Assembly: GCA_965208835.1 (NCBI GenBank)
Contig: OZ242358.1
Location: forward strand, 4,768,001 to 4,832,000
DNA: 64,000 bases
Direction: 5' to 3'
Origin: Candidatus Latescibacterota bacterium
GTDB taxonomy: Bacteria > Latescibacterota > UBA2968 > GCA-2709665
Shown here: positions 1 to 64,000 of the stretch, piece after piece
Layout of the letters: each line of letters starts with the position of its first letter
How positions within the stretch are numbered: the first letter of the stretch is position 1
Position numbers and translations under genes: made by a program
The notes under the pieces: model-generated
Told to the model about the DNA's origin: nothing
Databases searched by the model: none
What the model saw: only the letters and a program-made list of their open reading frames with translations

Positions 1-2
1 TC

Positions 3-791
3 GGCAGAATCAGCCTGCGGGGGATCGTGCCCGTCAGTTACGAACTGGATCATCCCGGTCCGATCACACGTTCAGCCGCCGACGCGGCCGTCATTCTCCG
101 GAGCCTGGCCGGTCGGGATCCGATGGATCCGCTGAGCGCCGACGTTCCTGTTGATACGTACCGCGTCGAACCGCTTACCCGTCCCCCCCGCGTCGGCATC
201 ATTCGCACGTACTTCCCCGATAACGCCGACGAAACCATGCGCGCGGCGACGGACGATGCCGTTGAGCGCCTCGCCTTTGCGGGCGCCGAGTTCACCGGTG
301 TGCAAATGCCAGGATCCTTTGCGGATTTACACGAGAATCACGCGCTGCTGCTCGCGGTCGGCGCGGCGAACGTCCACGGGGAACGATACGACGCCCGCCG
401 GGACGCCTTCCCGCCCGGCCTGTGCGAGATCATCGAAAGGGGACGCGCCGCCGGAGCCGTCGATTACGCCAGGGCGCGACGGCACCAGATTGCGTTTAAG
501 TCGGAGGTCCTCGCTGCCTTCGAGGGCGTGGACGTACTGCTGACCCCTGCAACGCCGACGCCGGCGCCATCGGGTCTGACATCCACCGGCAGTCCTGACT
601 TCAACAGCCCCTGGAGCTACGCCGGTCTTCCCACGACCGTCCTGCCAGCCGCCTGTACGTCCGACGGACTGCCCGCCGCCGTCCAACTCGTCGCTCGACC
701 CTTCGCCGAACTCCGCCTGCTCTCTGTCTCCGCCTGGTGCGAAACCCGCCTTGCGTGGAACCGCGCCCCATCGATTCTCTCCGCCGATTAA
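3..791 (+). CDS. Amidase-signature family protein (GatA-like), 5'-truncated by window edge
   Basis: Frame is open from position 3 (GRISLRGIVPVSYELDHPGPITRS). The C-terminus DVLLTPATP...FNSPWSYAGLP...GLP.AVQL is typical of amidases. Confidence 0.85.
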   Translation, partial: GRISLRGIVPVSYELDHPGPITRSAADAAVILRSLAGRDPMDPLSADVPVDTYRVEPLTRPPRVGIIRTYFPDNADETMRAATDDAVERLAFAGAEFTGVQMPGSFADLHENHALLLAVGAANVHGERYDARRDAFPPGLCEIIERGRAAGAVDYARARRHQIAFKSEVLAAFEGVDVLLTPATPTPAPSGLTSTGSPDFNSPWSYAGLPTTVLPAACTSDGLPAAVQLVARPFAELRLLSVSAWCETRLAWNRAPSILSAD

Positions 792-795
792 CGCC

Positions 796-2025
796 ATGTC
801 TCCGCGCCTGGTCCTTAGAAGCTGTCTTACAATTCTGACGTGGACGATGCTCCTTCTCGATCATTGCGGTATCGTCCACGCCTCCCGCGTGCTTTCCCCC
901 AGGCAGCGCGCCGTCCGCCAGGGTATCGACTACATGCTCGACGAGCGGTACGCCCACTCCCACGCCATATTCGACTCACTCGTCGCCGTCGAACCTGAAC
1001 GCCCCGAGGGCTATCTGGGCAAGGCCCTTTCGTACTGGAACGAAAGCATGCTTCTGGCGGACGGCGAACGGTTTGTCGACTCTGTCGACCGCCTGACCGG
1101 CCGTGCCATCAAACTCTCCGAACGTGCTCTCAAGAAGGACAACAACGATGCGGAGATGGTCTTCCTTCTCGGAAAAGCCTATGGTCTGCGCGCGGGCCTG
1201 GCGCTTATCCACGGCAGCCCCATAGACGGCGTACTCCATGGCCTGAAATGCCGGGACTTCCTCAAGGAAACCATCCGTCTGAATCCAGGCCTCGCGGACG
1301 CCTATTTCGGACTGGGCCTGGCAGAGTACGTGGCCGACCGCCAGCCCCGTTTCCTCAGAATGGTAAGCCGTCTGCTTTCGCTCCCCGAAGGCGACCGGAA
1401 ACGCGGTCTCGAACGCCTCGAGCGCGTTGCCCGTGAGGGCATCTACACCCAGCGGCATGCCGTCTCCAGCCGTGCCTACATCGCCCTCTATTACGAGAAG
1501 GACTACGAAGACGCGCGGCGCCGTTTCGCAGACCTGCACCTGAGCTATCCCCACAGCCTGGACTACCGCATCCGTTACCTGGACGCGCTCTTCGGTCTCA
1601 CCATCCAGGGCAGGCAGAACTACCGCCAGGCCCTGATCGACTCCGCAAGATCCATCCGTCTCCTGGCTGAAGAACGAAACTGGATCCTGAACCGGTGGTC
1701 GCGCAACAAGCTGCACTTCATTGAAGGCTTCGGCCACTATCTCACCGGCAACTCGGAGTCGGCAATCGAACGACTTGAACTCTATACGGCCGAAGCCACA
1801 AAAAAGAGCTGGCTGCTTGGCCCGGCACATCTCATACTGGGCAAGCTGGCCGACCTGCGTAACGACCGGGACAATGCGCTCCGCCACTACCGCCGCGTGC
1901 GAAAGCACGAAAACGTCTGGGGCGTCCACGAAGAAGCCGACGCCTTTCTCAGGCATCCGTTCACAGGCGAGGAGCCCGTCCGGCGCCCTCCGGACACGGT
2001 CCGACGTTACCCGGAGAGACCTTGA
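796..2025 (+). CDS. Exported TPR-repeat protein
   Basis: ATG 796 lies 4 nt after the amidase stop. Hydrophobic N-terminus and TPR-like helices (PERPEGYLGKA, NPGLADAYFGLG). Confidence 0.7.
   Translation: MSPRLVLRSCLTILTWTMLLLDHCGIVHASRVLSPRQRAVRQGIDYMLDERYAHSHAIFDSLVAVEPERPEGYLGKALSYWNESMLLADGERFVDSVDRLTGRAIKLSERALKKDNNDAEMVFLLGKAYGLRAGLALIHGSPIDGVLHGLKCRDFLKETIRLNPGLADAYFGLGLAEYVADRQPRFLRMVSRLLSLPEGDRKRGLERLERVAREGIYTQRHAVSSRAYIALYYEKDYEDARRRFADLHLSYPHSLDYRIRYLDALFGLTIQGRQNYRQALIDSARSIRLLAEERNWILNRWSRNKLHFIEGFGHYLTGNSESAIERLELYTAEATKKSWLLGPAHLILGKLADLRNDRDNALRHYRRVRKHENVWGVHEEADAFLRHPFTGEEPVRRPPDTVRRYPERP
815..835 (+). repeat. Solo terminus of MITE family A inside the CDS N-terminus
   Basis: TTA+GAAGCTGTCTTACAATTC differs by one base from target plus terminus TTA+GAAGCTGTCTTAAAATTC. 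Confidence 0.5.
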
Positions 2026-2184
2026 CGCCCCTCTGGAAATACGCGTTATTTTATCGGATGGATCTCGCGGATACATCTCATACGGGGCGTTCCGCGGAAG
2101 CATGGCCACCGGCATTCAGAAAAGAAAACCCAGGCCGTGTTCCGTACACAAACATGCCGGGGCTTGTCTCCTTATGGAATCGGT

Positions 2185-2991
2185 ATGGCGTCTGCGCCCT
2201 CCATAGCCATGTGTCGCTCGAGACTCGGTTACCTCCGGGAGCGTATCCGTTACCCGGCCCCTTCGGCGCCGCCGTGGATCGTCCCCACCGTGGTCCGTTT
2301 CAAATGTCCGGACGCAGACCTGAAGCGCCGTTATCCGAGGAATCTCGGCATTTCCGTCGTCCTTTCCTCGATACTCATCTCCCTTTTATGCCTTCTCTTT
2401 CCAGGGTTCGAGTTTCGCAGTTATCCATCCTACGCCACGCCGGTGATTATTTCGCTCGAAGATATTCCTGAAACCTGGCAGGCGCCGCTGCCTGAAAGCG
2501 AAGCAATCATCCTGGGCACAGGCGACCTGGACGGCGTGGCCGTGGTTGACACCGTGGAAGACGAGGAGTCGGATATCGACTTTCTCGCCAATCTTCAAGT
2601 CGATGACACGCTTGGCGGTATGGACCGGAAGCTTGACGAAGAAGCCGTAGACTTCTGGGCCGTGTCGAAAGAACCCGTTCTCGTGCGCGAGGTCCTGCCC
2701 ATTTATCCAAGGGACGCCCACGATTTAGGTATGGAAGGGGTTGTGTTCGTCAAATTCGCGGTCGGAACGGACGGACGAGTCAAGGAGGCCTCCATTCAGA
2801 AAGGCCCCCGGATCTTTCACGCGTCCGCCCTTGAAGCCGTCTACGGGTTTGTTTTCAGGCCCGCACTCCAGAACGACAAGCCAGTCGCGGTCTGGATGAC
2901 CCGTCCCATCCGTTTTCGAATTGTGGACAATCTGCTTGAGGCGCGGCCCGTTCAACAGGTCCAAAAGCTGCCGGCGCCTGTTTCGCGCTAG
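2185..2991 (+). CDS. tonB: Energy transducer TonB family protein (start uncertain)
   Basis: TM helix plus TonB C-terminal domain (P.YP...G.EG.VFVKF.V..DG..FRPALQNDKPV.VWMT). Clear paralog of 36323-36994. Confidence 0.8.
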   Translation: MASAPSIAMCRSRLGYLRERIRYPAPSAPPWIVPTVVRFKCPDADLKRRYPRNLGISVVLSSILISLLCLLFPGFEFRSYPSYATPVIISLEDIPETWQAPLPESEAIILGTGDLDGVAVVDTVEDEESDIDFLANLQVDDTLGGMDRKLDEEAVDFWAVSKEPVLVREVLPIYPRDAHDLGMEGVVFVKFAVGTDGRVKEASIQKGPRIFHASALEAVYGFVFRPALQNDKPVAVWMTRPIRFRIVDNLLEARPVQQVQKLPAPVSR

Positions 2992-2993
2992 CC

Positions 2994-3998
2994 TCAATTC
3001 TTCCGATCGCGGTCGACCGCCCCTCCGGAATATTTCACTTCCTTCAGCCGATCCCGTTCGTCGAGCCGAACTCTCAGTGTAAACGCCCGCCGGCTCAGAA
3101 ATTTCGGATTGTGATCGAGCGCCGTTTGCAAGGCCAGCGAACCCAGCCACCCCAGCGCGTCGGGCCGAATCCCGAACCGCAGATCATGAATCAGAAACAT
3201 CCGCCCGCTTTCGCCGGACTCGACTACCGCCGGAAAACGCGCGAACCAGCGATATATCCGCCCGTCCCGCCGCTCCCACAGGGGTTCCAGACGGGGCTCG
3301 GCAAGCGCCGAACGGTAGGCGTTCGGCGAATCCGCAACCCCTGAAAACAACGACACAGGCACCTCGTACCATTCCTCCTCGCCAGACACGATTCCACGCC
3401 GATGCAGAGGAGAAAAAGGCACAGGAACCGCCGCTGCAGGCGTCAGTCCCCGTTCCGCTGCCCAGCGGTCCAGATACAGGTAGGTTATACCCGAAACGGC
3501 GACATTGAAGACCATATAAGCCGTAAGCGCCGCCAAACCCAGACGGTACCCATCCGGCCGCCATACCTTCCACCCGAGAACCAGTCCGACGATAAGAATC
3601 AGATCCAGGTACGGGTCGATAACAAACAGCACGTCGAACAACGCCCGGTACCTGGAAAACGGCATAAGGACCATGGTGCCGTACGAGGTTACCATGTCGA
3701 ACAGTATGTGAAGCAACAAGCCGGTGAGAGCGACCGCATAAAGCTTTGTGAACGGGACGTCCTTGAGTATGAAACGCCGAACAGCCCAGGCAACGACGAA
3801 CGCGCCGATTGCGGCGCCAAAGAACGAATGTGTCACCCCGCGGTGCGTCTGCAGGCTGTCGAGCGCGTCACCTGAAAAGAACACATCCACGTCCGGCAAT
3901 ATGCTGGTAATGGTCACCAGATTCACAAACCCCCGGTTCTCCGGCCATACGGACCGCGCAACCAGTCGGCCAACCAGGCCGTGTGTCGGGGTATCCAT
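2994..3998 (-). CDS. Membrane-bound metal-dependent hydrolase (YdjM/YfhP family)
   Basis: Motifs MD..TH, LPD.D, HRG.THS, H...D..TSYGT and DP, with multiple TM segments. Confidence 0.85.
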   Translation of the reverse strand: MDTPTHGLVGRLVARSVWPENRGFVNLVTITSILPDVDVFFSGDALDSLQTHRGVTHSFFGAAIGAFVVAWAVRRFILKDVPFTKLYAVALTGLLLHILFDMVTSYGTMVLMPFSRYRALFDVLFVIDPYLDLILIVGLVLGWKVWRPDGYRLGLAALTAYMVFNVAVSGITYLYLDRWAAERGLTPAAAVPVPFSPLHRRGIVSGEEEWYEVPVSLFSGVADSPNAYRSALAEPRLEPLWERRDGRIYRWFARFPAVVESGESGRMFLIHDLRFGIRPDALGWLGSLALQTALDHNPKFLSRRAFTLRVRLDERDRLKEVKYSGGAVDRDRKN

Positions 3999-4013
3999 GC
4001 CTTTTGCCCCCAG

Positions 4014-4047
4014 GAAGCTGTCTCAAAACCCCAGCGGTCTTCGCGCG
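4014..4047 (+). repeat. Truncated left end of MITE family A
   Basis: GAAGCTGTCTCAAAACCCCAGCGGTCTTCGCGCG matches the start of the copies at 4224 and 50069. Confidence 0.75.
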
Positions 4048-4223
4048 CAACGCCTCTTCAGTGCAAGATTAATAATATACTCAATGCTCCGGTTGAATCA
4101 ACCCCGCGCAAACGCAACTTGACATTTCGGTGTTCTGTCCCCTTAATTTCTTACTATTCTGCCGCCAATGCAATATGGGAACACGTTTCCGGGACAGGAG
4201 GCCAATCTCCCGTCCCTTCTTAA

Positions 4224-4432
4224 GAAGCTGTCTTAAAATTCCCAGCGGTCTTCGCGCGGCTGCAAAAGCGTCGGTCTGCGTTGGTCAAATCCACCCGTCT
4301 TACAAGATCGAGGCTGCGCTTGCTCGCCTCTCATAGGCGAATTTGCCCGTCGGCGCTGCGCGCCCCTCGCGCCTCATAACCGACACATTTTCGCGCGCGC
4401 TCGGGACTCACCAGGAATCTTAAGACAACTTC
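4224..4432 (+). mobile_element. MITE family A, full copy (209 bp)
   Basis: TIRs GAAGCTGTCTTAAAATTCC / GGAATCTTAAGACAACTTC, with TAA on both flanks. Further copies occur in the window. Confidence 0.9.
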
Positions 4433-4461
4433 TAAGGAAGGGTTGCCGGGAGGCTTTAGAT

Positions 4462-5193
4462 ATGTCAAAGCTCGAAGGTAAAGTCGCAGTGGTAACCGGC
4501 GGAAATCAGGGAATCGGGAAGGGAATCGCGCGCGCGTTCGCCAAAGAGGGCGCGAGCCTGGTGTTGACGGCCAGAACGGTCGAAAAGCTTGAATCGGCGG
4601 CGGAAGAAATGAGGACGGAGGGCGTGGAGGCGGTTGTCGCTCCGGCTGATGTCACCGACGAATCGCAGGTGGAATCGGTGTTCGCGAAAGCGATGGAGCG
4701 TTTCGGGAGGGTGGATGTGCTGGTGAATAACGCGGCCGCTTTTGACGGGGGACGAATCGACGAGCTCTCCGCTTCAGCCTGGGACTGGGCGATGGCGGTG
4801 AACCTGCGCGGACCCTTTCTCTGCACACGGGCGGCGTTTCGCATCATGAAAGAACAGGGCGGAGGCCGTATTGTCAATATCGGCAGCATTTCCGCACAGC
4901 GTGTCCGCCCGGATTCCGCTCCATACAGCACCAGCAAGTTCGGAATTACCGGACTGACACATGCCACGGCGCTTGACGGCAGGGACTACGGGATCGTCTG
5001 CTCCTGCCTGCACCCGGGCAACACGCTGGTCGAACGCCGCCAGGAGTCCGACGCGCCCACGGACGACGAGCCGATGATGACGGTGGACGAATTGGCCCAG
5101 GCCGCGGTAACCATGGCGACGCTGCCGCTCCACGTCAACATGCTGGAGGCGATCGTGTTGCCGGTAGGGCAGCTTTATGTCGGACGAGGTTGA
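4462..5193 (+). CDS. SDR family NAD(P)-dependent oxidoreductase
   Basis: TGGNQGIG, NNAA and YSTSK motifs. GGAGG RBS. Confidence 0.9.
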   Translation: MSKLEGKVAVVTGGNQGIGKGIARAFAKEGASLVLTARTVEKLESAAEEMRTEGVEAVVAPADVTDESQVESVFAKAMERFGRVDVLVNNAAAFDGGRIDELSASAWDWAMAVNLRGPFLCTRAAFRIMKEQGGGRIVNIGSISAQRVRPDSAPYSTSKFGITGLTHATALDGRDYGIVCSCLHPGNTLVERRQESDAPTDDEPMMTVDELAQAAVTMATLPLHVNMLEAIVLPVGQLYVGRG

Positions 5194-5319
5194 ATGGATA
5201 CCGCTATGTGTCCGTTGATACCTGAATCCGGAGCAGGGGCTTTGCCGGATGCGTTCCGTATCTTGTCCTGCCCGCCCTGTTTATCCAAGTTGTCGAATGA
5301 GCCGGGATATGGAATTTCC

Positions 5320-5348
5320 TTGACACTCTCGATGTGATTGTTTAAAGT
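5320..5348 (+). promoter_or_regulatory. Sigma70-type promoter of the trp/aromatic operon
   Basis: TTGACA (5320-5325), 17-nt spacer, TAAAGT (5343-5348). Confidence 0.65.
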
Positions 5349-5426
5349 TAGATTGCTCCTGCCGGAGCGGTTTTTCTCGTCACCCGGTACGAAGTGGGCA
5401 GGACCGAGGACTGTGGAGGATCGAAC

Positions 5427-5534
5427 GTGACGGACCATGTCACAAACGGAATTTCCTGGCGTGGGTATTTTTATCGCTCCTACCGGTTGTATTACCGGGA
5501 GGCCCCGGAAGGTTGTGTCTGCCCACGCGAGTAA
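5427..5534 (+). CDS. Attenuator leader peptide, 35 aa: MTDHVTNGISWRGYFYRSYRLYYREAPEGCVCPRE
   Basis: GGAGG RBS upstream of GTG 5427, TAA at 5532-5534. Codons 11-23 include 1 Trp, 5 Tyr and 1 Phe. Lies between the promoter and the terminator upstream of trpE. Confidence 0.8.
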   Translation: MTDHVTNGISWRGYFYRSYRLYYREAPEGCVCPRE

Positions 5535-5568
5535 TCTGCTTGAAAAGTCGGAAACCGGGCCGTGGGCA
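5459..5568 (+). promoter_or_regulatory. Attenuator alternative pairings (1:2 and 2:3 antiterminator)
   Basis: Segment 2 TGCCCACGC (5520-5528) can pair with segment 1 GCGTGGGTA (5459-5467, on the Trp-Arg-Gly-Tyr codons) or with segment 3 CGTGGGCA (5561-5568, 5' arm of the terminator). Confidence 0.8.
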
Positions 5569-5589
5569 TCTGCTCACGGTTTTTTTTTT
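5560..5589 (+). terminator. Intrinsic attenuator terminator (3:4)
   Basis: CCGTGGGC-ATCT-GCTCACGG hairpin followed by 10 T, ending 15 nt before the trpE ATG. Confidence 0.88.
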
Positions 5590-5604
5590 GATCTGTTGGA
5601 ACTC

Positions 5605-7086
5605 ATGAACACACCCGATCTGGAAACGTTGAAGACGCTGGCCAGGGGACGGGGAATTGTTCCGATCTCACGGGAAATCCTCGGAGATACGGAAACCCCG
5701 GTGTCCGCCTATTTGAAACTGCGGCCAAGGAGTCCGTACAGCTTTCTATTCGAGAGCGTGGAAGGAGGGGAAAAGATCGGTCGTTATTCCTTCCTGGGCG
5801 TGGAGCCGTTTCTCGCGTTTCGCTCGTGGAAATCACGGATAGAGGTGGAGGACCTGAAGCGGGGCGGCGTGAGGGTATACGAGGGATCGCCCATTGCCGA
5901 ACTCAGGCGTCTGCTGGGAAAATACCGTTCGGCCCAGTTGGAGGGACTGCCCCGGTTTACCGGCGGAGCCGTCGGCTACGTGGCTTACGACGCAATCCGG
6001 CTGGTCGAGAACATCCCCGATCGAACGCACGACGACCACGGCCTGCCGGACGTCGAGTTACTCTTCTACGATACGCTCCTTGGCTTCGACAACGTACGGC
6101 AGAAAATCCATTTGATATCCAACGTACATACCTCGGGAGATATCGAGCGGAATTACCGGGAGGCGGAAGCGCGAGTCGATGCGCTGGAAGCGGCATTGCG
6201 CGGTCCGGTTCCCGTGAACGGTGTTCCGTCAGGAACACCGCGCAACCGGACGGGAGAAATCAGGTCGAACACGGAGCGGTCTGTCTTTCTGGACAAGGTG
6301 CGTCGCTGCAAGGAATATATCGTGGCTGGCGATATCTTTCAGGTTGTACTCTCTCAGCGCTTCGAGACGGAGATTACCGTGGGGTCCCTGGACATTTACC
6401 GGGCGCTTCGCACGGTGAATCCGTCGCCATATATGTTTCATCTGGACTTCAAGGACGTGCAACTCGTCGGCGCATCGCCGGAGCTGCTGGTGCGCGTCGA
6501 AAATGGCGTCGTGCAGGTGCGCCCCATTGCGGGCACACGCTGGAGGGGGGCTACGGAAGAGGAGGACTCCGCTCTCGCGACGGACCTGCTGGAGGATGAG
6601 AAGGAACGCGCGGAGCATATCATGCTTCTGGATCTGGGCCGTAACGACGTGGGTCGCGTATCGCGTTACGATACAGTACGTGTAACAGAACAGATGGCGA
6701 TTGAGCGCTATTCTCACGTTATGCATATTGTCTCGAACGTTCGGGGGCATCTCAAAGACGGCGTGGATGCACTGGATGCGCTGTATGCCTGTTATCCGGC
6801 AGGTACGGTTTCCGGCGCGCCCAAGATCCGCGCGATGGAGATTATCGACGAGCTGGAGCCGACCCGCCGCGGACCGTACTCGGGGGCGGTGGGCTATATC
6901 GACTTTTCGGGCAATATGGATACGTGCATCGCCATACGTACGATGGTTCTGCAGGGACGGAAAGCGTACGTCCAGGCCGGCGGAGGGATCGTGTTCGATT
7001 CCATACCGGAAAACGAGCATCAGGAAACGGTTAATAAGGCGAAGGCGCTGTTCAGGGCGGTGGAACTGGCGGAGGGTGCGGAGTAG
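5605..7086 (+). CDS. trpE: Anthranilate synthase component I
   Basis: Motifs FLFES, GRYSF, GDIFQVVLS, NPSPYM, PIAGT, EKERAEH, GTVSGAPKIRAM. Start moved to ATG 5605, downstream of the terminator. Confidence 0.95.
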   Translation: MNTPDLETLKTLARGRGIVPISREILGDTETPVSAYLKLRPRSPYSFLFESVEGGEKIGRYSFLGVEPFLAFRSWKSRIEVEDLKRGGVRVYEGSPIAELRRLLGKYRSAQLEGLPRFTGGAVGYVAYDAIRLVENIPDRTHDDHGLPDVELLFYDTLLGFDNVRQKIHLISNVHTSGDIERNYREAEARVDALEAALRGPVPVNGVPSGTPRNRTGEIRSNTERSVFLDKVRRCKEYIVAGDIFQVVLSQRFETEITVGSLDIYRALRTVNPSPYMFHLDFKDVQLVGASPELLVRVENGVVQVRPIAGTRWRGATEEEDSALATDLLEDEKERAEHIMLLDLGRNDVGRVSRYDTVRVTEQMAIERYSHVMHIVSNVRGHLKDGVDALDALYACYPAGTVSGAPKIRAMEIIDELEPTRRGPYSGAVGYIDFSGNMDTCIAIRTMVLQGRKAYVQAGGGIVFDSIPENEHQETVNKAKALFRAVELAEGAE

Positions 7087-7199
7087 TGCCGACAAATTAC
7101 GCCGCCGCCCCTCAGCAACCTTTTGAAAATGTCCATCCTGGCTGTGGCATGCAGCGGGACTATATCAACGGATTGTTTACGGTTTTGTCTGGTTGACCC

Positions 7200-7763
7200 A
7201 TGATCCTGGTAATCGACAATTACGACTCCTTCACGTACAATCTGGTTCAGTATCTGGGTGAGTTGGGCGCCCGGATGGAAGTGTTCAGGAACGATCAGAT
7301 CGAACTGGACCGGATTGACGCAACCCAACCCGAGAAGGTGGTGATTTCGCCCGGTCCCTGCACGCCGAACGAGGCGGGAATCTCCGTGGATCTGGTCCGG
7401 CGGTTTACCGGCCGGATTCCGATGCTGGGTGTCTGTCTCGGGCACCAGTGCATCGGACAGGCCTTTGGCGGCAAGGTCGTGAGGGCCCCGGCAATTCTCC
7501 ACGGGAAGGTGTCTGAGATTCATCACGACGGACGTACGATTTTCAGTGAAATGACTCAGCCCTTCATCGCAACGCGTTACCATTCGCTGATTGTCGAGCG
7601 GGAGAGCCTGCCGGACTGCCTTGAGGTGTCCGCGCAGACACACGACGGGATAATCATGGGTCTGCGGCACAGGAAATATCCGGTTGAGGGCGTGCAGTTT
7701 CATCCCGAATCCATATTGACGGCCGAGGGCAAAGTGCTGTTGAGGAATTTTCTTGAAGGCTGA
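7200..7763 (+). CDS. trpG: Anthranilate synthase component II (glutamine amidotransferase)
   Basis: [28 protein letters not shown]. Confidence 0.95.
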
Positions 7764-7768
7764 ATTAG

Positions 7769-7914
7769 CAGCCCGTTGAAAAAGCCCATCCGGACTACGG
7801 CCGGCCGTTGCGGTCGAAATACGGCGTTGTGCTCCCTCGCCGAATCCCAGGATGGGACTCGGTCGCGCGCCTTGTCTTCGGCCTCGCCTGCATAGCGACT
7901 TTATCAACGGACTG
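7769..7914 (+). mobile_element. MITE family B, full copy (146 bp)
   Basis: TIRs CAGCCCGTTGA / TCAACGGACTG with a perfect TTAG target duplication. Confidence 0.9.
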
Positions 7915-7967
7915 TTAGGGGACCGTACGCCGGTCCCGTTCTCTGCTTGCATGTCGGGGAGATGGCT

Positions 7968-8981
7968 ATGGCGATACAGGATGCGATTGCGAAACTGATT
8001 GAGGGGCAGGACCTGCCACGTGACCGGATGATCGGGACGATGAACCAGATCATGTCGGGAGAGGCCACGGACGCACAGATCGGCGCGTTCCTGGTCGCTT
8101 TGCGGGTCAAGGGCGAGACAGTCGAGGAGATCGCCGGCGCCGCGGAAGTGATGAGGGACAAGGCGACGCGGGTTGTAACACGGCACCCCACGGTAGTCGA
8201 TACATGCGGAACCGGAGGCGACGGATCGGGAACTTTCAATATCTCCACGGCGGCGGCGTTCGTGGTGGCCGGCGCGGGACTGTGTGTCGCCAAACATGGC
8301 AACCGCGCCGCATCCAGCCTCTGTGGAAGCGCCGACGTTCTGAAGGAGCTGGGGGTGAACATCGAAGCGTCACCCGGGACGATGGGGCGGTGTCTGGATG
8401 AGGCAGGCATCGGATTTCTGTTCGCTCCGGCATTGCACGGCGCCATGAAATATGCGATCGGACCCAGACGCGAGCTCGGTGCGCGCACGATTTTCAACGC
8501 TCTGGGGCCGCTGACCAATCCGGCAGGCGCAACCCGACACCTGATCGGGGTCTACAGTCGATCTCTGACCGACACGCTGGCGGAGGTCTTGCGAACATTG
8601 GCGTCGGAACGTGCGTTTGTGGTACACGGGCTGGACGGACTGGATGAGATCAGCACGACCGGGCCAACGCAGGTGAGCGAATTGAAGGACGGGACCGTGT
8701 CCACGTATGAGATCACGCCCGAGGACCTGGGAATCGCGAGGGCATCGGCAGACGATCTGGCCGGGGGCAACGCAGAGACCAATGCGGCGATCCTTCGCAG
8801 GGTGCTGAATGGCGAGCCCGGGCCACGGCTTGACATCGTTCTTTTGAACGCGGCAGCCGCAATCGTAGCAGGCGGTGCGGCGGGTGATCTGCCGGCGGCC
8901 ATGGAACTGGCCAGGGAAACCGTGGATTCCGGGCGGGCGGTGGATAAGCTGGAAGAGCTCAAGCTGGTTTCGGCGGGATAA
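7968..8981 (+). CDS. trpD: Anthranilate phosphoribosyltransferase
   Basis: DTCGTGGDG, FNIST, KHGNR, GSAD and DE motifs. Confidence 0.95.
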   Translation: MAIQDAIAKLIEGQDLPRDRMIGTMNQIMSGEATDAQIGAFLVALRVKGETVEEIAGAAEVMRDKATRVVTRHPTVVDTCGTGGDGSGTFNISTAAAFVVAGAGLCVAKHGNRAASSLCGSADVLKELGVNIEASPGTMGRCLDEAGIGFLFAPALHGAMKYAIGPRRELGARTIFNALGPLTNPAGATRHLIGVYSRSLTDTLAEVLRTLASERAFVVHGLDGLDEISTTGPTQVSELKDGTVSTYEITPEDLGIARASADDLAGGNAETNAAILRRVLNGEPGPRLDIVLLNAAAAIVAGGAAGDLPAAMELARETVDSGRAVDKLEELKLVSAG

Positions 8982-8982
8982 G

Positions 8983-9774
8983 ATGGCAACAATCCTGGAT
9001 GAGATCATCGCATACAAGCGACGCGTTGTGGCCGAGGCAAAACAACGGGTTTCGCACGAAGATATAAGGAAACAAGCGGATCGAGTTCGGAAACCGTGCT
9101 CCTTGATGGAGAGCCTGACCGCCGGGGAGGATATCGCGCTCATTACGGAAATAAAAAAGGCATCTCCGTCAAAAGGGGTGATCCGGGAGAATTTCGATCC
9201 GGTTGAAATCGGCCGGGCATACGAGAAAAACGGCGCTGCGGGAATTTCCGTGCTTACGGACGAGAAGTATTTTCAGGGCTCCATCGCCAGTCTGAAGGCC
9301 GTAAGCGAAGCCGTACAAATTCCGGTGCTCCGGAAAGACTTCGTGATTGACCCTTATCAGATTCACGAAGCCGGAACGATCGGTGCGTCGGCGGTTCTGC
9401 TCATTGTCTCGGCGCTCTCGCAACGTGAATTGGCAGAGATGCTCACAGTCTGCAGGGAGACACGATTGGACGCCCTCGTGGAAGTGCACACGAGGGAGGA
9501 AGCGAGCAGGGCTCTGGATGCCGGCGCAGCTCTTGTCGGGGTTAATAACCGCGACCTCAAGACGTTCGAAACCGACTTGCGAACCACGTTCGACCTGATT
9601 GAATATCTACCTGACGAACTCGTCGTGGTAAGCGAGAGCGGTATCGAGACCAGGGACCATGTCGTCCGGTTAAGGGATGCCGGCGTGAATGCGGTGCTGG
9701 TCGGGGAACATCTGATGCGCCATCCCGACGTCGGTCGGAAGCTGAAGGCGCTGCTGGGTGCGGAAGGCGGTTGA
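8983..9774 (+). CDS. trpC: Indole-3-glycerol phosphate synthase
   Basis: EIKKASPSKG, SVLTD..YF.G, LRKDF, NNRDL, SESGI. Confidence 0.95.
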   Translation: MATILDEIIAYKRRVVAEAKQRVSHEDIRKQADRVRKPCSLMESLTAGEDIALITEIKKASPSKGVIRENFDPVEIGRAYEKNGAAGISVLTDEKYFQGSIASLKAVSEAVQIPVLRKDFVIDPYQIHEAGTIGASAVLLIVSALSQRELAEMLTVCRETRLDALVEVHTREEASRALDAGAALVGVNNRDLKTFETDLRTTFDLIEYLPDELVVVSESGIETRDHVVRLRDAGVNAVLVGEHLMRHPDVGRKLKALLGAEGG

Positions 9775-10403
9775 CTCGACTCATGGTTTGTGTGAAAATT
9801 TGCGGAATTACGAATCCGGAAGACGCGCTTTTCGCGGCCGCACAGGGTGTGGACGCGCTGGGGTTCATCTTCTATGAGCCCAGCCCGCGTTACGTGGATC
9901 CGGAATGCGTGAGCGAGATCGTGTCGCAATTGCCGCCATTCGTGACGCCGGTAGGGGTCTTCGTGAACAAGGCCAGGGAGGAGATTCTGGAAATCGCGCG
10001 TTCGACCGGAATTCAGGCGGTACAGTTGCACGGCGACGAGACGCCGGCCGACTGTCTGGGATATCCGTTACCGGTTGTCCGGGCATTGCGGGTGAGCGAC
10101 GGATTCGACCCTGCTTCCCTGAACGACTTTCCGGTTGACACGTTTCTGCTGGATACGGCCAAAAAGGGATGGTACGGCGGCACTGGAGAGACCTTTGACT
10201 GGCGGGTTGCAAGGGCGGCGACCGCACACGGGCGGATCATCCTCTCCGGGGGAATGGATGCGTCAAACGTAGCGGATGCGGTCCGAATGGTGAATCCGTA
10301 CGCGGTAGACTGCGGCAGCGGCGTCGAGGCCGCGCCCGGCCGGAAGGACCACGACAGAATCAGGGGGTTTTTGCGGGCGGTCCGCTCCGTAGCAGTCCGT
10401 TGA
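9771..10403 (+). CDS. trpF: Phosphoribosylanthranilate isomerase
   Basis: KICGIT, SPR, QLHGDE, GGTGETFDW. The last codons and the stop lie inside a MITE B terminus. Confidence 0.95.
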   Translation: MTRLMVCVKICGITNPEDALFAAAQGVDALGFIFYEPSPRYVDPECVSEIVSQLPPFVTPVGVFVNKAREEILEIARSTGIQAVQLHGDETPADCLGYPLPVVRALRVSDGFDPASLNDFPVDTFLLDTAKKGWYGGTGETFDWRVARAATAHGRIILSGGMDASNVADAVRMVNPYAVDCGSGVEAAPGRKDHDRIRGFLRAVRSVAVR

Positions 10404-10552
10404 TAAAGTCGCTCTGCAGGCGAGGCCGAGCCATTGTGGCCGAAGACAAGGCGCGCGACCGAGTCCCATCCAGCGATTCGGCGAGGGAGCGCAACGCAGT
10501 ATTTCGACCGCAAGGGCCGGCCGTAGCCCGGATGGGCTTTTTCAACGGGCTG
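10393..10552 (-). mobile_element. MITE family B (160 bp, inverted, 14-bp internal extra)
   Basis: Reverse complement of the 7769 copy. GTAG duplication at 10389-10392 and 10553-10556. Confidence 0.9.
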
Positions 10553-10562
10553 GTAGACCACA

Positions 10563-11873
10563 GTGCGCGTGTCTGAACCAATATCGAGAAATGAACCGGA
10601 GTTCAAAACAGTGGACATCCAGAAAGATCTGAATTTCCGTGGTTACGTATTTCAGCAAACAGACCCCGACGGTTTCAGGGCTCGGCTCACGCAGGGGCCG
10701 ATCACACTCTATTCGGGGTTCGACCCCACGGCAGACAGCTTGCACGTTGGCAGCCTGATACCCATTCTGGGACTGAGGCGGTTTCAGCTGGCCGGACATC
10801 ATGCGATCGGGCTGATCGGGGGAGGTACGGGTTTGATCGGCGATCCGAGCGGCAGTAAGGAAGAACGTCCGTTGAATCCGCCCGAATTGATCGCATCATA
10901 TACCGGGAAACTGACAGACCAGCTGGCCAGGTTCCTGGATTTTGAGACGAAGACCAATCCCGCCCGGGTTGTCAGCAATCTGGGTTGGCTTTCGGAACTG
11001 AAGGCGATTGACTTCCTGAGGGACACGGGCAAGCACTTCTCCATGGGTTATATGCTGGCGAAAGAGTCCGTGGCTTCCCGGCTGGAGACCGGAATCTCGT
11101 TCACCGAATTCAGCTATATGGTCATTCAGGCCTATGATTTCATGGAGTTGTTTCGGGCACACGGATGTGAGCTCCAGATTGGCGGGAGCGATCAATGGGG
11201 TAACATAACGGCGGGAATCGAGCTGATCCGGCGCCGGCTCGGCGGGCAGGTCTATGGCCTGACGTTTCCGCTGCTGCTGAATGCCGACGGGTCCAAGTTC
11301 GGCAAGACGGCATCCGGTAACGTCTGGCTCGACCCGGGAAGGACAACCCCCTACCAGTTTTACCAGCATTGGATCAATACGGACGACCGTGACGTGGTGA
11401 AGTTCCTGAAGCTGTTTACCTTTCTACCCGAGAATGAAATCATCAATCTGGAAACGGAAGTGAACGAACACCCCGAAAAGCGAGAGGCGCAGCGGGTACT
11501 GGCAGAGGAAGTCACCACTTTCGTGCATGACAGATCCGCCACGGTGAGGGCGCGGCGGATTTCGGACGCGTTGTTCTATGGTAACCTGAAAGACCTGAGT
11601 ACACGAGAGATCGAAGAAGGGTTCCGCGACGTGCCGTCTCAGGCGCTCAATGGCGTTTCAGGTGTGGGTCTGGTGGATCTGCTGGTAGACTGCGGTATTT
11701 CATCTTCCATGCGCCAGGCGCGGGAAGATATCCGCTCCGGCGCGATCCATATCAATGGCCGTCGTTGCACCGATACGGGCATGATGCTTGAACCACCGGA
11801 CAGAATCGCAGGGAGATACCTGGTCGTGCGCCGGGGCAAACGCCGCTACTTTCTGGTGCGCTGGAACCTCTGA
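10563..11873 (+). CDS. tyrS: Tyrosine--tRNA ligase (start uncertain)
   Basis: YSGFDPTADSLHVG, QIGGSDQWGNI, KFGKT and a C-terminal S4-like domain. Confidence 0.95.
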   Translation: MRVSEPISRNEPEFKTVDIQKDLNFRGYVFQQTDPDGFRARLTQGPITLYSGFDPTADSLHVGSLIPILGLRRFQLAGHHAIGLIGGGTGLIGDPSGSKEERPLNPPELIASYTGKLTDQLARFLDFETKTNPARVVSNLGWLSELKAIDFLRDTGKHFSMGYMLAKESVASRLETGISFTEFSYMVIQAYDFMELFRAHGCELQIGGSDQWGNITAGIELIRRRLGGQVYGLTFPLLLNADGSKFGKTASGNVWLDPGRTTPYQFYQHWINTDDRDVVKFLKLFTFLPENEIINLETEVNEHPEKREAQRVLAEEVTTFVHDRSATVRARRISDALFYGNLKDLSTREIEEGFRDVPSQALNGVSGVGLVDLLVDCGISSSMRQAREDIRSGAIHINGRRCTDTGMMLEPPDRIAGRYLVVRRGKRRYFLVRWNL

Positions 11874-12164
11874 CGGGCGGTTGCCGGTCCACCGGCATGT
11901 ATCGGAGCGCAAACCAGGATATGAATAATCGAAACCCAGCATGATAAACCTCAATCCGAAAAAGACAGCAACGCGGCGACGCGATAAAACCCTCCGAAAC
12001 GGGGCAATATCGACCTATAGAATGACGTTTTTTCCCTTCACGCCCAGTGACCTGGTGTATCCTGGTAATCCGCCGTTTAATCGCTTTTATTTACAAGCAC
12101 ATATTCGAATTAACGTCCCCGAAGACTTACGAATCAAGGTTAACAACAGGAGAGGATTCCTTCC

Positions 12165-13142
12165 ATGAAAGCACCCTGGATTACCTATCGGCCGGAATTG
12201 AAAGTACTTGATTGTACGATTCGAGACGGCGGATTGATGAACGATCACCAGTTCACCGATGATTTCGTGAAGGCGGTCTATGAAACCTGCGTCGCCGCCG
12301 GCGTCGACTATATGGAAATTGGGTACCGGAACTCCAAGGAGATTTTCCCCAAAGACCAATTCGGAGCTTTCCGGCACAGCGACGAAGAGGACATCCGTAA
12401 GATAACGGGCGACCACGACCCTGAAACCACCGGCCTGAAGCTCGCCATTATGGCGGATGCGGGCAAGAGCGACTGGGCGGAAGACATCCTGCCGGCCAGC
12501 GAGAGCGTGGTCAGCATGGTACGCGTGGCCTGTTATGTCGAGCAGATTCCCGAGACCGTTGAAATGCTCTGCGACGCCCACGAGAAAGGGTATGAAACCA
12601 GTTGCAACATTATGGCCATTTCAACCGTACAGGAGGTTGAGATCGACCAGGCGCTGGAGGTGCTCATCCAGACGCCGGTCGGCACAATATGTGTCGTCGA
12701 CAGCTTCGGGGCATTGTATCGCGAGCAGGTGGACATGCTCATCCGAAAATATATGGATGCTGTAAGCAAAACGGGAAAGGAAGTCGGCATTCACGCTCAC
12801 AACAACCAGCAACTGGCATTCGCCAATACCATCGAAGCGCTGATTCTCGGCGCAAACCGCGTTGACGCCACGGTGGACGGGCTTGGCCGCGGCGCCGGGA
12901 ATTGCCCTCTGGAACTGCTGCTGGGCTTCCTGCGCAATCCGAAGTTCAGGATTCGACCCGTCTACAAGCTGCTGGAAGACCACTTCGTCAAGTTGCGTGA
13001 GGAATTGACGTGGGGGGCCCTTGTACCGTACAACATTACAGGGCAGCACAACCAGCATCCCCGCTCGGCGATGGCGCTTCTGGACGGGGACGAACGCAAC
13101 CGCTATCTGGCATTCTACGATCAGGTGATGAGGGATATATAG
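12165..13142 (+). CDS. DRE-TIM metallolyase, 4-hydroxy-2-oxovalerate-aldolase-like
   Basis: [42 protein letters not shown]. Confidence 0.85.
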
Positions 13143-14347
13143 TGCTCAACAGAGATGAAACCGCAAGGGCATGGCCTGACTCCGGGGGGCACTTCGGACC
13201 CTACGGCGGGCGCTATGTGCCGGAAACGTTGATGCCGTTACTGGAAGACCTGGAGGCGGCCTACCGCGACGCAAAGGACCGTCCGGATTTTCATGAAGAA
13301 CTGGACGGATATCTCCGGGAATTCGTAGGAAGGCCGACGTCACTCTATTTCGCACAGCGACTGACCCAAGAACTGGGCGGAGCCAGGATCTATCTGAAGC
13401 GGGAGGACCTCGCCCACACCGGCGCGCACAAAATAAACAACACGATGGGGCAGATTCTGCTTGCCAGACGCATGGGCAAGACGCGGATCATCGCTGAAAC
13501 GGGGGCGGGGCAGCACGGCGTGGCCACGGCAACCGTCGCGGCGATGTTCGGCCTGGAATGCGAGATCTACATGGGCACGGAAGACATGGACCGGCAGGCG
13601 TTGAATGTGTTTCGAATGCGGCTCCTCGGTGCGAAAGTGACCGGCGTGGACTCGGGAAGCAGGACGCTCAAAGACGCGATCAACGAGGCAATCCGGGACT
13701 GGGTGACGAATGTGGAGGATACGTTTTATATCTTTGGATCCGTCCTGGGGCCTCACCCGTATCCGATGATCGTACGCGACTTTCAGCGGGTGATCGGGGT
13801 GGAGACGCGCGCGCAGATCCTGCAGGCCGAAGGTCGGTTGCCGGACCGTCTGATCGCATGCGTGGGCGGCGGCAGCAATTCGATGGGGCTGTTTCATGCG
13901 TTTCTGGACGACACGGACGTGCGGATGGTCGGCGTCGAAGCCGGAGGCCATGGCATTGCCTCGGGCGACCACGCTGCGCGGTTTCAGGGAGGAGATCTGG
14001 GCGTACTGCACGGGGCCAGGATTTACCTCCTTCAGGACGAGGACGGTCAGATTGCACTGACCCATTCGGTATCGGCGGGCCTGGACTATTCCGGCGTGGG
14101 CCCCGAACACTGCCTTCTGCGGGATGAGGGTCGGATCGAGTATGCGTATGCAACTGACGACGAGGCCCTGAAGGGGTTCCGGCTGTTGAGTCGCACGGAG
14201 GGCATCATTCCCGCACTGGAAAGCGCGCATGCGATCGCGTACGTGTCGAAAGCGGCGCCCGAAATGGACAGGAATGCCGTGATCGTGGCGAATCTGTCCG
14301 GACGCGGCGACAAAGATGTACAGCAGGCGGCGAAGTACCTGGACTAA
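13142..14347 (+). CDS. trpB: Tryptophan synthase beta chain
   Basis: [41 protein letters not shown]. The GTG overlaps the upstream TAG. Confidence 0.96.
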
Positions 14348-14400
14348 ACGGTAGTACACGTTTCGTTATTGAACCGGAATCGAGGATTGGAGTTGCCCGG

Positions 14401-15213
14401 ATGACAAGGATCGGTAAACGGTTCGAAGCGTTGAGGAGAGCGGGAAAGACCGGATTTGTCGCCTACATAACGGCCGGAGATCCGGATCTGGAAACCACCC
14501 GACGACTGGTGCCGGAGCTGGAGCGGCGCGGGGTGGATATCCTCGAGTTGGGCGTACCGTTCTCCGATCCGCTGGCGGACGGGCCCGAGATCCAGGCGGC
14601 CTCGCAGCGGGCGCTGAGGCATGGGGTGTCGCTGGGCGACGTTCTGGACCTGGTGGCGGACCTGCGGCTGGAGTCCGAGATACCTATCGTTCTGTTTACG
14701 TATTTCAATCCGATGCACCGTTTCGGTCTCCAACGGCTCGTCGACAGAGCCGCCGATGCGGGGGTGGACGGCATTCTGGCGCTGGATCTTCCGCCGGAAG
14801 AAGCGGGCGAGTACAAGGGTCTGATGGAAGAGCGGGGATTGGATACGATTTTTCTGATCGCGCCTACCAGCGGTGAGGATCGCATTCGGCGAATCGCGTC
14901 TTGCACCAGCGGATTTGTATATTACGTGTCGCGCACGGGCGTGACCGGGGAACGGGACAGACTGGAGGAAACGCTTGGAGACAGGGTAGCGGCCATCCGG
15001 AGACATACCTCGCAACCCGTTGCGGTTGGATTCGGAATTTCGACGCCGGAACAGTCCGGAGAGGTTGCAGGCTATGCGGATGCGGTCGTCGTCGGCAGCG
15101 CCATCGTGCGTCGAATTGCCCAACGGCAGACCGACCCGGACCTCGTTGTTCACATCGGGGCTTTTGTCGAAGAATTGGTGCAACCGTTGAAGGGAGCATT
15201 CGATGGATCTTGA
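14401..15213 (+). CDS. trpA: Tryptophan synthase alpha chain
   Basis: ELGVPFSDPLADGP.IQ, GVTG, GFGI, VGSA. Confidence 0.96.
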   Translation: MTRIGKRFEALRRAGKTGFVAYITAGDPDLETTRRLVPELERRGVDILELGVPFSDPLADGPEIQAASQRALRHGVSLGDVLDLVADLRLESEIPIVLFTYFNPMHRFGLQRLVDRAADAGVDGILALDLPPEEAGEYKGLMEERGLDTIFLIAPTSGEDRIRRIASCTSGFVYYVSRTGVTGERDRLEETLGDRVAAIRRHTSQPVAVGFGISTPEQSGEVAGYADAVVVGSAIVRRIAQRQTDPDLVVHIGAFVEELVQPLKGAFDGS

Positions 15214-15472
15214 AGACTGGCGTAAGGAAATCGACGTGCTGGACCGGGAACTGCTGACGCTTCTGAATCGACGGGCCGAATGCGCCATTGAAATTGGCAG
15301 GATCAAACAGGCAATCGAGCAACCGATCTTCGTGCCGGAACGGGAGATGTCGATCCTGAACCGAATCCTTGAGTTGAATGAGGGGCCCCTGGACGCCGAA
15401 GCCGTGCGACGGATCTTTCAACAGATCATCGATGAGTCCAGGCGCCTCATGCAGAAGAATCAGGGAAGTTAA
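15203..15472 (+). CDS. Chorismate mutase (AroQ class, monofunctional)
   Basis: R.EID.LD...L.LLN.R...A..IG..K...PERE pattern in an 89-aa protein. Confidence 0.9.
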   Translation: MDLEDWRKEIDVLDRELLTLLNRRAECAIEIGRIKQAIEQPIFVPEREMSILNRILELNEGPLDAEAVRRIFQQIIDESRRLMQKNQGS

Positions 15473-15564
15473 ACGGGTGCGAACCCTTCTGAACCTTAGC
15501 TCGAGATTGGTCGGGACGTTTCGTCACGTTTGAAGACCGAGATTTGTCACGGAGCCCGCAGCGC

Positions 15565-16593
15565 ATGGCATTCACGAAAAACATGAAGATACCCACGCCG
15601 GAAGCCGTTCTGGAGAAGATGCCGCTTCCGAAGAATCTGAAAGAAATAAAGGAGCAGCGGGATGCGGAAATCGGCGACATCTTTTCGCGCAGGAGCCATA
15701 AGTTTCTCCTTGTGATCGGCCCCTGCTCCGCACACAATGAAGACGCCGTATGTGAATACGTCTCGCGGCTGGCGAAACTGCAGGAGGCCGTCCGGGAAAC
15801 GCTGATTCTGGTGCCCCGGCTCTATACCAACAAACCCCGGACGACCGGCGAGGGATACAAGGGTATGGGACATCAGCCGGACCCGCGAAAGGCGCCGGAC
15901 ATGTCCGAAGGCATTTACGCGGTCCGTCAGATGCACATCCGGGCGGTGCGGGAATCCCACCTGACTGCGGCCGACGAAATGCTCTATCCTGGCAATCTAC
16001 CCTACGTCGATGACCTGCTGAGCTATATAGCCGTGGGTGCCCGGTCGGTAGAAAACCAACAACACCGATTGACCTGCAGCGGCGTTGACGTACCCGTTGG
16101 AATGAAAAACCCGACGGGAGGAGATCTTTCGGTTATGCTGAACGCGATTCATGCCTCCCAGATCCCGCACGTCTTCATCTATAACGGCTGGGAGGTACGC
16201 ACCGACGGCAATCCAATGACGCACGCCGTACTCCGCGGCGCCGTGGACGTAACCGGGCGCAGCATGCCGAACTACCATTTCGAGGACCTCATGTACGCGG
16301 CGGAACTGTATCGGCAGCGGCCGCTTGCCAACGCCGCGATCGTCGTGGATACGAATCACAATAACTCGGGCAAGCAGTTCAGTGAACAGCCGCGGATCGG
16401 GTTGGAAGTGATACGCAGCCGGCAGAATTCGGCGTTCCTGAACGACATGATCCGCGGATTGATGGTGGAGAGTTATCTGGTTGAGGGAGCGCAAGACGTC
16501 AATGACGGCGTGTACGGCAAATCCATTACCGATCCATGCCTGGGGTGGGAAGATACCGAGGCGTTCGTAAAGGAACTGGCCGAGGGGATATGA
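15565..16593 (+). CDS. aroG: DAHP synthase (type I-alpha-like)
   Basis: IGPCS, KPRT, VGARS, GMKNPT, MVES, KSITDPCLGW. Confidence 0.9.
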   Translation: MAFTKNMKIPTPEAVLEKMPLPKNLKEIKEQRDAEIGDIFSRRSHKFLLVIGPCSAHNEDAVCEYVSRLAKLQEAVRETLILVPRLYTNKPRTTGEGYKGMGHQPDPRKAPDMSEGIYAVRQMHIRAVRESHLTAADEMLYPGNLPYVDDLLSYIAVGARSVENQQHRLTCSGVDVPVGMKNPTGGDLSVMLNAIHASQIPHVFIYNGWEVRTDGNPMTHAVLRGAVDVTGRSMPNYHFEDLMYAAELYRQRPLANAAIVVDTNHNNSGKQFSEQPRIGLEVIRSRQNSAFLNDMIRGLMVESYLVEGAQDVNDGVYGKSITDPCLGWEDTEAFVKELAEGI

Positions 16594-16671
16594 TTGCGAA
16601 CGGGATCGGAAGACAGGAACGGACCCGAACGACCCGCGGGCGCTTTCGCCTCCGCCTCCAAGGATGACCGC

Positions 16672-17784
16672 ATGGCGAACGACCCTCCGTTTGCGCGTGA
16701 GACGATTGCAATAGTTGGTGTCGGGCTGATTGGCGGATCTCTTGGTGTGGCGCTCAAGGGACTGGGCATCGGACGACGTATCGTTGGCATCAGCAGGCAG
16801 GAGACCCTGGATGCAGCCGTCGGGCTGGATGTTATCGATGCGGGCTATCGCTATGAGGACCTCGAAACCGGGATTCGGGATGCGGCGCTGGTTTTCCTGT
16901 GCACTCCCATCGTACGTATTCTGGATCTGCTGCCTGAGGTGCTCGGAGCGGCGCGGCAGGATACGGTCGTGACCGATGTAGGCAGCACCAAACACGCGAT
17001 TGTTTCCGCGGCGGCGGCCCATCATCGGGATGACGTGCACTTTGTGGGCGGGCACCCGATGGCCGGATCCGAACATCGAGGGGTGGGCGCGGCGGATCCC
17101 TTCCTGTTTCAGAATGCGATCTATGTCTTGACGCCGTCGCCGGACACGCCCGGTTTCGTGGTCGAAAAGCTCGCTCGCCTTGTAAGGGCGTTCGGGGCCA
17201 GGCCGATGAGGATGACGCCTCAGGAACACGACAGGGCGGCGGCGGCGGTAAGTCACCTGCCGCAGATGATGGCCACGAGCCTGGTGTCCATGATTGGAAG
17301 GATGGCGGAAGACGACGGATTGCCGATTCGAATGGCCGCGGGGGGGTTTCGGGACCTGACCCGCATCGCTTCCAGCCCTTTTGGGATGTGGCGAGATATC
17401 TGCCGTACAAACGCGACGCCGATCCGCGAGATGATCGATCTGTATATTGAGTCGCTTTCGGCAATTCGCGGGAATGTGGACCACGACCGCCTGGAGCAGA
17501 CATTCACCTATGCGAATCGGGTACGGGGGCAGATCCCGAAGGACTCCAAGGGATTCCTGCATCCACTGCACGAAATTCTCCTCCTGGCGGAGGACAGGCC
17601 GGGTGTGATCGCCCACGTCGCCAGGAAGCTTGCCGGTGAGAGCATTAATATAAACGACATTGAGGTGCTGAATGTGCGGGAGGGAGAAGGCGGCACCATT
17701 CGAATGGGGTTCGATTCCCGTCCCTGCGCGGAACGGGCCGTTGACGTATTGGCGAAGGCGGGCTACAGCGTGAGATTGAGATAG
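16672..17784 (+). CDS. tyrA: Prephenate/arogenate dehydrogenase with C-terminal ACT domain
   Basis: GVGLIGGS, DVGSTK, GGHPMAG, HD....SHLP, GGFRDLTRIA, and the ACT motif DRPG.I. Confidence 0.92.
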   Translation: MANDPPFARETIAIVGVGLIGGSLGVALKGLGIGRRIVGISRQETLDAAVGLDVIDAGYRYEDLETGIRDAALVFLCTPIVRILDLLPEVLGAARQDTVVTDVGSTKHAIVSAAAAHHRDDVHFVGGHPMAGSEHRGVGAADPFLFQNAIYVLTPSPDTPGFVVEKLARLVRAFGARPMRMTPQEHDRAAAAVSHLPQMMATSLVSMIGRMAEDDGLPIRMAAGGFRDLTRIASSPFGMWRDICRTNATPIREMIDLYIESLSAIRGNVDHDRLEQTFTYANRVRGQIPKDSKGFLHPLHEILLLAEDRPGVIAHVARKLAGESININDIEVLNVREGEGGTIRMGFDSRPCAERAVDVLAKAGYSVRLR

Positions 17785-17846
17785 AGATTGAACCGGAAAG
17801 ATCGCTTTCCCTCCATTGGCGACCGCATTATAAAGAAGGCCTGGTT

Positions 17847-19145
17847 TTGGAACTCACGAAGTCGGGAATCTTCGAAGATAACATCAAACCATCGCCCGGG
17901 CTCAAGGGGGTTTCCGACCTCCCGGGCGATGTCAGTATATCGATCATCGCCCTTGCGCTCTCGTCCGCGGCGAATGGAATTACCAGGATTCGCAGGTGCT
18001 CGCGAAGCCGTGAAGTCCACCGTACTTGCGAGTTGCTGTCGGAAGTCGGGATTGCGGTAGCCTGGGACGGTGAGACCGCAACGGTAACCGGCGGCCAATT
18101 CCGGGCGCCGGAAGGCGTGCTGAACGTGGACGGGTCCCTTGTTCTGTTTTCCTGTCTGGCGGGATTGCTGTCGAATGCCCCTTTTGTAACGAGACTTTCC
18201 GGAATTCACGCCGATGCCGGCGTCAACCGGGTCTCTGAAGCGCTGCGACCGCTGGACGCCCACCTGGACCTTTCGATTAAGGACGGGATATCGGCCCGTA
18301 TCGGGGGGAAGAGGTTAAAGCCTGGATCCTGCCGCGTCGGACGTCCCGACCTGGCGGTGAAGTGCGGGGTGCTGATGGCCGGGTTGGGTGTGGACGGTCC
18401 GGTTGAGCTGCTGCAGGACACCGGAGGAGATGACGATCTGGAAGTGTTGCTGCGGGCGGCCGGATGCCGGCTGAAAAAGGGCCGGATCAGGGGCGCCGGA
18501 GGTTACCGGTTGTCGCTGGAAGGACCCGTACGGCTCCGCGCCGTTACCCATGAGTTGCCGGGTAGTTCGGACGCCGGTCTGTTTCTTGTGCTGGCCGCGG
18601 CGATGTTGGAACAGTCTGATTTGACGGTAACCCATTTCGGAACGGACTCGAGAAGCCGAAGGATCATGGACGTGCTGCGCCGGATGAACGTAGCCCTGGA
18701 TGTGGAGCCATTCCGGACGGATTCCGGTTTCCCCGCTCGAAGCGTCCGGATCATGGGGTCCGACTTGCGTGGCATAAAGATCGCCGGCGCGAACGCGCGG
18801 TTCTTGCGGGACGTGCTCCCGCTCCTGGCGGTCGCCGGCGCCGTTTCCCGGGGTGAGACCATAATCCGGGATGCGGAGGCGTTGAGGGAGGGTCCGGTCG
18901 ACTGTATCTCGGTTTTGGTAGAATGCCTCAGGAAGTTACAGATTGAAGTCGGAGAGATGCCGGACGGACTGGTTGTGAAGGGAGGGCAACCGCAGGGCGC
19001 CGAACTGGATGCCGGCGGTGACGCCCGCGTGTCTATGGCGCTCACGCTGGCGGCGCTGGCCAGCGAAGGGGAAACACTCGTCAGGAACCCCGGGCCCGTG
19101 GATCGGGCGATGATGGATCGGCTGGCGACGGTACTGGAAGCGTAA
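17847..19145 (+). CDS. EPSP synthase (AroA)-like protein with degenerate active site
   Basis: Full-length AroA-fold pattern between tyrA and aroE. Motifs read PGDVSISIIA, REGPVDC and DARVSM instead of PGDKSISHR, RVKE.DR and DHR.AM. Confidence 0.8.
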   Translation: MELTKSGIFEDNIKPSPGLKGVSDLPGDVSISIIALALSSAANGITRIRRCSRSREVHRTCELLSEVGIAVAWDGETATVTGGQFRAPEGVLNVDGSLVLFSCLAGLLSNAPFVTRLSGIHADAGVNRVSEALRPLDAHLDLSIKDGISARIGGKRLKPGSCRVGRPDLAVKCGVLMAGLGVDGPVELLQDTGGDDDLEVLLRAAGCRLKKGRIRGAGGYRLSLEGPVRLRAVTHELPGSSDAGLFLVLAAAMLEQSDLTVTHFGTDSRSRRIMDVLRRMNVALDVEPFRTDSGFPARSVRIMGSDLRGIKIAGANARFLRDVLPLLAVAGAVSRGETIIRDAEALREGPVDCISVLVECLRKLQIEVGEMPDGLVVKGGQPQGAELDAGGDARVSMALTLAALASEGETLVRNPGPVDRAMMDRLATVLEA

Positions 19146-19156
19146 TCATTCAGGTA

Positions 19157-19194
19157 CCCGCGCTGTCTGCAGCGTCCGCTGCAGACAGCGCGGG
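19157..19194. repeat. Perfect 18-bp inverted repeat
   Basis: CCCGCGCTGTCTGCAGCG-TC-CGCTGCAGACAGCGCGGG, with no U-tract. Confidence 0.85.
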
Positions 19195-19220
19195 ACAATC
19201 TTCGGTACGAGGAGAGCCTT

Positions 19221-19361
19221 ATGAGACTGGTTGTCAGGTTATTCCTTCTGGCGTTGCTGGTGTTCCTGGGAGGCGTGGTCTTCATCAAGTACACATACAA
19301 CTGTTCGTGGAAAGAGAGTTTCGCCATCGCCGACCAGTTTGTGTCGGACCTGACCCGTTAA
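19221..19361 (+). CDS. Small single-TM protein, 46 aa (below ORF-track cutoff)
   Basis: GAGGAG RBS, then MRLVVRLFLLALLVFLGGVVFIKYTYNCSWKESFAIADQFVSDLTR*. Confidence 0.65.
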   Translation: MRLVVRLFLLALLVFLGGVVFIKYTYNCSWKESFAIADQFVSDLTR

Positions 19362-19507
19362 CAGTCCGTTGATAAAGTCGCTCTGCAGGCGAGGCCGAAG
19401 ACAAGGCGCGCGATCGAGTCGACTCGGAGGATTCGTCGAGGGAGCGCAACGCGGTATTTCGACCGCAAGGGCCGGCCGTAGCCAGGATGGGCTTTTTCGA
19501 CGGGCTG
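19362..19507 (-). mobile_element. MITE family B (146 bp, inverted)
   Basis: TTAA duplication at 19358-19361 and 19508-19511. Confidence 0.9.
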
Positions 19508-19558
19508 TTAAGGAACTCCTGCCGGCAGGACGCAACAGCAGGGTGAGGGGAGTCTGTT

Positions 19559-20425
19559 TTGGGTATTGTCTCAACCACGCGATTGCTGGGGGTGATAGGC
19601 GATCCCATCGCCCATTCGTTATCTCCGGACATGCACAATGCGGCCATTGACGATCTCGAAATAGACTATTGTTACGTCGCTTTTCACGTATTGCCGGATG
19701 GGATTGAATCGGCGCTCGACGGTATGCGCGCTTTGCAGATTCGGGGATTGAACGTTACCCTTCCGCACAAGTCGGCGGTGATGGCGCACCTGGACCGGAT
19801 TTCGAAAGAAGCACTGGCCGTGGGCGCGGTGAACACGATTTCTCTCAAAGATGGCGAACTTGTCGGGCAGAATACCGACGTGTACGGGTTGGCCACCGCT
19901 CTGGAGCGCACCGCTGGCCTCGGCGTGTTGCCCGAGCATTGCGTGATTCTCGGTGCGGGAGGCGTCGCGCGGGCGGCCGTCTACGCACTGGCGACGCGGA
20001 AAGAGGTGAAGCGGGTGAGCATTCTCAATCGAACTGTCGGCCGGGCGCAGGCGCTTGCGCGGGATATGCAACGGATAACGGGAAAATCGATCGACGCGGG
20101 TGATCTGACGAAGGGCACTCAGATGAGCCGGTTCTCGGATGCCGGCCTTGTCGTGAACGGAACGTCGTTGGGGATGGTTCCGGACGTGCAGCGGACGCCC
20201 CTCGCGGATACACGCGCGGTCCACCCGCAACTGGTGCTCTACGACACGGTTTTCAATCCGCTGGATACGCTCCTGATGCGTCAGTTCCGATCCGCCGGAG
20301 CGCCGGCGTATGGAGGCCTGGATATGCTTGTGCACCAGGGCGCGCGTTCGTTTGCCATCTGGACGGGTATCGAGCCGCCCGTCGACGTGATGAAGCAGGC
20401 GATAATCGGCCGGTTTCGGGCGTAG
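19559..20425 (+). CDS. aroE: Shikimate dehydrogenase
   Basis: G.PIAHSLSP.MHN, NVTLPHK, GAVNT, NTD, GAGG, NRT, GLDMLVHQG. Confidence 0.93.
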   Translation: MGIVSTTRLLGVIGDPIAHSLSPDMHNAAIDDLEIDYCYVAFHVLPDGIESALDGMRALQIRGLNVTLPHKSAVMAHLDRISKEALAVGAVNTISLKDGELVGQNTDVYGLATALERTAGLGVLPEHCVILGAGGVARAAVYALATRKEVKRVSILNRTVGRAQALARDMQRITGKSIDAGDLTKGTQMSRFSDAGLVVNGTSLGMVPDVQRTPLADTRAVHPQLVLYDTVFNPLDTLLMRQFRSAGAPAYGGLDMLVHQGARSFAIWTGIEPPVDVMKQAIIGRFRA

Positions 20426-20427
20426 CG

Positions 20428-21171
20428 GTGGCGAGTTCCGACCCTCAGGAACGCGATGCCAGGCGGACCTTCGTTCGTCAGATGTTCGACGGTATTGCCG
20501 GCACGTACGATCTGCTGAACCACCTGTTGAGCGCCGGCGTGGACATTCTCTGGCGGCGCTGGACAGTCGACGCACTGGAATTGAAGGCGGACTGGCGGAT
20601 CCTGGACCTTGCGACAGGAACGGCCGATCTGGGTCTCGAAGCCGCTGCGCGCGACCCGGGGGTGCGGGTTGTGGGTGCGGACCTTTCCCTGCCGATGCTT
20701 CGGCTTGGAAACAAGAAGCAGAAGAAGGGAGCCGGCCGCATGTTTCTGCTTTGCGGAGACGCACAGCGGCTGCCGTTTCCCGATGCGCGGTTTCACGCCG
20801 TGACCATTGGCTTCGGAGTACGGAATTTTTCGGACCTGAACGGCGGGCTTCGCGAGGTCTTGCGCGTCCTGCGCCCGGGAGGCCGGCTGGCGGTTCTGGA
20901 ATTTTCCCGGCCCAGAGCCTTTCTGTTGAGCAGGGTTTACCTCATTTACTTCAAATACATCCTTCCCGGAATCGGTCGGCTGGTTTCACGGAACCCTCTG
21001 GCGTACCGGTATCTCTATGAGTCCGTGATGGGATTTCCGGAAGGAGAAGCATTTCGAATGCGTTTGACGCAGACGGGGTTTCAGGATGCGGTGGAACGCC
21101 GGTTGACCCTCGGCATTGCCACGCTCTACCTGGCGTCAAAACCTTCGAATCGGGGAGACGGAAGAGGGTAG
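20428..21171 (+). CDS. ubiE: Ubiquinone/menaquinone biosynthesis C-methyltransferase
   Basis: MFD.IA..YD.LNH.LS.G.D..WR, LDLATGTAD, FGVRN, LEFS.P. Confidence 0.9.
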   Translation: MASSDPQERDARRTFVRQMFDGIAGTYDLLNHLLSAGVDILWRRWTVDALELKADWRILDLATGTADLGLEAAARDPGVRVVGADLSLPMLRLGNKKQKKGAGRMFLLCGDAQRLPFPDARFHAVTIGFGVRNFSDLNGGLREVLRVLRPGGRLAVLEFSRPRAFLLSRVYLIYFKYILPGIGRLVSRNPLAYRYLYESVMGFPEGEAFRMRLTQTGFQDAVERRLTLGIATLYLASKPSNRGDGRG

Positions 21172-21345
21172 AAGAAATGCGGGTAGACGGGAGAGGGTAG
21201 ACGGTAGACCAATAGCGGGTAGACGGGAGCCGGTAGACGGTAGAAGAAATACTTGCCCGGTATGTCATTCCTCATTGCCTTCGGCACGAACAGAATCCTC
21301 ACGAGGCAGGCAATCTCTCCCCTCTCCCGTCTTACGTCTAACCGC
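21152..21345. repeat. Short-unit repeat tract (GGTAGAC/GGGAGAG units) with inverted distal arm
   Basis: Repeated GGTAGACGG units at 21152-21248 and complementary CTCTCCCCTCTCCCGTCTTACGTCT at ~21315-21340. 21 nt are identical to 43316-43336. Confidence 0.65.
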
Positions 21346-21391
21346 CTTTTGCTGACGGCTGATAGCTTTTTGGGGCGCGAGGTCCTGCTAT

Positions 21392-23095
21392 ATGGTCAAT
21401 CCTTTTGTTGAAGAAATCGTATCGCAGGTCTCTGCGGCAACTGACATGCCGCATGATGATGTGCGGTCGCTGGTTGAGGTCCCCCCAAAGCCCGAGATGG
21501 GGGATTACGCGCTTCCGTGCTTCAGGTTTGCAAAAACACTGCGTAAAGCGCCGAATCAGATCGCCCGGGATCTTGGAGTGAGCATTCGGCCCGGCGGCCG
21601 CATTGCCCGGGTGCGGGCTGAGGGCCCTTATCTCAATTTTTACGTGAGCCAGACCGAATTCGTGCGGGAGACACTTTCGGAAATTCTCGCCAGGCGCGGG
21701 CAATTCGGCCGAAGCGACGTGGGTTCGGGAAAGACGGTCGTGATCGACTTCTCCTCGCCGGATGTCTCCAAACCGTTCACGATCGCGCACATCCGTTCGA
21801 CTGCAATCGGGAACTCGCTCTGCAGGCTGTACAAGGCCACGGGATGGAACGTGATCGGCATCAACCACCTTGGGGACTGGGGAGCCAAGCACGGGATGAG
21901 CATCGCCGCATACAAGCGCTGGGGAGACGATAACGCGATTCGTGAGAATCCGCCCTATGAGCTCTTCAATCTTTACGTAAAATACAACGCGGAGATGGAA
22001 AAGGACCCGTCTCTCGGAGACGCCGTAAAGTACTGGACAAAGAAACTGGAGGCGGGCGACACCGAAGCGCTTCGGCTATGGAGCTGGTTCAGAGACGAGA
22101 CGGTCAAGGACTTCAAGCGGATCTACGAACTGCTGGATGTCACGTTTGCGGAATATACAGGAGAGAGTTTCTTCCACGACAAGGTCGGACCCGTGATAGA
22201 CGAACTGAAGGCCAGGGGGCTTGCCGTGGAGAGTGAGGGCGCCCTCGTCGTCATGCTGGATGAAGATGACATGCCTCCCGCCATCATCCAGACCGGACAT
22301 GATACCAGTGTCTATCTCACGCGGGACCTGGCAGCGGCGATTTACCGGAAGAAGACCTACGACTTCGATAGGTTGATTTATACGACCGACGCAGGGCAGT
22401 CCCTGCATTTCCGGCAGCTCTTCAAGGTGCTGGAACGGATGGGCTGTGAATGGGCGAAAGACTGCGTACACGTTCCGTTCGGCATTATTTCCTTTAAGGA
22501 AGGAAGGATGTCGAGCCGCCGGGGAAACGTAATCTTCCTGGAGGACGTGCTGAACCGAGCCATTGAGCTGACACGGGACATTGTGGAGGACAAGAATCCG
22601 GATCTCTCCGAAAGGGATGCGATCGCGCGGGACGTGGGCATCGGCGCGGTCGTCTATGCGGACCTGGATTCCCGCCGGACGCGGGATGTGGTGTTCGACT
22701 GGGATGAGATCCTGAATTTCAACGGTGAGACCGGCCCGTACATACAATATACTCACGCCCGGTATTGCAGTGTGTTGCGCAGGTACGGAGGCGCGGTGCC
22801 ACCGTCAGACGCGGACCTTTCTCTGTTGGCCGAACCCGAGACCGTGGCCGTGGTCAAGTGCATGGAACGGTTTCCCGAGCGAATCCGGAACGCGGCCGAA
22901 ACCTGTGAGCCGTCTCTGATTGCCGGGTTCCTGATCGAACTCTGCACCGAGGCGAACCGGTTCTACAACGCCCACCGGGTCATTTCGGACGACGTGTCGC
23001 TCACCCGCGCGCGAATCGCGCTCGTTTATTCAATAACCGCCGTGCTGGCTACGGGACTCCATCTGCTTGGCCTGAAGGCGCCGGAGGAAATGTGA
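21392..23095 (+). CDS. argS: Arginine--tRNA ligase
   Basis: GDY, GPYLNF, DFSSP, NHLGDWG, YLTRDLAAA, MSSRRG, GETGPYIQYTHAR. Confidence 0.93.
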   Translation: MVNPFVEEIVSQVSAATDMPHDDVRSLVEVPPKPEMGDYALPCFRFAKTLRKAPNQIARDLGVSIRPGGRIARVRAEGPYLNFYVSQTEFVRETLSEILARRGQFGRSDVGSGKTVVIDFSSPDVSKPFTIAHIRSTAIGNSLCRLYKATGWNVIGINHLGDWGAKHGMSIAAYKRWGDDNAIRENPPYELFNLYVKYNAEMEKDPSLGDAVKYWTKKLEAGDTEALRLWSWFRDETVKDFKRIYELLDVTFAEYTGESFFHDKVGPVIDELKARGLAVESEGALVVMLDEDDMPPAIIQTGHDTSVYLTRDLAAAIYRKKTYDFDRLIYTTDAGQSLHFRQLFKVLERMGCEWAKDCVHVPFGIISFKEGRMSSRRGNVIFLEDVLNRAIELTRDIVEDKNPDLSERDAIARDVGIGAVVYADLDSRRTRDVVFDWDEILNFNGETGPYIQYTHARYCSVLRRYGGAVPPSDADLSLLAEPETVAVVKCMERFPERIRNAAETCEPSLIAGFLIELCTEANRFYNAHRVISDDVSLTRARIALVYSITAVLATGLHLLGLKAPEEM

Positions 23096-23655
23096 GTCGG
23101 GCCGGGCATTCTTCTCCGCTGCAGGGAAGACAGATTTTCCTGGCCGGTTTCATGGCAACGGGAAAGAGCAAGATCGGCTTACTTCTCGCGCGGCGTCTGG
23201 AGAGGATATTTGTGGATACGGACGAATTGATCGTGGAGACCGCCGGGAAGTCGATCCCTCGGATCTTCGCGGAAGACGGCGAGACCGCGTTCCGTCGCAT
23301 CGAACGCGGTTGCGTGAAGCGGGCGGCGGGAATGGCAGATGCTGTGATTGCGCTGGGTGGCGGCGCCGTGACACAGGAGGACAACTGGGACACGATTCGC
23401 AAATCCGGCGTCTGCCTGTGTCTTCGGGCATCGGCGGAGACGATCTTCACGCGCCTGCGCAGGACAGACGGGGAACGGCCGCTGATGGCCGGATTGAACG
23501 ACGAAGACCGGATGGCGAAGATCCGGTCGATGCTTGCCGACCGGGCGCCGTTTTACGACCGGGCGGACGCATTCGTGGAGTCGACCGAGTACCGCACGCC
23601 CGACGAGACCGTTCAACTGGCAGTAACGGCATTAAAGGGCGTTGTGTTGAAATAA
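23092..23655 (+). CDS. aroK: Shikimate kinase
   Basis: GFMATGKS, DTD, GE..FR..E, LGGG, RP. Confidence 0.93.
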   Translation: MSRAGHSSPLQGRQIFLAGFMATGKSKIGLLLARRLERIFVDTDELIVETAGKSIPRIFAEDGETAFRRIERGCVKRAAGMADAVIALGGGAVTQEDNWDTIRKSGVCLCLRASAETIFTRLRRTDGERPLMAGLNDEDRMAKIRSMLADRAPFYDRADAFVESTEYRTPDETVQLAVTALKGVVLK

Positions 23656-23704
23656 GGGCGTTTGAAGGCCGGTGTCCTAATTATCGAAAGGCGTACTGAG
23701 GCGT

Positions 23705-24814
23705 ATGGAAACCGTACGGGTCGATCTGGACAGCCGCAGTTATCCGATCCTGATCGGACACGGGATCCTGTCCGATTTCGGAAGGGCGTACGCGGCGAAG
23801 GAACTGGGTTCGGTTGCGGCGATCGTGACCAATCCGACGGTTGCGTCGCTCTACCTGGATCCGGTCAGGGCCGGTCTCGAGGCGCAGGGTGTGTCGTCAA
23901 CGGTGGTTGAGATCCCGGATGGAGAGGAATTCAAGACGTTGGAGACAGCGGGCCGGATCTATGGCGAACTGATACGGGCGGGCCTGGACCGGCGCAGCTG
24001 CATCGTCGCGCTGGGGGGCGGTGTCGTGGGCGATACGGCCGGATTCGTGGCGGCCACCTACCTGCGAGGTATCGATTTCGTGCAGGTCCCGACCACCCTG
24101 GAGGCGCAGGTCGACGCCAGCGTGGGCGGCAAGACCGGTGTCGATCACCCGCTCGGCAAGAATATGATCGGGGCATTTTATCAGCCGAAGCTGGTTTATA
24201 TTGACACCGAAACGCTGATGACCCTGCCCAGGCGGGAGGTGGTTGCCGGCATGGCCGAGGTGATCAAACACGGATTGATCCGCGACGAAGCGCTCGTGCA
24301 ATTCCTCGAGAGCAAGATTGAGAAAGTGGCGGATCTGGCAATTGAACCCCAACAACTGGTTGGTTTGATTGCACGAAACTGCCGAATAAAGGCGGACGTG
24401 GTGGCGGCGGATGAGAATGAGGCGGGATTGAGGGAAATCCTGAACTATGGCCACACGGTGGGACACGCCATAGAGGCGGTGACGGATTACACCGTTTACA
24501 AACACGGAGAGGCGGTTATGCTCGGCATGCTGGCCGCGGGCAGAATCGGCGTCATCAAGGGGATGTGGAAACCGGCCGAACTGCAACGCCAGAACGCACT
24601 GATCGAAAGACTCGGGATCCCGTCCGGCGCCCGCGCGCTTGAACCGGGAAAACTGATCGGGCGTATGGCGAGCGACAAGAAAGCGCGGGATGGCGTGATC
24701 CGGTTTGTTCTTCCGGAGGCGATCGGCCGGGCGGTGTCGTGCGACACCGTAGAGAAGCAGGAAATCGAGGAAGGTATCCGGTATATGCAGAAACGCTCAC
24801 CCGAACCGGATTGA
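23705..24814 (+). CDS. aroB: 3-dehydroquinate synthase
   Basis: GE..K, LGGGVVGD, VPTT, DASVGGKTG, KN.IG.F, LNYGHT.GHA, HGEAV, DKK. Confidence 0.95.
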   Translation: METVRVDLDSRSYPILIGHGILSDFGRAYAAKELGSVAAIVTNPTVASLYLDPVRAGLEAQGVSSTVVEIPDGEEFKTLETAGRIYGELIRAGLDRRSCIVALGGGVVGDTAGFVAATYLRGIDFVQVPTTLEAQVDASVGGKTGVDHPLGKNMIGAFYQPKLVYIDTETLMTLPRREVVAGMAEVIKHGLIRDEALVQFLESKIEKVADLAIEPQQLVGLIARNCRIKADVVAADENEAGLREILNYGHTVGHAIEAVTDYTVYKHGEAVMLGMLAAGRIGVIKGMWKPAELQRQNALIERLGIPSGARALEPGKLIGRMASDKKARDGVIRFVLPEAIGRAVSCDTVEKQEIEEGIRYMQKRSPEPD

Positions 24815-24842
24815 AGCGCTCGCGGCCGGGCGACGTTCGGCT

Positions 24843-25346
24843 TCAGCGGGTCAGCCGTTCGATGACGGAACGGTGCTCGGGAAAGCTGCGTATCAGGGCC
24901 AGGGGATCCGCCAGCTCAAAGTCTTCGAATTCAAAACCGGGAGCGACGGTGCCGCCCATCAGGGCGAATGAATGGGGCTCATTCAGCGTTGCGCCGTACC
25001 AGCAGCCGGCGTTGACGACCGCAGTCAGGGATTCGTCGTTTTCGGGGTTGTCGCCAAGCAGAATGCGGACGTATACGCCGCTTTGATCGATCGTATGGAT
25101 GGTGATGGGAGATCCGGCATAGAAGTGCCAGATTTCATCGGACTGAATGCGGTGAAGGGCGGAAAAGTCGCGCCCCCTGAGCAGGAAGTAGATCGCGGTT
25201 GAGAATGCCCGGGGACCGCTGAACCGCTCAGGGAGGGCCCGTGCCCCCACGGTCTCCCCGGAGCGGTAAATTTCCCGATAGTATCCGCCTTCGGGGTGCT
25301 CTCTCAGACTCAGTTGTGAGATCCAGTAATCGGCATTCCGGTTCAT
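24843..25346 (-). CDS. Cupin_5 (DUF985) family protein
   Basis: HPEGGYY.E, TAIYFLL, HRI.SDE.WHFY.G, VAPGFEFEDFE. Confidence 0.88.
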   Translation of the reverse strand: MNRNADYWISQLSLREHPEGGYYREIYRSGETVGARALPERFSGPRAFSTAIYFLLRGRDFSALHRIQSDEIWHFYAGSPITIHTIDQSGVYVRILLGDNPENDESLTAVVNAGCWYGATLNEPHSFALMGGTVAPGFEFEDFELADPLALIRSFPEHRSVIERLTR

Positions 25347-25365
25347 GGCAATGGGAAGACTCCAT

Positions 25366-25405
25366 GGAACAGGGGCGAGAAAACCTCGCCCCTGTTCCTT
25401 TTTTT
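25366..25405 (+). terminator. Intrinsic terminator on + strand (REP-like core)
   Basis: 14-bp stem GGAACAGGGGCGAG / CTCGCCCCTGTTCC followed by T7. Confidence 0.65.
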
Positions 25406-25466
25406 GCAAGACGATTCACTTACAGTTTCAGCAATGGGAATGGCGACAATGCGCGGTAAACTGCGC

Positions 25467-26519
25467 CTACGCGATGATACCGCCTCCCAGACAGACCTCT
25501 CCGTCGTAGAAGACGGCCGACTGTCCCGGCGCCACACCCGGGTCGGCTTCCGCCATCTGAACGTTCAGACCGGCCTTGCCGTCGGATTCAATCCGGCACC
25601 TCACGAGCCGGGGGCCGTGCCGGATTTTGCAAAGAAGGTCGTGACGGTCGGGTATCCCCGAGATCCAGTGCGGACGTGAAACGCTGAAGCGGCTCAAGGC
25701 CTGTTCGGCCCGGTGCTTCTTGTGGGACACGAAGACAATGTTGCCGCGGGTGTCCTTCCTGACCACGTACCACGGTCCCGCGGCAAGGCCCAGCCCTTCG
25801 CGCTGTCCGATGGTGTAGAACCAGTAGCCCCGGTGACGGCCGAGAACGGCGCCGGTCTCCATTTCAATGATGTCCCCGGGCTTTTCTCCAAGGTGCGCCC
25901 TGACGAAATCGGGGTAGCCTATCTTGCCCAGGAAACAGATGCCCTGACTGTCTTTGCGGTCCTTGTTGGGCAGACCGAAGTCCCGTGCGCAACTCCGGAC
26001 CTGCTTCTTGGTGAGATGCCCGACGGGGAAACTCGCGCGCTTGAGCTGATCCTGGCTGAGTCCGGAAAGAAAGTAGGTCTGGTCCTTGACGGGGTCCGGC
26101 GCTCGCTTCAGGTAGCATGTACCATTGGTTTCTTCGATTCGTGCGTAGTGCCCCGAAGCGATTTTGTGGTAGCTGCCGTCGATCCGGGCTGCGAACTCGC
26201 CGAACTTGATGTGCCGGTTGCAGACAATGTCCGGGCTGGGAGTACGTCCGGCTCTGAGTTCGGACACGGCGTGCGACACCACCCGGTCCAGGTATTCGGC
26301 CTGCAGAGGGATGATACGGAGCGGTACCCCGGCCCGTTCGCAGACGGCGCGCGCGTATTTGAGATCTTCCTCCCACGGGCAGTCGCCCAGGAAGGCAAGC
26401 TCGTCTTCCAGCCAGACCTTGAGATAGAAGGCGGTGATTTCGTGGCGCCCTTCGCTGCAAAGCAGGTTTAGGGCCACGGAGCTGTCGACGCCGCCGGAGA
26501 GCAGAAGGGCGATTTTCAT
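25467..26519 (-). CDS. mnmA: tRNA 2-thiouridine(34) synthase
   Basis: SGGVDSS, P.PD..CN..IKF, SGHYA, KDQTYFL, DSQGICF, TIGQR, PGQ. Confidence 0.95.
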   Translation of the reverse strand: MKIALLLSGGVDSSVALNLLCSEGRHEITAFYLKVWLEDELAFLGDCPWEEDLKYARAVCERAGVPLRIIPLQAEYLDRVVSHAVSELRAGRTPSPDIVCNRHIKFGEFAARIDGSYHKIASGHYARIEETNGTCYLKRAPDPVKDQTYFLSGLSQDQLKRASFPVGHLTKKQVRSCARDFGLPNKDRKDSQGICFLGKIGYPDFVRAHLGEKPGDIIEMETGAVLGRHRGYWFYTIGQREGLGLAAGPWYVVRKDTRGNIVFVSHKKHRAEQALSRFSVSRPHWISGIPDRHDLLCKIRHGPRLVRCRIESDGKAGLNVQMAEADPGVAPGQSAVFYDGEVCLGGGIIA

Positions 26520-27877
26520 GGCTCGCGTCCGAAATGTACGAGGCACTCGGCCAGGGGTTCGACCGTTTTCAGATCTGCACAGCCCGACACGGTCTCGACC
26601 AGATGCTCCGTACGGGTCCTGCCCGCGTCCCTTTCGATGAGGCGATGGGCTTTGGAGACGAGGTCGTCAAAGGTGATGCCGGTGTTCGGGTCTCCCGGGG
26701 CGGGTCGCGGTCCTGTTTTGTGCGTCCGCCCGCCTGTCGTCGTGACGGTCACCCGCGCCAGGGCTTCATCGGGGAAGCGGGCTTCAATGGCGGCGTCGAC
26801 CGACACTTCAATGCGGTCCGAGAGGGCGAGCACCGCTTCGTCATTCAGACCGCCGCCGGTTATTTCAGGCACCCCGACCCGTCCGTGTACAAGGGCGCAG
26901 GCCACCGGATAGGGCAGGCTGTATTGTGCCTCTTCGGTATTGGCCGGGCGGCGGGTGCCCAGATGGGTGGCCGCCTCGAACGTCTCGATTTTGACCGAGA
27001 CGATTTCGTGGAGTCTCAGATTGCGGGTGCTGCGCAACTCCAACGCGCCAGCGATGGCGGGTTGGGCCCACCGGCAGCACGGATGGAATTTGTAGTAGAT
27101 CCGTTCAATCCACCAGTCAGTACCCAGGGTCTGCATCGTCGCGTGGTACTCGTCCGCATATAGTGTCGCGGGCATGCCCGTGAATCCGCGGGCCGCAAGC
27201 TGAGCGGCGACGACGCCCACAAACGCGCCCCAGTGGATACCGTCTTTGACCATGGCCGGATGGCGCACGCAATCCATAATGGGCGCGAGGGGCGCATGGT
27301 ATTCGGCGATGGCGAGCGCGTGTTCCACCTCCCGGGGTCCGAGTCCCAACAGACGGGCGCATGCGGCCGCGGCGCCGAGGCTGCCCCATGAACCTGAACC
27401 GTGGTAACTGGGCCCTCGGTGGGGATGGTCGTGCCAGATCGTTCCGGCGCGCATCCCGACTTCGTAACCGACGACCACCGCCGCGAGGAAGTCCGCGCCG
27501 GCAGCGTTTTCGGCCTGCGCCATCGCGAGCGCCGCGGGAACCACGACCGCGCCCGGGTGGCCCTTCGCCTGACGGAACCCGTCGTCGACGTCCAGCGCGT
27601 TCGCTGCGCAGGCGTTTGCCAGGGCGGCGCCCGGTGCACTGCCGATCCTTCCTCTTCCAGCGATCGTAGCTTCGTTACCCGGGAATGCGGTTGCGGCGTA
27701 GTCCGCCACAATATTCGCCGCGGGCGTGGCCAGGCCTGCAATGGTTGCGGCGAAGAGGTCGAGGAGATTCTTGCTCAGTTGCACCTGTACGGCTTCCGGA
27801 AATTCGCCGTATCGGGCGTTCGCGATGAATCCGCTGATGTCGATCGTTGCCATGTTGATCCGGGCTGCCCACGTCAA
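26516..27877 (-). CDS. MmgE/PrpD family protein
   Basis: AALANA..A.ALD.DDG...GHPG...P, GYE, K..PCC. Confidence 0.88.
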   Translation of the reverse strand: MTWAARINMATIDISGFIANARYGEFPEAVQVQLSKNLLDLFAATIAGLATPAANIVADYAATAFPGNEATIAGRGRIGSAPGAALANACAANALDVDDGFRQAKGHPGAVVVPAALAMAQAENAAGADFLAAVVVGYEVGMRAGTIWHDHPHRGPSYHGSGSWGSLGAAAACARLLGLGPREVEHALAIAEYHAPLAPIMDCVRHPAMVKDGIHWGAFVGVVAAQLAARGFTGMPATLYADEYHATMQTLGTDWWIERIYYKFHPCCRWAQPAIAGALELRSTRNLRLHEIVSVKIETFEAATHLGTRRPANTEEAQYSLPYPVACALVHGRVGVPEITGGGLNDEAVLALSDRIEVSVDAAIEARFPDEALARVTVTTTGGRTHKTGPRPAPGDPNTGITFDDLVSKAHRLIERDAGRTRTEHLVETVSGCADLKTVEPLAECLVHFGREP

Positions 27878-28788
27878 TCGCTGAGGATCTGTCTTTCGAT
27901 GTCCAGCCCCACCCGGCTGCTCCAGGCATTCAGCAGTTCGTTGTAGAGCGGGCCGGGTTTACCGCTTCCGACCGGTATGTTGTTGAACCTGGTACAGGGG
28001 GCGATGCAATATGGCGTGGTGGTCAGCCACGCTTCGTCGGCGTTGGCCACGTCGTATGGCTGAATGTCCTTTTCAATCCAGTCGAGACCGCGCTCGGCGG
28101 CAAGTTCCCTGACGGTAAGGAGGCTGACGCCCTGGAGTATGTTGCGCGTGGTCGGGGAATAGACGGTGCGGTCCTCAACGACGACGAAGTTGGAACCCGC
28201 GCATTCCGTGACGTTTCCGTCCAGGTCGAGAAGCAGCGTGATCGCTTCCGGGTCGACCGCGTGGGTCTGCTGATCGGCCAGCCACCAGTGCAGCCGGGAC
28301 CGGTTCTTGGATTTGGGATCCAGGGATTGGGGCGGGATGTGGCGCAGGGCGGGTGTGACAACGTGCGCGCCGGCCTCGAAGAGGTGGCGCCAGACACGAA
28401 AGGGCAGCGGAAAAGAGTGAATGCAGACGGTTGGCGTCAGGCGGACGCTTCCCGCGGCGCTGCCGGCGTAGATCTCGTTTTCTCCCGGCGTGATGAAGTG
28501 TACGACGCCGAGGTCGGCCCCGGGTTCAATCAATTCACGGTTCGCCTGTATGAGTTCGAGGGTTTTCTCCCGCATCTTGTTCCGCGTGAGCGGCGGGTGA
28601 ATGCCGGCGTATTTGCACGATCTGTAGAGCCGGTCCAGGTGATCGTCCAGGCGAAACGGCGCGTGCGCGAACGTACGGGTCATTTCGGTGAGCGTGGCGC
28701 CCAGAATGATGCCCAGGTCGTAAATCCTGATTGCGGCCTGAGAGGCAGGCACGAAATCACCGTTTAGATAGACGATCGGTTCCTTCAT
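27874..28788 (-). CDS. Class IV PLP aminotransferase (IlvE/Dat/PabC-like)
   Basis: YLNG.FVP, FRL..HL.RL..S, K...R, EC.GSN, ILQG.S, ADE. Confidence 0.85.
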   Translation of the reverse strand: MKEPIVYLNGDFVPASQAAIRIYDLGIILGATLTEMTRTFAHAPFRLDDHLDRLYRSCKYAGIHPPLTRNKMREKTLELIQANRELIEPGADLGVVHFITPGENEIYAGSAAGSVRLTPTVCIHSFPLPFRVWRHLFEAGAHVVTPALRHIPPQSLDPKSKNRSRLHWWLADQQTHAVDPEAITLLLDLDGNVTECAGSNFVVVEDRTVYSPTTRNILQGVSLLTVRELAAERGLDWIEKDIQPYDVANADEAWLTTTPYCIAPCTRFNNIPVGSGKPGPLYNELLNAWSSRVGLDIERQILSD

Positions 28789-28974
28789 ATCATCGTGTCC
28801 TGTCCCGAAAAAAACTTACTGTTCCGCCGACGATTCATCCCGCCTCGCTCCAGCCGCCGGATACGAGTAGAGACATGGGAATTGGTCAACAACTCGTCTT
28901 AAATATAGAGGATGGGCGATGTCAAGACAATCGGAAAGGGATTTTGCGGACATCGGCGCGGCCCTCTACGGAGA

Positions 28975-30510
28975 TTACATCCAGAGATTCCGATCGAGGC
29001 TGCGGTACTGAATGGCCTCCCCGACGTGCTGAGGCTTGATTTCCTGTTCCTCTTCCAGGTCGGCGATGGTGCGGCTGACTTTCAGGATGCGGTCGTAGGC
29101 GCGCGCCGACAGGCCGAGTTTCGTAATTGCCATTTTGAGAAGCTCCTCGCCTTTACCGTCGATCTTGCAGTAATCACGGATTTCCGCGGGCCCCATATGC
29201 GCATTGCAGAACAGGTGTTGCTTCTCTCTGAAGCGGTGAAGTTGCACCTGGCGCGCCGCATTCACGCCTTCGCGAATCGCATCGGACGTTTCTCCGCCGG
29301 GCTCATCGGTCAATTCATTATAGTCGACCCCCGGAACTTCAATGTGAATGTCGATGCGATCCAGAAGTGGACCGGATATTCGGGACATATACCGCTGTAT
29401 GATCGGCGGAGAACACGTGCATTCGTTTCTGGGGTCGCCGAAGTATCCGCACGGGCAGGGATTCAGGGCGCAGGCGAGCATGAACTGTGCGGGATAGGTC
29501 AGAGAGACCATGGCCCGGGCAATCGTGACGAAGCCATCCTCGAGCGGTTGGCGCAGAACTTCCAGGACATGCTTCTTGAACTCGGGCAGCTCGTCCAGAA
29601 AGAGAACGCCATGGTGTGCAAGCGAGACCTCGCCCGGCCGCGGGTGGGGTCCGCCCCCGATCAGGCCGGCGTCCGAGATCGTGTGGTGAGGGGAACGAAA
29701 GGGCCGGATCGCCACCAGGGTGGTGTCCGGAGGCAACAGTCCGGCCACCGAGTGGATCTTGGTGGCTTCGATGGCTTCGTCCAGGGTCAGGTCGGGGAGA
29801 ATGGTGGGCAGACGGCGGGTGAGCATCGTTTTTCCGGAACCGGGCGGACCGATCATGATGATGTTGTGGCCGCCGCTGGCAGCCACTTCCAGCGCACGCT
29901 TGGCGTGAACCTGACCCCGGACGTCGCGGAAATCGACACGGTAGCTCAGCGCCTGGCTGAAGATCCGGTCGATATCAACCTCCAGCGAAGGTACGTCCCG
30001 GTAACCCTCGAGGAAGTCCAGCGTCTCCATCAGGTCGCCCACAGGATGCACGTCGATACCGCCCGCGATGGCCGCCTCGCGGGCGTTTTCGCGTGGGAGA
30101 ATCATGCCCTTGTAACCGGCCTGGCGGGTCTCCACGGCCATCGGCAGGACGCCCCGGACGGGCCGCACGGCTCCGTCGAGTGCCAACTCGCCGAGGACGA
30201 TGTATTGCGAAAGGGTCTCGGGCGAGATGTCTCCGGAAGCGGCCAGGATGCCCACGGCAATGGGCAGGTCAAAGGCCGATCCTTCCTTTCGGATATCGGC
30301 CGGCGCGAGATTGACGGTTACGCGGCGGTTCGGAAAGATCCTGCCGGAGTTCTTTATTGCGGCGGTTACGCGATCCCGGCTTTCCTTGACGGCGTTATCC
30401 GGCAGACCGACCACCGAGAATGCGGGAAGCTGATAATCCAGATCGGTCTCAATTCGCACGACATAGGCGTCGATTCCCAGGGTAGCGCAACTCAGCACTC
30501 GGGACATCAT
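28975..30510 (-). CDS. comM: YifB/ComM Mg-chelatase-like AAA ATPase
   Basis: [62 protein letters not shown]. Confidence 0.92.
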
Positions 30511-30612
30511 ACAGGCCTCCTTGGAGCCGGTCAGGTACGCGACTGAACTCCGCGGAAGCGTGCTGTTCTGCAGGGAGTCCGGTGTTGGTAAATTCCGACG
30601 TCCTCTGATTAC

Positions 30613-30628
30613 GCAAAGGGTATGCCAG
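30613..30628 (-). promoter_or_regulatory. Putative sigma54 (-24/-12) promoter for comM
   Basis: Minus strand CTGGCATACCCTTTGC (GG-N10-GC), ~100 nt upstream of the start. Confidence 0.55.
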
Positions 30629-30775
30629 AGGAAGGGGATGCACCTAACTTGTTGTCCGGAAAAGAGATAGGCCTGGCGGAAGACGTGAAGGAGGGAATTG
30701 CGGGAAAGGGATTTTCAAATTTCGCCGAATGGACTGAACGATATGGCGATCGGGCTGGCGGTTCCGGACCGACCA

Positions 30776-31954
30776 CTAAAGGGGCTGGTCCGGGTCTGCG
30801 TCGGCCGCGTAGTCAACCGTAGGGAGGCCGAAGCCGAAGAGCTTGAGGAATTCCGCGCGAAAAACCTGCACGTCGGATACCGCTTCCAGGTTTTCGGTCG
30901 TCACGGACTGCCAGAGAGACTCGATGCGCGACTGCACGTCCTCCCTCAATTCCAGGTCATCGATGCGGATGCGCCCGCTCTCGTCTGTGGGTACCTGCGT
31001 TCCGGCATAGACTCGATCCTTCAGAAGCCGGTACATCTGTTCTATACAGCCTTCGTGGACGTTCTTCTCCTTCATGATTTTGTATAGCAGTGAGATGTAA
31101 AGGGATACCACCGGTACGGCCGCACTTGACTGGGTGACCACGGCCTTGTTTGCGGAGATGTAGGCGCGTCCGTTTCTCTTCCTCAGCCGCGCGTCCAGAT
31201 GCCGGGCCGTGGACTCGAGGTGGATCTTGGCTTTCCCGATTGTGCCGTCTCCGTAGACCGGCCGGGTCAGCTCCGGTCCGACATAGGTATACGCGACCGT
31301 GCGGACGCCCTCAGCAAGCACGTCTGCCGCTTCGAGAGCCTGAATCCACAGGTCCCAGTCTTCTCCCCCCATGACGGCGACGGTATCGTCGATCTCGTCC
31401 CCTGTGGCCGGTTCGATGGTGACCTCCGAGACGACGCCCGTGTGGATATCGACCGTCTTTCCCGTGTACGGTTCGCCCACGGTTTTCAATACCGAGGTGT
31501 ATTGCGCCCCGGTCCGGGGATGGGTGCGCCGCGGCGACGCCAGGCTGTAAACCACGAGATCGACAGTTCCCAGGTCTTCCCTGATGGCCGAGACAGTCTG
31601 TTCCTTGATTTCATCGCAAAACGCGTCGCCGTTGATGCTTTTTGAGTAATAGCCCGCGTCTTTTGCGGCTCTTTCGAAGGCAGCCGAATTGTACCATCCA
31701 GCCGATGCCGTGCGATTCCTCACGGCCGGCCTTTCAAAAAACACGCCCACGGTCCCGGCGGCGGCGCCGAAGCAGGCAGCGATTCGAGAGGCCAGCCCGT
31801 AGCCCGTCGAGGCGCCGACGACCAGCACATTCCGGATGCCTTTCAGGGGCGGCTGATTCCTTACCCAGTCGATCTGTTCCTGTACATTGTGTGCGCAGCC
31901 GACGGGGTGCGCCGTCGTACAGATGAATCCCCGGATTCTGGGTTTGATGATCAT
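30776..31954 (-). CDS. fabV: Enoyl-ACP reductase / trans-2-enoyl-CoA reductase
   Basis: MII.P.IRGFIC..AHP.GC, GASTGYGLASRI, AGWYN, VMGGEDW, Y..GTIG.AK. Confidence 0.93.
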   Translation of the reverse strand: MIIKPRIRGFICTTAHPVGCAHNVQEQIDWVRNQPPLKGIRNVLVVGASTGYGLASRIAACFGAAAGTVGVFFERPAVRNRTASAGWYNSAAFERAAKDAGYYSKSINGDAFCDEIKEQTVSAIREDLGTVDLVVYSLASPRRTHPRTGAQYTSVLKTVGEPYTGKTVDIHTGVVSEVTIEPATGDEIDDTVAVMGGEDWDLWIQALEAADVLAEGVRTVAYTYVGPELTRPVYGDGTIGKAKIHLESTARHLDARLRKRNGRAYISANKAVVTQSSAAVPVVSLYISLLYKIMKEKNVHEGCIEQMYRLLKDRVYAGTQVPTDESGRIRIDDLELREDVQSRIESLWQSVTTENLEAVSDVQVFRAEFLKLFGFGLPTVDYAADADPDQPL

Positions 31955-32075
31955 CGGACCGTCCTTTCCGTGAATCGGGCCCTGTTCGCGGGCTCACTTT
32001 CCTGATTGCCGACTTTAGTGGATTTCGTCTTTCGTGAGAATATGCATTCGCCGCCGTTCCCTAAGTGAGGTGGCG

Positions 32076-33494
32076 TCACGCCTCTTCCTTATGCGCGGCG
32101 GCGGGTTGTTTCTTGTCCCACGGGGCGATCGATTCGAAGGCCGCGGAGGCGCGGAGCACGCCCGCGTCGTCGCGCCATCGGCCTGCAATCTGAAGGCCCA
32201 CCGGCAGACCGTCGCCGGCAAAGCCGGCCGGGACCGTGGCAGCAGGCTGCCCGGTGATGTTGAACGGGTAGGTATAGGCTGTCCAGCCGAGGTAGCTGGT
32301 CGGTTGCCCCGTGATATCCCCCGGTTGATCGCGGCCGGCGGCAAAGGCTGTAACCGGAAGCGTGGGGCAGAGAAACAGGTCGTAGGCGCTCATGAACTCA
32401 CGCCATCCGTGGTAGTAGTCATTGCGCCGGGCGTAGGCGGTTGCCAGTTCGGCCCCGGAGACGGATTTCCCCTTTTCGATCACGGCGACGAGGCCGGCGT
32501 CCAGGAGGTCCCTGACGTCGTCCAGGTTGTCCTTGAACACGCCCGCGAACGAAGCGGACCAGATCGTGTCAGCAATGTCCCAGGGGTCGGGCAGTCCGGG
32601 ATGTGCCTCTTCGACGCGACAGCCGAGCTCCTGAAATCGAACAGCCGCTCCTGCCGCGATCGACAGGACTTCGGGATCGCCGCGGACGTAACCGAGATCG
32701 GGAGACCAGGCTACGCGCAAGCCAGCGATATCGCCTTCCATTTCCAGGAGGTAATCGGTGGAATCGGGCAGCGAAAGGCGGTCCATGGGGTGTGCGCCGG
32801 CCATGGCCGTGAGCATCAACGCGGCATCTTTCACGGTGCGGGTGACGGGGCCGGCGTGCGAGAGCAACTCGACCACACTGGCCGGGTACTGGGGAACACG
32901 ACCCCAGGACGGCTTGAGTCCGTACAGTCCGCAGAAGCTGCACGGGATGCGAATGGATCCGGCTCCGTCCGTTCCCTGGGCAATCGGTCCCATACCCAGG
33001 CCAACGGCGGCCGCGGCGCCTCCGCTGGATCCGCCGGCTGTACGGCCGTACATCCAGGGATTGTGCACCGGACCGTTGATCCGGTTTCCCGAGTCACCCT
33101 TCCAGCCGAGTTCGGGGGTGGTTGTCTTGCCGAGCAGGACCATCCCGGCGTTTGACAGGCGTTCCGCCAGCGGCGCGTCGTAATCGGGCACCCAGTTCTT
33201 GTAGAGCAGGGATCCCCGGGCGGTGCGGATACCCCTGGTGGGGGTAAGATCCTTGAGTGAGCCGGGGACGCCGGCCAGAATTCCGGCCTCTCCTCTCATA
33301 TAGGCGCGTTCGGCACGAACTGCCTGTTCCACGGCGCGTTCGTGGGTGACTGTGACGAAGGGGTTAAAGGTGTGGTTCAACCGTTCAATCCGGTCCAGTA
33401 CGGCACGCGTAACCTCGACAGGCGAGAGTTCCCGCTTTTGATACAGGTTTCGCAGTTCGACCGCCGGGAGACGGCAAAGATCGGCTGAATTCAT
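32076..33494 (-). CDS. Amidase-signature family protein
   Basis: KD, GKTTTPE, GGSSGG, GTDGAGSIRIP (Ser-Ser-Lys triad motifs). Confidence 0.92.
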   Translation of the reverse strand: MNSADLCRLPAVELRNLYQKRELSPVEVTRAVLDRIERLNHTFNPFVTVTHERAVEQAVRAERAYMRGEAGILAGVPGSLKDLTPTRGIRTARGSLLYKNWVPDYDAPLAERLSNAGMVLLGKTTTPELGWKGDSGNRINGPVHNPWMYGRTAGGSSGGAAAAVGLGMGPIAQGTDGAGSIRIPCSFCGLYGLKPSWGRVPQYPASVVELLSHAGPVTRTVKDAALMLTAMAGAHPMDRLSLPDSTDYLLEMEGDIAGLRVAWSPDLGYVRGDPEVLSIAAGAAVRFQELGCRVEEAHPGLPDPWDIADTIWSASFAGVFKDNLDDVRDLLDAGLVAVIEKGKSVSGAELATAYARRNDYYHGWREFMSAYDLFLCPTLPVTAFAAGRDQPGDITGQPTSYLGWTAYTYPFNITGQPAATVPAGFAGDGLPVGLQIAGRWRDDAGVLRASAAFESIAPWDKKQPAAAHKEEA

Positions 33495-34165
33495 CCTTCC
33501 GCTCCGGGTTTGGAACGACCCTTCGCCGGGGCCGGCAGCGATGAACGGAACGGGTGGCCCAGGAGCGCCAGCAACTGCGAGACCAGGCGATATGAAATGC
33601 CCCAGAGGACACGCTGGCGCGGACCCGGCAGATCGATCGTGGAGAAGCGGCGTTTCGCGTCGTCGATCCGAAAGCTGCGCTCACGATGGCGCCCGGCGTC
33701 GGCGAGAACGTCCAACTGTACCCAGAAAGCGGCTTTGACCTCGTGGTTCGGATGAAGTCGATCTCTGGTTTCGACGTTGTAGACGAAACCCGACACGAGA
33801 ATGGGAAGGGTAGCGCCGGTGACGTCGTCCAGTCGACCGAGGTACTCCGCCTTCGCGAGATCCAGGCCGACTTCCTCCCGCGTCTCGCGCTCCGCGGCCG
33901 TTCGCGAGTTCACGTCGACAGGTTCCACCCTGCCCCCCGGGAACGCGACGTGGCCCGACCACGGATCGTCATCGCGCAGCGACCGCTCGATGAACAGCAG
34001 GTGAACGGATTCCTCCCGTTGATGCAGGACCATTGCGACGGCCGCGCGGGCTCTGTCTCCGGAGGCCAGATGCGGGCGATATCCGGCGAGGCGCCGGCGG
34101 ATTTCCGCAATCGAAGTCAGGTAGCCCCGGTCCGGGTTTCCGTGTATCGCGCGCTTTCCCGTCAT
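33491..34165 (-). CDS. Nudix hydrolase, CoA pyrophosphatase-like
   Basis: AAV, WSG..AFPGG..E......TA.RET.EE.G, LWG. The ATG overlaps the upstream TGA. Confidence 0.88.
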   Translation of the reverse strand: MTGKRAIHGNPDRGYLTSIAEIRRRLAGYRPHLASGDRARAAVAMVLHQREESVHLLFIERSLRDDDPWSGHVAFPGGRVEPVDVNSRTAAERETREEVGLDLAKAEYLGRLDDVTGATLPILVSGFVYNVETRDRLHPNHEVKAAFWVQLDVLADAGRHRERSFRIDDAKRRFSTIDLPGPRQRVLWGISYRLVSQLLALLGHPFRSSLPAPAKGRSKPGAEG

Positions 34166-34719
34166 CTGGATGGTTTGTGTTCGCGAAACCGGTTGTAGAC
34201 AAGAAAACCGAGGCCGAAGCCGGCGTTGACCAGCACCGGAACGCGGTAGATGCTGACGACGTCGTACCTGAACACGGCTCCGGAAGCGCCGGCGGAAACA
34301 ATCAGAAAAGACAGGAGGATAAGGGCCTTGCAGATTACCGGCGGCGCAAGGGCCGCGGTTACGATACACAGGAGCGCCGAGTGGAAGATAAGGAAGCCGG
34401 CGTAGCCGTTTCGAACGGCCATGTCGAATTCCCAATCGTACCGGAAAGCCCAGACCAGGTAGACGTGCGCGACGGCAACCAGCGCAACCAGGGCGATAGC
34501 CGGGCGGCTGAACGTACCCCTGGCTGTAAGTACCAGATTCGCAGACAGCCCGAGATAACCCAGAAAGGCCAGAAGGAAGGTGAATTTTTCGAGCGTCAAG
34601 TCGAGGTCGTTGTCGGCGTAAAAGCGCGTCGCGGATGCAAAAACCGCTGGACAGCACGGTGGGAAGACGATCGTTATGACGAAATCGCCCGTGCAGACGT
34701 CCGGCCGCCGGCGCAACAT
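34162..34719 (-). CDS. Hypothetical multi-pass membrane protein
   Basis: About 5 hydrophobic segments. ATGA overlap with the Nudix gene. Confidence 0.6.
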   Translation of the reverse strand: MLRRRPDVCTGDFVITIVFPPCCPAVFASATRFYADNDLDLTLEKFTFLLAFLGYLGLSANLVLTARGTFSRPAIALVALVAVAHVYLVWAFRYDWEFDMAVRNGYAGFLIFHSALLCIVTAALAPPVICKALILLSFLIVSAGASGAVFRYDVVSIYRVPVLVNAGFGLGFLVYNRFREHKPSR

Positions 34720-34790
34720 GGCCCTTGGTCTGCATTAAACAGACGACTCTAACGTCAAACGGAATGTTCAGGGAGTGGGATTATAACTAA

Positions 34791-34889
34791 CAGCCCGTTG
34801 ATAAAGCCCGTCCGGGCTACGGCCGGCCCTTGCGGTCGAAATACTGCGTTGCTCGGCCTCGCCTGCAGAGCGACTTTATCAACGGACTG
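34791..34889 (+). mobile_element. MITE family B, internally deleted (99 bp)
   Basis: Both TIRs present, ~47 bp of the centre missing. Left flank CTAA is not duplicated. Confidence 0.85.
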
Positions 34890-34948
34890 CTTTTCTGGAG
34901 GCGCGCCGGCGCGGGTGGATGACACGCCGGGTGTTCTGCTTCGTGTAC

Positions 34949-36163
34949 TTATTCTCCGGTGTCAACGGGGTTTTTGATGCGATCGATCTTGTCCTCGCAG
35001 TACTTTTTGAATTTCCGGTCTCCGAGACCCTTCCGGTAGCTTCGTATCGCTTTTTCCTTCCATCCCTGCGGCCGCCACGCGTCGTATACGTCGCCCATGA
35101 TGACGTACGCCGGCACCCCGTACCTTCCGCTCGAGGTGGCTCGTCTGGCGTAGTTGAGGGCGTTCTGGTACTGTTTGAGTTCGAAATAGGCGACCGCCGC
35201 CCTGTACTGGGCTTCGCTGTCTCGGGAGTTCAGCGCGAGCGCCTGCTGATACGCGGACACCGCACTCTTGTAGTTCTTACCCAACGCGTGGGAGTGTCCC
35301 AGCGCGGCGTAGATCCTGACTTTGTCTCTGTTGGTGGGGGCTACCGCCACGGCTTTTCTGAGCGTGGATACGGCCCTGGAAAATTGCTTCGTTCGGTTAA
35401 ATACGACCGCCAGGTTGCGATAGGCGTTGATATTCTTCTTGTCTTTACAGTTCGGATCGCTGTCGATCGCCCGGCCGTAACTCTGGATCGCCTTGCTGTT
35501 TCTCTTGGTGAGCCGATACAGGTCGCCCAGTTGTCGATGGGCCTTGGCGTACTTGGGGTTGAGCTCAACGGCCGTTGTAAAAGCATTCTCCGCCTGTTTG
35601 TATTTTCGGGCTTGTTTGGCGGCCAAACCCAGATTGTAGTAGTTGGTGGCATCCGTGGGATCGAGTTGTGTTGCGTTCTCGTATTCCTCGATGGCTTTCC
35701 TGTAGTTCTTCCTGAGCAGGTAGTCCCTGCCGTTCCTTGAATAGGCTGCTTTAAGGAGATCTCGTGCGTTGCCGTTCTGAAAATCGCCGTCGAGATTCAG
35801 CACCGCCTTGAACGCCGCCTGCGCGTCCTTGTACTTTTTCAGATTGTAGAAAAGGTTCCCCAGTTCGTAATGGGCTTCAACGTAATCCGGCTTTACCGTA
35901 GTGGCCATTCGGAAATTGGCGATGGCTTTGTCGGAATCCTTGAGTTTCTGGTAGGTTTTGGCCATGCCTCGATAGGCCTGGGCATTGTTGCCATCCAGTT
36001 TAACGGCTTCTTCGAACGCCTGAAGGGCTTGCTGATAACGCCTTTTTTCGAAAAGGGCCTGACCGGCGTTGTATTTTTCCGCCGATTCCGGAGCTACTTG
36101 AGCCCACGCGGGCTGGTAGCATAGAAGGCACAACAGCAGGAGCAATGACTGTCGACAACCCAT
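34949..36163 (-). CDS. Exported TPR-repeat protein
   Basis: Signal peptide (..PAWA) followed by many 34-aa TPR units. Confidence 0.88.
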   Translation of the reverse strand: MGCRQSLLLLLCLLCYQPAWAQVAPESAEKYNAGQALFEKRRYQQALQAFEEAVKLDGNNAQAYRGMAKTYQKLKDSDKAIANFRMATTVKPDYVEAHYELGNLFYNLKKYKDAQAAFKAVLNLDGDFQNGNARDLLKAAYSRNGRDYLLRKNYRKAIEEYENATQLDPTDATNYYNLGLAAKQARKYKQAENAFTTAVELNPKYAKAHRQLGDLYRLTKRNSKAIQSYGRAIDSDPNCKDKKNINAYRNLAVVFNRTKQFSRAVSTLRKAVAVAPTNRDKVRIYAALGHSHALGKNYKSAVSAYQQALALNSRDSEAQYRAAVAYFELKQYQNALNYARRATSSGRYGVPAYVIMGDVYDAWRPQGWKEKAIRSYRKGLGDRKFKKYCEDKIDRIKNPVDTGE

Positions 36164-36322
36164 ATCAGGTGATCCTCTCGAGATTGCAGGTTAACGGAAA
36201 TGCGATTTTCGAAGCGTTAATATTGCCAAATCCCGTGACGATGTCAATCGTTTCGGACATGCGGAAAGGCCACCACCGGTTGTGTGATGGCCTCCGTCGC
36301 GTTTGTTCTGTCCTGTCGGGGT

Positions 36323-36994
36323 TCAATCGTGGAGTTTAAACTTAATGGCCTGGGTCATCCAGACATTCACGGGCTTGTCGTTCTGGATTGCCGGTTTGAA
36401 TACGAACTGTCTGACCGCATCTATGGCCGCCTGCCTGAAGATTTCCTGGCCCCTTAACACCTGAACCTTGGCCGTCCGACCGTCTCTGCGCACCATGAAC
36501 TTGACGAAAACATTGCCCTCCAACCCTGCCTTGCGCGCGATTTCGGGGTATTTGGGCTGGACCCCCTTGATCATTTCCGGTTTCTCCTCCACGCTCCAGA
36601 ACTCCATCACTTCTTCTTCCATGGGCGCTTCAGTGGCGCCCGGAGGAGGAGGAGGCAGGTCTACGGGGGCCTGATCCAGGTCGAGGTCGGTCGTTTCGAT
36701 GGTAACGTCGTCGGGTACGTCGTCGCTCTCGGTTTCAACCGGCATGGCCGGCCGAGGAGGAGGGGGAGGCCGCTGAATCTGGCGCGTTTCCGGGATCTCC
36801 TCCATCTGGATGATGATCTGGTCTTTTTTGCCCGCCGAGGCCCGTATATCGAACGTGGGAAAAAGGATTGCCATGATCAGGTGCATGGCGCAGGAGATAC
36901 CGACCGACGTCCAGAAGACCTTTGGATAACGCCTTCTGAGGTCGTGTTCAGGGTACTTCCTCCGGACGATGTCCTTCCCTCTGATATAGGCCAT
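36323..36994 (-). CDS. tonB: Energy transducer TonB
   Basis: TM helix, Pro-rich linker, and P.YP..AR.AG.EG.V domain. GGAGAGG RBS before ATG 36994. Confidence 0.9.
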   Translation of the reverse strand: MAYIRGKDIVRRKYPEHDLRRRYPKVFWTSVGISCAMHLIMAILFPTFDIRASAGKKDQIIIQMEEIPETRQIQRPPPPPRPAMPVETESDDVPDDVTIETTDLDLDQAPVDLPPPPPGATEAPMEEEVMEFWSVEEKPEMIKGVQPKYPEIARKAGLEGNVFVKFMVRRDGRTAKVQVLRGQEIFRQAAIDAVRQFVFKPAIQNDKPVNVWMTQAIKFKLHD

Positions 36995-36999
36995 ATGCG

Positions 37000-37410
37000 T
37001 TACCTCTCCCGATCGGTGGCAAAGTTGACGCGGAGCGCATCGGCTTTGCGAAGTTCTTCGATCACTTGTGACACCAGCCCGTAGGGCGCCCGCGTATCGC
37101 ACTTGAGCGAAACGATCAGCCGCGGGTTCTGCACCCGGCGTTCGTAGAAGATGGGAGCGACCTGATTGACCTGGGCGATCTTGTCGTCTATGTAGACCTT
37201 CCGGTCCGCGGAAATCCAGACATAGGATATGTGGCGACGCGTCTTGATTTCCTCGACCTTTTCAGCCCTGGGCAATACGATCCCCGTGACCCGGTAGCGG
37301 ACGAAGACCGTCGTGACCATGAAAAAGATCAGAAGGAGAAAGGCGATATCCGCCATCGAACCTGTCGGAATGGACGTATGTACCCCTGATTTTTTTGAAA
37401 AATCCGCCAT
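37000..37410 (-). CDS. exbD: Biopolymer transporter ExbD
   Basis: SMADIAFLLLIFFMV. Confidence 0.9.
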   Translation of the reverse strand: MADFSKKSGVHTSIPTGSMADIAFLLLIFFMVTTVFVRYRVTGIVLPRAEKVEEIKTRRHISYVWISADRKVYIDDKIAQVNQVAPIFYERRVQNPRLIVSLKCDTRAPYGLVSQVIEELRKADALRVNFATDRER

Positions 37411-37437
37411 GCTGAGAACTCCTGTTGCCGGACGAAC

Positions 37438-37854
37438 CTACTTTTCCGGGGATGCTAAAGAGATCCGCGTTGCACCCGAAAGCTTGATCTCATCCAGGAC
37501 GTCGATGAATGCGTTGTACGGCGTCTCCTCGTCCGCCTTGAGAGAAACGATCAGCTTGTCGTTTTCGCTCAGGCGCCGCTCGATGTCGGCCCGCAGCTGC
37601 CCCAGAGGAACTTCCTGCTCCAGGTTGATCAGGATATCACCGGCGGCATTCACCCAGACGTTGCAGATATTCTTCTTCTGGATCTTCTTGTTTTCTCCGG
37701 CGGGCGGAAGCTGCATGCCGATGCCCTTGTCCTGGTTCATCGTGGTGGTCACCAGGAAGAAGACAATAAGCAGAAAGGCGATGTCCGCCATCGACGAAGT
37801 CGGGATTTCAGGATTGGACTTGTTCCGCCTTGCCAGCTGTGGCTTGTTCGCCAT
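37438..37854 (-). CDS. exbD: Biopolymer transporter ExbD
   Basis: SMADIAFLLIVFFLV, KAD...Y. Confidence 0.9.
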   Translation of the reverse strand: MANKPQLARRNKSNPEIPTSSMADIAFLLIVFFLVTTTMNQDKGIGMQLPPAGENKKIQKKNICNVWVNAAGDILINLEQEVPLGQLRADIERRLSENDKLIVSLKADEETPYNAFIDVLDEIKLSGATRISLASPEK

Positions 37855-37857
37855 GGC

Positions 37858-38484
37858 TCACTCTCCCGCGGGCTTGTCGTAGCCGGCCTGGATCAGTTCG
37901 TCTATGAACTGAGAGGAACTCTCCTGCATGTCGATGATGATCTTGTCGATCTTGGAGACGAAAAGGTTGTGCAATGCCTGAATCGGAATGGCGATAACCA
38001 GGCCGGAGGCGGTGGTGATGAGCGCTTCCGAAATACCGGCGGCCACGATGCTGGGCTCTACGTCGCCGGCTTTTGCAATGGCGTCGAAGGCGCTGATCAT
38101 ACCGCTCACGGTGCCCAGGAACCCGAGCAGCGGCGCGATATTGGCTACGGTGGATAACCAGACCATGCCTTTTTCCAGAAAGGCCATCTCGATGGCGCCT
38201 GATTCTTCAATGGCCTTTTCCACGTGTTCGAGCCCCCGGTCCAGACGGAGAAGGCCGGCGTGGAGAACCGAGGCGACCGGGCCGCGGTGACTTGCGCAGA
38301 CCTCAGCGACGCCCTCCGGCCCACGCTGCTTGAGCGCTTCCTGAACCGCGGTGAAAAACTCCCGCGTGTCGATTGATGACCGCCACAGCGACCAGAAACG
38401 TTCGATACTGACCGCAATACCGAAAAGCAGCATCAGCAGAAGCGGGTGCATGAAGGGCCCGCCATTTACATAAAGTTCAACCAT
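37858..38484 (-). CDS. exbB: MotA/TolQ/ExbB proton channel protein
   Basis: APLLGFLGTVSGMI.AF, GISEALITTA.GL. Confidence 0.92.
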   Translation of the reverse strand: MVELYVNGGPFMHPLLLMLLFGIAVSIERFWSLWRSSIDTREFFTAVQEALKQRGPEGVAEVCASHRGPVASVLHAGLLRLDRGLEHVEKAIEESGAIEMAFLEKGMVWLSTVANIAPLLGFLGTVSGMISAFDAIAKAGDVEPSIVAAGISEALITTASGLVIAIPIQALHNLFVSKIDKIIIDMQESSSQFIDELIQAGYDKPAGE

Positions 38485-38671
38485 GCTTCAATCCCCCAGT
38501 TGATGTGAATATTCGCTGCGGTGGAATAACGCGCGCAAGAAGCGCATTTCGTCGACAATCGCTGGCGATCTGATTCGGGATCCCGGACGGTCCGTGAGCC
38601 CCGGCCATTTGAAGATCGCTACGACGACGAAAGAATCAAAAATCGATCGCACTTCCAAAGAACCGTATGAG

Positions 38672-39880
38672 TTACTTTTTCCCTTCGATATCGACCTCCT
38701 CCTCTTTCTTCTTCTTGAAGAACTCAAGCCTCTTCTTCTCCTCCTCGGACATGGGAGGGTCGATTTCATCGATCATTCGTTTGGCGTTTCCTTCCCAAAG
38801 AGGATCCTTGCGCGCCCTCTTGAACCACTTCAGCGCACTGACGGAATCCCGCGCGGCATTGGACTTTTTCCACCTCTTGTAATGGAACTCGCCCCTCATG
38901 TAGTTGAATTTTCCGTTTCCCGGATCCAGTCTGAGCCCTCTGTCGACCAGGTTGATTTCGCCGGTCAGGTCGGCGAGCTGTTCCACGACGCCCAGGTTAT
39001 CGGGCTGGAGCCTGAACATCTTCCTCAGGATGTTGATTTGAAACCGTCTGGATTTGTTCAGCTGTTTTCCAAGATTATGCAACTGGTCTAAATAAAGGAA
39101 ATCTTCCGGGCTGTGGGCATGGAGTTTCTCATACGCGTTGAACGCCTTCTGGACCATGCCCATACGGACGTACAGCTTGGCGAGATTGTCGAGCGTGGCG
39201 TAATCTTCGGGGTTTATTTCCAGAAGCCGCTCCATCTCCTTGAGGGCTTCGTCTTCGTCTCCCATATGAAGCGTGAGCTTCGCGATCGCATCCTGAACGT
39301 CGGGGTTTTCCGGTTCCAGTTCGCCCCAGCGGCGTGTATGCTTCAATGCCGAGTCGTAATCTTCCGTTTCGATGTAGAGCGCGACCAGTTGATGCAGGTA
39401 TTGAATCTCCTGTACCGGTTTCTTGGCGATGGCCAGAAGCTTTTCGTAAACCTCGATAGCCTCCTCCAGCATTCCTTCCTGCACGTATAGCTGACCCAGA
39501 TAGTATAGCGCATTTCGCGCATTTGGACCCTCTGGATTCAGTTCGATTGCCTTCTTGAACCAGGCAATCGCGTCCTCGGGTTTTTCCGTCTCATTGTACA
39601 ACTTGCCCAGGTAGTACGCGGTTTGGGCATTCCGAGGATTGAAGTCCCAGGATTTCGTCAGTTGCACCTGGGCGTCATCGTATTGTTTGTTGTCCAGATA
39701 TCGCTTGCCGAAATAAACGTGCTTCCTTGACATCGCCCCCGAATCAACGGGCGCCTCGCGCGGCTTGTGCTTGTGCTGGTCCTTCTTCGACTTCCGTCTG
39801 GCCTCGGCCGGCGAAAACAGGCCCAGCAACAGAAAACCGCAGAGAAAGACAACGACGCCGTCCGAAAGCCTGAATTTCAT
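38672..39880 (-). CDS. Exported TPR-repeat protein
   Basis: Signal peptide (..PAEA) and TPR units. Confidence 0.85.
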   Translation of the reverse strand: MKFRLSDGVVVFLCGFLLLGLFSPAEARRKSKKDQHKHKPREAPVDSGAMSRKHVYFGKRYLDNKQYDDAQVQLTKSWDFNPRNAQTAYYLGKLYNETEKPEDAIAWFKKAIELNPEGPNARNALYYLGQLYVQEGMLEEAIEVYEKLLAIAKKPVQEIQYLHQLVALYIETEDYDSALKHTRRWGELEPENPDVQDAIAKLTLHMGDEDEALKEMERLLEINPEDYATLDNLAKLYVRMGMVQKAFNAYEKLHAHSPEDFLYLDQLHNLGKQLNKSRRFQINILRKMFRLQPDNLGVVEQLADLTGEINLVDRGLRLDPGNGKFNYMRGEFHYKRWKKSNAARDSVSALKWFKRARKDPLWEGNAKRMIDEIDPPMSEEEKKRLEFFKKKKEEEVDIEGKK

Positions 39881-40114
39881 GACAACAACTCCTCGACGAT
39901 ACAGCCTCGCAGCACCGTCGATTCAGCGTAAATCGCTGGTACCAAGACGCATAGACACCTGCAACACTTAGAAACATAGAAATCTAACGAATAGGAAAAT
40001 GGATGTCAAGGCAAAATCCATACCTGTTTATTACGATTCCATTTGAATTCGTGGACGCGTTGAGACGAAGGCTGAACCGGAATTTCACCCCAGACTATGC
40101 TCGCCACATGCATG

Positions 40115-40143
40115 TTGACACGACCCCCGTAATCCCGTATATT
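40115..40143 (+). promoter_or_regulatory. Putative sigma70 promoter toward guaB
   Basis: TTGACA, 17-nt spacer, TATATT. Confidence 0.55.
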
Positions 40144-40295
40144 GCAGGACTCGTCAGACGGATGGACTATCGTTGCATTCGCACCCGGAGTTTCTCAATG
40201 CGCGACAGAATGCTTGGCGTCAGAAAAAGGTCTTCTCCGCCCGCTTTGAACCGCGCGCGGCGGAGGCGCCCGGCCTTGTAACGGGAAGTTGTGCG

Positions 40296-40323
40296 AACCC
40301 CTTGACACGTGTGTCAAGGGGTT
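40296..40323. promoter_or_regulatory. 13-bp-arm palindrome (possible operator)
   Basis: AACCCCTTGACAC-GT-GTGTCAAGGGGTT. Confidence 0.5.
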
Positions 40324-40389
40324 TCTTGTATCCGGATATGATGTAATTGCCCAGCGTAGATGCGCGGTTTTATTGGGAAGCTGTTCCAA

Positions 40390-40599
40390 GAAGCTGTTTT
40401 AAAATTACCGGTGAGTTCCCGAGCGCGAGCGAAAAAGTGGCGGTTAAGAGGCACGAGGGGCGCACAGCGCCGACGGGCAAATTCGCCTATGAGAGGCGAG
40501 CAAGCGCAGCCTCGATCTCGTACGACGGGTGGATTTGACCAACGCCGACCGGCGCTTTTGCAGCCGTGCGAAGACCGTTGGGAATTTTAAGACAGCTTC
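40390..40599 (-). mobile_element. MITE family A (210 bp, inverted)
   Basis: TIRs GAAGCTGTTTTAAAATT / AATTTTAAGACAGCTTC, flanks CAA and TAA. Confidence 0.9.
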
Positions 40600-40617
40600 T
40601 AAACCACGGAGACAATA

Positions 40618-42090
40618 ATGGACAGATCCACGGAAAAAATCGCCAAAGAGGGACTGACGTACGACGACGTGTTGTTGATTCCCGGCAAATCCGAAGTACT
40701 GCCCAATCAGGTGGATCTGACCACGCAGCTTACCCGCGGGATCAGGCTGAATATCCCTCTGGTCAGTGCCGCCATGGATACGGTTACCGAGGCCCGGCTC
40801 GCCATCGCCCTTGCCCAGGAGGGCGGGATCGGGATTGTCCACAGGAATCTGTCCGTCGAGGAACAGGCCGAAGAGGTGGCCAAGGTGAAACGGTCGGAAA
40901 GCGGTATGATCGTCGATCCGTTGACGCTTTCGCCGGACAACTATATCCGTGAAGCGCTGGAGATGATGTCCAAGTATCGGATTTCCGGAGTGCCGATCGT
41001 CGACGGCGGCACGAGACTTGTGGGCATCCTGACCAACCGGGACCTCAGGTTCGAAAAAAACGTGAACCGCAAGGTGTCCGACGTTATGACGCACAAGGGG
41101 CTGGTGACGGCCCGGTTGGGAATCTCTCTGGAAGAAGCGCAGGAGATTCTGCAGGAACATCGTATCGAGAAGCTGCCCGTTGTCGACGATAAGGGCGTCC
41201 TCAAGGGCCTGATCACCGTAAAGGATATCGAAAAGAAAATCCAGTATCCGAACGCGTGCAAAGACCGGCTCGGCAGGCTCCGCGTCGGTGCCGCGGTCGG
41301 GGTGGGAGGCGATCTGGAAACCCGGGTCGGAACGCTGGTCGACCGTGACGTGGACGTGATCGTCGTGGATACGGCGCATGGCCATTCCAGGGGTGTTCTC
41401 GAGGCCGTGGAACGCATCAAGAATGCCTTTCCGGAAACGGAAGTGATTGCCGGAAACATCGTGACGGCCGAAGCGGCGCGGGACCTGATTCTGGCCGGAA
41501 CGGATGCCGTCAAGGTGGGTATGGGGCCGTCGGCGAGCTGCACCACCCGGGTCATCGCCGGGGCCGGCGTACCCCAGGTATCGGCCATCATGGACTGCGC
41601 CGAGGTCGCGGAGAAGGCAGGCGTCCCTGCCATCGCGGACGGCGGAATCACCCAGTCGGGAGATATTACAAAGGCCATCGCGGCCGGCGCGAATTCCGTG
41701 ATGATCGGATTCCTGTTCGCAGGGACGGACGAGAGTCCCGGAGAGACGGTTATCTATCAGGGACGGACCTTCAAAGTGTATCGCGGCATGGGTTCTCTGG
41801 GCGCCATGCAACGTGGAAGCAGGGACAGATATTTCCAGGGAGGCGTCGAATCCAACAAGCTGGTTCCCGAAGGCATTGAAGGACAGGTGCCGTACAAGGG
41901 TTCCATCTCCGGTTTCATATATCAGCTGATTGGCGGGTTGAGGGCGGGCATGGGCTATTGCGGAACGAGAAACGTCCTGGAACTCCGGAGGAACGGTCGA
42001 TTCGTGAAAGTCTCGTCGGCCGGTGTCCGGGAAAGCCACGCGCACGACGTGTCGGTCACGAAAGAGGCGCCGAACTATCGGCTGGAGTAA
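40618..42090 (+). CDS. guaB: IMP dehydrogenase
   Basis: [20 protein letters not shown] pair, DTAHGHS, CTTR, YRGMGS, RYFQ, VPEGIEG. Confidence 0.95.
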
Positions 42091-42176
42091 GATTCAGGCG
42101 GCGGGAATGCATACGGCAGATGGTACTGTTACATCTGCCGTTTCACATGGTTTTCAATGGGGTTCCGGTATTGGGC

Positions 42177-43304
42177 GTGAAGATCGATATCGAAGAAATC
42201 CGGACCCGGTTTCCGGTTACCCGGAACTGGATATACATGAATCACGCCGGAATCGCGCCAATCTCACAGAGCGCCTACCGGGCAATGGAGGGCATGCTGC
42301 AGGACCTGACCCGCAATGGAATGGTCAACCTGCCCGAATGGGACGAAGTATGTGCGCAGACGCGGGAATCGGCCGCCCGTCTGATTGGCGCAAACGCATC
42401 GGAAATCGCCTTCGTCAAAAACACGTCCGAAGGAATCCTGATGGTAGCCAACGGACTGGCGTGGCGGCAGGGCGACAACGTCGTCATTCCCGATCGGGGA
42501 TTCCCGGCCAATGTCTATCCCTGGCTGAACCTGCGTTCACTGGGCGTAGAGGTTCGGCGTGTTCCCGAGGTCGACGGTCGTATCCCGCTGAAAGACCTCC
42601 TGAATGCCGTCGACGACCGAACGCGCGTGCTGTCCGTGAGCTCGGTGGAGTTCGCGAGCGGATTCCGGCACGACCTCCGGGAAATCGGCCGATTCTGCAG
42701 CGCGCGGGGAGTCCTTTTCTTCGTGGATGTCATTCAGAGCCTCGGTGTTCTGTCCCTGGACGTGACGGACGCAGAAATCGACTTTGTTTCGGCAGACGCC
42801 CACAAATGGCTTCTGGGTCCGGAGGGAATCGGGCTCTTCTATTGCTCAAGCCGCGCCCGGCAACATCTGCGTGTGGTAAATCTGGGCTGGGCGAACGTGG
42901 TGGAACCCAGGGATTTTCTGTCGTACGATACCACGCTCCTGCCCGATGCACAGCGGTTTGAATGCGGCACGTTGAATACCGTGGGCATCCATGGATTGAG
43001 GGCCGGTCTCGACCTCCTTCATCGCGTCGGCATCGACAGCATTGAAGCGCGGGTACTGTCGCTGACCGATCAGCTCTGTGCCGGACTTGAGGAAAAGGGC
43101 TACCGGGTGGTCAGTTCCAGGGCGCCCGGCGAAAAGTCGGGCATCGTGATCTTCCACCATTCCCTGATCGCCACGGATGCGGTTTATCGGATGTTGTGCG
43201 ACGCACGGGTCGTTTGCGCGGTCCGGGGGGGACGCGTCCGTCTGTCGCCGCATTTCTATAACACCGAAGAAGAAATCGATCGCGTGCTGGACGCGATTCC
43301 GTAA
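42177..43304 (+). CDS. Class V PLP enzyme (cysteine desulfurase/selenocysteine lyase-like)
   Basis: IYMNHA, NTSEG, VD.IQSLG, HKWLLGPEG, R.SPHFYN. Confidence 0.88.
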   Translation: MKIDIEEIRTRFPVTRNWIYMNHAGIAPISQSAYRAMEGMLQDLTRNGMVNLPEWDEVCAQTRESAARLIGANASEIAFVKNTSEGILMVANGLAWRQGDNVVIPDRGFPANVYPWLNLRSLGVEVRRVPEVDGRIPLKDLLNAVDDRTRVLSVSSVEFASGFRHDLREIGRFCSARGVLFFVDVIQSLGVLSLDVTDAEIDFVSADAHKWLLGPEGIGLFYCSSRARQHLRVVNLGWANVVEPRDFLSYDTTLLPDAQRFECGTLNTVGIHGLRAGLDLLHRVGIDSIEARVLSLTDQLCAGLEEKGYRVVSSRAPGEKSGIVIFHHSLIATDAVYRMLCDARVVCAVRGGRVRLSPHFYNTEEEIDRVLDAIP

Positions 43305-43307
43305 AAG

Positions 43308-43527
43308 CGGGGAGAGGGGAGACGGAAGAGGGTAGAGGACCACACCACATCCCACCGCCTGGTGAGACGCAAGACGTGAGACGGGAGAGATTTCCAGCCT
43401 TGTAAGAATTCTTCTCGTGCCGGAGGCAACGAGGAAGAACATACCCGGCAATGATCTCATCTACCGTCTTACGTCTCCCGTCTACCCGCCTTTTTTCTAC
43501 CGTCTCCCCTCTACCGTCTTACCGCCT
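43308..43527. repeat. Inverted short-unit repeat tract
   Basis: Purine-rich GGGAGAC/GTGAGAC units on the left and complementary GTCTCCC/CTACCGTCT units on the right. Confidence 0.65.
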
Positions 43528-43529
43528 TT

Positions 43530-43554
43530 GGGCGACCACAAGGGTCGCCCCTAC
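43530..43554 (-). repeat. GTAG-type REP-like palindrome
   Basis: GTAGGGGCGACCCTTGTGGTCGCCC. Confidence 0.7.
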
Positions 43555-43626
43555 AAAAGCAACGAAGGCGCGTTCCATTTGAAGCGACAAAAAGGGATCT
43601 ACCTCACGACGGTACTAAAGGATTGA

Positions 43627-44043
43627 ATGATGACAGAACTTGCGACCGGCGAGGTCCAGGGCCTGCTGGACTCACTGAAGAATGTAGTAATAGAGGGGGA
43701 TTCCCGCGCTTTGGAGCAACTCCTCGCGGAGGACGTCTGCGCGTTTTTTTCGGGAGGAGACACACCCGTACGCGGCAGGGATGCCGTGCTGGCCACATGG
43801 ACAAGACACTTCGGGCGCTGGTCCGACGTACGAATCGATCGAAGGGATACCGTGGCGGGAACCCGGGGAAACGTGGCCTGGGTGCAATTTCTGTGGGACG
43901 GCGAAGGCAGAATCGGTGCGCAGCGCTACAGGCTCGAAGGCGAGCGGTGGACCGTCGTCCTGCGACGTGAGAATGGAAGCTGGCGATTCGTGCAGATGCA
44001 TTCGTCCATGCCATACCGGGATTGGGAATCGCACCGCGCGTAG
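43627..44043 (+). CDS. NTF2/SnoaL-like protein
   Basis: GD...L..L.AED, GRDA, R.T.V..R..G.W....MH.S. Confidence 0.8.
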   Translation: MMTELATGEVQGLLDSLKNVVIEGDSRALEQLLAEDVCAFFSGGDTPVRGRDAVLATWTRHFGRWSDVRIDRRDTVAGTRGNVAWVQFLWDGEGRIGAQRYRLEGERWTVVLRRENGSWRFVQMHSSMPYRDWESHRA

Positions 44044-44104
44044 TGATTGTTGCGGCTGTGCCGCCCGGGAGCTGACCACAGACGCCAGTACGTCAACGAG
44101 GATC

Positions 44105-45220
44105 GTGGTATTGGAGTTGCCTGAGACGATTCTGCAATTCGGCGGAGGCAGCTTTCTCAGGGCGTTCGCCGACGTGTTCGTTCACGAGGCGAATGCGGGG
44201 GGTGAAGCCGTGGGGCGTATCGTCGTCGTTCAGTCCACCGACGGCAACCGCGCGGCCCTGCTGAACACGCAGCGCGGCAGGTATCACGTGGTATTCAGGG
44301 GATTGTCGGATGGGGAGAGAATTGACAGGACGCTCGCGGTTCGCAGTATCAGCCGGGCGCTGATCGCGAAATCGGAATGGGCAGAGGTGATTCAGGTTGC
44401 CCGGTCGCCGGCTTTGCGCATGGTGATCTCGAATACGACCGAAGCCGGGTATACGCTCATCGACAACGACGATCCCGAAATGCCCCGTTCATTCCCCGCC
44501 CGGCTGCTTTGCATTCTCAAGGCACGCTACCGGGCCGGCCTGCCGGGTCTGTCGGTGTTACCGTGTGAGCTGGTAGAGCCGAATGGCGATCTGCTCCGGG
44601 AACTGGTACTCGGCCAGGCCGGAGCCTGGCGCCTGGATGCGGGGCTTCAGGACTGGATTCTGCGGGAAGTGCGATGGGTGAACACGCTCGTGGATCGAAT
44701 CGTCAGCGGCAGGCCTGACACTCATCCGCTTCTGGCGTCCGACCGGTTGCTGACGGCGGCGGAGCCGTTTGCCCTCTGGGTAGTCGAGGAGAAAGCGGAA
44801 GCGCTATTCGCCCACCCCTGCGTCAGGTACGTTCCGGACGTTCGACCGTATGCGCTGCGGAAGGTGCGCATCCTGAACGGCGCGCATACGGCCCTGGTGT
44901 GCAAGGCGCTTCCTTCGGGACTGCGTACGGTTCGTGAAGCGGTCGGGGACCCGGCGATCGGCAAGTGGTTGAGGCGTGTGGTCTTCGAGGAAATCGTACC
45001 GGCGCTCGAGCACGTCGTGGAAGATGCCGGGCAGTTTGCCGAACAGGTCCTGGAGCGGTTCGCCAATCCCTTTCTGGATCACCGGCTCGAGGCTATCGCG
45101 CTGCATCACGACGAGAAAGTAAGGGTGCGCCTGGTGCCGACCTATGAGGCGTACTTGAAGGCATTCGGCCGGCCGCCGGAGTTGCTGGGGAACATCCTCG
45201 CCCCTTACATGAACGCATAG
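44105..45220 (+). CDS. uxaB: Altronate (tagaturonate) oxidoreductase-like, mannitol dehydrogenase family (start uncertain)
   Basis: ILQFG.G.FLR.F.D, SNTTEAG, SFPA, PCEL, NTLVDRIV, RKVRILNGAHT, RFANPF..H. Confidence 0.82.
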   Translation: MVLELPETILQFGGGSFLRAFADVFVHEANAGGEAVGRIVVVQSTDGNRAALLNTQRGRYHVVFRGLSDGERIDRTLAVRSISRALIAKSEWAEVIQVARSPALRMVISNTTEAGYTLIDNDDPEMPRSFPARLLCILKARYRAGLPGLSVLPCELVEPNGDLLRELVLGQAGAWRLDAGLQDWILREVRWVNTLVDRIVSGRPDTHPLLASDRLLTAAEPFALWVVEEKAEALFAHPCVRYVPDVRPYALRKVRILNGAHTALVCKALPSGLRTVREAVGDPAIGKWLRRVVFEEIVPALEHVVEDAGQFAEQVLERFANPFLDHRLEAIALHHDEKVRVRLVPTYEAYLKAFGRPPELLGNILAPYMNA

Positions 45221-45297
45221 CGATGACGTCCGTCGAAAACCGTCGCCGGACATCCTCGGTGTTTGATTTCGCCGTGATACGCGCCAACCTCGTATTC

Positions 45298-45322
45298 GTA
45301 GGGGCGACTCTTAGAGTCGCCC
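45298..45322 (+). repeat. GTAG-type REP-like palindrome
   Basis: GTAGGGGCGACTCTTAGAGTCGCCC, related to the 43530 copy. Confidence 0.65.
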
Positions 45323-45436
45323 ACATAATGGCGCTGATTGAGAGGATTTGGTATCGCCAGGCCGTATCGTTATCCGGGTTTAGCTGACGGCTGATTGCTG
45401 ACAGCTGGGCCTCGGATCAAGTTAAAGGAGGTGTTG

Positions 45437-46666
45437 ATGGATAAGGCGGCGCTTCTGGGCGGGACCCCCGTCCGGTCCGAACCGTTTCCGTCCTGGCCGC
45501 AGTCGGACGGACGCGACCTGGATCATCTGCGCGACGTCCTGGAAACCAGCCTGTGGGGGGGCACCATTCACGGTCCGCGGGTGACGGCGTTCTGCGATAC
45601 ATTCGCGAAGTTCTCGAATGCGCGGCATGGCGTGGGTATGGGCAGCTGCACGGCCGGACTGGAGTTGTCCCTCCGGGCGTTCGGCGTCGGGCCGGGAGAC
45701 GAAGTAATCGTTCCCGCCTACACATTCATCGCAACCGCGCTGGCGCCCCTTGCGATCGGAGCCGATGTTGTCTTCGCGGATATCGATCCCCGGACGTTCT
45801 GCATAACGCCGGAGGCAATAGAAGGGGCGATGTCCTCGCGCACAAAGGCGGTGATTCCCGTTCATTTCGCAGGGCACGCGGCGGACGTGCAAGGAATTCG
45901 GGCGTTGGCGGACCGGCACGGGCTGAGAGTCATATGGGACGCGGCGCATGCGCACACGTCCGGGTGGCGGGAGAGGATGCTGGGCGGTCTGGGCGACGTG
46001 GCCGTTTACAGTTTCAATCACGCAAAGAATCTGACGTGCGGCGAGGGAGGGATCGTAACGACGAACGACGAAGGGCTCGCGGATTTTCTGAAGTTTACGC
46101 TATCCACGTTCGGAAGAAAGAAAGGACGGCCCTGGTACGAACATCACCATCTGGGATTTTCCGATCCGCTGACTGAGTTTCAGGGCGCTATTCTGCAAGC
46201 GCAGTTCGAACGCCTTGAAGAGCAGAGCCTCAGGCGCGAGGAGAATGCCAGGTTGCTGATACGAGGATTGACTGAAATTGAAGGTATCGAACCGCCGTAC
46301 ATGTCTCCGGATGTCACGCGCCATGGCTGGCATGTATTCGTCATGACCTATAACGAAGATGCATTCGGCGGGCTTCCCAAGGAGACGTTCAGGAAGGCGC
46401 TCGAAGCTGAAGGAATCCCGAACGGCGGGTATACCTATCCTTTATATGACAATCCGATGTTCAATACGGAAACGGGCGAGGTCGCCGGAGCGCAGGGCAG
46501 GTGCCGCGTGATGCCCTGTCCGGTGAGCGCGTGGGCGTGCCGTGACGGCGTCTTCAATCTTGCACAATCGGTGCTGCTGGATGAACCCGACGGGATGAAC
46601 GATATCGTGACGGCGATCGAGAAGGTGAAAGCCAATGCCGGCAATTTAATGGATTGGAAGGAGTGA
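45437..46666 (+). CDS. DegT/DnrJ/EryC1/StrS aminotransferase (RifK-like N-terminus)
   Basis: ALLGG.P....FP.WP, GDEVIVP.YTF.AT, DAAHAH, SF...KNLT.GEGG. Confidence 0.9.
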   Translation: MDKAALLGGTPVRSEPFPSWPQSDGRDLDHLRDVLETSLWGGTIHGPRVTAFCDTFAKFSNARHGVGMGSCTAGLELSLRAFGVGPGDEVIVPAYTFIATALAPLAIGADVVFADIDPRTFCITPEAIEGAMSSRTKAVIPVHFAGHAADVQGIRALADRHGLRVIWDAAHAHTSGWRERMLGGLGDVAVYSFNHAKNLTCGEGGIVTTNDEGLADFLKFTLSTFGRKKGRPWYEHHHLGFSDPLTEFQGAILQAQFERLEEQSLRREENARLLIRGLTEIEGIEPPYMSPDVTRHGWHVFVMTYNEDAFGGLPKETFRKALEAEGIPNGGYTYPLYDNPMFNTETGEVAGAQGRCRVMPCPVSAWACRDGVFNLAQSVLLDEPDGMNDIVTAIEKVKANAGNLMDWKE

Positions 46667-46669
46667 GCA

Positions 46670-47485
46670 ATGGACGAGACGGTTGCTCTCACGCTGTCCC
46701 AGCGGTTTCACTTCGATACATACGGCTACGTCCTGCTGGAAAACGTGCTGACGCCGGACGAGGTGGAGCGCATGAAAGCGGCGCTCTACCGGCTCAAGGG
46801 CAACCCGGCGGCAGCTCCGCGCGTATATGTTCGTCCGCGGGGCGATCATCATGTGCTCTTTGGAAACCTGGTGGAATTCGATCCCGCCCTTCTGGAATAT
46901 GCGGCCCATCCCGGGCTGGTTCCGCTGGTGGAAGAGGTGGTGGGAGGCGCGGTGCGGCTGGAGGAGACGGAAGCGATCATCAACCGGCGGGATCCGGATG
47001 CGGATCTGGATCAACTGCATTCACGCCGTACCAATCCAACGGGTTTTCACAGGGGAACGACCGCAACGTGGGGTTGCTATACGGAGCAGGACAGGCATCA
47101 CTGTATCTTTGTGAAGACGCTCGCCTATCTGACCGACGTGGGACCGGACGATGGAGGCACGTGCCTGATCCCGGGAAGCCACCGGTTGACGTGGCCGCGT
47201 GAAGAAATGATCCGGGCGGCCATGGACGACGAGCGGCTGATCCACCAGGTTGAGGCCACGGCTGGTTCGATACTCCTGTTCGGCGAGTCGCTGATCCACA
47301 GCACCACCGCGATTCGGAGCGACAGGGAGCGGGTGATTCTGGTTGCCGGATACACGCCGCCGATGGTTCGGGAGTGGATGGGCAACGAAGTGAGCCCAGA
47401 ATTCGTCGCGACCCTGCCCGAAGCAATGCGACCGCTCATTTCGGGCAGCGACAGCTGGAACTGGCGGCGCAACTACACACAGTAG
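46670..47485 (+). CDS. PhyH-family Fe(II)/2-oxoglutarate enzyme (HxG iron motif)
   Basis: F...GY..L, YLTD....GG...IPGSH, G...F....IH, distal R. The first motif is H-R-G. Confidence 0.85.
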   Translation: MDETVALTLSQRFHFDTYGYVLLENVLTPDEVERMKAALYRLKGNPAAAPRVYVRPRGDHHVLFGNLVEFDPALLEYAAHPGLVPLVEEVVGGAVRLEETEAIINRRDPDADLDQLHSRRTNPTGFHRGTTATWGCYTEQDRHHCIFVKTLAYLTDVGPDDGGTCLIPGSHRLTWPREEMIRAAMDDERLIHQVEATAGSILLFGESLIHSTTAIRSDRERVILVAGYTPPMVREWMGNEVSPEFVATLPEAMRPLISGSDSWNWRRNYTQ

Positions 47486-47647
47486 GAAGCCGTTTTAAAA
47501 TTACCGGTGAGTTCCCGAGCACGAGCGAAAAAGTGGCGGTCAAGACGGGAAAACCCGCCCATATTTGTCTATACGGGTGGGTTTGACCAACGCCGACTGG
47601 CGCTTATGCAGCCGTGCGAAGACCGCAGGGAATTTTAAGACGGCTTC
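47486..47647 (-). mobile_element. MITE family A variant (162 bp)
   Basis: TIRs GAAGCCGT / ACGGCTTC. Starts immediately after the PhyH TAG; right flank is TAA. Confidence 0.88.
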
Positions 47648-47678
47648 TAAGAGACAATACTTCCGAGGAGTTTTCCCA

Positions 47679-48422
47679 ATGGCGGACAAGCGAGTATTTG
47701 TAGGGGACCTGACCCGGACGGAATTTCGGCAGCGAATGGAATCGGGTGAGATCGAGGCGGCGATTGTGCCGGTGGGCGCCACCGAGCAGCACAATGAACA
47801 TCTGGCGATGATTCACGATGCGTTTCACGTCACCCACGTCGCGGAACAGGCGGCCAGACGTCTTCATCCCCGGGTTGTGGTGGCGTCACCTGTTAGCATC
47901 GGCGTATCGGAGCAATGGATGGAGCACATCGGGACGCTGACGGTGCGGCCGGAGATCTTCTGCGAGTACGTTTACGACGTGTGCGATTCACTCAGGCGGG
48001 CGGGTGTCGGAAATATTCTGATTCTGAACGGACACGGCGGGAACGTGAAACCGATCATGCGCCGCATAGACGAGTACCGGGAACGCCTGGGTCTGAATCT
48101 CCGGTTTCAGTCGTACTGGGACGTATGCGATCCCGCGCTCGTCTTTTCAACCATGGAGGCCAATCGTCTTCCCGGTCACGCCTGTGAATTCGAGACCTCG
48201 ACGATGATGGCGCTTGCGCCGGAGCGTGTACACGCGGCGCTTATGGTCAATGAGGCTGCGAAGCTGGCAACGAAGGAAAAAGGAGAACTGCTGATCGGGC
48301 ACGCGGTATCGGGTGTGGCGGATGTGATTGACAAAATGATCGCGGGCGAAACGGTGGACAAGCCTCCGGTCACGTTCGCGGAGGGACAGCGGATTCACAT
48401 GGTGACCGGCGACCGGGTTTAG
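47679..48422 (+). CDS. Creatininase family protein
   Basis: PVGATEQH..HL...D, NGHGGN, HA.E.ETS. GAGGAG RBS before ATG 47679. Confidence 0.88.
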   Translation: MADKRVFVGDLTRTEFRQRMESGEIEAAIVPVGATEQHNEHLAMIHDAFHVTHVAEQAARRLHPRVVVASPVSIGVSEQWMEHIGTLTVRPEIFCEYVYDVCDSLRRAGVGNILILNGHGGNVKPIMRRIDEYRERLGLNLRFQSYWDVCDPALVFSTMEANRLPGHACEFETSTMMALAPERVHAALMVNEAAKLATKEKGELLIGHAVSGVADVIDKMIAGETVDKPPVTFAEGQRIHMVTGDRV

Positions 48423-48489
48423 CCCGGCAGACCTGTTCAGCACGTGACCCGGCCTGCCGGCGGCGGAGGGAAGTTTGCGTCCGAAAAAA

Positions 48490-48564
48490 TGGAGCCGCCC
48501 GGGGGGTTCGAACCCCCGACCTACGGATTACAAATCCGTTGCTCTACCGCTGAGCTAGGGCGGC
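48490..48564 (-). tRNA. tRNA-Thr(UGU)
   Basis: GCCGCCC acceptor stem, TAGCTCAGCGGTAGAGC D-arm, ACGGA-TTTGTAA-TCCGT anticodon arm, GGTTCGAACC T-loop, encoded CCA. Confidence 0.96.
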
Positions 48565-48642
48565 CCGTTTTCACCAATTTATATGCCGTGTCCGATATAA
48601 ACGCCAGGGCCCTCGTACGGCCCTGAAGGCGCTCGCGGTCCG

Positions 48643-50055
48643 TCAGGACCGTTTCCACACCGTCCCCTCGGGTGTGTCTTCCAACGTATACCCCAATTCC
48701 GTGAACCGGTCCCGAATCTCGTCCGCCCGCGCCCAGTTCCTTTCCTTCCTCGCCCGGTCGCGTTCCACGATCAGTGCCGCAAGGTCGTCCGGAAGTTCCT
48801 CTTCACCGTCATCTCCGGGTGTCGCATAGAACACCCCCAGTACCCGATCGATCTCGTCCAGAAAACCGTCAATCCTGCCGGCGCCGCCCCGGTCCACCCG
48901 TCCCTCGCGGATCAGGTCCTCCACAGCATTTACCATTCCGAAAACGGCGCTCATCGCGCGAGGCGCGTTGAGATCGTCATCCATGTGCCTGACAAATCCT
49001 TCACGCGCCGTTTCAAGCAAAGGCTCGGGGTCTTCTCCACCACTTGTCCGCGTGACCTCGCCAAGCCTGCGCCTGAAGTTGTCCAACCTTCGTATGGTAC
49101 TCTTCGCGGCGTCGAGTACTTCCTTTGAAAAATTGAACGCGGTGCGGTAATGATTGCTTACCACAAGGTACCGGAATGCACGCGCGTCATCGCGCGAACT
49201 CACGATGTCGCGAACCGTCAGGAAATTGCCCAGGCTCTTGGACATCTTCTCGTCGTCGACATTGATATGCGCGCCGTGCAGCCAGTAATTGACGAAGCGC
49301 TTGCCCGTTACCGCCTCGCTTTGCGCGATTTCATTCTGGTGGTGCGGAAAAATCAGATCGACCGCCCCGGCGTGGATGTCGATGGTTTCCCCCAGATACT
49401 TGATTGACATGCACGAGCACTCCATGTGCCAGCCCGGCCTTCCCGTTCCCAGATCCGACTTCCAGAACACGTCTCCGTCTTCCGGTTTCCACGCCTTCCA
49501 CAACACGAAGTCCCTCGCGTCTTCCTTGTCGTATTTGTCCGTATCCACCCCGCTGGCGCCTGTCTGCAATCCGGAAACGTCCAGTTGCGCCAGCTCCCCG
49601 TACGAGGGAAAGCTCCGTATCGAAAAATACACCGAGCCGTCGTGGACGTACGCATGGCCGTCTGCAATCATCCGCGAGATCATCTCCACCATTTCGGGGA
49701 TGTGATCCGTCGCCCGTGGATAGTGATCGGCCGGCAGCACATTCAATGTTTCCATGTCCTCGAAAAAGGCCGCCGTATACCGTTCTGTGAGCGCCTTCAG
49801 CGTCGTCTTTTCGTCGCGAACCTTCCCGATGATATTGTCGTCCACGTCGGTGATGTTCATCACGTGATCAACCCGATATCCGCGATACGTCAAATAGCGC
49901 TTGATCAGATCGAAGACGATAAAGGTCTTGAAATTTCCGATATGGGAATAGTCGTGAACGGTCGGCCCGCAACTGTAGAACGAGACCCTTCCAGGCGCAA
50001 TCTCTCTGAACTCCTCTTTTTCCCGGGTCAAGCTATTGTAAAAACAAACGGCCAT
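48643..50055 (-). CDS. cysS: Cysteine--tRNA ligase
   Basis: CGPTV, HIGN, NITDVDD, DF.LWK, GRPGWH.EC, FPHH.NE, KMSKS. TAAGGAG RBS before ATG 50055. Confidence 0.96.
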   Translation of the reverse strand: MAVCFYNSLTREKEEFREIAPGRVSFYSCGPTVHDYSHIGNFKTFIVFDLIKRYLTYRGYRVDHVMNITDVDDNIIGKVRDEKTTLKALTERYTAAFFEDMETLNVLPADHYPRATDHIPEMVEMISRMIADGHAYVHDGSVYFSIRSFPSYGELAQLDVSGLQTGASGVDTDKYDKEDARDFVLWKAWKPEDGDVFWKSDLGTGRPGWHMECSCMSIKYLGETIDIHAGAVDLIFPHHQNEIAQSEAVTGKRFVNYWLHGAHINVDDEKMSKSLGNFLTVRDIVSSRDDARAFRYLVVSNHYRTAFNFSKEVLDAAKSTIRRLDNFRRRLGEVTRTSGGEDPEPLLETAREGFVRHMDDDLNAPRAMSAVFGMVNAVEDLIREGRVDRGGAGRIDGFLDEIDRVLGVFYATPGDDGEEELPDDLAALIVERDRARKERNWARADEIRDRFTELGYTLEDTPEGTVWKRS

Positions 50056-50068
50056 TGACTGCTCCTTA

Positions 50069-50253
50069 GAAGCTGTCTTAAAACCCCCAGCGGTCTTCGC
50101 GCGGCTGCAAAAGCGTCGGCCTGCGTTGGTCAAATCCACCCGTCGTACGAGATCGAGGCTGCGCTTGCTCGCCTCTCATAGGCGAATTTGCCCGCCTTGA
50201 CCGACACATTTTCGCGCGCACTCGGGACTCACCAGGAATTTTAAAACAGCTTC
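50069..50253 (+). mobile_element. MITE family A (185 bp)
   Basis: TIRs intact, TTA duplication, ~24-bp internal deletion. Confidence 0.9.
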
Positions 50254-50288
50254 TTAGCTGCCGCAATGCAGATCAACCCACGCGGATG

Positions 50289-51392
50289 TCATACGGACGT
50301 CCTGAGCCGCTGCTCCCGCCCGTGTCGTTCGAACGCGAGCTGAATCAGGCGGTCGACCAGTTCCGTGTAGGACACCCCGCTCGCCTCCCACAGCTTCGGA
50401 TACATGCTGATTCGCGTAAAGCCCGGAATGGTGTTGATTTCGTTGACGAGTACTTCATCTTCACCGCGCAGAAAGCAATCCACGCGCGCCATTCCCTCGC
50501 AACAAAGCGCTGTGAAGGCCTGGACCGCCAACGCCTGTACCCTGTGTACGGTCGCCTCGGGCAGGTCCGCCGGAATAACCAGTCCGGCCCCGTTCTCGTC
50601 GATGTATTTCGCCTCGTACGTGTAGAAGTCGTGATGGGGGATAATTTCACCCGGTACGGATGCGACCGGATCGTCGTTGCCCAGTACCGAAACCTCGATC
50701 TCGCGCCCCCCCGCGTTTGCCTCGATCAAAATCTTGTGGTCGTACTGAAACGCCAGTTCAACCGCATCGGCAAACGTCTCGCGTCCACCCACCCGGCTGA
50801 CGCCAACCGAAGATCCAAGATTGGCCGGCTTTACGAAAACGGGCAACCCCAGCCTTCTCACAACCGCGTCAAAGTCGATTTCGCCGCAGGACCGTGAACA
50901 TGCCACAAAATCGGGAGTCGGAATACCGGCCTCGCGCAGCAGGCGTTTCATTACGTCTTTGTCCATTGCCACAGCCGAACCCAGAACACCGGCGCCCACG
51001 AAAGGAATGTCGGCCAGTTTCAACATCCCCTGAATGGTGCCGTCCTCTCCGAACGGTCCGTGCAGAACGGGGAACACCACATCAAGCGCCTCAAGACTCT
51101 GATTGTCGGATGAACGTACGAGCCGGGCGCCGCCGGTATCCTGCGGTACGAGTGTCACGCCGTCGTCCGCGTCTCCTGACGTCAGCGCCGGGAGGGCAGC
51201 GCCGGCGGCCTCGACATAAAGCCGGGACGGGGCACTCAGGTGCCACGTGCCTCGACGGTCGATGCCAATCAATACCACTTCGTATTTTTCCCTGTCAATT
51301 GCTTCTACAACGTTCCTGGCGGATTCCAGCGACACTTCGTGCTCGGCGGATTTCCCGCCGAACAGCACGCCGACGCGGGTCTTTTTACCCAT
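50289..51392 (-). CDS. ddl: D-alanine--D-alanine ligase
   Basis: FGG.S.EHEVS, LHGP.GEDG, KPA.LGSSVG, Y.YE.KY, NEINT.PGFT..SMYP. Confidence 0.95.
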   Translation of the reverse strand: MGKKTRVGVLFGGKSAEHEVSLESARNVVEAIDREKYEVVLIGIDRRGTWHLSAPSRLYVEAAGAALPALTSGDADDGVTLVPQDTGGARLVRSSDNQSLEALDVVFPVLHGPFGEDGTIQGMLKLADIPFVGAGVLGSAVAMDKDVMKRLLREAGIPTPDFVACSRSCGEIDFDAVVRRLGLPVFVKPANLGSSVGVSRVGGRETFADAVELAFQYDHKILIEANAGGREIEVSVLGNDDPVASVPGEIIPHHDFYTYEAKYIDENGAGLVIPADLPEATVHRVQALAVQAFTALCCEGMARVDCFLRGEDEVLVNEINTIPGFTRISMYPKLWEASGVSYTELVDRLIQLAFERHGREQRLRTSV

Positions 51393-51467
51393 CGACTCTT
51401 CCTTGAGCGTGTATTGGCTTCCGTCCTGCCCGGATCCGGTAAGGAGCTACATCGAGTAAAAAATCTG

Positions 51468-51620
51468 AAGCTACGAATAGGCGAGACTACGAAAGAACGA
51501 AACTACGAATTGGCGAAACTACGAAGGAACGAAAGAGCGGGAAGATATTATTCGTCTTATGGTTTTCTCGTATTCTCGTATTCTCGTATTCTCGCTTTAT
51601 GAAACGACGAATAGACGAAG
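51468..51620. repeat. Short-unit repeat tract (CTACGAA / TTCTCGTA)
   Basis: CTACGAA x4 followed by TTCTCGTA-like x3 in roughly complementary orientation. AT-richer intergenic region. Confidence 0.6.
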
Positions 51621-51664
51621 AATCCCAGGGTGAATTCAGTTGCCGAACGAGGTGCGGCAGGCGT

Positions 51665-52351
51665 TCAGGAGGCCCCGGTTTCGGGTGGCGTCGGATCTAT
51701 TGATTCATGTGATCTTTCCCGGCGCTTCTTTCGTCGCCACAGCCAGTACCCGATCCCTCCAGCCGCCATCAGTACGAGAATCACCCGGTTATAGGTCCGT
51801 AGCGCGTCGACCACCAATCCCCAGTTTTCGCCTACCTTCAGTCCGAAATACACAAGCAGGCTGTTCCAGAGCAGCGTACTGAGGACGACGTACACGAGCA
51901 TCCGAACGGGGTGTATCCGGCTGATGCCGGCGACGATCCCGACAAAGGCGCGCACCGTTGGCAGGAACCGGTTGAAGATGACGATCCGGTCGCCGTACCG
52001 GGAAAAACCCGCCTCCACCCTGTCCAGATTTTTCTCCGAGAAAATCCGGGACCTGAAACCCAGAAAGAACGCGCGACCCTTCCAGTACGCCACCGCGTAT
52101 ACCAGCAGACATCCCAAAGTGCTGCCCAACCACATCGCCAGATACGCCGGAACCAGGTGGACAATACCCATCCCTGCCAGATATGCGCCGAATACGATTA
52201 GGGTATCGCCGGGAATGGGCGGTATCAGATTCTCCAGAAAAGCGCCGAGGAACAAGAAGAAACAGATCAACTCCGGGGGCTGATCGTTCAGAATCAGCAG
52301 AAATTGCTCCCATGCCTGAGACACGAACGAAAGATCGAACGGAAAATCCAA
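51665..52351 (-). CDS. DedA family membrane protein
   Basis: EN..PPIPGD, G..LG...Y, RF.P.VR.F....AG. TTG 52351 follows AGGGAGG (the track ATG lies inside a MITE). Confidence 0.88.
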   Translation of the reverse strand: MDFPFDLSFVSQAWEQFLLILNDQPPELICFFLFLGAFLENLIPPIPGDTLIVFGAYLAGMGIVHLVPAYLAMWLGSTLGCLLVYAVAYWKGRAFFLGFRSRIFSEKNLDRVEAGFSRYGDRIVIFNRFLPTVRAFVGIVAGISRIHPVRMLVYVVLSTLLWNSLLVYFGLKVGENWGLVVDALRTYNRVILVLMAAGGIGYWLWRRKKRRERSHESIDPTPPETGAS

Positions 52352-52366
52352 CCAGCCCTCCCTTAA

Positions 52367-52512
52367 CAGCTCGTTGAAAAAGCCCATCCGGGCTACGGCC
52401 GGCCCTTGCGGTCGAAATACTGCGTTGCGCGCCCTCGCCGAATCGCAGGATGGGACTCGGTCGCGCGCCTTGTCTTCGACCTCGCCTGCAGAGCGGCTTT
52501 GTCAACGGACTG
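52367..52512 (+). mobile_element. MITE family B (146 bp)
   Basis: CAGCTCGTTGA...TCAACGGACTG. Left flank TTAA; right flank not duplicated. Confidence 0.88.
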
Positions 52513-52521
52513 CCAGAAGCT

Positions 52522-53727
52522 CTATGCTGCGTTTTCTCTTACCGGGTCAAGGGGGCCCGCCCCCAGTGACACCAGGGCGACCGCCTGAGCGGCGATTCCC
52601 TGTTCCATTCCTGCAAACCCCAGGCCCTCGGTCGTCGTTGCCTTCACCGACAGCCGTTCCGTCACGATTCCGAGCGCCCCGGCCATCCTTTCACGCATAG
52701 GGGCGGCGTGCGGCGCAAGCTTCGGGCGCTGCGCGATCACGGTGGCATCCACGTTTACAATTTCGGCCGCGTTCTCGCGTGCCAGTTCCGACACTCGCTC
52801 CAGCAGAATCAGACTTGAAATCCCGGCGTATTCCGGATCGTCGTCGGGAAAGTGATCTCCGATATCGCCCAGACACATCGCGCCGAGAACGGCATCCGCA
52901 ACCGCATGGGAAAGCACGTCGGCGTCGGAATGCCCGTGCAGGCCCCGGTCGAACGGAACGGTCACCCCGCCCAGAATCAACGGGCGGCCGGAAACCAACC
53001 TGTGCACGTCGTAACCGTGACCCACGCGGAGATTCGATGGAACGCTCACCGTTCTGGATCTCAGGATCGAATCCGCCATCGCCAGATCCTCGGGCGCAGT
53101 AATTTTAAGATTATCCTCCCGGCCCCCCACCACGTATACCGGCATATTCAGTTGTTCGACAAGCGACGTATCGTCCGTACCTCCATACCCCCTCCGCGCG
53201 GCCTCGCCGTGCGCTTCCCGAAAGATCGTCGCGCGAAACGCCTGCGGGGTCTGAACGCACCACATTCGCGACCGGTCCAGCGTGTGCAGAACCCGTCCGT
53301 CTTCGATCACCTTTACCGTGTCCGTTACGGGCGTACCCAGCACAGCCGAGCCCTTCCTGCGCGCCAGATCGACGACAGCGTCGATCTGTTCGGGCAGTAT
53401 CAGCGGCCGCGCCCCGTCATGGACGGCAATGACACTCGCGGCGGCCGGCACCGCCCCAAGTCCCTCAGCAACGGAGTCCTGACGCCTTTCCCCGCCCGCT
53501 ACAACGGCGGTTACTTTTCCCATGTCCCACCGGCGGACGTCCTCCCGGCATCGATCCACGCGATCCGCCAGCGTGACAAGCACCACGCGGTCGACCTGAC
53601 TCGCGCGTTCGAACGCCGCCAACGCATGGAAAAGCAACGGACGCCCCGCCAGACTCATGAACTGCTTGGGCGGACCGCCACCCATCCGCCGGCCCTGGCC
53701 GGCGGCAAGCACAATGGCGTAGACCAT
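52522..53727 (-). CDS. ispDF: Bifunctional IspD/IspF (MEP pathway)
   Basis: LAAG.G.RM, KQF, RQDSV, HDGARP, QTPQ, fused to G.GYDVH, HSDADV..HA, GDIG..FP, KATT.E. Confidence 0.95.
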   Translation of the reverse strand: MVYAIVLAAGQGRRMGGGPPKQFMSLAGRPLLFHALAAFERASQVDRVVLVTLADRVDRCREDVRRWDMGKVTAVVAGGERRQDSVAEGLGAVPAAASVIAVHDGARPLILPEQIDAVVDLARRKGSAVLGTPVTDTVKVIEDGRVLHTLDRSRMWCVQTPQAFRATIFREAHGEAARRGYGGTDDTSLVEQLNMPVYVVGGREDNLKITAPEDLAMADSILRSRTVSVPSNLRVGHGYDVHRLVSGRPLILGGVTVPFDRGLHGHSDADVLSHAVADAVLGAMCLGDIGDHFPDDDPEYAGISSLILLERVSELARENAAEIVNVDATVIAQRPKLAPHAAPMRERMAGALGIVTERLSVKATTTEGLGFAGMEQGIAAQAVALVSLGAGPLDPVRENAA

Positions 53728-53747
53728 AACGACAGACGATTCCTGAA

Positions 53748-53778
53748 CTCCGCCGGCAGAGCGACGTTATCAACGGAC
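53748..53778 (+). repeat. Right-end fragment of MITE family B
   Basis: CTCGCCGGCAGAGCGACGTTATCAACGGAC versus CTCGCCTGCAGAGCGACTTTATCAACGGAC. Confidence 0.7.
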
Positions 53779-53783
53779 CCTTA

Positions 53784-53867
53784 GAAGCTGTTTTAAAATT
53801 CCCAGCGGTCTTCGCGCGGCTGCAAAAGCGCCGGTCGGGAACTCACCGGTAATTTTAAAACAGCTTC
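53784..53867 (+). mobile_element. MITE family A, minimal copy (84 bp)
   Basis: Both TIRs and a TTA duplication. The right TTA is the queA TAA stop. Confidence 0.88.
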
Positions 53868-54905
53868 TTAGAGAATCAACATCGCGTCGCCGTAGCTGTA
53901 AAACCGATACCGCTTCCGCACTGCCTCTTCGTACGCCTTCAGTATAAACGCCCGGTCCGCAAATGCGGAAACAAGCATCAGCAGCGTAGAACGGGGAAGA
54001 TGAAAATTCGTCACCAGCGCGTCTATCAGCCTGAACCGGTACGGGGGACAGACAAACAGCCGGGTCCATCCCGAACCGGGATTCAGAGTCCAGCTGTCGC
54101 CCGACTGCGAAGCCGACGACTCCAGCGCGCGCACGGTGGTCGTACCAACTGCGACAACGCGCCCTCCATTCCTCCGGCTTTCGTTCACCTTTTCGGCGGC
54201 GGCGGGTCCGATCTCAAAGTACTCGGCGTCCATTTCGTGCCGGCGCGGGTCCGTCACTTCCACGGGCTTGAACGTCCCCGGACCCACGTGGAGCAGAACG
54301 GGCGCGACTTCCACCCCGGATACACGGATACGTTCCAGCAGATCCGGCGTAAAATGCAGCCCCGCCGTGGGCGCGGCCACGGCCCCGCGGGTTCGCGCGT
54401 AAACCGACTGATATCGTTCCCGATCGGCCGGTTCCTCCTCCCGCCTGATGTATGGCGGCAGCGGGATGCGTCCCCGGCTTTCCAGCACGTCCTCGAGAGA
54501 CGAACCGCCCTTGAACCGGACCATGCGTCGTCCCGAGGGCAGGACCTCGGTCACCTGCGCAACGAGGTCCACGTCCGGAAAGGCCACCTCCGCGCCCTCC
54601 CGAAGCCTGCGGCCGGGACGAGCGAGCACTTCCCAGCATTCTCCGTCGCAACGAACCAGCAATAATTCAACGGATCCGCCCGTGCCGGGACGGTACCCGT
54701 TAAGGCGGGCCGGGAAAACGCGGGTCTCGTTGACGACCAGACAATCACCGGGACGCAGCAGTTCCGGAAACGACCGGAACACCGTATGGTCGATCCGCCC
54801 GGTTTTCCGATCCAGAACCATCAGCCGGGCGGCGTCCCGTTCGGAGGCCGGGTACTGCGCGATCAGTTCCTCGGGAAGCACATAATCGAAGTCGGCGAGG
54901 TCCAT
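53868..54905 (-). CDS. queA: SAM:tRNA ribosyltransferase-isomerase
   Basis: DFDY.LP.ELIAQ.P, PLPPYI, YQ.VYA, AAPTAGLHF, LHVG.GTF, TNFHLP.STL, YRF.SYGDAM. Confidence 0.96.
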   Translation of the reverse strand: MDLADFDYVLPEELIAQYPASERDAARLMVLDRKTGRIDHTVFRSFPELLRPGDCLVVNETRVFPARLNGYRPGTGGSVELLLVRCDGECWEVLARPGRRLREGAEVAFPDVDLVAQVTEVLPSGRRMVRFKGGSSLEDVLESRGRIPLPPYIRREEEPADRERYQSVYARTRGAVAAPTAGLHFTPDLLERIRVSGVEVAPVLLHVGPGTFKPVEVTDPRRHEMDAEYFEIGPAAAEKVNESRRNGGRVVAVGTTTVRALESSASQSGDSWTLNPGSGWTRLFVCPPYRFRLIDALVTNFHLPRSTLLMLVSAFADRAFILKAYEEAVRKRYRFYSYGDAMLIL

Positions 54906-55024
54906 TGAGCCCGATGTCCGGACACGTTTGTTTACGTTTGGTCGCGCAAAGCAGGATTTTCGGGTCGGCTGCCGGACGGCGACCTCAGGCGGAGTGTGCC
55001 GTTGATGGATTCGCTCGATTCGGG

Positions 55025-55249
55025 TCAGCGACGGGAAATCAGGTTCAGCACGAGCGTAAGGACGATGCTGACCACGATGCACGTCACAACAGGGAAATAG
55101 AATCTGAAACCCTCGCGGCGAACGACGACATCTCCCGGCAAACGCCCTGCAAAAGGTAACCGGTCTCCGATCCAGAGTACCAGGCCCACGGAAAACAGGA
55201 GAATCCCAGCAATCATCAGGACCCTGCCAAAGCCGGAAAACTCGCTCAT
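55025..55249 (-). CDS. DUF2905 small membrane protein
   Basis: GRLPGD......F.FYFP..TCI..S; adjacent to queA. Confidence 0.85.
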   Translation of the reverse strand: MSEFSGFGRVLMIAGILLFSVGLVLWIGDRLPFAGRLPGDVVVRREGFRFYFPVVTCIVVSIVLTLVLNLISRR

Positions 55250-55418
55250 GACGACGACCCTTCACAGAAGTGAAAACTTACAGAATTCTCTATCCGACGT
55301 CAAGGTATTGCGGCCCGAGATGAGGACCCTGAACCAACGGGCGGGCAGCCGGAGCCGGTCGTATCCGCTCTCCGGAATCCCGGATGTGCGACCGGGTCCG
55401 GACCCACGGTTATTGAAG

Positions 55419-55465
55419 AAAAAAACGTGAAACATGCCACACCGCGGGGGCGGGCAGTTTCACGT
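55419..55465 (-). terminator. Intrinsic terminator after Zn-dehydrogenase
   Basis: Minus strand ACGTGAAAC...GTTTCACG followed by a T-run. Confidence 0.65.
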
Positions 55466-55489
55466 CTGTTGGCTGGTGGAGGGTTTCAC

Positions 55490-56524
55490 TCAGGGCGCAA
55501 ATACGACCTTCAATGCCTCCATATTCTCGGCTGCCGCGAAGCCTTTCTCCCAATCCGAAAGGGGCAGTCGGTGTGTAATGATAGGATCCACGTCGATCTT
55601 GCCGTCGGCAATCATCCAGATGGTTTTATCCCAACTCGCGTATTCGGTGGACATGTTGAAAAAGAGCGTTACGACTTTGGTCATCGCCGCGTCCCAGTCC
55701 AGTTGCACGGGTCGCTTTCCTGTGAGGCCGATGCCACATATCCGGCCCCACTTGCATACCAGATCGACAGCCTGGGCAATGGCAGGAGGCGCGCCCGAAC
55801 ACTCGATCACCAGGTCCGCCCCTTTCCCGCCGGTCAATTCCAGGCAGCGCTCCACGGGATCCGCTTCCGCGAAATTCACCACGTGCTCGACGCCCAACCT
55901 GCGCGCCGTCGCCAGGCGCAATTCCTCGTCCGCGGGCGCGCCTACGATCATCACTTCGCGTGCCCCCGCCACCCGGGCAACCTGTGCGGCCAGCAGGCCG
56001 ATAGGCCCCGGCCCCAGAACCACCACGAAATCGCCCACCTCGATCGCCTGCCGATCGATGATATCCGTTACCGTGTTGGCCGCCGGTTCAACCAGCGCAC
56101 CCTGCTCGAAAGTCATATGGTCCGGAATCCGGTGCAACAGGTTCGTGGGATATTTCATGAATCTCGTAAACGCGCCGTCGATTCCCCAGCCTGGCGATCG
56201 TTTCTCCAGGCAGTTCTGAATGTGACCCTTTCGACAGAGGAAACACTTGCCGCAGTGCAATGTATGCGGCTCCCCAACCACGCGGTCGCCCACCTTCCAG
56301 TCCGATACCGATCTTCCGGCCTCTACGATCTCGCCCGAGAATTCATGGCCCAGGATCACCGGCGGCCAGTACGGAAATGTATCGTGTTTCACGTGTACAT
56401 CCGTTCCGCAGATGCCTGCCGCCTTAATCTCTATCAGAACCTCGTCGTCCGTAATTTCGGGCTCCGGCACGTCCTGCAATTCCAGAAATCCAACGCCCCG
56501 TTTGGTCTTGACAACTGCCTCCAT
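55490..56524 (-). CDS. Zinc-dependent alcohol/polyol dehydrogenase (MDR)
   Basis: GICGTD, GHEFSG, CG.C..C......C, EP, GPGPIG. Confidence 0.92.
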   Translation of the reverse strand: MEAVVKTKRGVGFLELQDVPEPEITDDEVLIEIKAAGICGTDVHVKHDTFPYWPPVILGHEFSGEIVEAGRSVSDWKVGDRVVGEPHTLHCGKCFLCRKGHIQNCLEKRSPGWGIDGAFTRFMKYPTNLLHRIPDHMTFEQGALVEPAANTVTDIIDRQAIEVGDFVVVLGPGPIGLLAAQVARVAGAREVMIVGAPADEELRLATARRLGVEHVVNFAEADPVERCLELTGGKGADLVIECSGAPPAIAQAVDLVCKWGRICGIGLTGKRPVQLDWDAAMTKVVTLFFNMSTEYASWDKTIWMIADGKIDVDPIITHRLPLSDWEKGFAAAENMEALKVVFAP

Positions 56525-56774
56525 AATCCACTCCTTTTATATTGAATCGTCGTAATTTCTCATTGCCGGCCGGGGTAAAGAAACGCAAGGCCGCGATTCG
56601 CAAGCCTGGGGATCGCTGGTTTTATGCCGAACACGGAAATGGGGTGAATTACCACGAAAAAGGCGCACGCACGACGCGAATTAACCTTGAAATAACAGGT
56701 AGGATACTGTATAATCAATTTCACGTCGCGGCCGACCGGAATTCACCGGTCGGCTGATCCGGTTGTAACCGCTG

Positions 56775-56966
56775 TCAGCCGCAATCCAGACAACGGACTT
56801 CGTCAAAAATCCGGTCCTGCTCATCCGGTTCGTCAATTGCAAAATTAACCAGGCAGCGCACGGCCTTGGAAGCGTCTTCGAGACGGTATCGGGCGGCGAC
56901 TTCGTCCAGAAACGCCATCTGGTGTGTTTCCAGCGAAATCTCGAAGGTCTGCTTATCTTTAAACAC
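56775..56966 (-). CDS. Small protein, ribbon-helix-helix-like with C-terminal CxxC
   Basis: GGGAGG RBS. Beta-strand TFEISL, two helices, ends RCLDCG. Confidence 0.6.
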   Translation of the reverse strand: MFKDKQTFEISLETHQMAFLDEVAARYRLEDASKAVRCLVNFAIDEPDEQDRIFDEVRCLDCG

Positions 56967-56984
56967 GCCAGCACCTCCCTGTTA

Positions 56985-57194
56985 AAAGCTGTTTTAAGAT
57001 TACCGGTGCGCTCCCGAGCGCGAGCGAAAAAGTGGCGGTTACGAGGCGCGAGGGGCGCGCAGCGCCGACGGGAAAATCCGGCTATGAGAGGCGAGCAAGC
57101 GCAGCATCGATCTCGTAAGACGGGTGGGTTTGACCAACGCCGACCGACGCTTTTGCAGCCGCGCGAAGACCGCTGGGAGTTTTAAGACAGCTTC
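56985..57194 (-). mobile_element. MITE family A (210 bp, inverted)
   Basis: Near-identical to the 40390 copy. Flanks TTA and TGA. Confidence 0.9.
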
Positions 57195-57375
57195 TGATAA
57201 CGGATTCCACCGTATTGCGCGAAATAACCCTGCGATTTCGATTTTTCATGATAGGGTTTCCGCAGTGTATTGTCAATGGGGATTCATCTTTCCGCACCCG
57301 TTCCTGCCGGACCGGCCGGCACCCGGAAATCCTTAGCGACGTCAGGTGGAATTCTGATCGCCGACGCCCGATTTC

Positions 57376-60234
57376 ATGTCTATACTTGACTCCTTCATCG
57401 CCATCGATCTCGAGACCTCCGGGCTCGAACCCCCGGGCGCCGAAATCCTGGAAATCGGCGCGGCTCGGGTGGAGAACGGCAAGATCGTCGACCGTTTCCA
57501 ATCTTACGTCAAACCCGTGGGCGACATCCCTGACGAGATCGTCCGCCTCACCGGGATAACCTTGGAAACTGTCAGCAATGCGCAGCCGATCGACGCCGTC
57601 TTCGGTCGATTCCGGAGTTTTGTGTCCGACGTGCCCCTGATCGCCCACCAGGGCCGCTTTGAATCCCGCTTTCTTGACGCCGCTGGCGATTCCCCCATTG
57701 CCAATTCGGTGCACGGCGTCCGCGAACTCGCCCGCGCAGCTCTCCCCACCCTCCACGACCATCGCGTTGAGACCCTGGCCGGACACTTCACCATACATTG
57801 CGACACGCCCCATAAAGCCCTGACCGACGCGGAAACCCTTGCGGGGATCTACCTCAAACTCGTAGAACTGCTCCGATCCGTATCGCTGCAATTGAAACAG
57901 CAGATGCTTCGATTGCTGCAGGGCTCCGGATCCGATCTGCTTCCCATTCTGGTCGAATTGGCGAGCGAAGGCGCGAGGAAGGAATTTCTGAGCTCGAAGC
58001 CGGGGGGCGGGTTACCGGACGCTCCGCTGTTCAATGCCGGAGGGGAGGCGCGTCAGATTCAGCGAGACCCTTCCGATGAGCCGCTGGACGTATCGGCGGT
58101 CTGCGACATGCTGAAGCCCGGCGGATGCTTCGAGGAGGGAATCTCCGGGTATGAATTCCGTCCCCAGCAGGTCGAAATGGCGCAGGCGGTAACCGAAGCC
58201 ATCAACAACGGGCGGCACCTGGCCGTGGAAGCCGGTACGGGCGTGGGTAAGTCGATCGCCTACCTCGCGCCGGCCATACTATATTCCGTACAAAACAACA
58301 TTCGATTCATCGTGTCGACCAACACCAAGAACCTCCAAGAGCAACTTTTCTATAAGGATCTTCCGTCGCTCGCGGCGATCCTGGACGTGCCTTTCCACTT
58401 CGCACTGCTCAAGGGTCGCAATAACTATTTGTGCCTGAACAGATGGGAATCCGCACTGGCCAATCCGGACGCAAGCTTCACGCAGAACGAACGCATCGGC
58501 GCCCTGCCCCTGGTGCTTTGGGCGGAAACAACAAAAACGGGAGACATCACCGAAAATACCGCATTCAACGCGGCGCGGCACGCCAGCCTTTGGGCCAAGA
58601 TCTGTTCCGACCCGGGCTTTTGCCGCAGCCAGCGGTGCCGCAACAACGGCCGGTGTTTTGCGAACAACATTCGGAGAACCTCCGCACGGGCGCATATGGT
58701 GGTAATCAATCATTCGTTGCTCTTCTCCGACCTCGTCACCGAAAACGCGATCCTCGGTGAGTACTCCCACCTGGTCCTGGACGAGGCGCACAACCTTGAG
58801 AAAGTCGCCGCGCACTACCTGGGCAGGGAACTCAGCATCTGGCGGGTCAGAAACATCACCGACCAGTTGTGCGGACCGGGTACGTCGGACGCGGGTACGC
58901 TGCCTGCCCTGAGACACTGGATTGCAGTTGCGGATCCCGAACCTGCAACAGTCAGAGCCTTTGACGCCGGAATCAAATCCGCGACGGCCGCGACGGAGGA
59001 CCTGTGGCTGCGTGCCAGGGCCTTTTTTGAAGACCTTACGCAGCACCTCGTGCAACAGACGGGGAGGCCGGGAAGCGCGTACAGAGAGAAGATTCGCTAT
59101 CGGCCTGGCGAATCCACCTTCGACGCCCTGACGGAATCGCTGGACCCGTTTTCGCATGCCCTGGGCGCGCTATGCAGCCGGCTCACGGACCTCTCGGACT
59201 GGCTTCGAGACCTGCCCGGGCACACGTTTGTAAACCAGGACGAGATCTGCAACGAACTTGGCGGGTGCATCGAGACCACCCAATCCGTTCTTGAAGACCT
59301 GAATGAACTCATCGCCGCCAGCGATGAAAACGCCGTCTACTGGCTGGAATTGCCCGGCCGGGAAAAAAGCGCCGACACCCGCCTCTTTTCCGCGCCACTG
59401 GATGTTTCCGAGATGTTGAACGGCGGACTGTACGAAGGCAAGTCCTCGATCGTATTCACGTCCGCCACGCTGGGCATCCGGGGCAAGCTGACCTATTTTC
59501 TCCGGCGCGCGGGCCTGGAGTCCATGCCCGGGACCCGCCTTCAGACCCTCTGCCTGGGCTCCCCTTTCGACTATCGAAAACAGGCTCTCGTGTGCGCGCC
59601 GCGCTTCATGCCGTCGCCCAAATCAGCCGAATATCAGGACGCCGTTGCCACGCTGCTGCACAAACTGGCGCTGAAGACGAAACGGGGTACTCTGGCCCTT
59701 TTCACGTCCTACGGAATGCTGAACCGTACATACGATGCCATCAAGCCCGACCTGCGCTCCAACGGCGTTCTCGTACTTGGACAGGGTATCGACGGCTCCC
59801 GAACCAATATCACCGACCGGTTCAAGCTCGAAGAATCCGCGGTGCTTCTGGGAACCGACAGCTTCTGGGAGGGCATTGACGTACCCGGCAACGCGCTCCA
59901 GGTTCTGGGGATTGTGCGTCTGCCATTCGCCGTGCCATCCGAACCACTCGTAGCGGCGCATATCGAGGAACTCGAAAAACAGGGCAAAGATCCGTTCCTG
60001 AATTATTCCGTGCCGGAGGCCATTCTGAAGTTCCGGCAGGGCTTCGGGCGACTTATCCGCAACAAGACCGACCGGGGCGCAGTCGTCGTGCTGGACAGCA
60101 GGGTGCTGAGCACCCGTTACGGACGGGCGTTTCTGGAGGCCCTGCCGGTGGGACATCATGCATTCAACACCCAGGACGAGATGATCGGCGCCATCGCCGA
60201 CTGGTTTGAAGATACAAACGGAACGAGCCATTGA
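57376..60234 (+). CDS. dinG: DinG-family helicase with N-terminal DEDDh exonuclease
   Basis: DLETSG / H.A..DA exonuclease motifs. R.QQ, EAGTG.GKS, Cys cluster, DEAHN, TSAT, FWEG.D, QGFGRLIR. Confidence 0.92.
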   Translation: MSILDSFIAIDLETSGLEPPGAEILEIGAARVENGKIVDRFQSYVKPVGDIPDEIVRLTGITLETVSNAQPIDAVFGRFRSFVSDVPLIAHQGRFESRFLDAAGDSPIANSVHGVRELARAALPTLHDHRVETLAGHFTIHCDTPHKALTDAETLAGIYLKLVELLRSVSLQLKQQMLRLLQGSGSDLLPILVELASEGARKEFLSSKPGGGLPDAPLFNAGGEARQIQRDPSDEPLDVSAVCDMLKPGGCFEEGISGYEFRPQQVEMAQAVTEAINNGRHLAVEAGTGVGKSIAYLAPAILYSVQNNIRFIVSTNTKNLQEQLFYKDLPSLAAILDVPFHFALLKGRNNYLCLNRWESALANPDASFTQNERIGALPLVLWAETTKTGDITENTAFNAARHASLWAKICSDPGFCRSQRCRNNGRCFANNIRRTSARAHMVVINHSLLFSDLVTENAILGEYSHLVLDEAHNLEKVAAHYLGRELSIWRVRNITDQLCGPGTSDAGTLPALRHWIAVADPEPATVRAFDAGIKSATAATEDLWLRARAFFEDLTQHLVQQTGRPGSAYREKIRYRPGESTFDALTESLDPFSHALGALCSRLTDLSDWLRDLPGHTFVNQDEICNELGGCIETTQSVLEDLNELIAASDENAVYWLELPGREKSADTRLFSAPLDVSEMLNGGLYEGKSSIVFTSATLGIRGKLTYFLRRAGLESMPGTRLQTLCLGSPFDYRKQALVCAPRFMPSPKSAEYQDAVATLLHKLALKTKRGTLALFTSYGMLNRTYDAIKPDLRSNGVLVLGQGIDGSRTNITDRFKLEESAVLLGTDSFWEGIDVPGNALQVLGIVRLPFAVPSEPLVAAHIEELEKQGKDPFLNYSVPEAILKFRQGFGRLIRNKTDRGAVVVLDSRVLSTRYGRAFLEALPVGHHAFNTQDEMIGAIADWFEDTNGTSH

Positions 60235-61703
60235 ATCCCCAGGGCCTGACATCCATCAAGGAGCCGCTGGCGAAGCTGCTCGCGCAGGTGCCCCAGACAA
60301 ACCATCCGCTGATCGGGCATGCGTATCACCTCGCCAACGCAAGCCACGAAGGTCAGCACCGCGACGAGGGGCAGCCGTTCATTACCCATCCTATTGCCGT
60401 GGCGCTCATCCTGGCATCCGAACTCGGCTTCGCAAGAGATACGGATATGATATCCGCCGCCCTGCTTCACGATGCCGCGGAAGACTCCGTACTGACGCCC
60501 GACGAGGACATTCTTCCCACATTCGGCGCCCGTGTTACCGAACTGGTAAAGGGCGTAACCAAAGTAGACGAACCCAGCACGCGCAGCCGATCCGCCCGCC
60601 GGTCCGCTACGCTCCAGCGTCTCTTCACCGCCGCACACCGCGATCCACGGGTACTTATTCTGAAACTGGCGGACCGGGTTCACAACATGCGCAGCATCGC
60701 GGGCATAAAGGACATCAAGCGGCAACACCGGATTGCACAGGAAACCGTCGACGTCTACGCGCCGCTCTCCCGCCTGCTGGGCATGGACCGCATCCGCAGG
60801 GAACTGGAAGACCGCAGCTTCGGATGCCTGCACCCAAGAGTCTACGAGCAGCTTGTCCACCTCATGCAGGATGGCCCGCCGCAATCCTATCTGGATTTCC
60901 AGACCGAAATACGCAATATTGTCACGCGCAACGGCGTCCGCACCCGCATCCGCCTTCAATCAAAGAGCCTGAGGAGTATCTACGGCAAGGCCGCCGGCGC
61001 CGGTTCCGGCGAGTCATCCTTCCCGGTGGAAAACGTCCACGACCGATACACCGTCATTGTCATCACCTCCAACCGTTACACCTGCTACAGAACACTGGGA
61101 TTGATCCATCACAGATTCACACCCTTAATGGATGGAATAAAGGACTTTATCGCCCTGCCCAAACGGAACGGCTATCAGGCGCTGCAGACAACGGTCATCT
61201 ACGAGGGGCAACGATTCGAAGTCGCCGTTCAGACGCCTTCCATGTACAGAATGAGTGAACTGGGGGTCGCGACCCTGCGCGGCGGGCAACTCCAGGAAGA
61301 GCGGAGGACCCGTTGGCTCCAGGAACTCGCCGAATGGCATGAACACGGCGGTTCCGGTGTTCACTTCCTGGACGAAGTCAAACGCATGCTCTTTGTCCAT
61401 GAAATGGCCGTTTTCACCCCAAACGGGGATCCAATTATCCTTCCCGAAGGCGCCACCCTCACGGATTTCGCTTTTGCCGTCCATACGGACCTCGGCCTCC
61501 ACTGTATCGGCGGGCGCATCAACGGAAGATCCGCATCGCGTTTTTCGGTTCTTAACTGGGGCGATACGATTGATATTGAAACTGCGCCCCACCATCAGAC
61601 GAAACGCAGCTGGCTGCGATACGTAAAGACCTACCGCGCCCGCCGCCTCATCCGGCGTCACATCACACGGGCCGAATCGTCGGGCGAACAAATCATCAAG
61701 TAA
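60231..61703 (+). CDS. Short RelA/SpoT homolog (HD + degenerate synthetase + TGS)
   Basis: H.GQ.R..G.PFI.HP, LLHD..ED, KLADR.HNMR, YAPL..LG, FTP.G, DFAF..HT..G. 490 aa. Confidence 0.88.
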   Translation: MNPQGLTSIKEPLAKLLAQVPQTNHPLIGHAYHLANASHEGQHRDEGQPFITHPIAVALILASELGFARDTDMISAALLHDAAEDSVLTPDEDILPTFGARVTELVKGVTKVDEPSTRSRSARRSATLQRLFTAAHRDPRVLILKLADRVHNMRSIAGIKDIKRQHRIAQETVDVYAPLSRLLGMDRIRRELEDRSFGCLHPRVYEQLVHLMQDGPPQSYLDFQTEIRNIVTRNGVRTRIRLQSKSLRSIYGKAAGAGSGESSFPVENVHDRYTVIVITSNRYTCYRTLGLIHHRFTPLMDGIKDFIALPKRNGYQALQTTVIYEGQRFEVAVQTPSMYRMSELGVATLRGGQLQEERRTRWLQELAEWHEHGGSGVHFLDEVKRMLFVHEMAVFTPNGDPIILPEGATLTDFAFAVHTDLGLHCIGGRINGRSASRFSVLNWGDTIDIETAPHHQTKRSWLRYVKTYRARRLIRRHITRAESSGEQIIK

Positions 61704-61799
61704 CCGGCAATCCGCGTCCGCGCCGGCGGCGCATGCGGGCGGTGACTCCCGCCTGCAGCATTTCATTCACGTCTTCATTGATTTTGCAGGAGTCACACT

Positions 61800-62141
61800 T
61801 TGAGAGCCCTCCTTTTCCTTTTCGCCGCCCTGTTGACCCTCGCGGCCTGCAGCCGGGACGACGAGCGCCTGAAGGCTGAAATCGCCGCACAGGAAGAAAA
61901 AATCGTCCAGGCACGGACGATCCTTCAATTCGAGCAGAAACGTAAGGCAGCGTTGCAGGACAGCCTCGAAATCAACATCCGGCAGAATATCGCCCTGAAC
62001 ATGGATTCAACCGCTGCCGCGTCGATCGAGAAAGACCGCCTTGAACTCCAGGGGACGATCGTCGAAACGGCGAAACGCAACCTGGACAGCCAGCGGGAAT
62101 TCCTGGCACACCTGAAGAAACGCCTTCAAGCGCTCAGATAA
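61800..62141 (+). CDS. Small coiled-coil lipoprotein
   Basis: AGGAG RBS, lipobox LAAC, heptad-rich body. Confidence 0.75.
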   Translation: MRALLFLFAALLTLAACSRDDERLKAEIAAQEEKIVQARTILQFEQKRKAALQDSLEINIRQNIALNMDSTAAASIEKDRLELQGTIVETAKRNLDSQREFLAHLKKRLQALR

Positions 62142-62181
62142 TCCGTAGACGGCCGGAATCGGCCTTCGAGTGAGGTGCATC

Positions 62182-64000
62182 GTGAAAATTCCGCCGAAGG
62201 AATTCACGGTTTCGAATCGATTTATCTATTATTACGCCAACTTTGTGGAACGCTTCTACGGCTATGTCCTGCGCCGGGATGGCCGCAATATTCCCGACGA
62301 GCATTACGTGGGGCGCATGAAAGAATCAGGACGGTCGTCACGTTCCCTCCCCGGCAGGAACCCACTCCATCCCGCGGTCCGACGCCGTTGGCGCGAACTG
62401 CGTCTTCCGCAATCGCCTTCGGGACGGGAAGGTCTGTCCGAAACGGCTGCCGGCGAAATCGTACTCTTTCTCTATCGTAAGCGTCTGATGCTGGGATGTT
62501 GTGCTCATCGACTCTGGGGGAACCGGATCTCCGTTGTCGCGGAAGACGGAAGGCGCCTCACCATCCGCAGGAAATCCCTGGTCTACCTTTCCGGCGTCGG
62601 CGTCAGGGACAATCGCGACTTCCTCCGAACCTACGGCGCGTCGGTACGCGCGTTGGCGAAGCACATCGACCTCGGGGAGATCTGGCACGCATTTAAAGAC
62701 GACCACTCCGTTATCGGCATCCCGGACATCGGCGCGCTTTACTGGGGCGACGACCCCGACCCCTCACGCTGGCTTGCGCTCTACATTCACCTGGATTCCG
62801 CGTGCCCTTACTTCGTACGGACCCGACTGGACGCCTGTCGTCCGCTCGAAGCGCACCAGGTAAAAAACCGAAGCAACCAGCTCGCGGGAAAGGAGAGAAT
62901 CACCCACGAACTGACGGAATTCCTTTACTGGCTTGGGAGCGACGAGGAGGTTTACGATCCGGAAACGCTTACGGGAAAGCAACGCAACTGGCTCGAACAG
63001 ATCAGGAGCTACGCGCTGTGGGGAACGGAAGCGGATGCGGGCGGGCGAACCCGGGTGATGCTCCGCAAAATGAATGACGCGAAAAGAGACCTTCAGCATT
63101 ACGCATTCGAGCTGATGGTCCGAAAACGCATCTGGCGCCCCGACGAGAATCTGGACCTCCTCCGCGCGGATCTCACACCCGATTTTCCGGCCGACGCCCT
63201 GAAAGAGGCCGACGATATCGACCTGTCGCGAACACTGAAAGGCCGTCGAAGACTCCGGCGTGCGTTTTTCTCCCTGCGCACGGGCTCCGACGACCAGCCG
63301 GAACTCGCTTTCTCACTCAGACGCCGGTGGCGGGGCGGATACGAACTCGGCATCCATGTCCCGGACATTGCCGCCTGCATACCCGCCGGGTCCGCGCTGG
63401 ACAGGACGGCTTCCGACAGGCTCGCAACGCTCAGGTTGTCCGACCTGTCACTGACCATGCTGCCGCCGCGATTCGCAGACGACATCGGCAGGTTCAGCGT
63501 GAATCATCATCGTCCCGCGCTCAGCCTGCTATGGAAGCTCGATCGAAGTCTGAATATCGGAGACCTCCGCATCGTCCGCTCGGCGATCAGGCTGCGAACC
63601 CGTCTCTCCGCCGATGAGGTCCAGGGGCTGGATGCAAAACAACAACATCCCCTTGCCGGAACCCTTCGAATCCTCAGAAACCTGGCCGATTCCCTCCGCG
63701 AACAGCGCAGACGCAACGGCGCGTCTGAGTATTTCGGCCACGCGCAGGTCAAGGCCGTGAAGGAGGGGATCGTCATCCATCGTACGGACCCGACCGACGT
63801 CACAGCCGCAATTCAGGACGAAATGGCCCTGCTGGCCGCCGTGGAAACGGGCAAGTGGTGCGTGCATCGCAATATCCCCGCTGTTTTCATTGTCCAGGAC
63901 GCGGTCGAAAACCGGCGCGAACTCGAGGAAATCCAACACCCGATCGTGCGCCGCCACGAAATCAGCCGCCGGATCCCCTACCCGGCGTACAGCGCCGAAC
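62182..64000 (+). CDS. RNase II/RNB-domain protein, catalytically degenerate, runs off window
   Basis: Frame is open from GTG 62182 (GAGGTG RBS) to the window end and is absent from the track because it has no stop. RNB pattern GIHVPDIA...GSALD..A..R...MLP...RPALS...R..RRRNGA...EMALLA. Confidence 0.8.
   Translation, partial: MKIPPKEFTVSNRFIYYYANFVERFYGYVLRRDGRNIPDEHYVGRMKESGRSSRSLPGRNPLHPAVRRRWRELRLPQSPSGREGLSETAAGEIVLFLYRKRLMLGCCAHRLWGNRISVVAEDGRRLTIRRKSLVYLSGVGVRDNRDFLRTYGASVRALAKHIDLGEIWHAFKDDHSVIGIPDIGALYWGDDPDPSRWLALYIHLDSACPYFVRTRLDACRPLEAHQVKNRSNQLAGKERITHELTEFLYWLGSDEEVYDPETLTGKQRNWLEQIRSYALWGTEADAGGRTRVMLRKMNDAKRDLQHYAFELMVRKRIWRPDENLDLLRADLTPDFPADALKEADDIDLSRTLKGRRRLRRAFFSLRTGSDDQPELAFSLRRRWRGGYELGIHVPDIAACIPAGSALDRTASDRLATLRLSDLSLTMLPPRFADDIGRFSVNHHRPALSLLWKLDRSLNIGDLRIVRSAIRLRTRLSADEVQGLDAKQQHPLAGTLRILRNLADSLREQRRRNGASEYFGHAQVKAVKEGIVIHRTDPTDVTAAIQDEMALLAAVETGKWCVHRNIPAVFIVQDAVENRRELEEIQHPIVRRHEISRRIPYPAYSAE

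Follow-up and report, generated by a model that had tools for sequence, protein, structure and literature searches.

A candidate ribosome-dependent attenuator with a Tyr-dominated aromatic leader peptide at the entry of an aromatic supraoperon in a Latescibacterota bacterium

The aromatic gene run of the Candidatus Latescibacterota genome GCA_965208835.1 raises the question of how transcription is controlled at its entry and which amino acids a short leader reading frame in front of it might report. The window analyzed comprises 64,000 nucleotides of contig OZ242358.1 (positions 4,768,001 to 4,832,000 of the forward strand), and all coordinates given below count from its first nucleotide and refer to the plus strand. 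The first structural gene, trpE (5605-7086, with an ATG at 5605), encodes component I of anthranilate synthase with the domains Chorismate_bind and Anth_synt_I_N and opens the co-directional run trpEGDCF-tyrS-HMGL-trpBA-CM-DAHPS-tyrA-aroA-aroE-ubiE-argS-aroK-aroB of approximately 19 kb. The genes following trpE (7200-24814) start at positions 7200 (trpG), 7947 (trpD), 8875 (trpC), 9771 (trpF), 10563 (tyrS; TIGR00234, 387 bits), 12165 (HMGL-like aldolase), about 13140 (trpB), 14401 (trpA), 15203 (chorismate mutase, CM), 15544 (DAHP synthase), 16594 (prephenate dehydrogenase, tyrA), 17847 (EPSP synthase, aroA), 19559 (shikimate dehydrogenase, aroE), 20428 (ubiE), 21392 (argS), 23092 (shikimate kinase, aroK) and 23705 (DHQ synthase, aroB). 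No convincing internal terminator was detected in the run, which contains 14 terminator-like sites compared with 13.4 expected, and the gene order is conserved in seven relatives; we infer that the whole run is co-transcribed. The synthetase genes tyrS and argS are located 5 kb and 16 kb inside the operon. The pheA gene lies 75 kb away, and its upstream gap of 137 nt contains neither a leader nor a terminator.

The first-pass annotation had described the region upstream of trpE as a complete attenuator heading a run of trp, aro, tyrA, tyrS and argS genes, and all of the parts that it named were found in the sequence, along with the downstream genes. A predicted sigma-70-type promoter (5320-5348) consists of the hexamers TTGACA (5320-5325) and TAAAGT (5343-5348) with a spacer of 17 nt; it scored 10/12 in the promoter scan and ranked best among the four promoter-like sites in 2.8 kb, where 1.1 were expected. 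The same promoter, in the form TTGAC[AT]-N17-TAA[ATC]GT, is present in those loci of the same genus for which the compared upstream stretch extends far enough, and a promoter match was obtained in 15/15 genomes of the genus. According to the folds, the 5' untranslated region (5355-5405) forms a stem-loop at about 5357-5392 that is followed by the stretch AGUGGGCAGGACC (5393-5405). The Shine-Dalgarno sequence GGAGG (5415-5419) is positioned 7 nt upstream of a GTG start codon at 5427, from which a leader frame of 35 codons extends to a TAA at 5532-5534 (5427-5534; peptide MTDHVTNGISWRGYFYRSYRLYYREAPEGCVCPRE). Codons W11 to R24 of this frame constitute the putative regulatory tract (5457-5498; WRGYFYRSYRLYYR) with one Trp, five Tyr, one Phe and four Arg codons. 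The terminator scan identified an intrinsic terminator (5557-5589) that is composed of an 11-pair stem with six G-C pairs, of the sequence GGGCCGTGGGC-ATCT-GCTCACGGTTT (5557-5582), and a T10 tract at 5580-5589, located 16 nt upstream of trpE. The mechanically called reading frame 5437-7086 runs through the leader in another frame and hides it, as had been pointed out in the same annotation.

The terminator can be divided into a 5' arm (5557-5567), an AUCU loop (5568-5571) and a 3' arm (5572-5582) that represents segment 4 of the scheme established for leader-peptide attenuators. Segment 1 (GCGTGGGTA, GCGUGGGUA; 5459-5467) overlaps the Trp-Arg-Gly-Tyr codons, includes the first Trp codon and would provide the 5' strand of an anti-antiterminator, whereas segment 2 (TGCCCACGC, UGCCCACGC; 5520-5528) spans the codons Cys32-Pro33-Arg34 and ends 4 nt ahead of the TAA codon. 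The proposed ability of segment 2 to pair with either segment 1 or segment 3 is borne out by complementarities of nine and eight pairs, respectively: the 1:2 helix (5459-5467 with 5520-5528) contains one G-U pair and appears in the full-length fold, and the 2:3 helix UGCCCACG:CGUGGGCA joins segment 2 to the segment 3 core (CGTGGGCA; 5561-5568) within the 5' side of the terminator. An apical hairpin (CUCCUACCGG...CCGGGAGG; 5477-5502) was predicted by minimum free energy folds in the loop of the 1:2 helix, with the Tyr codons 19, 22 and 23 flanked by Arg CGG codons; a counterpart of this hairpin in genus g6 has UAU repeats in the loop. Additionally, the GUGGGCA motif occurs a third time in AGUGGGCAGGACC, which is likewise able to pair with segment 2.

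A comparison with relatives, as suggested in the first-pass annotation, demonstrated that the leader frame as well as the stems are conserved. The trpE genes of the relatives are 70-99% identical to that of the present genome; matches from a TrpE search, which were distant loci of many phyla with at most 60% identity, were not used. In an initial set of 30 fetched loci, 29 were evaluable (locus L020 is cut by the contig end and was left out, and the leader of L022 was read by eye), and 29/29 contain a leader and a terminator upstream of trpE; among the 28 relatives with candidate starts listed by script, the start selected is in each case preceded by an SD-like site. The covariance model R1 detected one element per genome, next to trpE, in 18/18 genomes of family f1 and 29/30 genomes of its sister family f2, the single miss being an 82%-complete genome with trpE at the start of a contig. 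Each of 51 fetched loci gave one strong R1 match, and the element was detected in 0/102 genomes of 12 other families. Across the 51 elements, the terminator shows compensatory changes in 5/11 pairs with 98.6% of the cells paired, a level reached by 0/500 shuffles. The motif UG[CU]CC of segment 2 is present in 51/51 elements, and a contiguous antiterminator helix of 6-11 bp can be formed in all of them, although its duplex stands out from shuffled leader sequence with z < -2 in only 5/51. Since the antiterminator core UGCCC:GGGCA is invariant, no covariation signal can come from the core itself; the extension on the loop side covaries between lineages with the loop of the terminator, reading GUAU:AUAC in genus g3, GUUU:AAAC in g6 and GUGU:AUAU in g10. 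The 4-pair core GGCG:UGCC of the 1:2 helix is kept in 29/29 sequences and is 97-100% paired in the 51, whereas the rest of this helix is lineage-specific.

Taken together, these features make it likely that the element is a classical leader-peptide attenuator acting at the entry of the aromatic supraoperon from trpE to aroB. In the mechanism that we propose, transcription would start at TTGACA/TAAAGT and a ribosome would translate the 35 leader codons. With plentiful charged tRNAs, the ribosome would reach the last codons or the stop codon and cover segment 2, so that the terminator would fold and transcription would end upstream of trpE. If charged tRNA for Trp or Tyr, probably also for Phe and possibly for Arg, were in short supply, the ribosome would stall within W11-R24 and keep segment 1 or the 1:2 loop open; the freed segment 2 would then pair with 5561-5568 ahead of the synthesis of the 3' arm, allowing RNA polymerase to read on. 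In the absence of translation, segment 2 would be held by segment 1 and in this genome also by the motif copy in the 5' untranslated region, making termination the default.

Folding of the leader with a masked ribosome, a check proposed along with the original claim, yielded a switch in one type of model and largely failed to do so in the other. In nascent transcripts, the probability of the 2:3 helix reaches 0.5 or more in 27/29 sequences when the first Trp codon occupies the A site, and in 29/29 it drops under 0.5 when the ribosome is on any of the last five codons or the stop codon. By equilibrium folding, however, the terminator wins at any ribosome position in 23/29 sequences, and the textbook switch is reproduced in some relatives but not in most; a kinetic switch, like that of the E. 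coli trp operon, would thus be required. Equilibrium folding of the full 5' untranslated region in 15 genomes of the genus was heterogeneous: the textbook pattern was seen in three, the antiterminator was favoured regardless of the ribosome in 6/15, and it was disfavoured at most positions in 6/15, including the present genome. In the latter, equilibrium models assign a probability of 0.5-1.0 to the pairing of segment 2 with the AGUGGGCAGGACC stretch, which captures segment 2 even when a ribosome is stalled in the tract; genome G011 behaves likewise and most of the genus does not. In nascent-transcript models without a ribosome, the 2:3 helix often beats the 1:2 helix. The folding energy of the whole leader (z -1.42, with 17/200 shuffles folding as well) is not significant alone. 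For the present genome, ribosome-mask folding (model B) gives terminator probabilities down to 0.07 for stalls at W11-S18, and a stall at Y14-F15 reduces this probability from 0.97 to 0.07-0.16 at full-length equilibrium. Codons Y14, F15 and Y16 accordingly lie inside the window of lowered termination, whereas the distal Tyr codons 19, 22 and 23 lie outside; they are located in the 1:2 loop, and the model re-forms the 1:2 helix behind a ribosome stalled there. By a steric argument, a ribosome on these distal codons may nevertheless exert an effect.

The codon content of the leader provides the second line of evidence. Aromatic residues account for 7/35 residues of the leader and 7/14 residues of the tract (binomial P of 0.007 and 1e-5, respectively), compared with 6.6% in the proteins encoded by the operon itself; the whole leader contains five Tyr and five Arg codons and just one Phe codon. 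The frame is open in all 51 homologous leaders; each contains 1-2 Trp, 2-6 Tyr, 1-5 Phe and 3-10 Arg codons, and their mean aromatic content is 29%. Tyr is enriched approximately 5-fold and Phe approximately 3-fold above background, with positions that drift between genera, and the peptide is well conserved inside the genus, whereas between genera its composition is kept and its sequence is not. As Tyr is four times more common than Trp in the background, the excess of Tyr over Trp codons is by itself weak evidence. Within the genus (14 genomes compared), codons 11-24 display six distinct synonymous and eight non-synonymous variants, of which three change Tyr to Phe and one changes Trp to Tyr, and codons 2-10 and 26-30 vary freely. 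This pattern indicates that the aromatic codons of the leader are under selection. Arg contributes 16-18% of the leader residues, and its codons double as builders of G+C-rich stems.

A further comparison was provided by the sister family f3, in which 12/12 clusters have the order trpEGDC-trpS-CM-tyrA-aroA-aroE-argS-aroK-aroB, whereas 8/8 clusters of f1 and f2 carry tyrS in the place of trpS and trpS is absent from the clusters of 7/7 relatives of these families. Two f3 loci gave no match to the R1 model, and the f3 leaders were located by eye and by script; 17 of them were extracted from 19 loci. They are dominated by Trp (WWWRFW), with more Trp than Tyr codons in 15/17 and equal numbers in 2/17, and with means per 25 codons of 3.0 Trp, 1.0 Tyr and 0.9 Phe. 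The trpS gene of the present genome is located elsewhere, behind a WWW leader of its own (MAARDGHSGSWWWYDFNRTGRLTAC) and a terminator, and a leader of a similar kind was found in 17/18 f1 loci. Tandem Trp codons were thus available to the lineage, yet they are unused at trpE. The contrast between Trp-rich leaders with trpS and Tyr-rich leaders with tyrS is one clade split and not a statistical correlation.

With respect to the amino acids sensed, it is very likely that the attenuator responds at least to Trp. That Tyr is a real input as well appears somewhat probable, Phe is a plausible input on which we are inclined to slight doubt, and Arg is a doubtful one. The comparison favours the view that a mixed leader dominated by Tyr reports on more amino acids than Trp alone, because Trp, Tyr and Phe are kept in all 51 leaders despite their drifting positions, because changes of the tract within the genus are almost all synonymous or from Tyr to Phe, because f3, with trpS instead of tyrS, has Trp-dominated leaders, and because the trpS gene of this very genome has a WWW leader. 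The earlier suggestion of a leader that senses aromatic amino acids generally is hence strengthened by this comparison of sequences, and the proposed link between the Arg codons and argS, which closes the cluster in each of the three families, is contradicted neither by the position of argS nor by the Arg content and is speculative.

The principal alternative, which we regard as rather unlikely, is an attenuator for Trp only, in which regulation depends on just one or two Trp codons, codons for Tyr, Phe and Arg are structural or inherited, and the UAU and UAC loops between CGN stems reflect RNA structure without any response to Tyr, Phe or Arg. It would account for the presence of at least one Trp codon in every leader, for the location of the first Trp codon in segment 1 with UGGCG:UGCC as the conserved 1:2 core, for the mutual pairing of the Arg CGN codons into apical hairpins and for the distal Tyr codons that fall outside the effective window of the equilibrium models. 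It also has a precedent in the aroR attenuator of Corynebacterium glutamicum, for which a review reports an effect of Phe limitation only and none of Tyr supply (PMC11802643). This alternative is at odds with the enrichment of Tyr and Phe at drifting positions, with the location of Y14, F15 and Y16 inside the effective window, with Tyr codons that vary synonymously or to Phe within the genus, and with the use of tandem Trp codons in f3 and in front of trpS but not at trpE.

It is highly improbable that the peptide itself is functional, be it as a TnaC-like nascent arrest peptide sensing a free amino acid or as a secreted or bioactive micropeptide. Its conservation within the genus and a Pro residue 1-4 residues ahead of the stop codon in most leaders would fit such a role, but composition alone is kept between genera, and the Cys-Pro pair follows from the RNA motif UGCCC, whose translation is CP, MP or LP depending on the lineage. 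In two of three g10 leaders the frame ends earlier, at a TAG in place of the AAG of g6, and UGCCC is still kept downstream of the stop codon, so that this segment represents an element of the RNA and not of the peptide; moreover, neither a signal peptide nor a partner gene is present, and the element invariably occurs together with trpE and a terminator. An untranslated leader RNA, in the sense of a riboswitch or an element bound by a protein or a tRNA and using the same terminator and antiterminator, has a comparably negligible probability: the terminator and the helix incompatible with it are present irrespective of translation and a T-box-like element is present elsewhere in the genome (its sole match, upstream of pheS), but an open frame with SD sequence and start codon occurs in 51/51 elements, the aromatic tract varies like codons, Rfam models including the Trp leader RF00513 gave no match at the gathering score in the 64-kb window apart from chance-level terminator look-alikes, RF00513, the T-box RF00230 and other Rfam models gave none in 5250-5650 with the E threshold raised to 10, and no TRAP gene (mtrB, PF02081) was found in the 97.8%-complete genome with a search that detected the B. 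subtilis control.

Returning to the leader-peptide attenuator with several inputs, a tentative and on the whole unlikely extension is a four-input sensor of the charging of tRNAs for Trp, Tyr, Phe and Arg, the codon mix of which was retuned as the content of the operon changed. The leader would be Trp-dominated where the gene set includes trpS (in f3 and at the detached trpS of this genome), Tyr-dominated where tyrS replaced trpS and DAHP synthase was added, and Arg-rich wherever argS closes the run. If this were true, a single attenuator would place two tRNA synthetases and all three aromatic branches under simultaneous autoregulation, and leader composition could serve as a predictor of the genes that are truly co-transcribed. 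The coupling of Trp and Tyr supply, possibly together with Phe and Arg, in one decision is suggested by these data. Sister clades, as well as two loci in one genome, differ in the synthetase gene and the dominant codon and thereby offer a natural experiment, which makes it testable how the codon content of a leader is tuned to the genes under its control. Gene callers hide such leaders by extending trpE; the R1 model and the peptide pattern would enable annotators to mark them.

A full-text search confined to the main articles revealed no report of a Trp/Tyr/Phe leader before trpE or of attenuation in Latescibacterota, and the listed papers that mention Latescibacter, tryptophan and attenuation were unrelated as judged by their titles and the openings of their abstracts. 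Leader-peptide attenuation is known mainly from Proteobacteria and Actinobacteria; an attenuator over the whole aromatic pathway in a candidate phylum that is uncultured would thus imply that the mechanism reaches wider than assumed.

Among the known systems, the E. coli trpL region shares with the present element a short leader frame before trpE, the potential to form the alternative helices 1:2, 2:3 and 3:4, a terminator with a U-run, a stop codon that is placed such that the finishing ribosome covers segment 2, and an Arg codon right after Trp. Unlike trpL with its two tandem Trp codons, the leader described here contains one Trp, five Tyr, one Phe and 4-5 Arg codons, does not match RF00513 in sequence or structure, belongs to a different phylum and heads a 19-kb run to which genes of the common pathway and the Tyr branch and two tRNA synthetase genes are added. 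The aromatic supraoperon of B. subtilis likewise embeds trp genes in a larger run of aro genes and tyrA; it is controlled by the TRAP protein via (G/U)AG repeats, whereas the TRAP gene is absent from the present genome and the gene order is different. Multivalent attenuators of enterobacteria, such as the ilvGMEDA leader with Ile, Leu and Val codons and the thr leader with Thr and Ile codons, resemble the present case in that a single leader peptide combines codons for several amino acids whose pathways share the operon, although we know of no aromatic version among them, possibly extended to Arg, with synthetase genes in the operon. Attenuators of synthetase genes have been described for pheM-pheST of E. 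coli (PMC11802643) and for trpS and leuS of Streptomyces (PMC1262725). In these systems poor charging raises synthetase expression, and the leader codons are cognate to the downstream synthetase, as Tyr is to tyrS and Arg to argS in the present run; the detached trpS gene behind its WWW leader offers a direct parallel, whereas tyrS and argS, unlike pheST, are placed inside a presumed biosynthetic operon and not directly behind the leader. A mixture of aromatic codons is also found in the C. glutamicum aroR leader before aroF, which contains Phe-Tyr-Phe codons and no Trp codon (Neshat et al. 2014, as summarized in the review PMC11802643); that attenuator controls a DAHP synthase, whereas Trp, Tyr and Phe codons are combined here in front of trp genes. 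Multivalent attenuation and the Phe-Tyr-Phe leader of aroR are accordingly already known, and what is unusual is the multi-amino-acid aromatic form before trpE.

On the forward strand, the DNA upstream of trpE (start at 5605) contains all sequence features that the first-pass annotation had assigned to a ribosome-dependent attenuator at 5320-5605. Reading of the DNA confirmed the promoter TTGACA-N17-TAAAGT (5320-5348), the SD sequence GGAGG (5415-5419), a leader ORF of 35 codons (5427-5534; GTG start at 5427, TAA stop at 5532-5534) that specifies the peptide MTDHVTNGISWRGYFYRSYRLYYREAPEGCVCPRE, and the terminator stem GGGCCGUGGGC-AUCU-GCUCACGGUUU (5557-5582) with its T10 run (5580-5589). The leader is indeed hidden by the ORF track, as the mechanical ORF of trpE (5437-7086) spans it in a different frame. 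The proposed dual pairing of segment 2, UGCCCACGC (5520-5528), was likewise found: it complements both segment 1, GCGUGGGUA (5459-5467), which overlaps the Trp-Arg-Gly-Tyr codons, and CGUGGGCA (5561-5568), which belongs to the terminator 5' arm (segment 3). The partner strands of the predicted 2:3 helix, the antiterminator, are UGCCCACG and CGUGGGCA. An Rfam search at the attenuator matched no family.

A search of 41 genomes for TrpE loci provided 30 fetched loci, one of which was truncated at a contig end and left out; all 29 evaluable loci carry a leader ORF and a terminator upstream of trpE. The fetched loci were used to build a covariance model of the attenuator, R1, that was run on 151 genomes sampled across the phylum. 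It matched in 48 genomes, once in each and invariably adjoining trpE, including 18 of 18 genomes of family f1 and 29 of 30 of its sister family f2, with no match in the 102 genomes of 12 other families. The sole f2 genome lacking a match is 82% complete, with trpE located at a contig start. Addition of distant genera resulted in 51 loci with one R1 match apiece. The alignment of relatives' trpE upstream regions that had been suggested as a check revealed conserved aromatic codons and a covarying terminator stem, and the loss of leader ORF or stems that had been named as an argument against the attenuator was not observed, since all 51 leaders are open and the terminator is kept, with some of its pairs showing compensatory changes. 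The leaders comprise 25-40 codons, with 1-2 Trp, 2-6 Tyr, 1-5 Phe and 3-10 Arg codons; aromatic residues and Arg account on average for 29% and 16%, compared with 6.6% and 8.4% for the proteins encoded by the operon. Across genera the amino-acid mix is kept while the peptide sequence drifts (for example FFWRSFRYYRYYR, YWRGYFNRSFRYY, HFWYFWRRFDGRYYYY, LWYWRRFDGRFYYY and FYWHFGFRRFGYY). In the 14 sequences from the genus, codons 11-24 contain six synonymous and eight non-synonymous variants, four of the latter remaining aromatic, and the flanking codons vary freely; this pattern looks like that expected of selection on codon identity.

Comparative support differs among the RNA helices. The terminator (3:4) consists of 11 pairs, five of them with compensatory changes, and 98.6% of cells are paired; these values were reached by none of 500 shuffles. 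The antiterminator core UG[CU]CC:GGGCA is invariant, and no covariation can therefore be obtained from it. Its loop-side extension remains complementary despite sequence change, with GUAU:AUAC in genus g3, GUUU:AAAC in g6 and GUGU:AUAU in g10, and a contiguous 2:3 helix of 6-11 bp is present in 51 of 51 sequences. Moreover, two of the three g10 leaders stop early, a TAG replacing the AAG of g6, and retain UGCCC immediately past the stop, which argues that the conserved Cys-Pro reflects an RNA constraint and not a peptide motif. The anti-antiterminator (1:2) has only the 4-pair core UGGCG:UGCC in common to all sequences, the remainder being lineage-specific; in every lineage the first Trp codon lies on the 5' strand and the aromatic tract inside the loop.

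To model the switch, the ribosome was represented by a masked footprint of 28 nt that was moved codon by codon. In models of nascent transcripts, in which the RNA ended ahead of the terminator 3' arm, 27 of 29 sequences were predicted to form the 2:3 helix with the A site at the first Trp codon, and all 29 lost it when the ribosome stood at any of the last five codons or at the stop. Full-length equilibrium folding of the RNA of this genome from 5406 gave a terminator probability of 0.97 without a ribosome, and stalls at Y14-F15 lowered it to 0.07-0.16. At equilibrium, the terminator was favoured at every ribosome position in 23 of 29 sequences, and models of the full 5' UTR yielded the textbook switch pattern in only three of 15 genomes of the genus. 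In the equilibrium models of this genome, the 5'-UTR element AGUGGGCAGGACC (5393-5405) captures segment 2 regardless of the ribosome, including a stall in the aromatic tract. This third GUGGGCA copy is shared by the genome under study and its relative G011; the other displayed genomes of the genus have CCGGCAGG or a different sequence at this site. It could be an added lock that lowers basal read-through, or its effect could be an artefact that arises from where transcription was assumed to start. The 2:3 duplex was clearly better than shuffled sequence in only five of 51 cases, and the whole-leader fold was not better than shuffles. Folding by itself is no proof of the switch, and since equilibrium folding mostly lacks it, the switch would have to be kinetic, as is accepted for trp attenuation in E. 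coli.

The genes downstream of the attenuator form a co-directional run (5605-24814) that was named by Pfam and NCBIfam matches in the order trpE, trpG, trpD, trpC, trpF, tyrS, HMGL-like aldolase, trpB, trpA, chorismate mutase, DAHP synthase, prephenate dehydrogenase, EPSP synthase, shikimate dehydrogenase, ubiE, argS, shikimate kinase and DHQ synthase. No convincing internal terminator was detected within the run, and trpE to aroB may represent one putative transcript. The upstream neighbour of the attenuator is an unrelated short-chain dehydrogenase gene, and a nearby TonB gene shows a Gram-negative cell plan.

Several further features were observed in this region. The HMGL-like aldolase gene between tyrS and trpB (12165-13142, forward strand; best NCBIfam match a sub-threshold 4-hydroxy-2-oxovalerate aldolase) is 88-95% identical in the examined g1 and g6 clusters and missing from those of g2, g3, g4 and g9. 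At the identical operon position, the tyrS of G015 from genus g2 (L266 4850-6040) shows only 31% identity to tyrS of this genome yet still matches TIGR00234 in full (381 bits); the gene in this slot has therefore been swapped for another tyrS type. A repeat of about 150 nt, with terminal inverted repeats CAGTCCGTTGA.AAAG ... CTTTTTCAACGGGCTG and copies 82-92% identical, occupies the trpG/trpD (7765-7917, reverse strand), trpF/tyrS (10390-10562, forward) and aroA/aroE (19359-19510, forward) gaps and occurs again at 34787-34889 and 52361-52512 (both reverse); in some relatives a copy sits between attenuator and trpE. Genera g2-g5 and g8-g11 (L015-L022, L272-L280) have a promoter-like site between terminator and trpE, for example CTTGACAAAT..CTGAAAAA..GC.TATTAGA, or TTGACAA-N17-TATTAT followed by GAATTCTTACAGTTAT. 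This inter-genus-conserved site looks like a second trpE promoter, possibly repressor-controlled. It is lacking in this genome, in which trpE begins 16 nt past the T-run.

With respect to the amino acids sensed, stalls at W11, Y14, F15 and Y16 of the regulatory tract W11-R24 mask segment 1, and Trp, Tyr and Phe are therefore all placed to act. The codons Y19, Y22 and Y23 lie within the 52-nt 1:2 loop, where a stalled ribosome should keep 1:2 open sterically. The best argument comes from the comparative data. In the third sister family, f3, TrpE was matched (E 1e-100 or better) in only 19 of 71 sampled genomes, and neither genus g18 (0/26) nor g17 (0/8), complete single-contig genomes among them, had a match, which suggests widespread Trp auxotrophy within f3. 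All 12 examined f3 clusters have the order trpEGDC-trpS-CM-tyrA-aroA-aroE-argS-aroK-aroB, and their leaders are Trp-dominated (RRWWWRFWSY, RRYWWRFRY, RDWWRFWYY), Trp codons outnumbering Tyr codons in 15 of 17 extracted leaders and equalling them in two. In contrast, the eight examined f1/f2 clusters all contain trpF-tyrS-(HMGL)-trpBA in the trpS slot, plus DAHP synthase and ubiE, and the f1/f2 leaders are enriched about 5-fold in Tyr and 3-fold in Phe codons. The trpS gene of this genome (contig positions 367219-368208, reverse strand) is a separate locus with a leader-peptide attenuator of its own (about 368,210-368,700, reverse strand; L302, L314): a TTGACA-type promoter and an SD sequence precede the leader MAARDGHSGSWWWYDFNRTGRLTAC, in which three Trp codons stand in tandem, and the leader is followed by a terminator, a G+C-rich hairpin with T8. 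With a crude pattern, similar WW/WWW leaders with a T-run were detected at 17 of 18 f1 loci and at none of 12 f2 loci, one of the latter having just about 60 nt upstream. Thus, the lineage appears to match the leader type to the genes downstream, with a tandem-Trp leader before a Trp-specific gene and a Tyr-rich mixed leader before tyrS, tyrA and the common pathway, a contrast that is a single clade split and not a statistic. Additionally, each of the three families has argS at the end of its run, and every leader contains frequent Arg codons; as the CGN codons double as stem-forming sequence, the suggested Arg link is speculative.

In this genome, a T-box at pheS seems to read Phe-tRNA charging. 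A T-box-like leader (contig positions 1847104-1847399, forward strand; L313 205-500; 80.5 bits, E 1e-16, under the Rfam gathering cut-off of 93) with the conserved AAUAGGGUGGUACCGCG box is located immediately 5' of an archaeal-type pheS (NF003210, 523 bits).

The trpE leader itself is not of the T-box kind and is no member of Rfam Trp_leader, and TRAP was looked for in the genome and found absent; the proposed mechanism is the same as that of trpL. Multivalent leaders are known from the ilv and thr operons. Attenuators of synthetase genes are described for pheM-pheST and for trpS and leuS of Streptomyces (PMC11802643, PMC1262725). The former source also describes the aroR leader (Phe-Tyr-Phe) that precedes aroF of C. 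glutamicum and at which Phe limitation alone acted (PMC11802643). In full-text literature searches, a Trp/Tyr/Phe leader ahead of trpE was not found described, either in general or for this phylum; aroR represents the nearest precedent for mixed aromatic codons. Since the proposed mechanism is that of trpL and both multivalent and synthetase leaders were already known, the trpE leader is a variant and not a new mechanism; it is a real and well-conserved element with an instructive comparative contrast.
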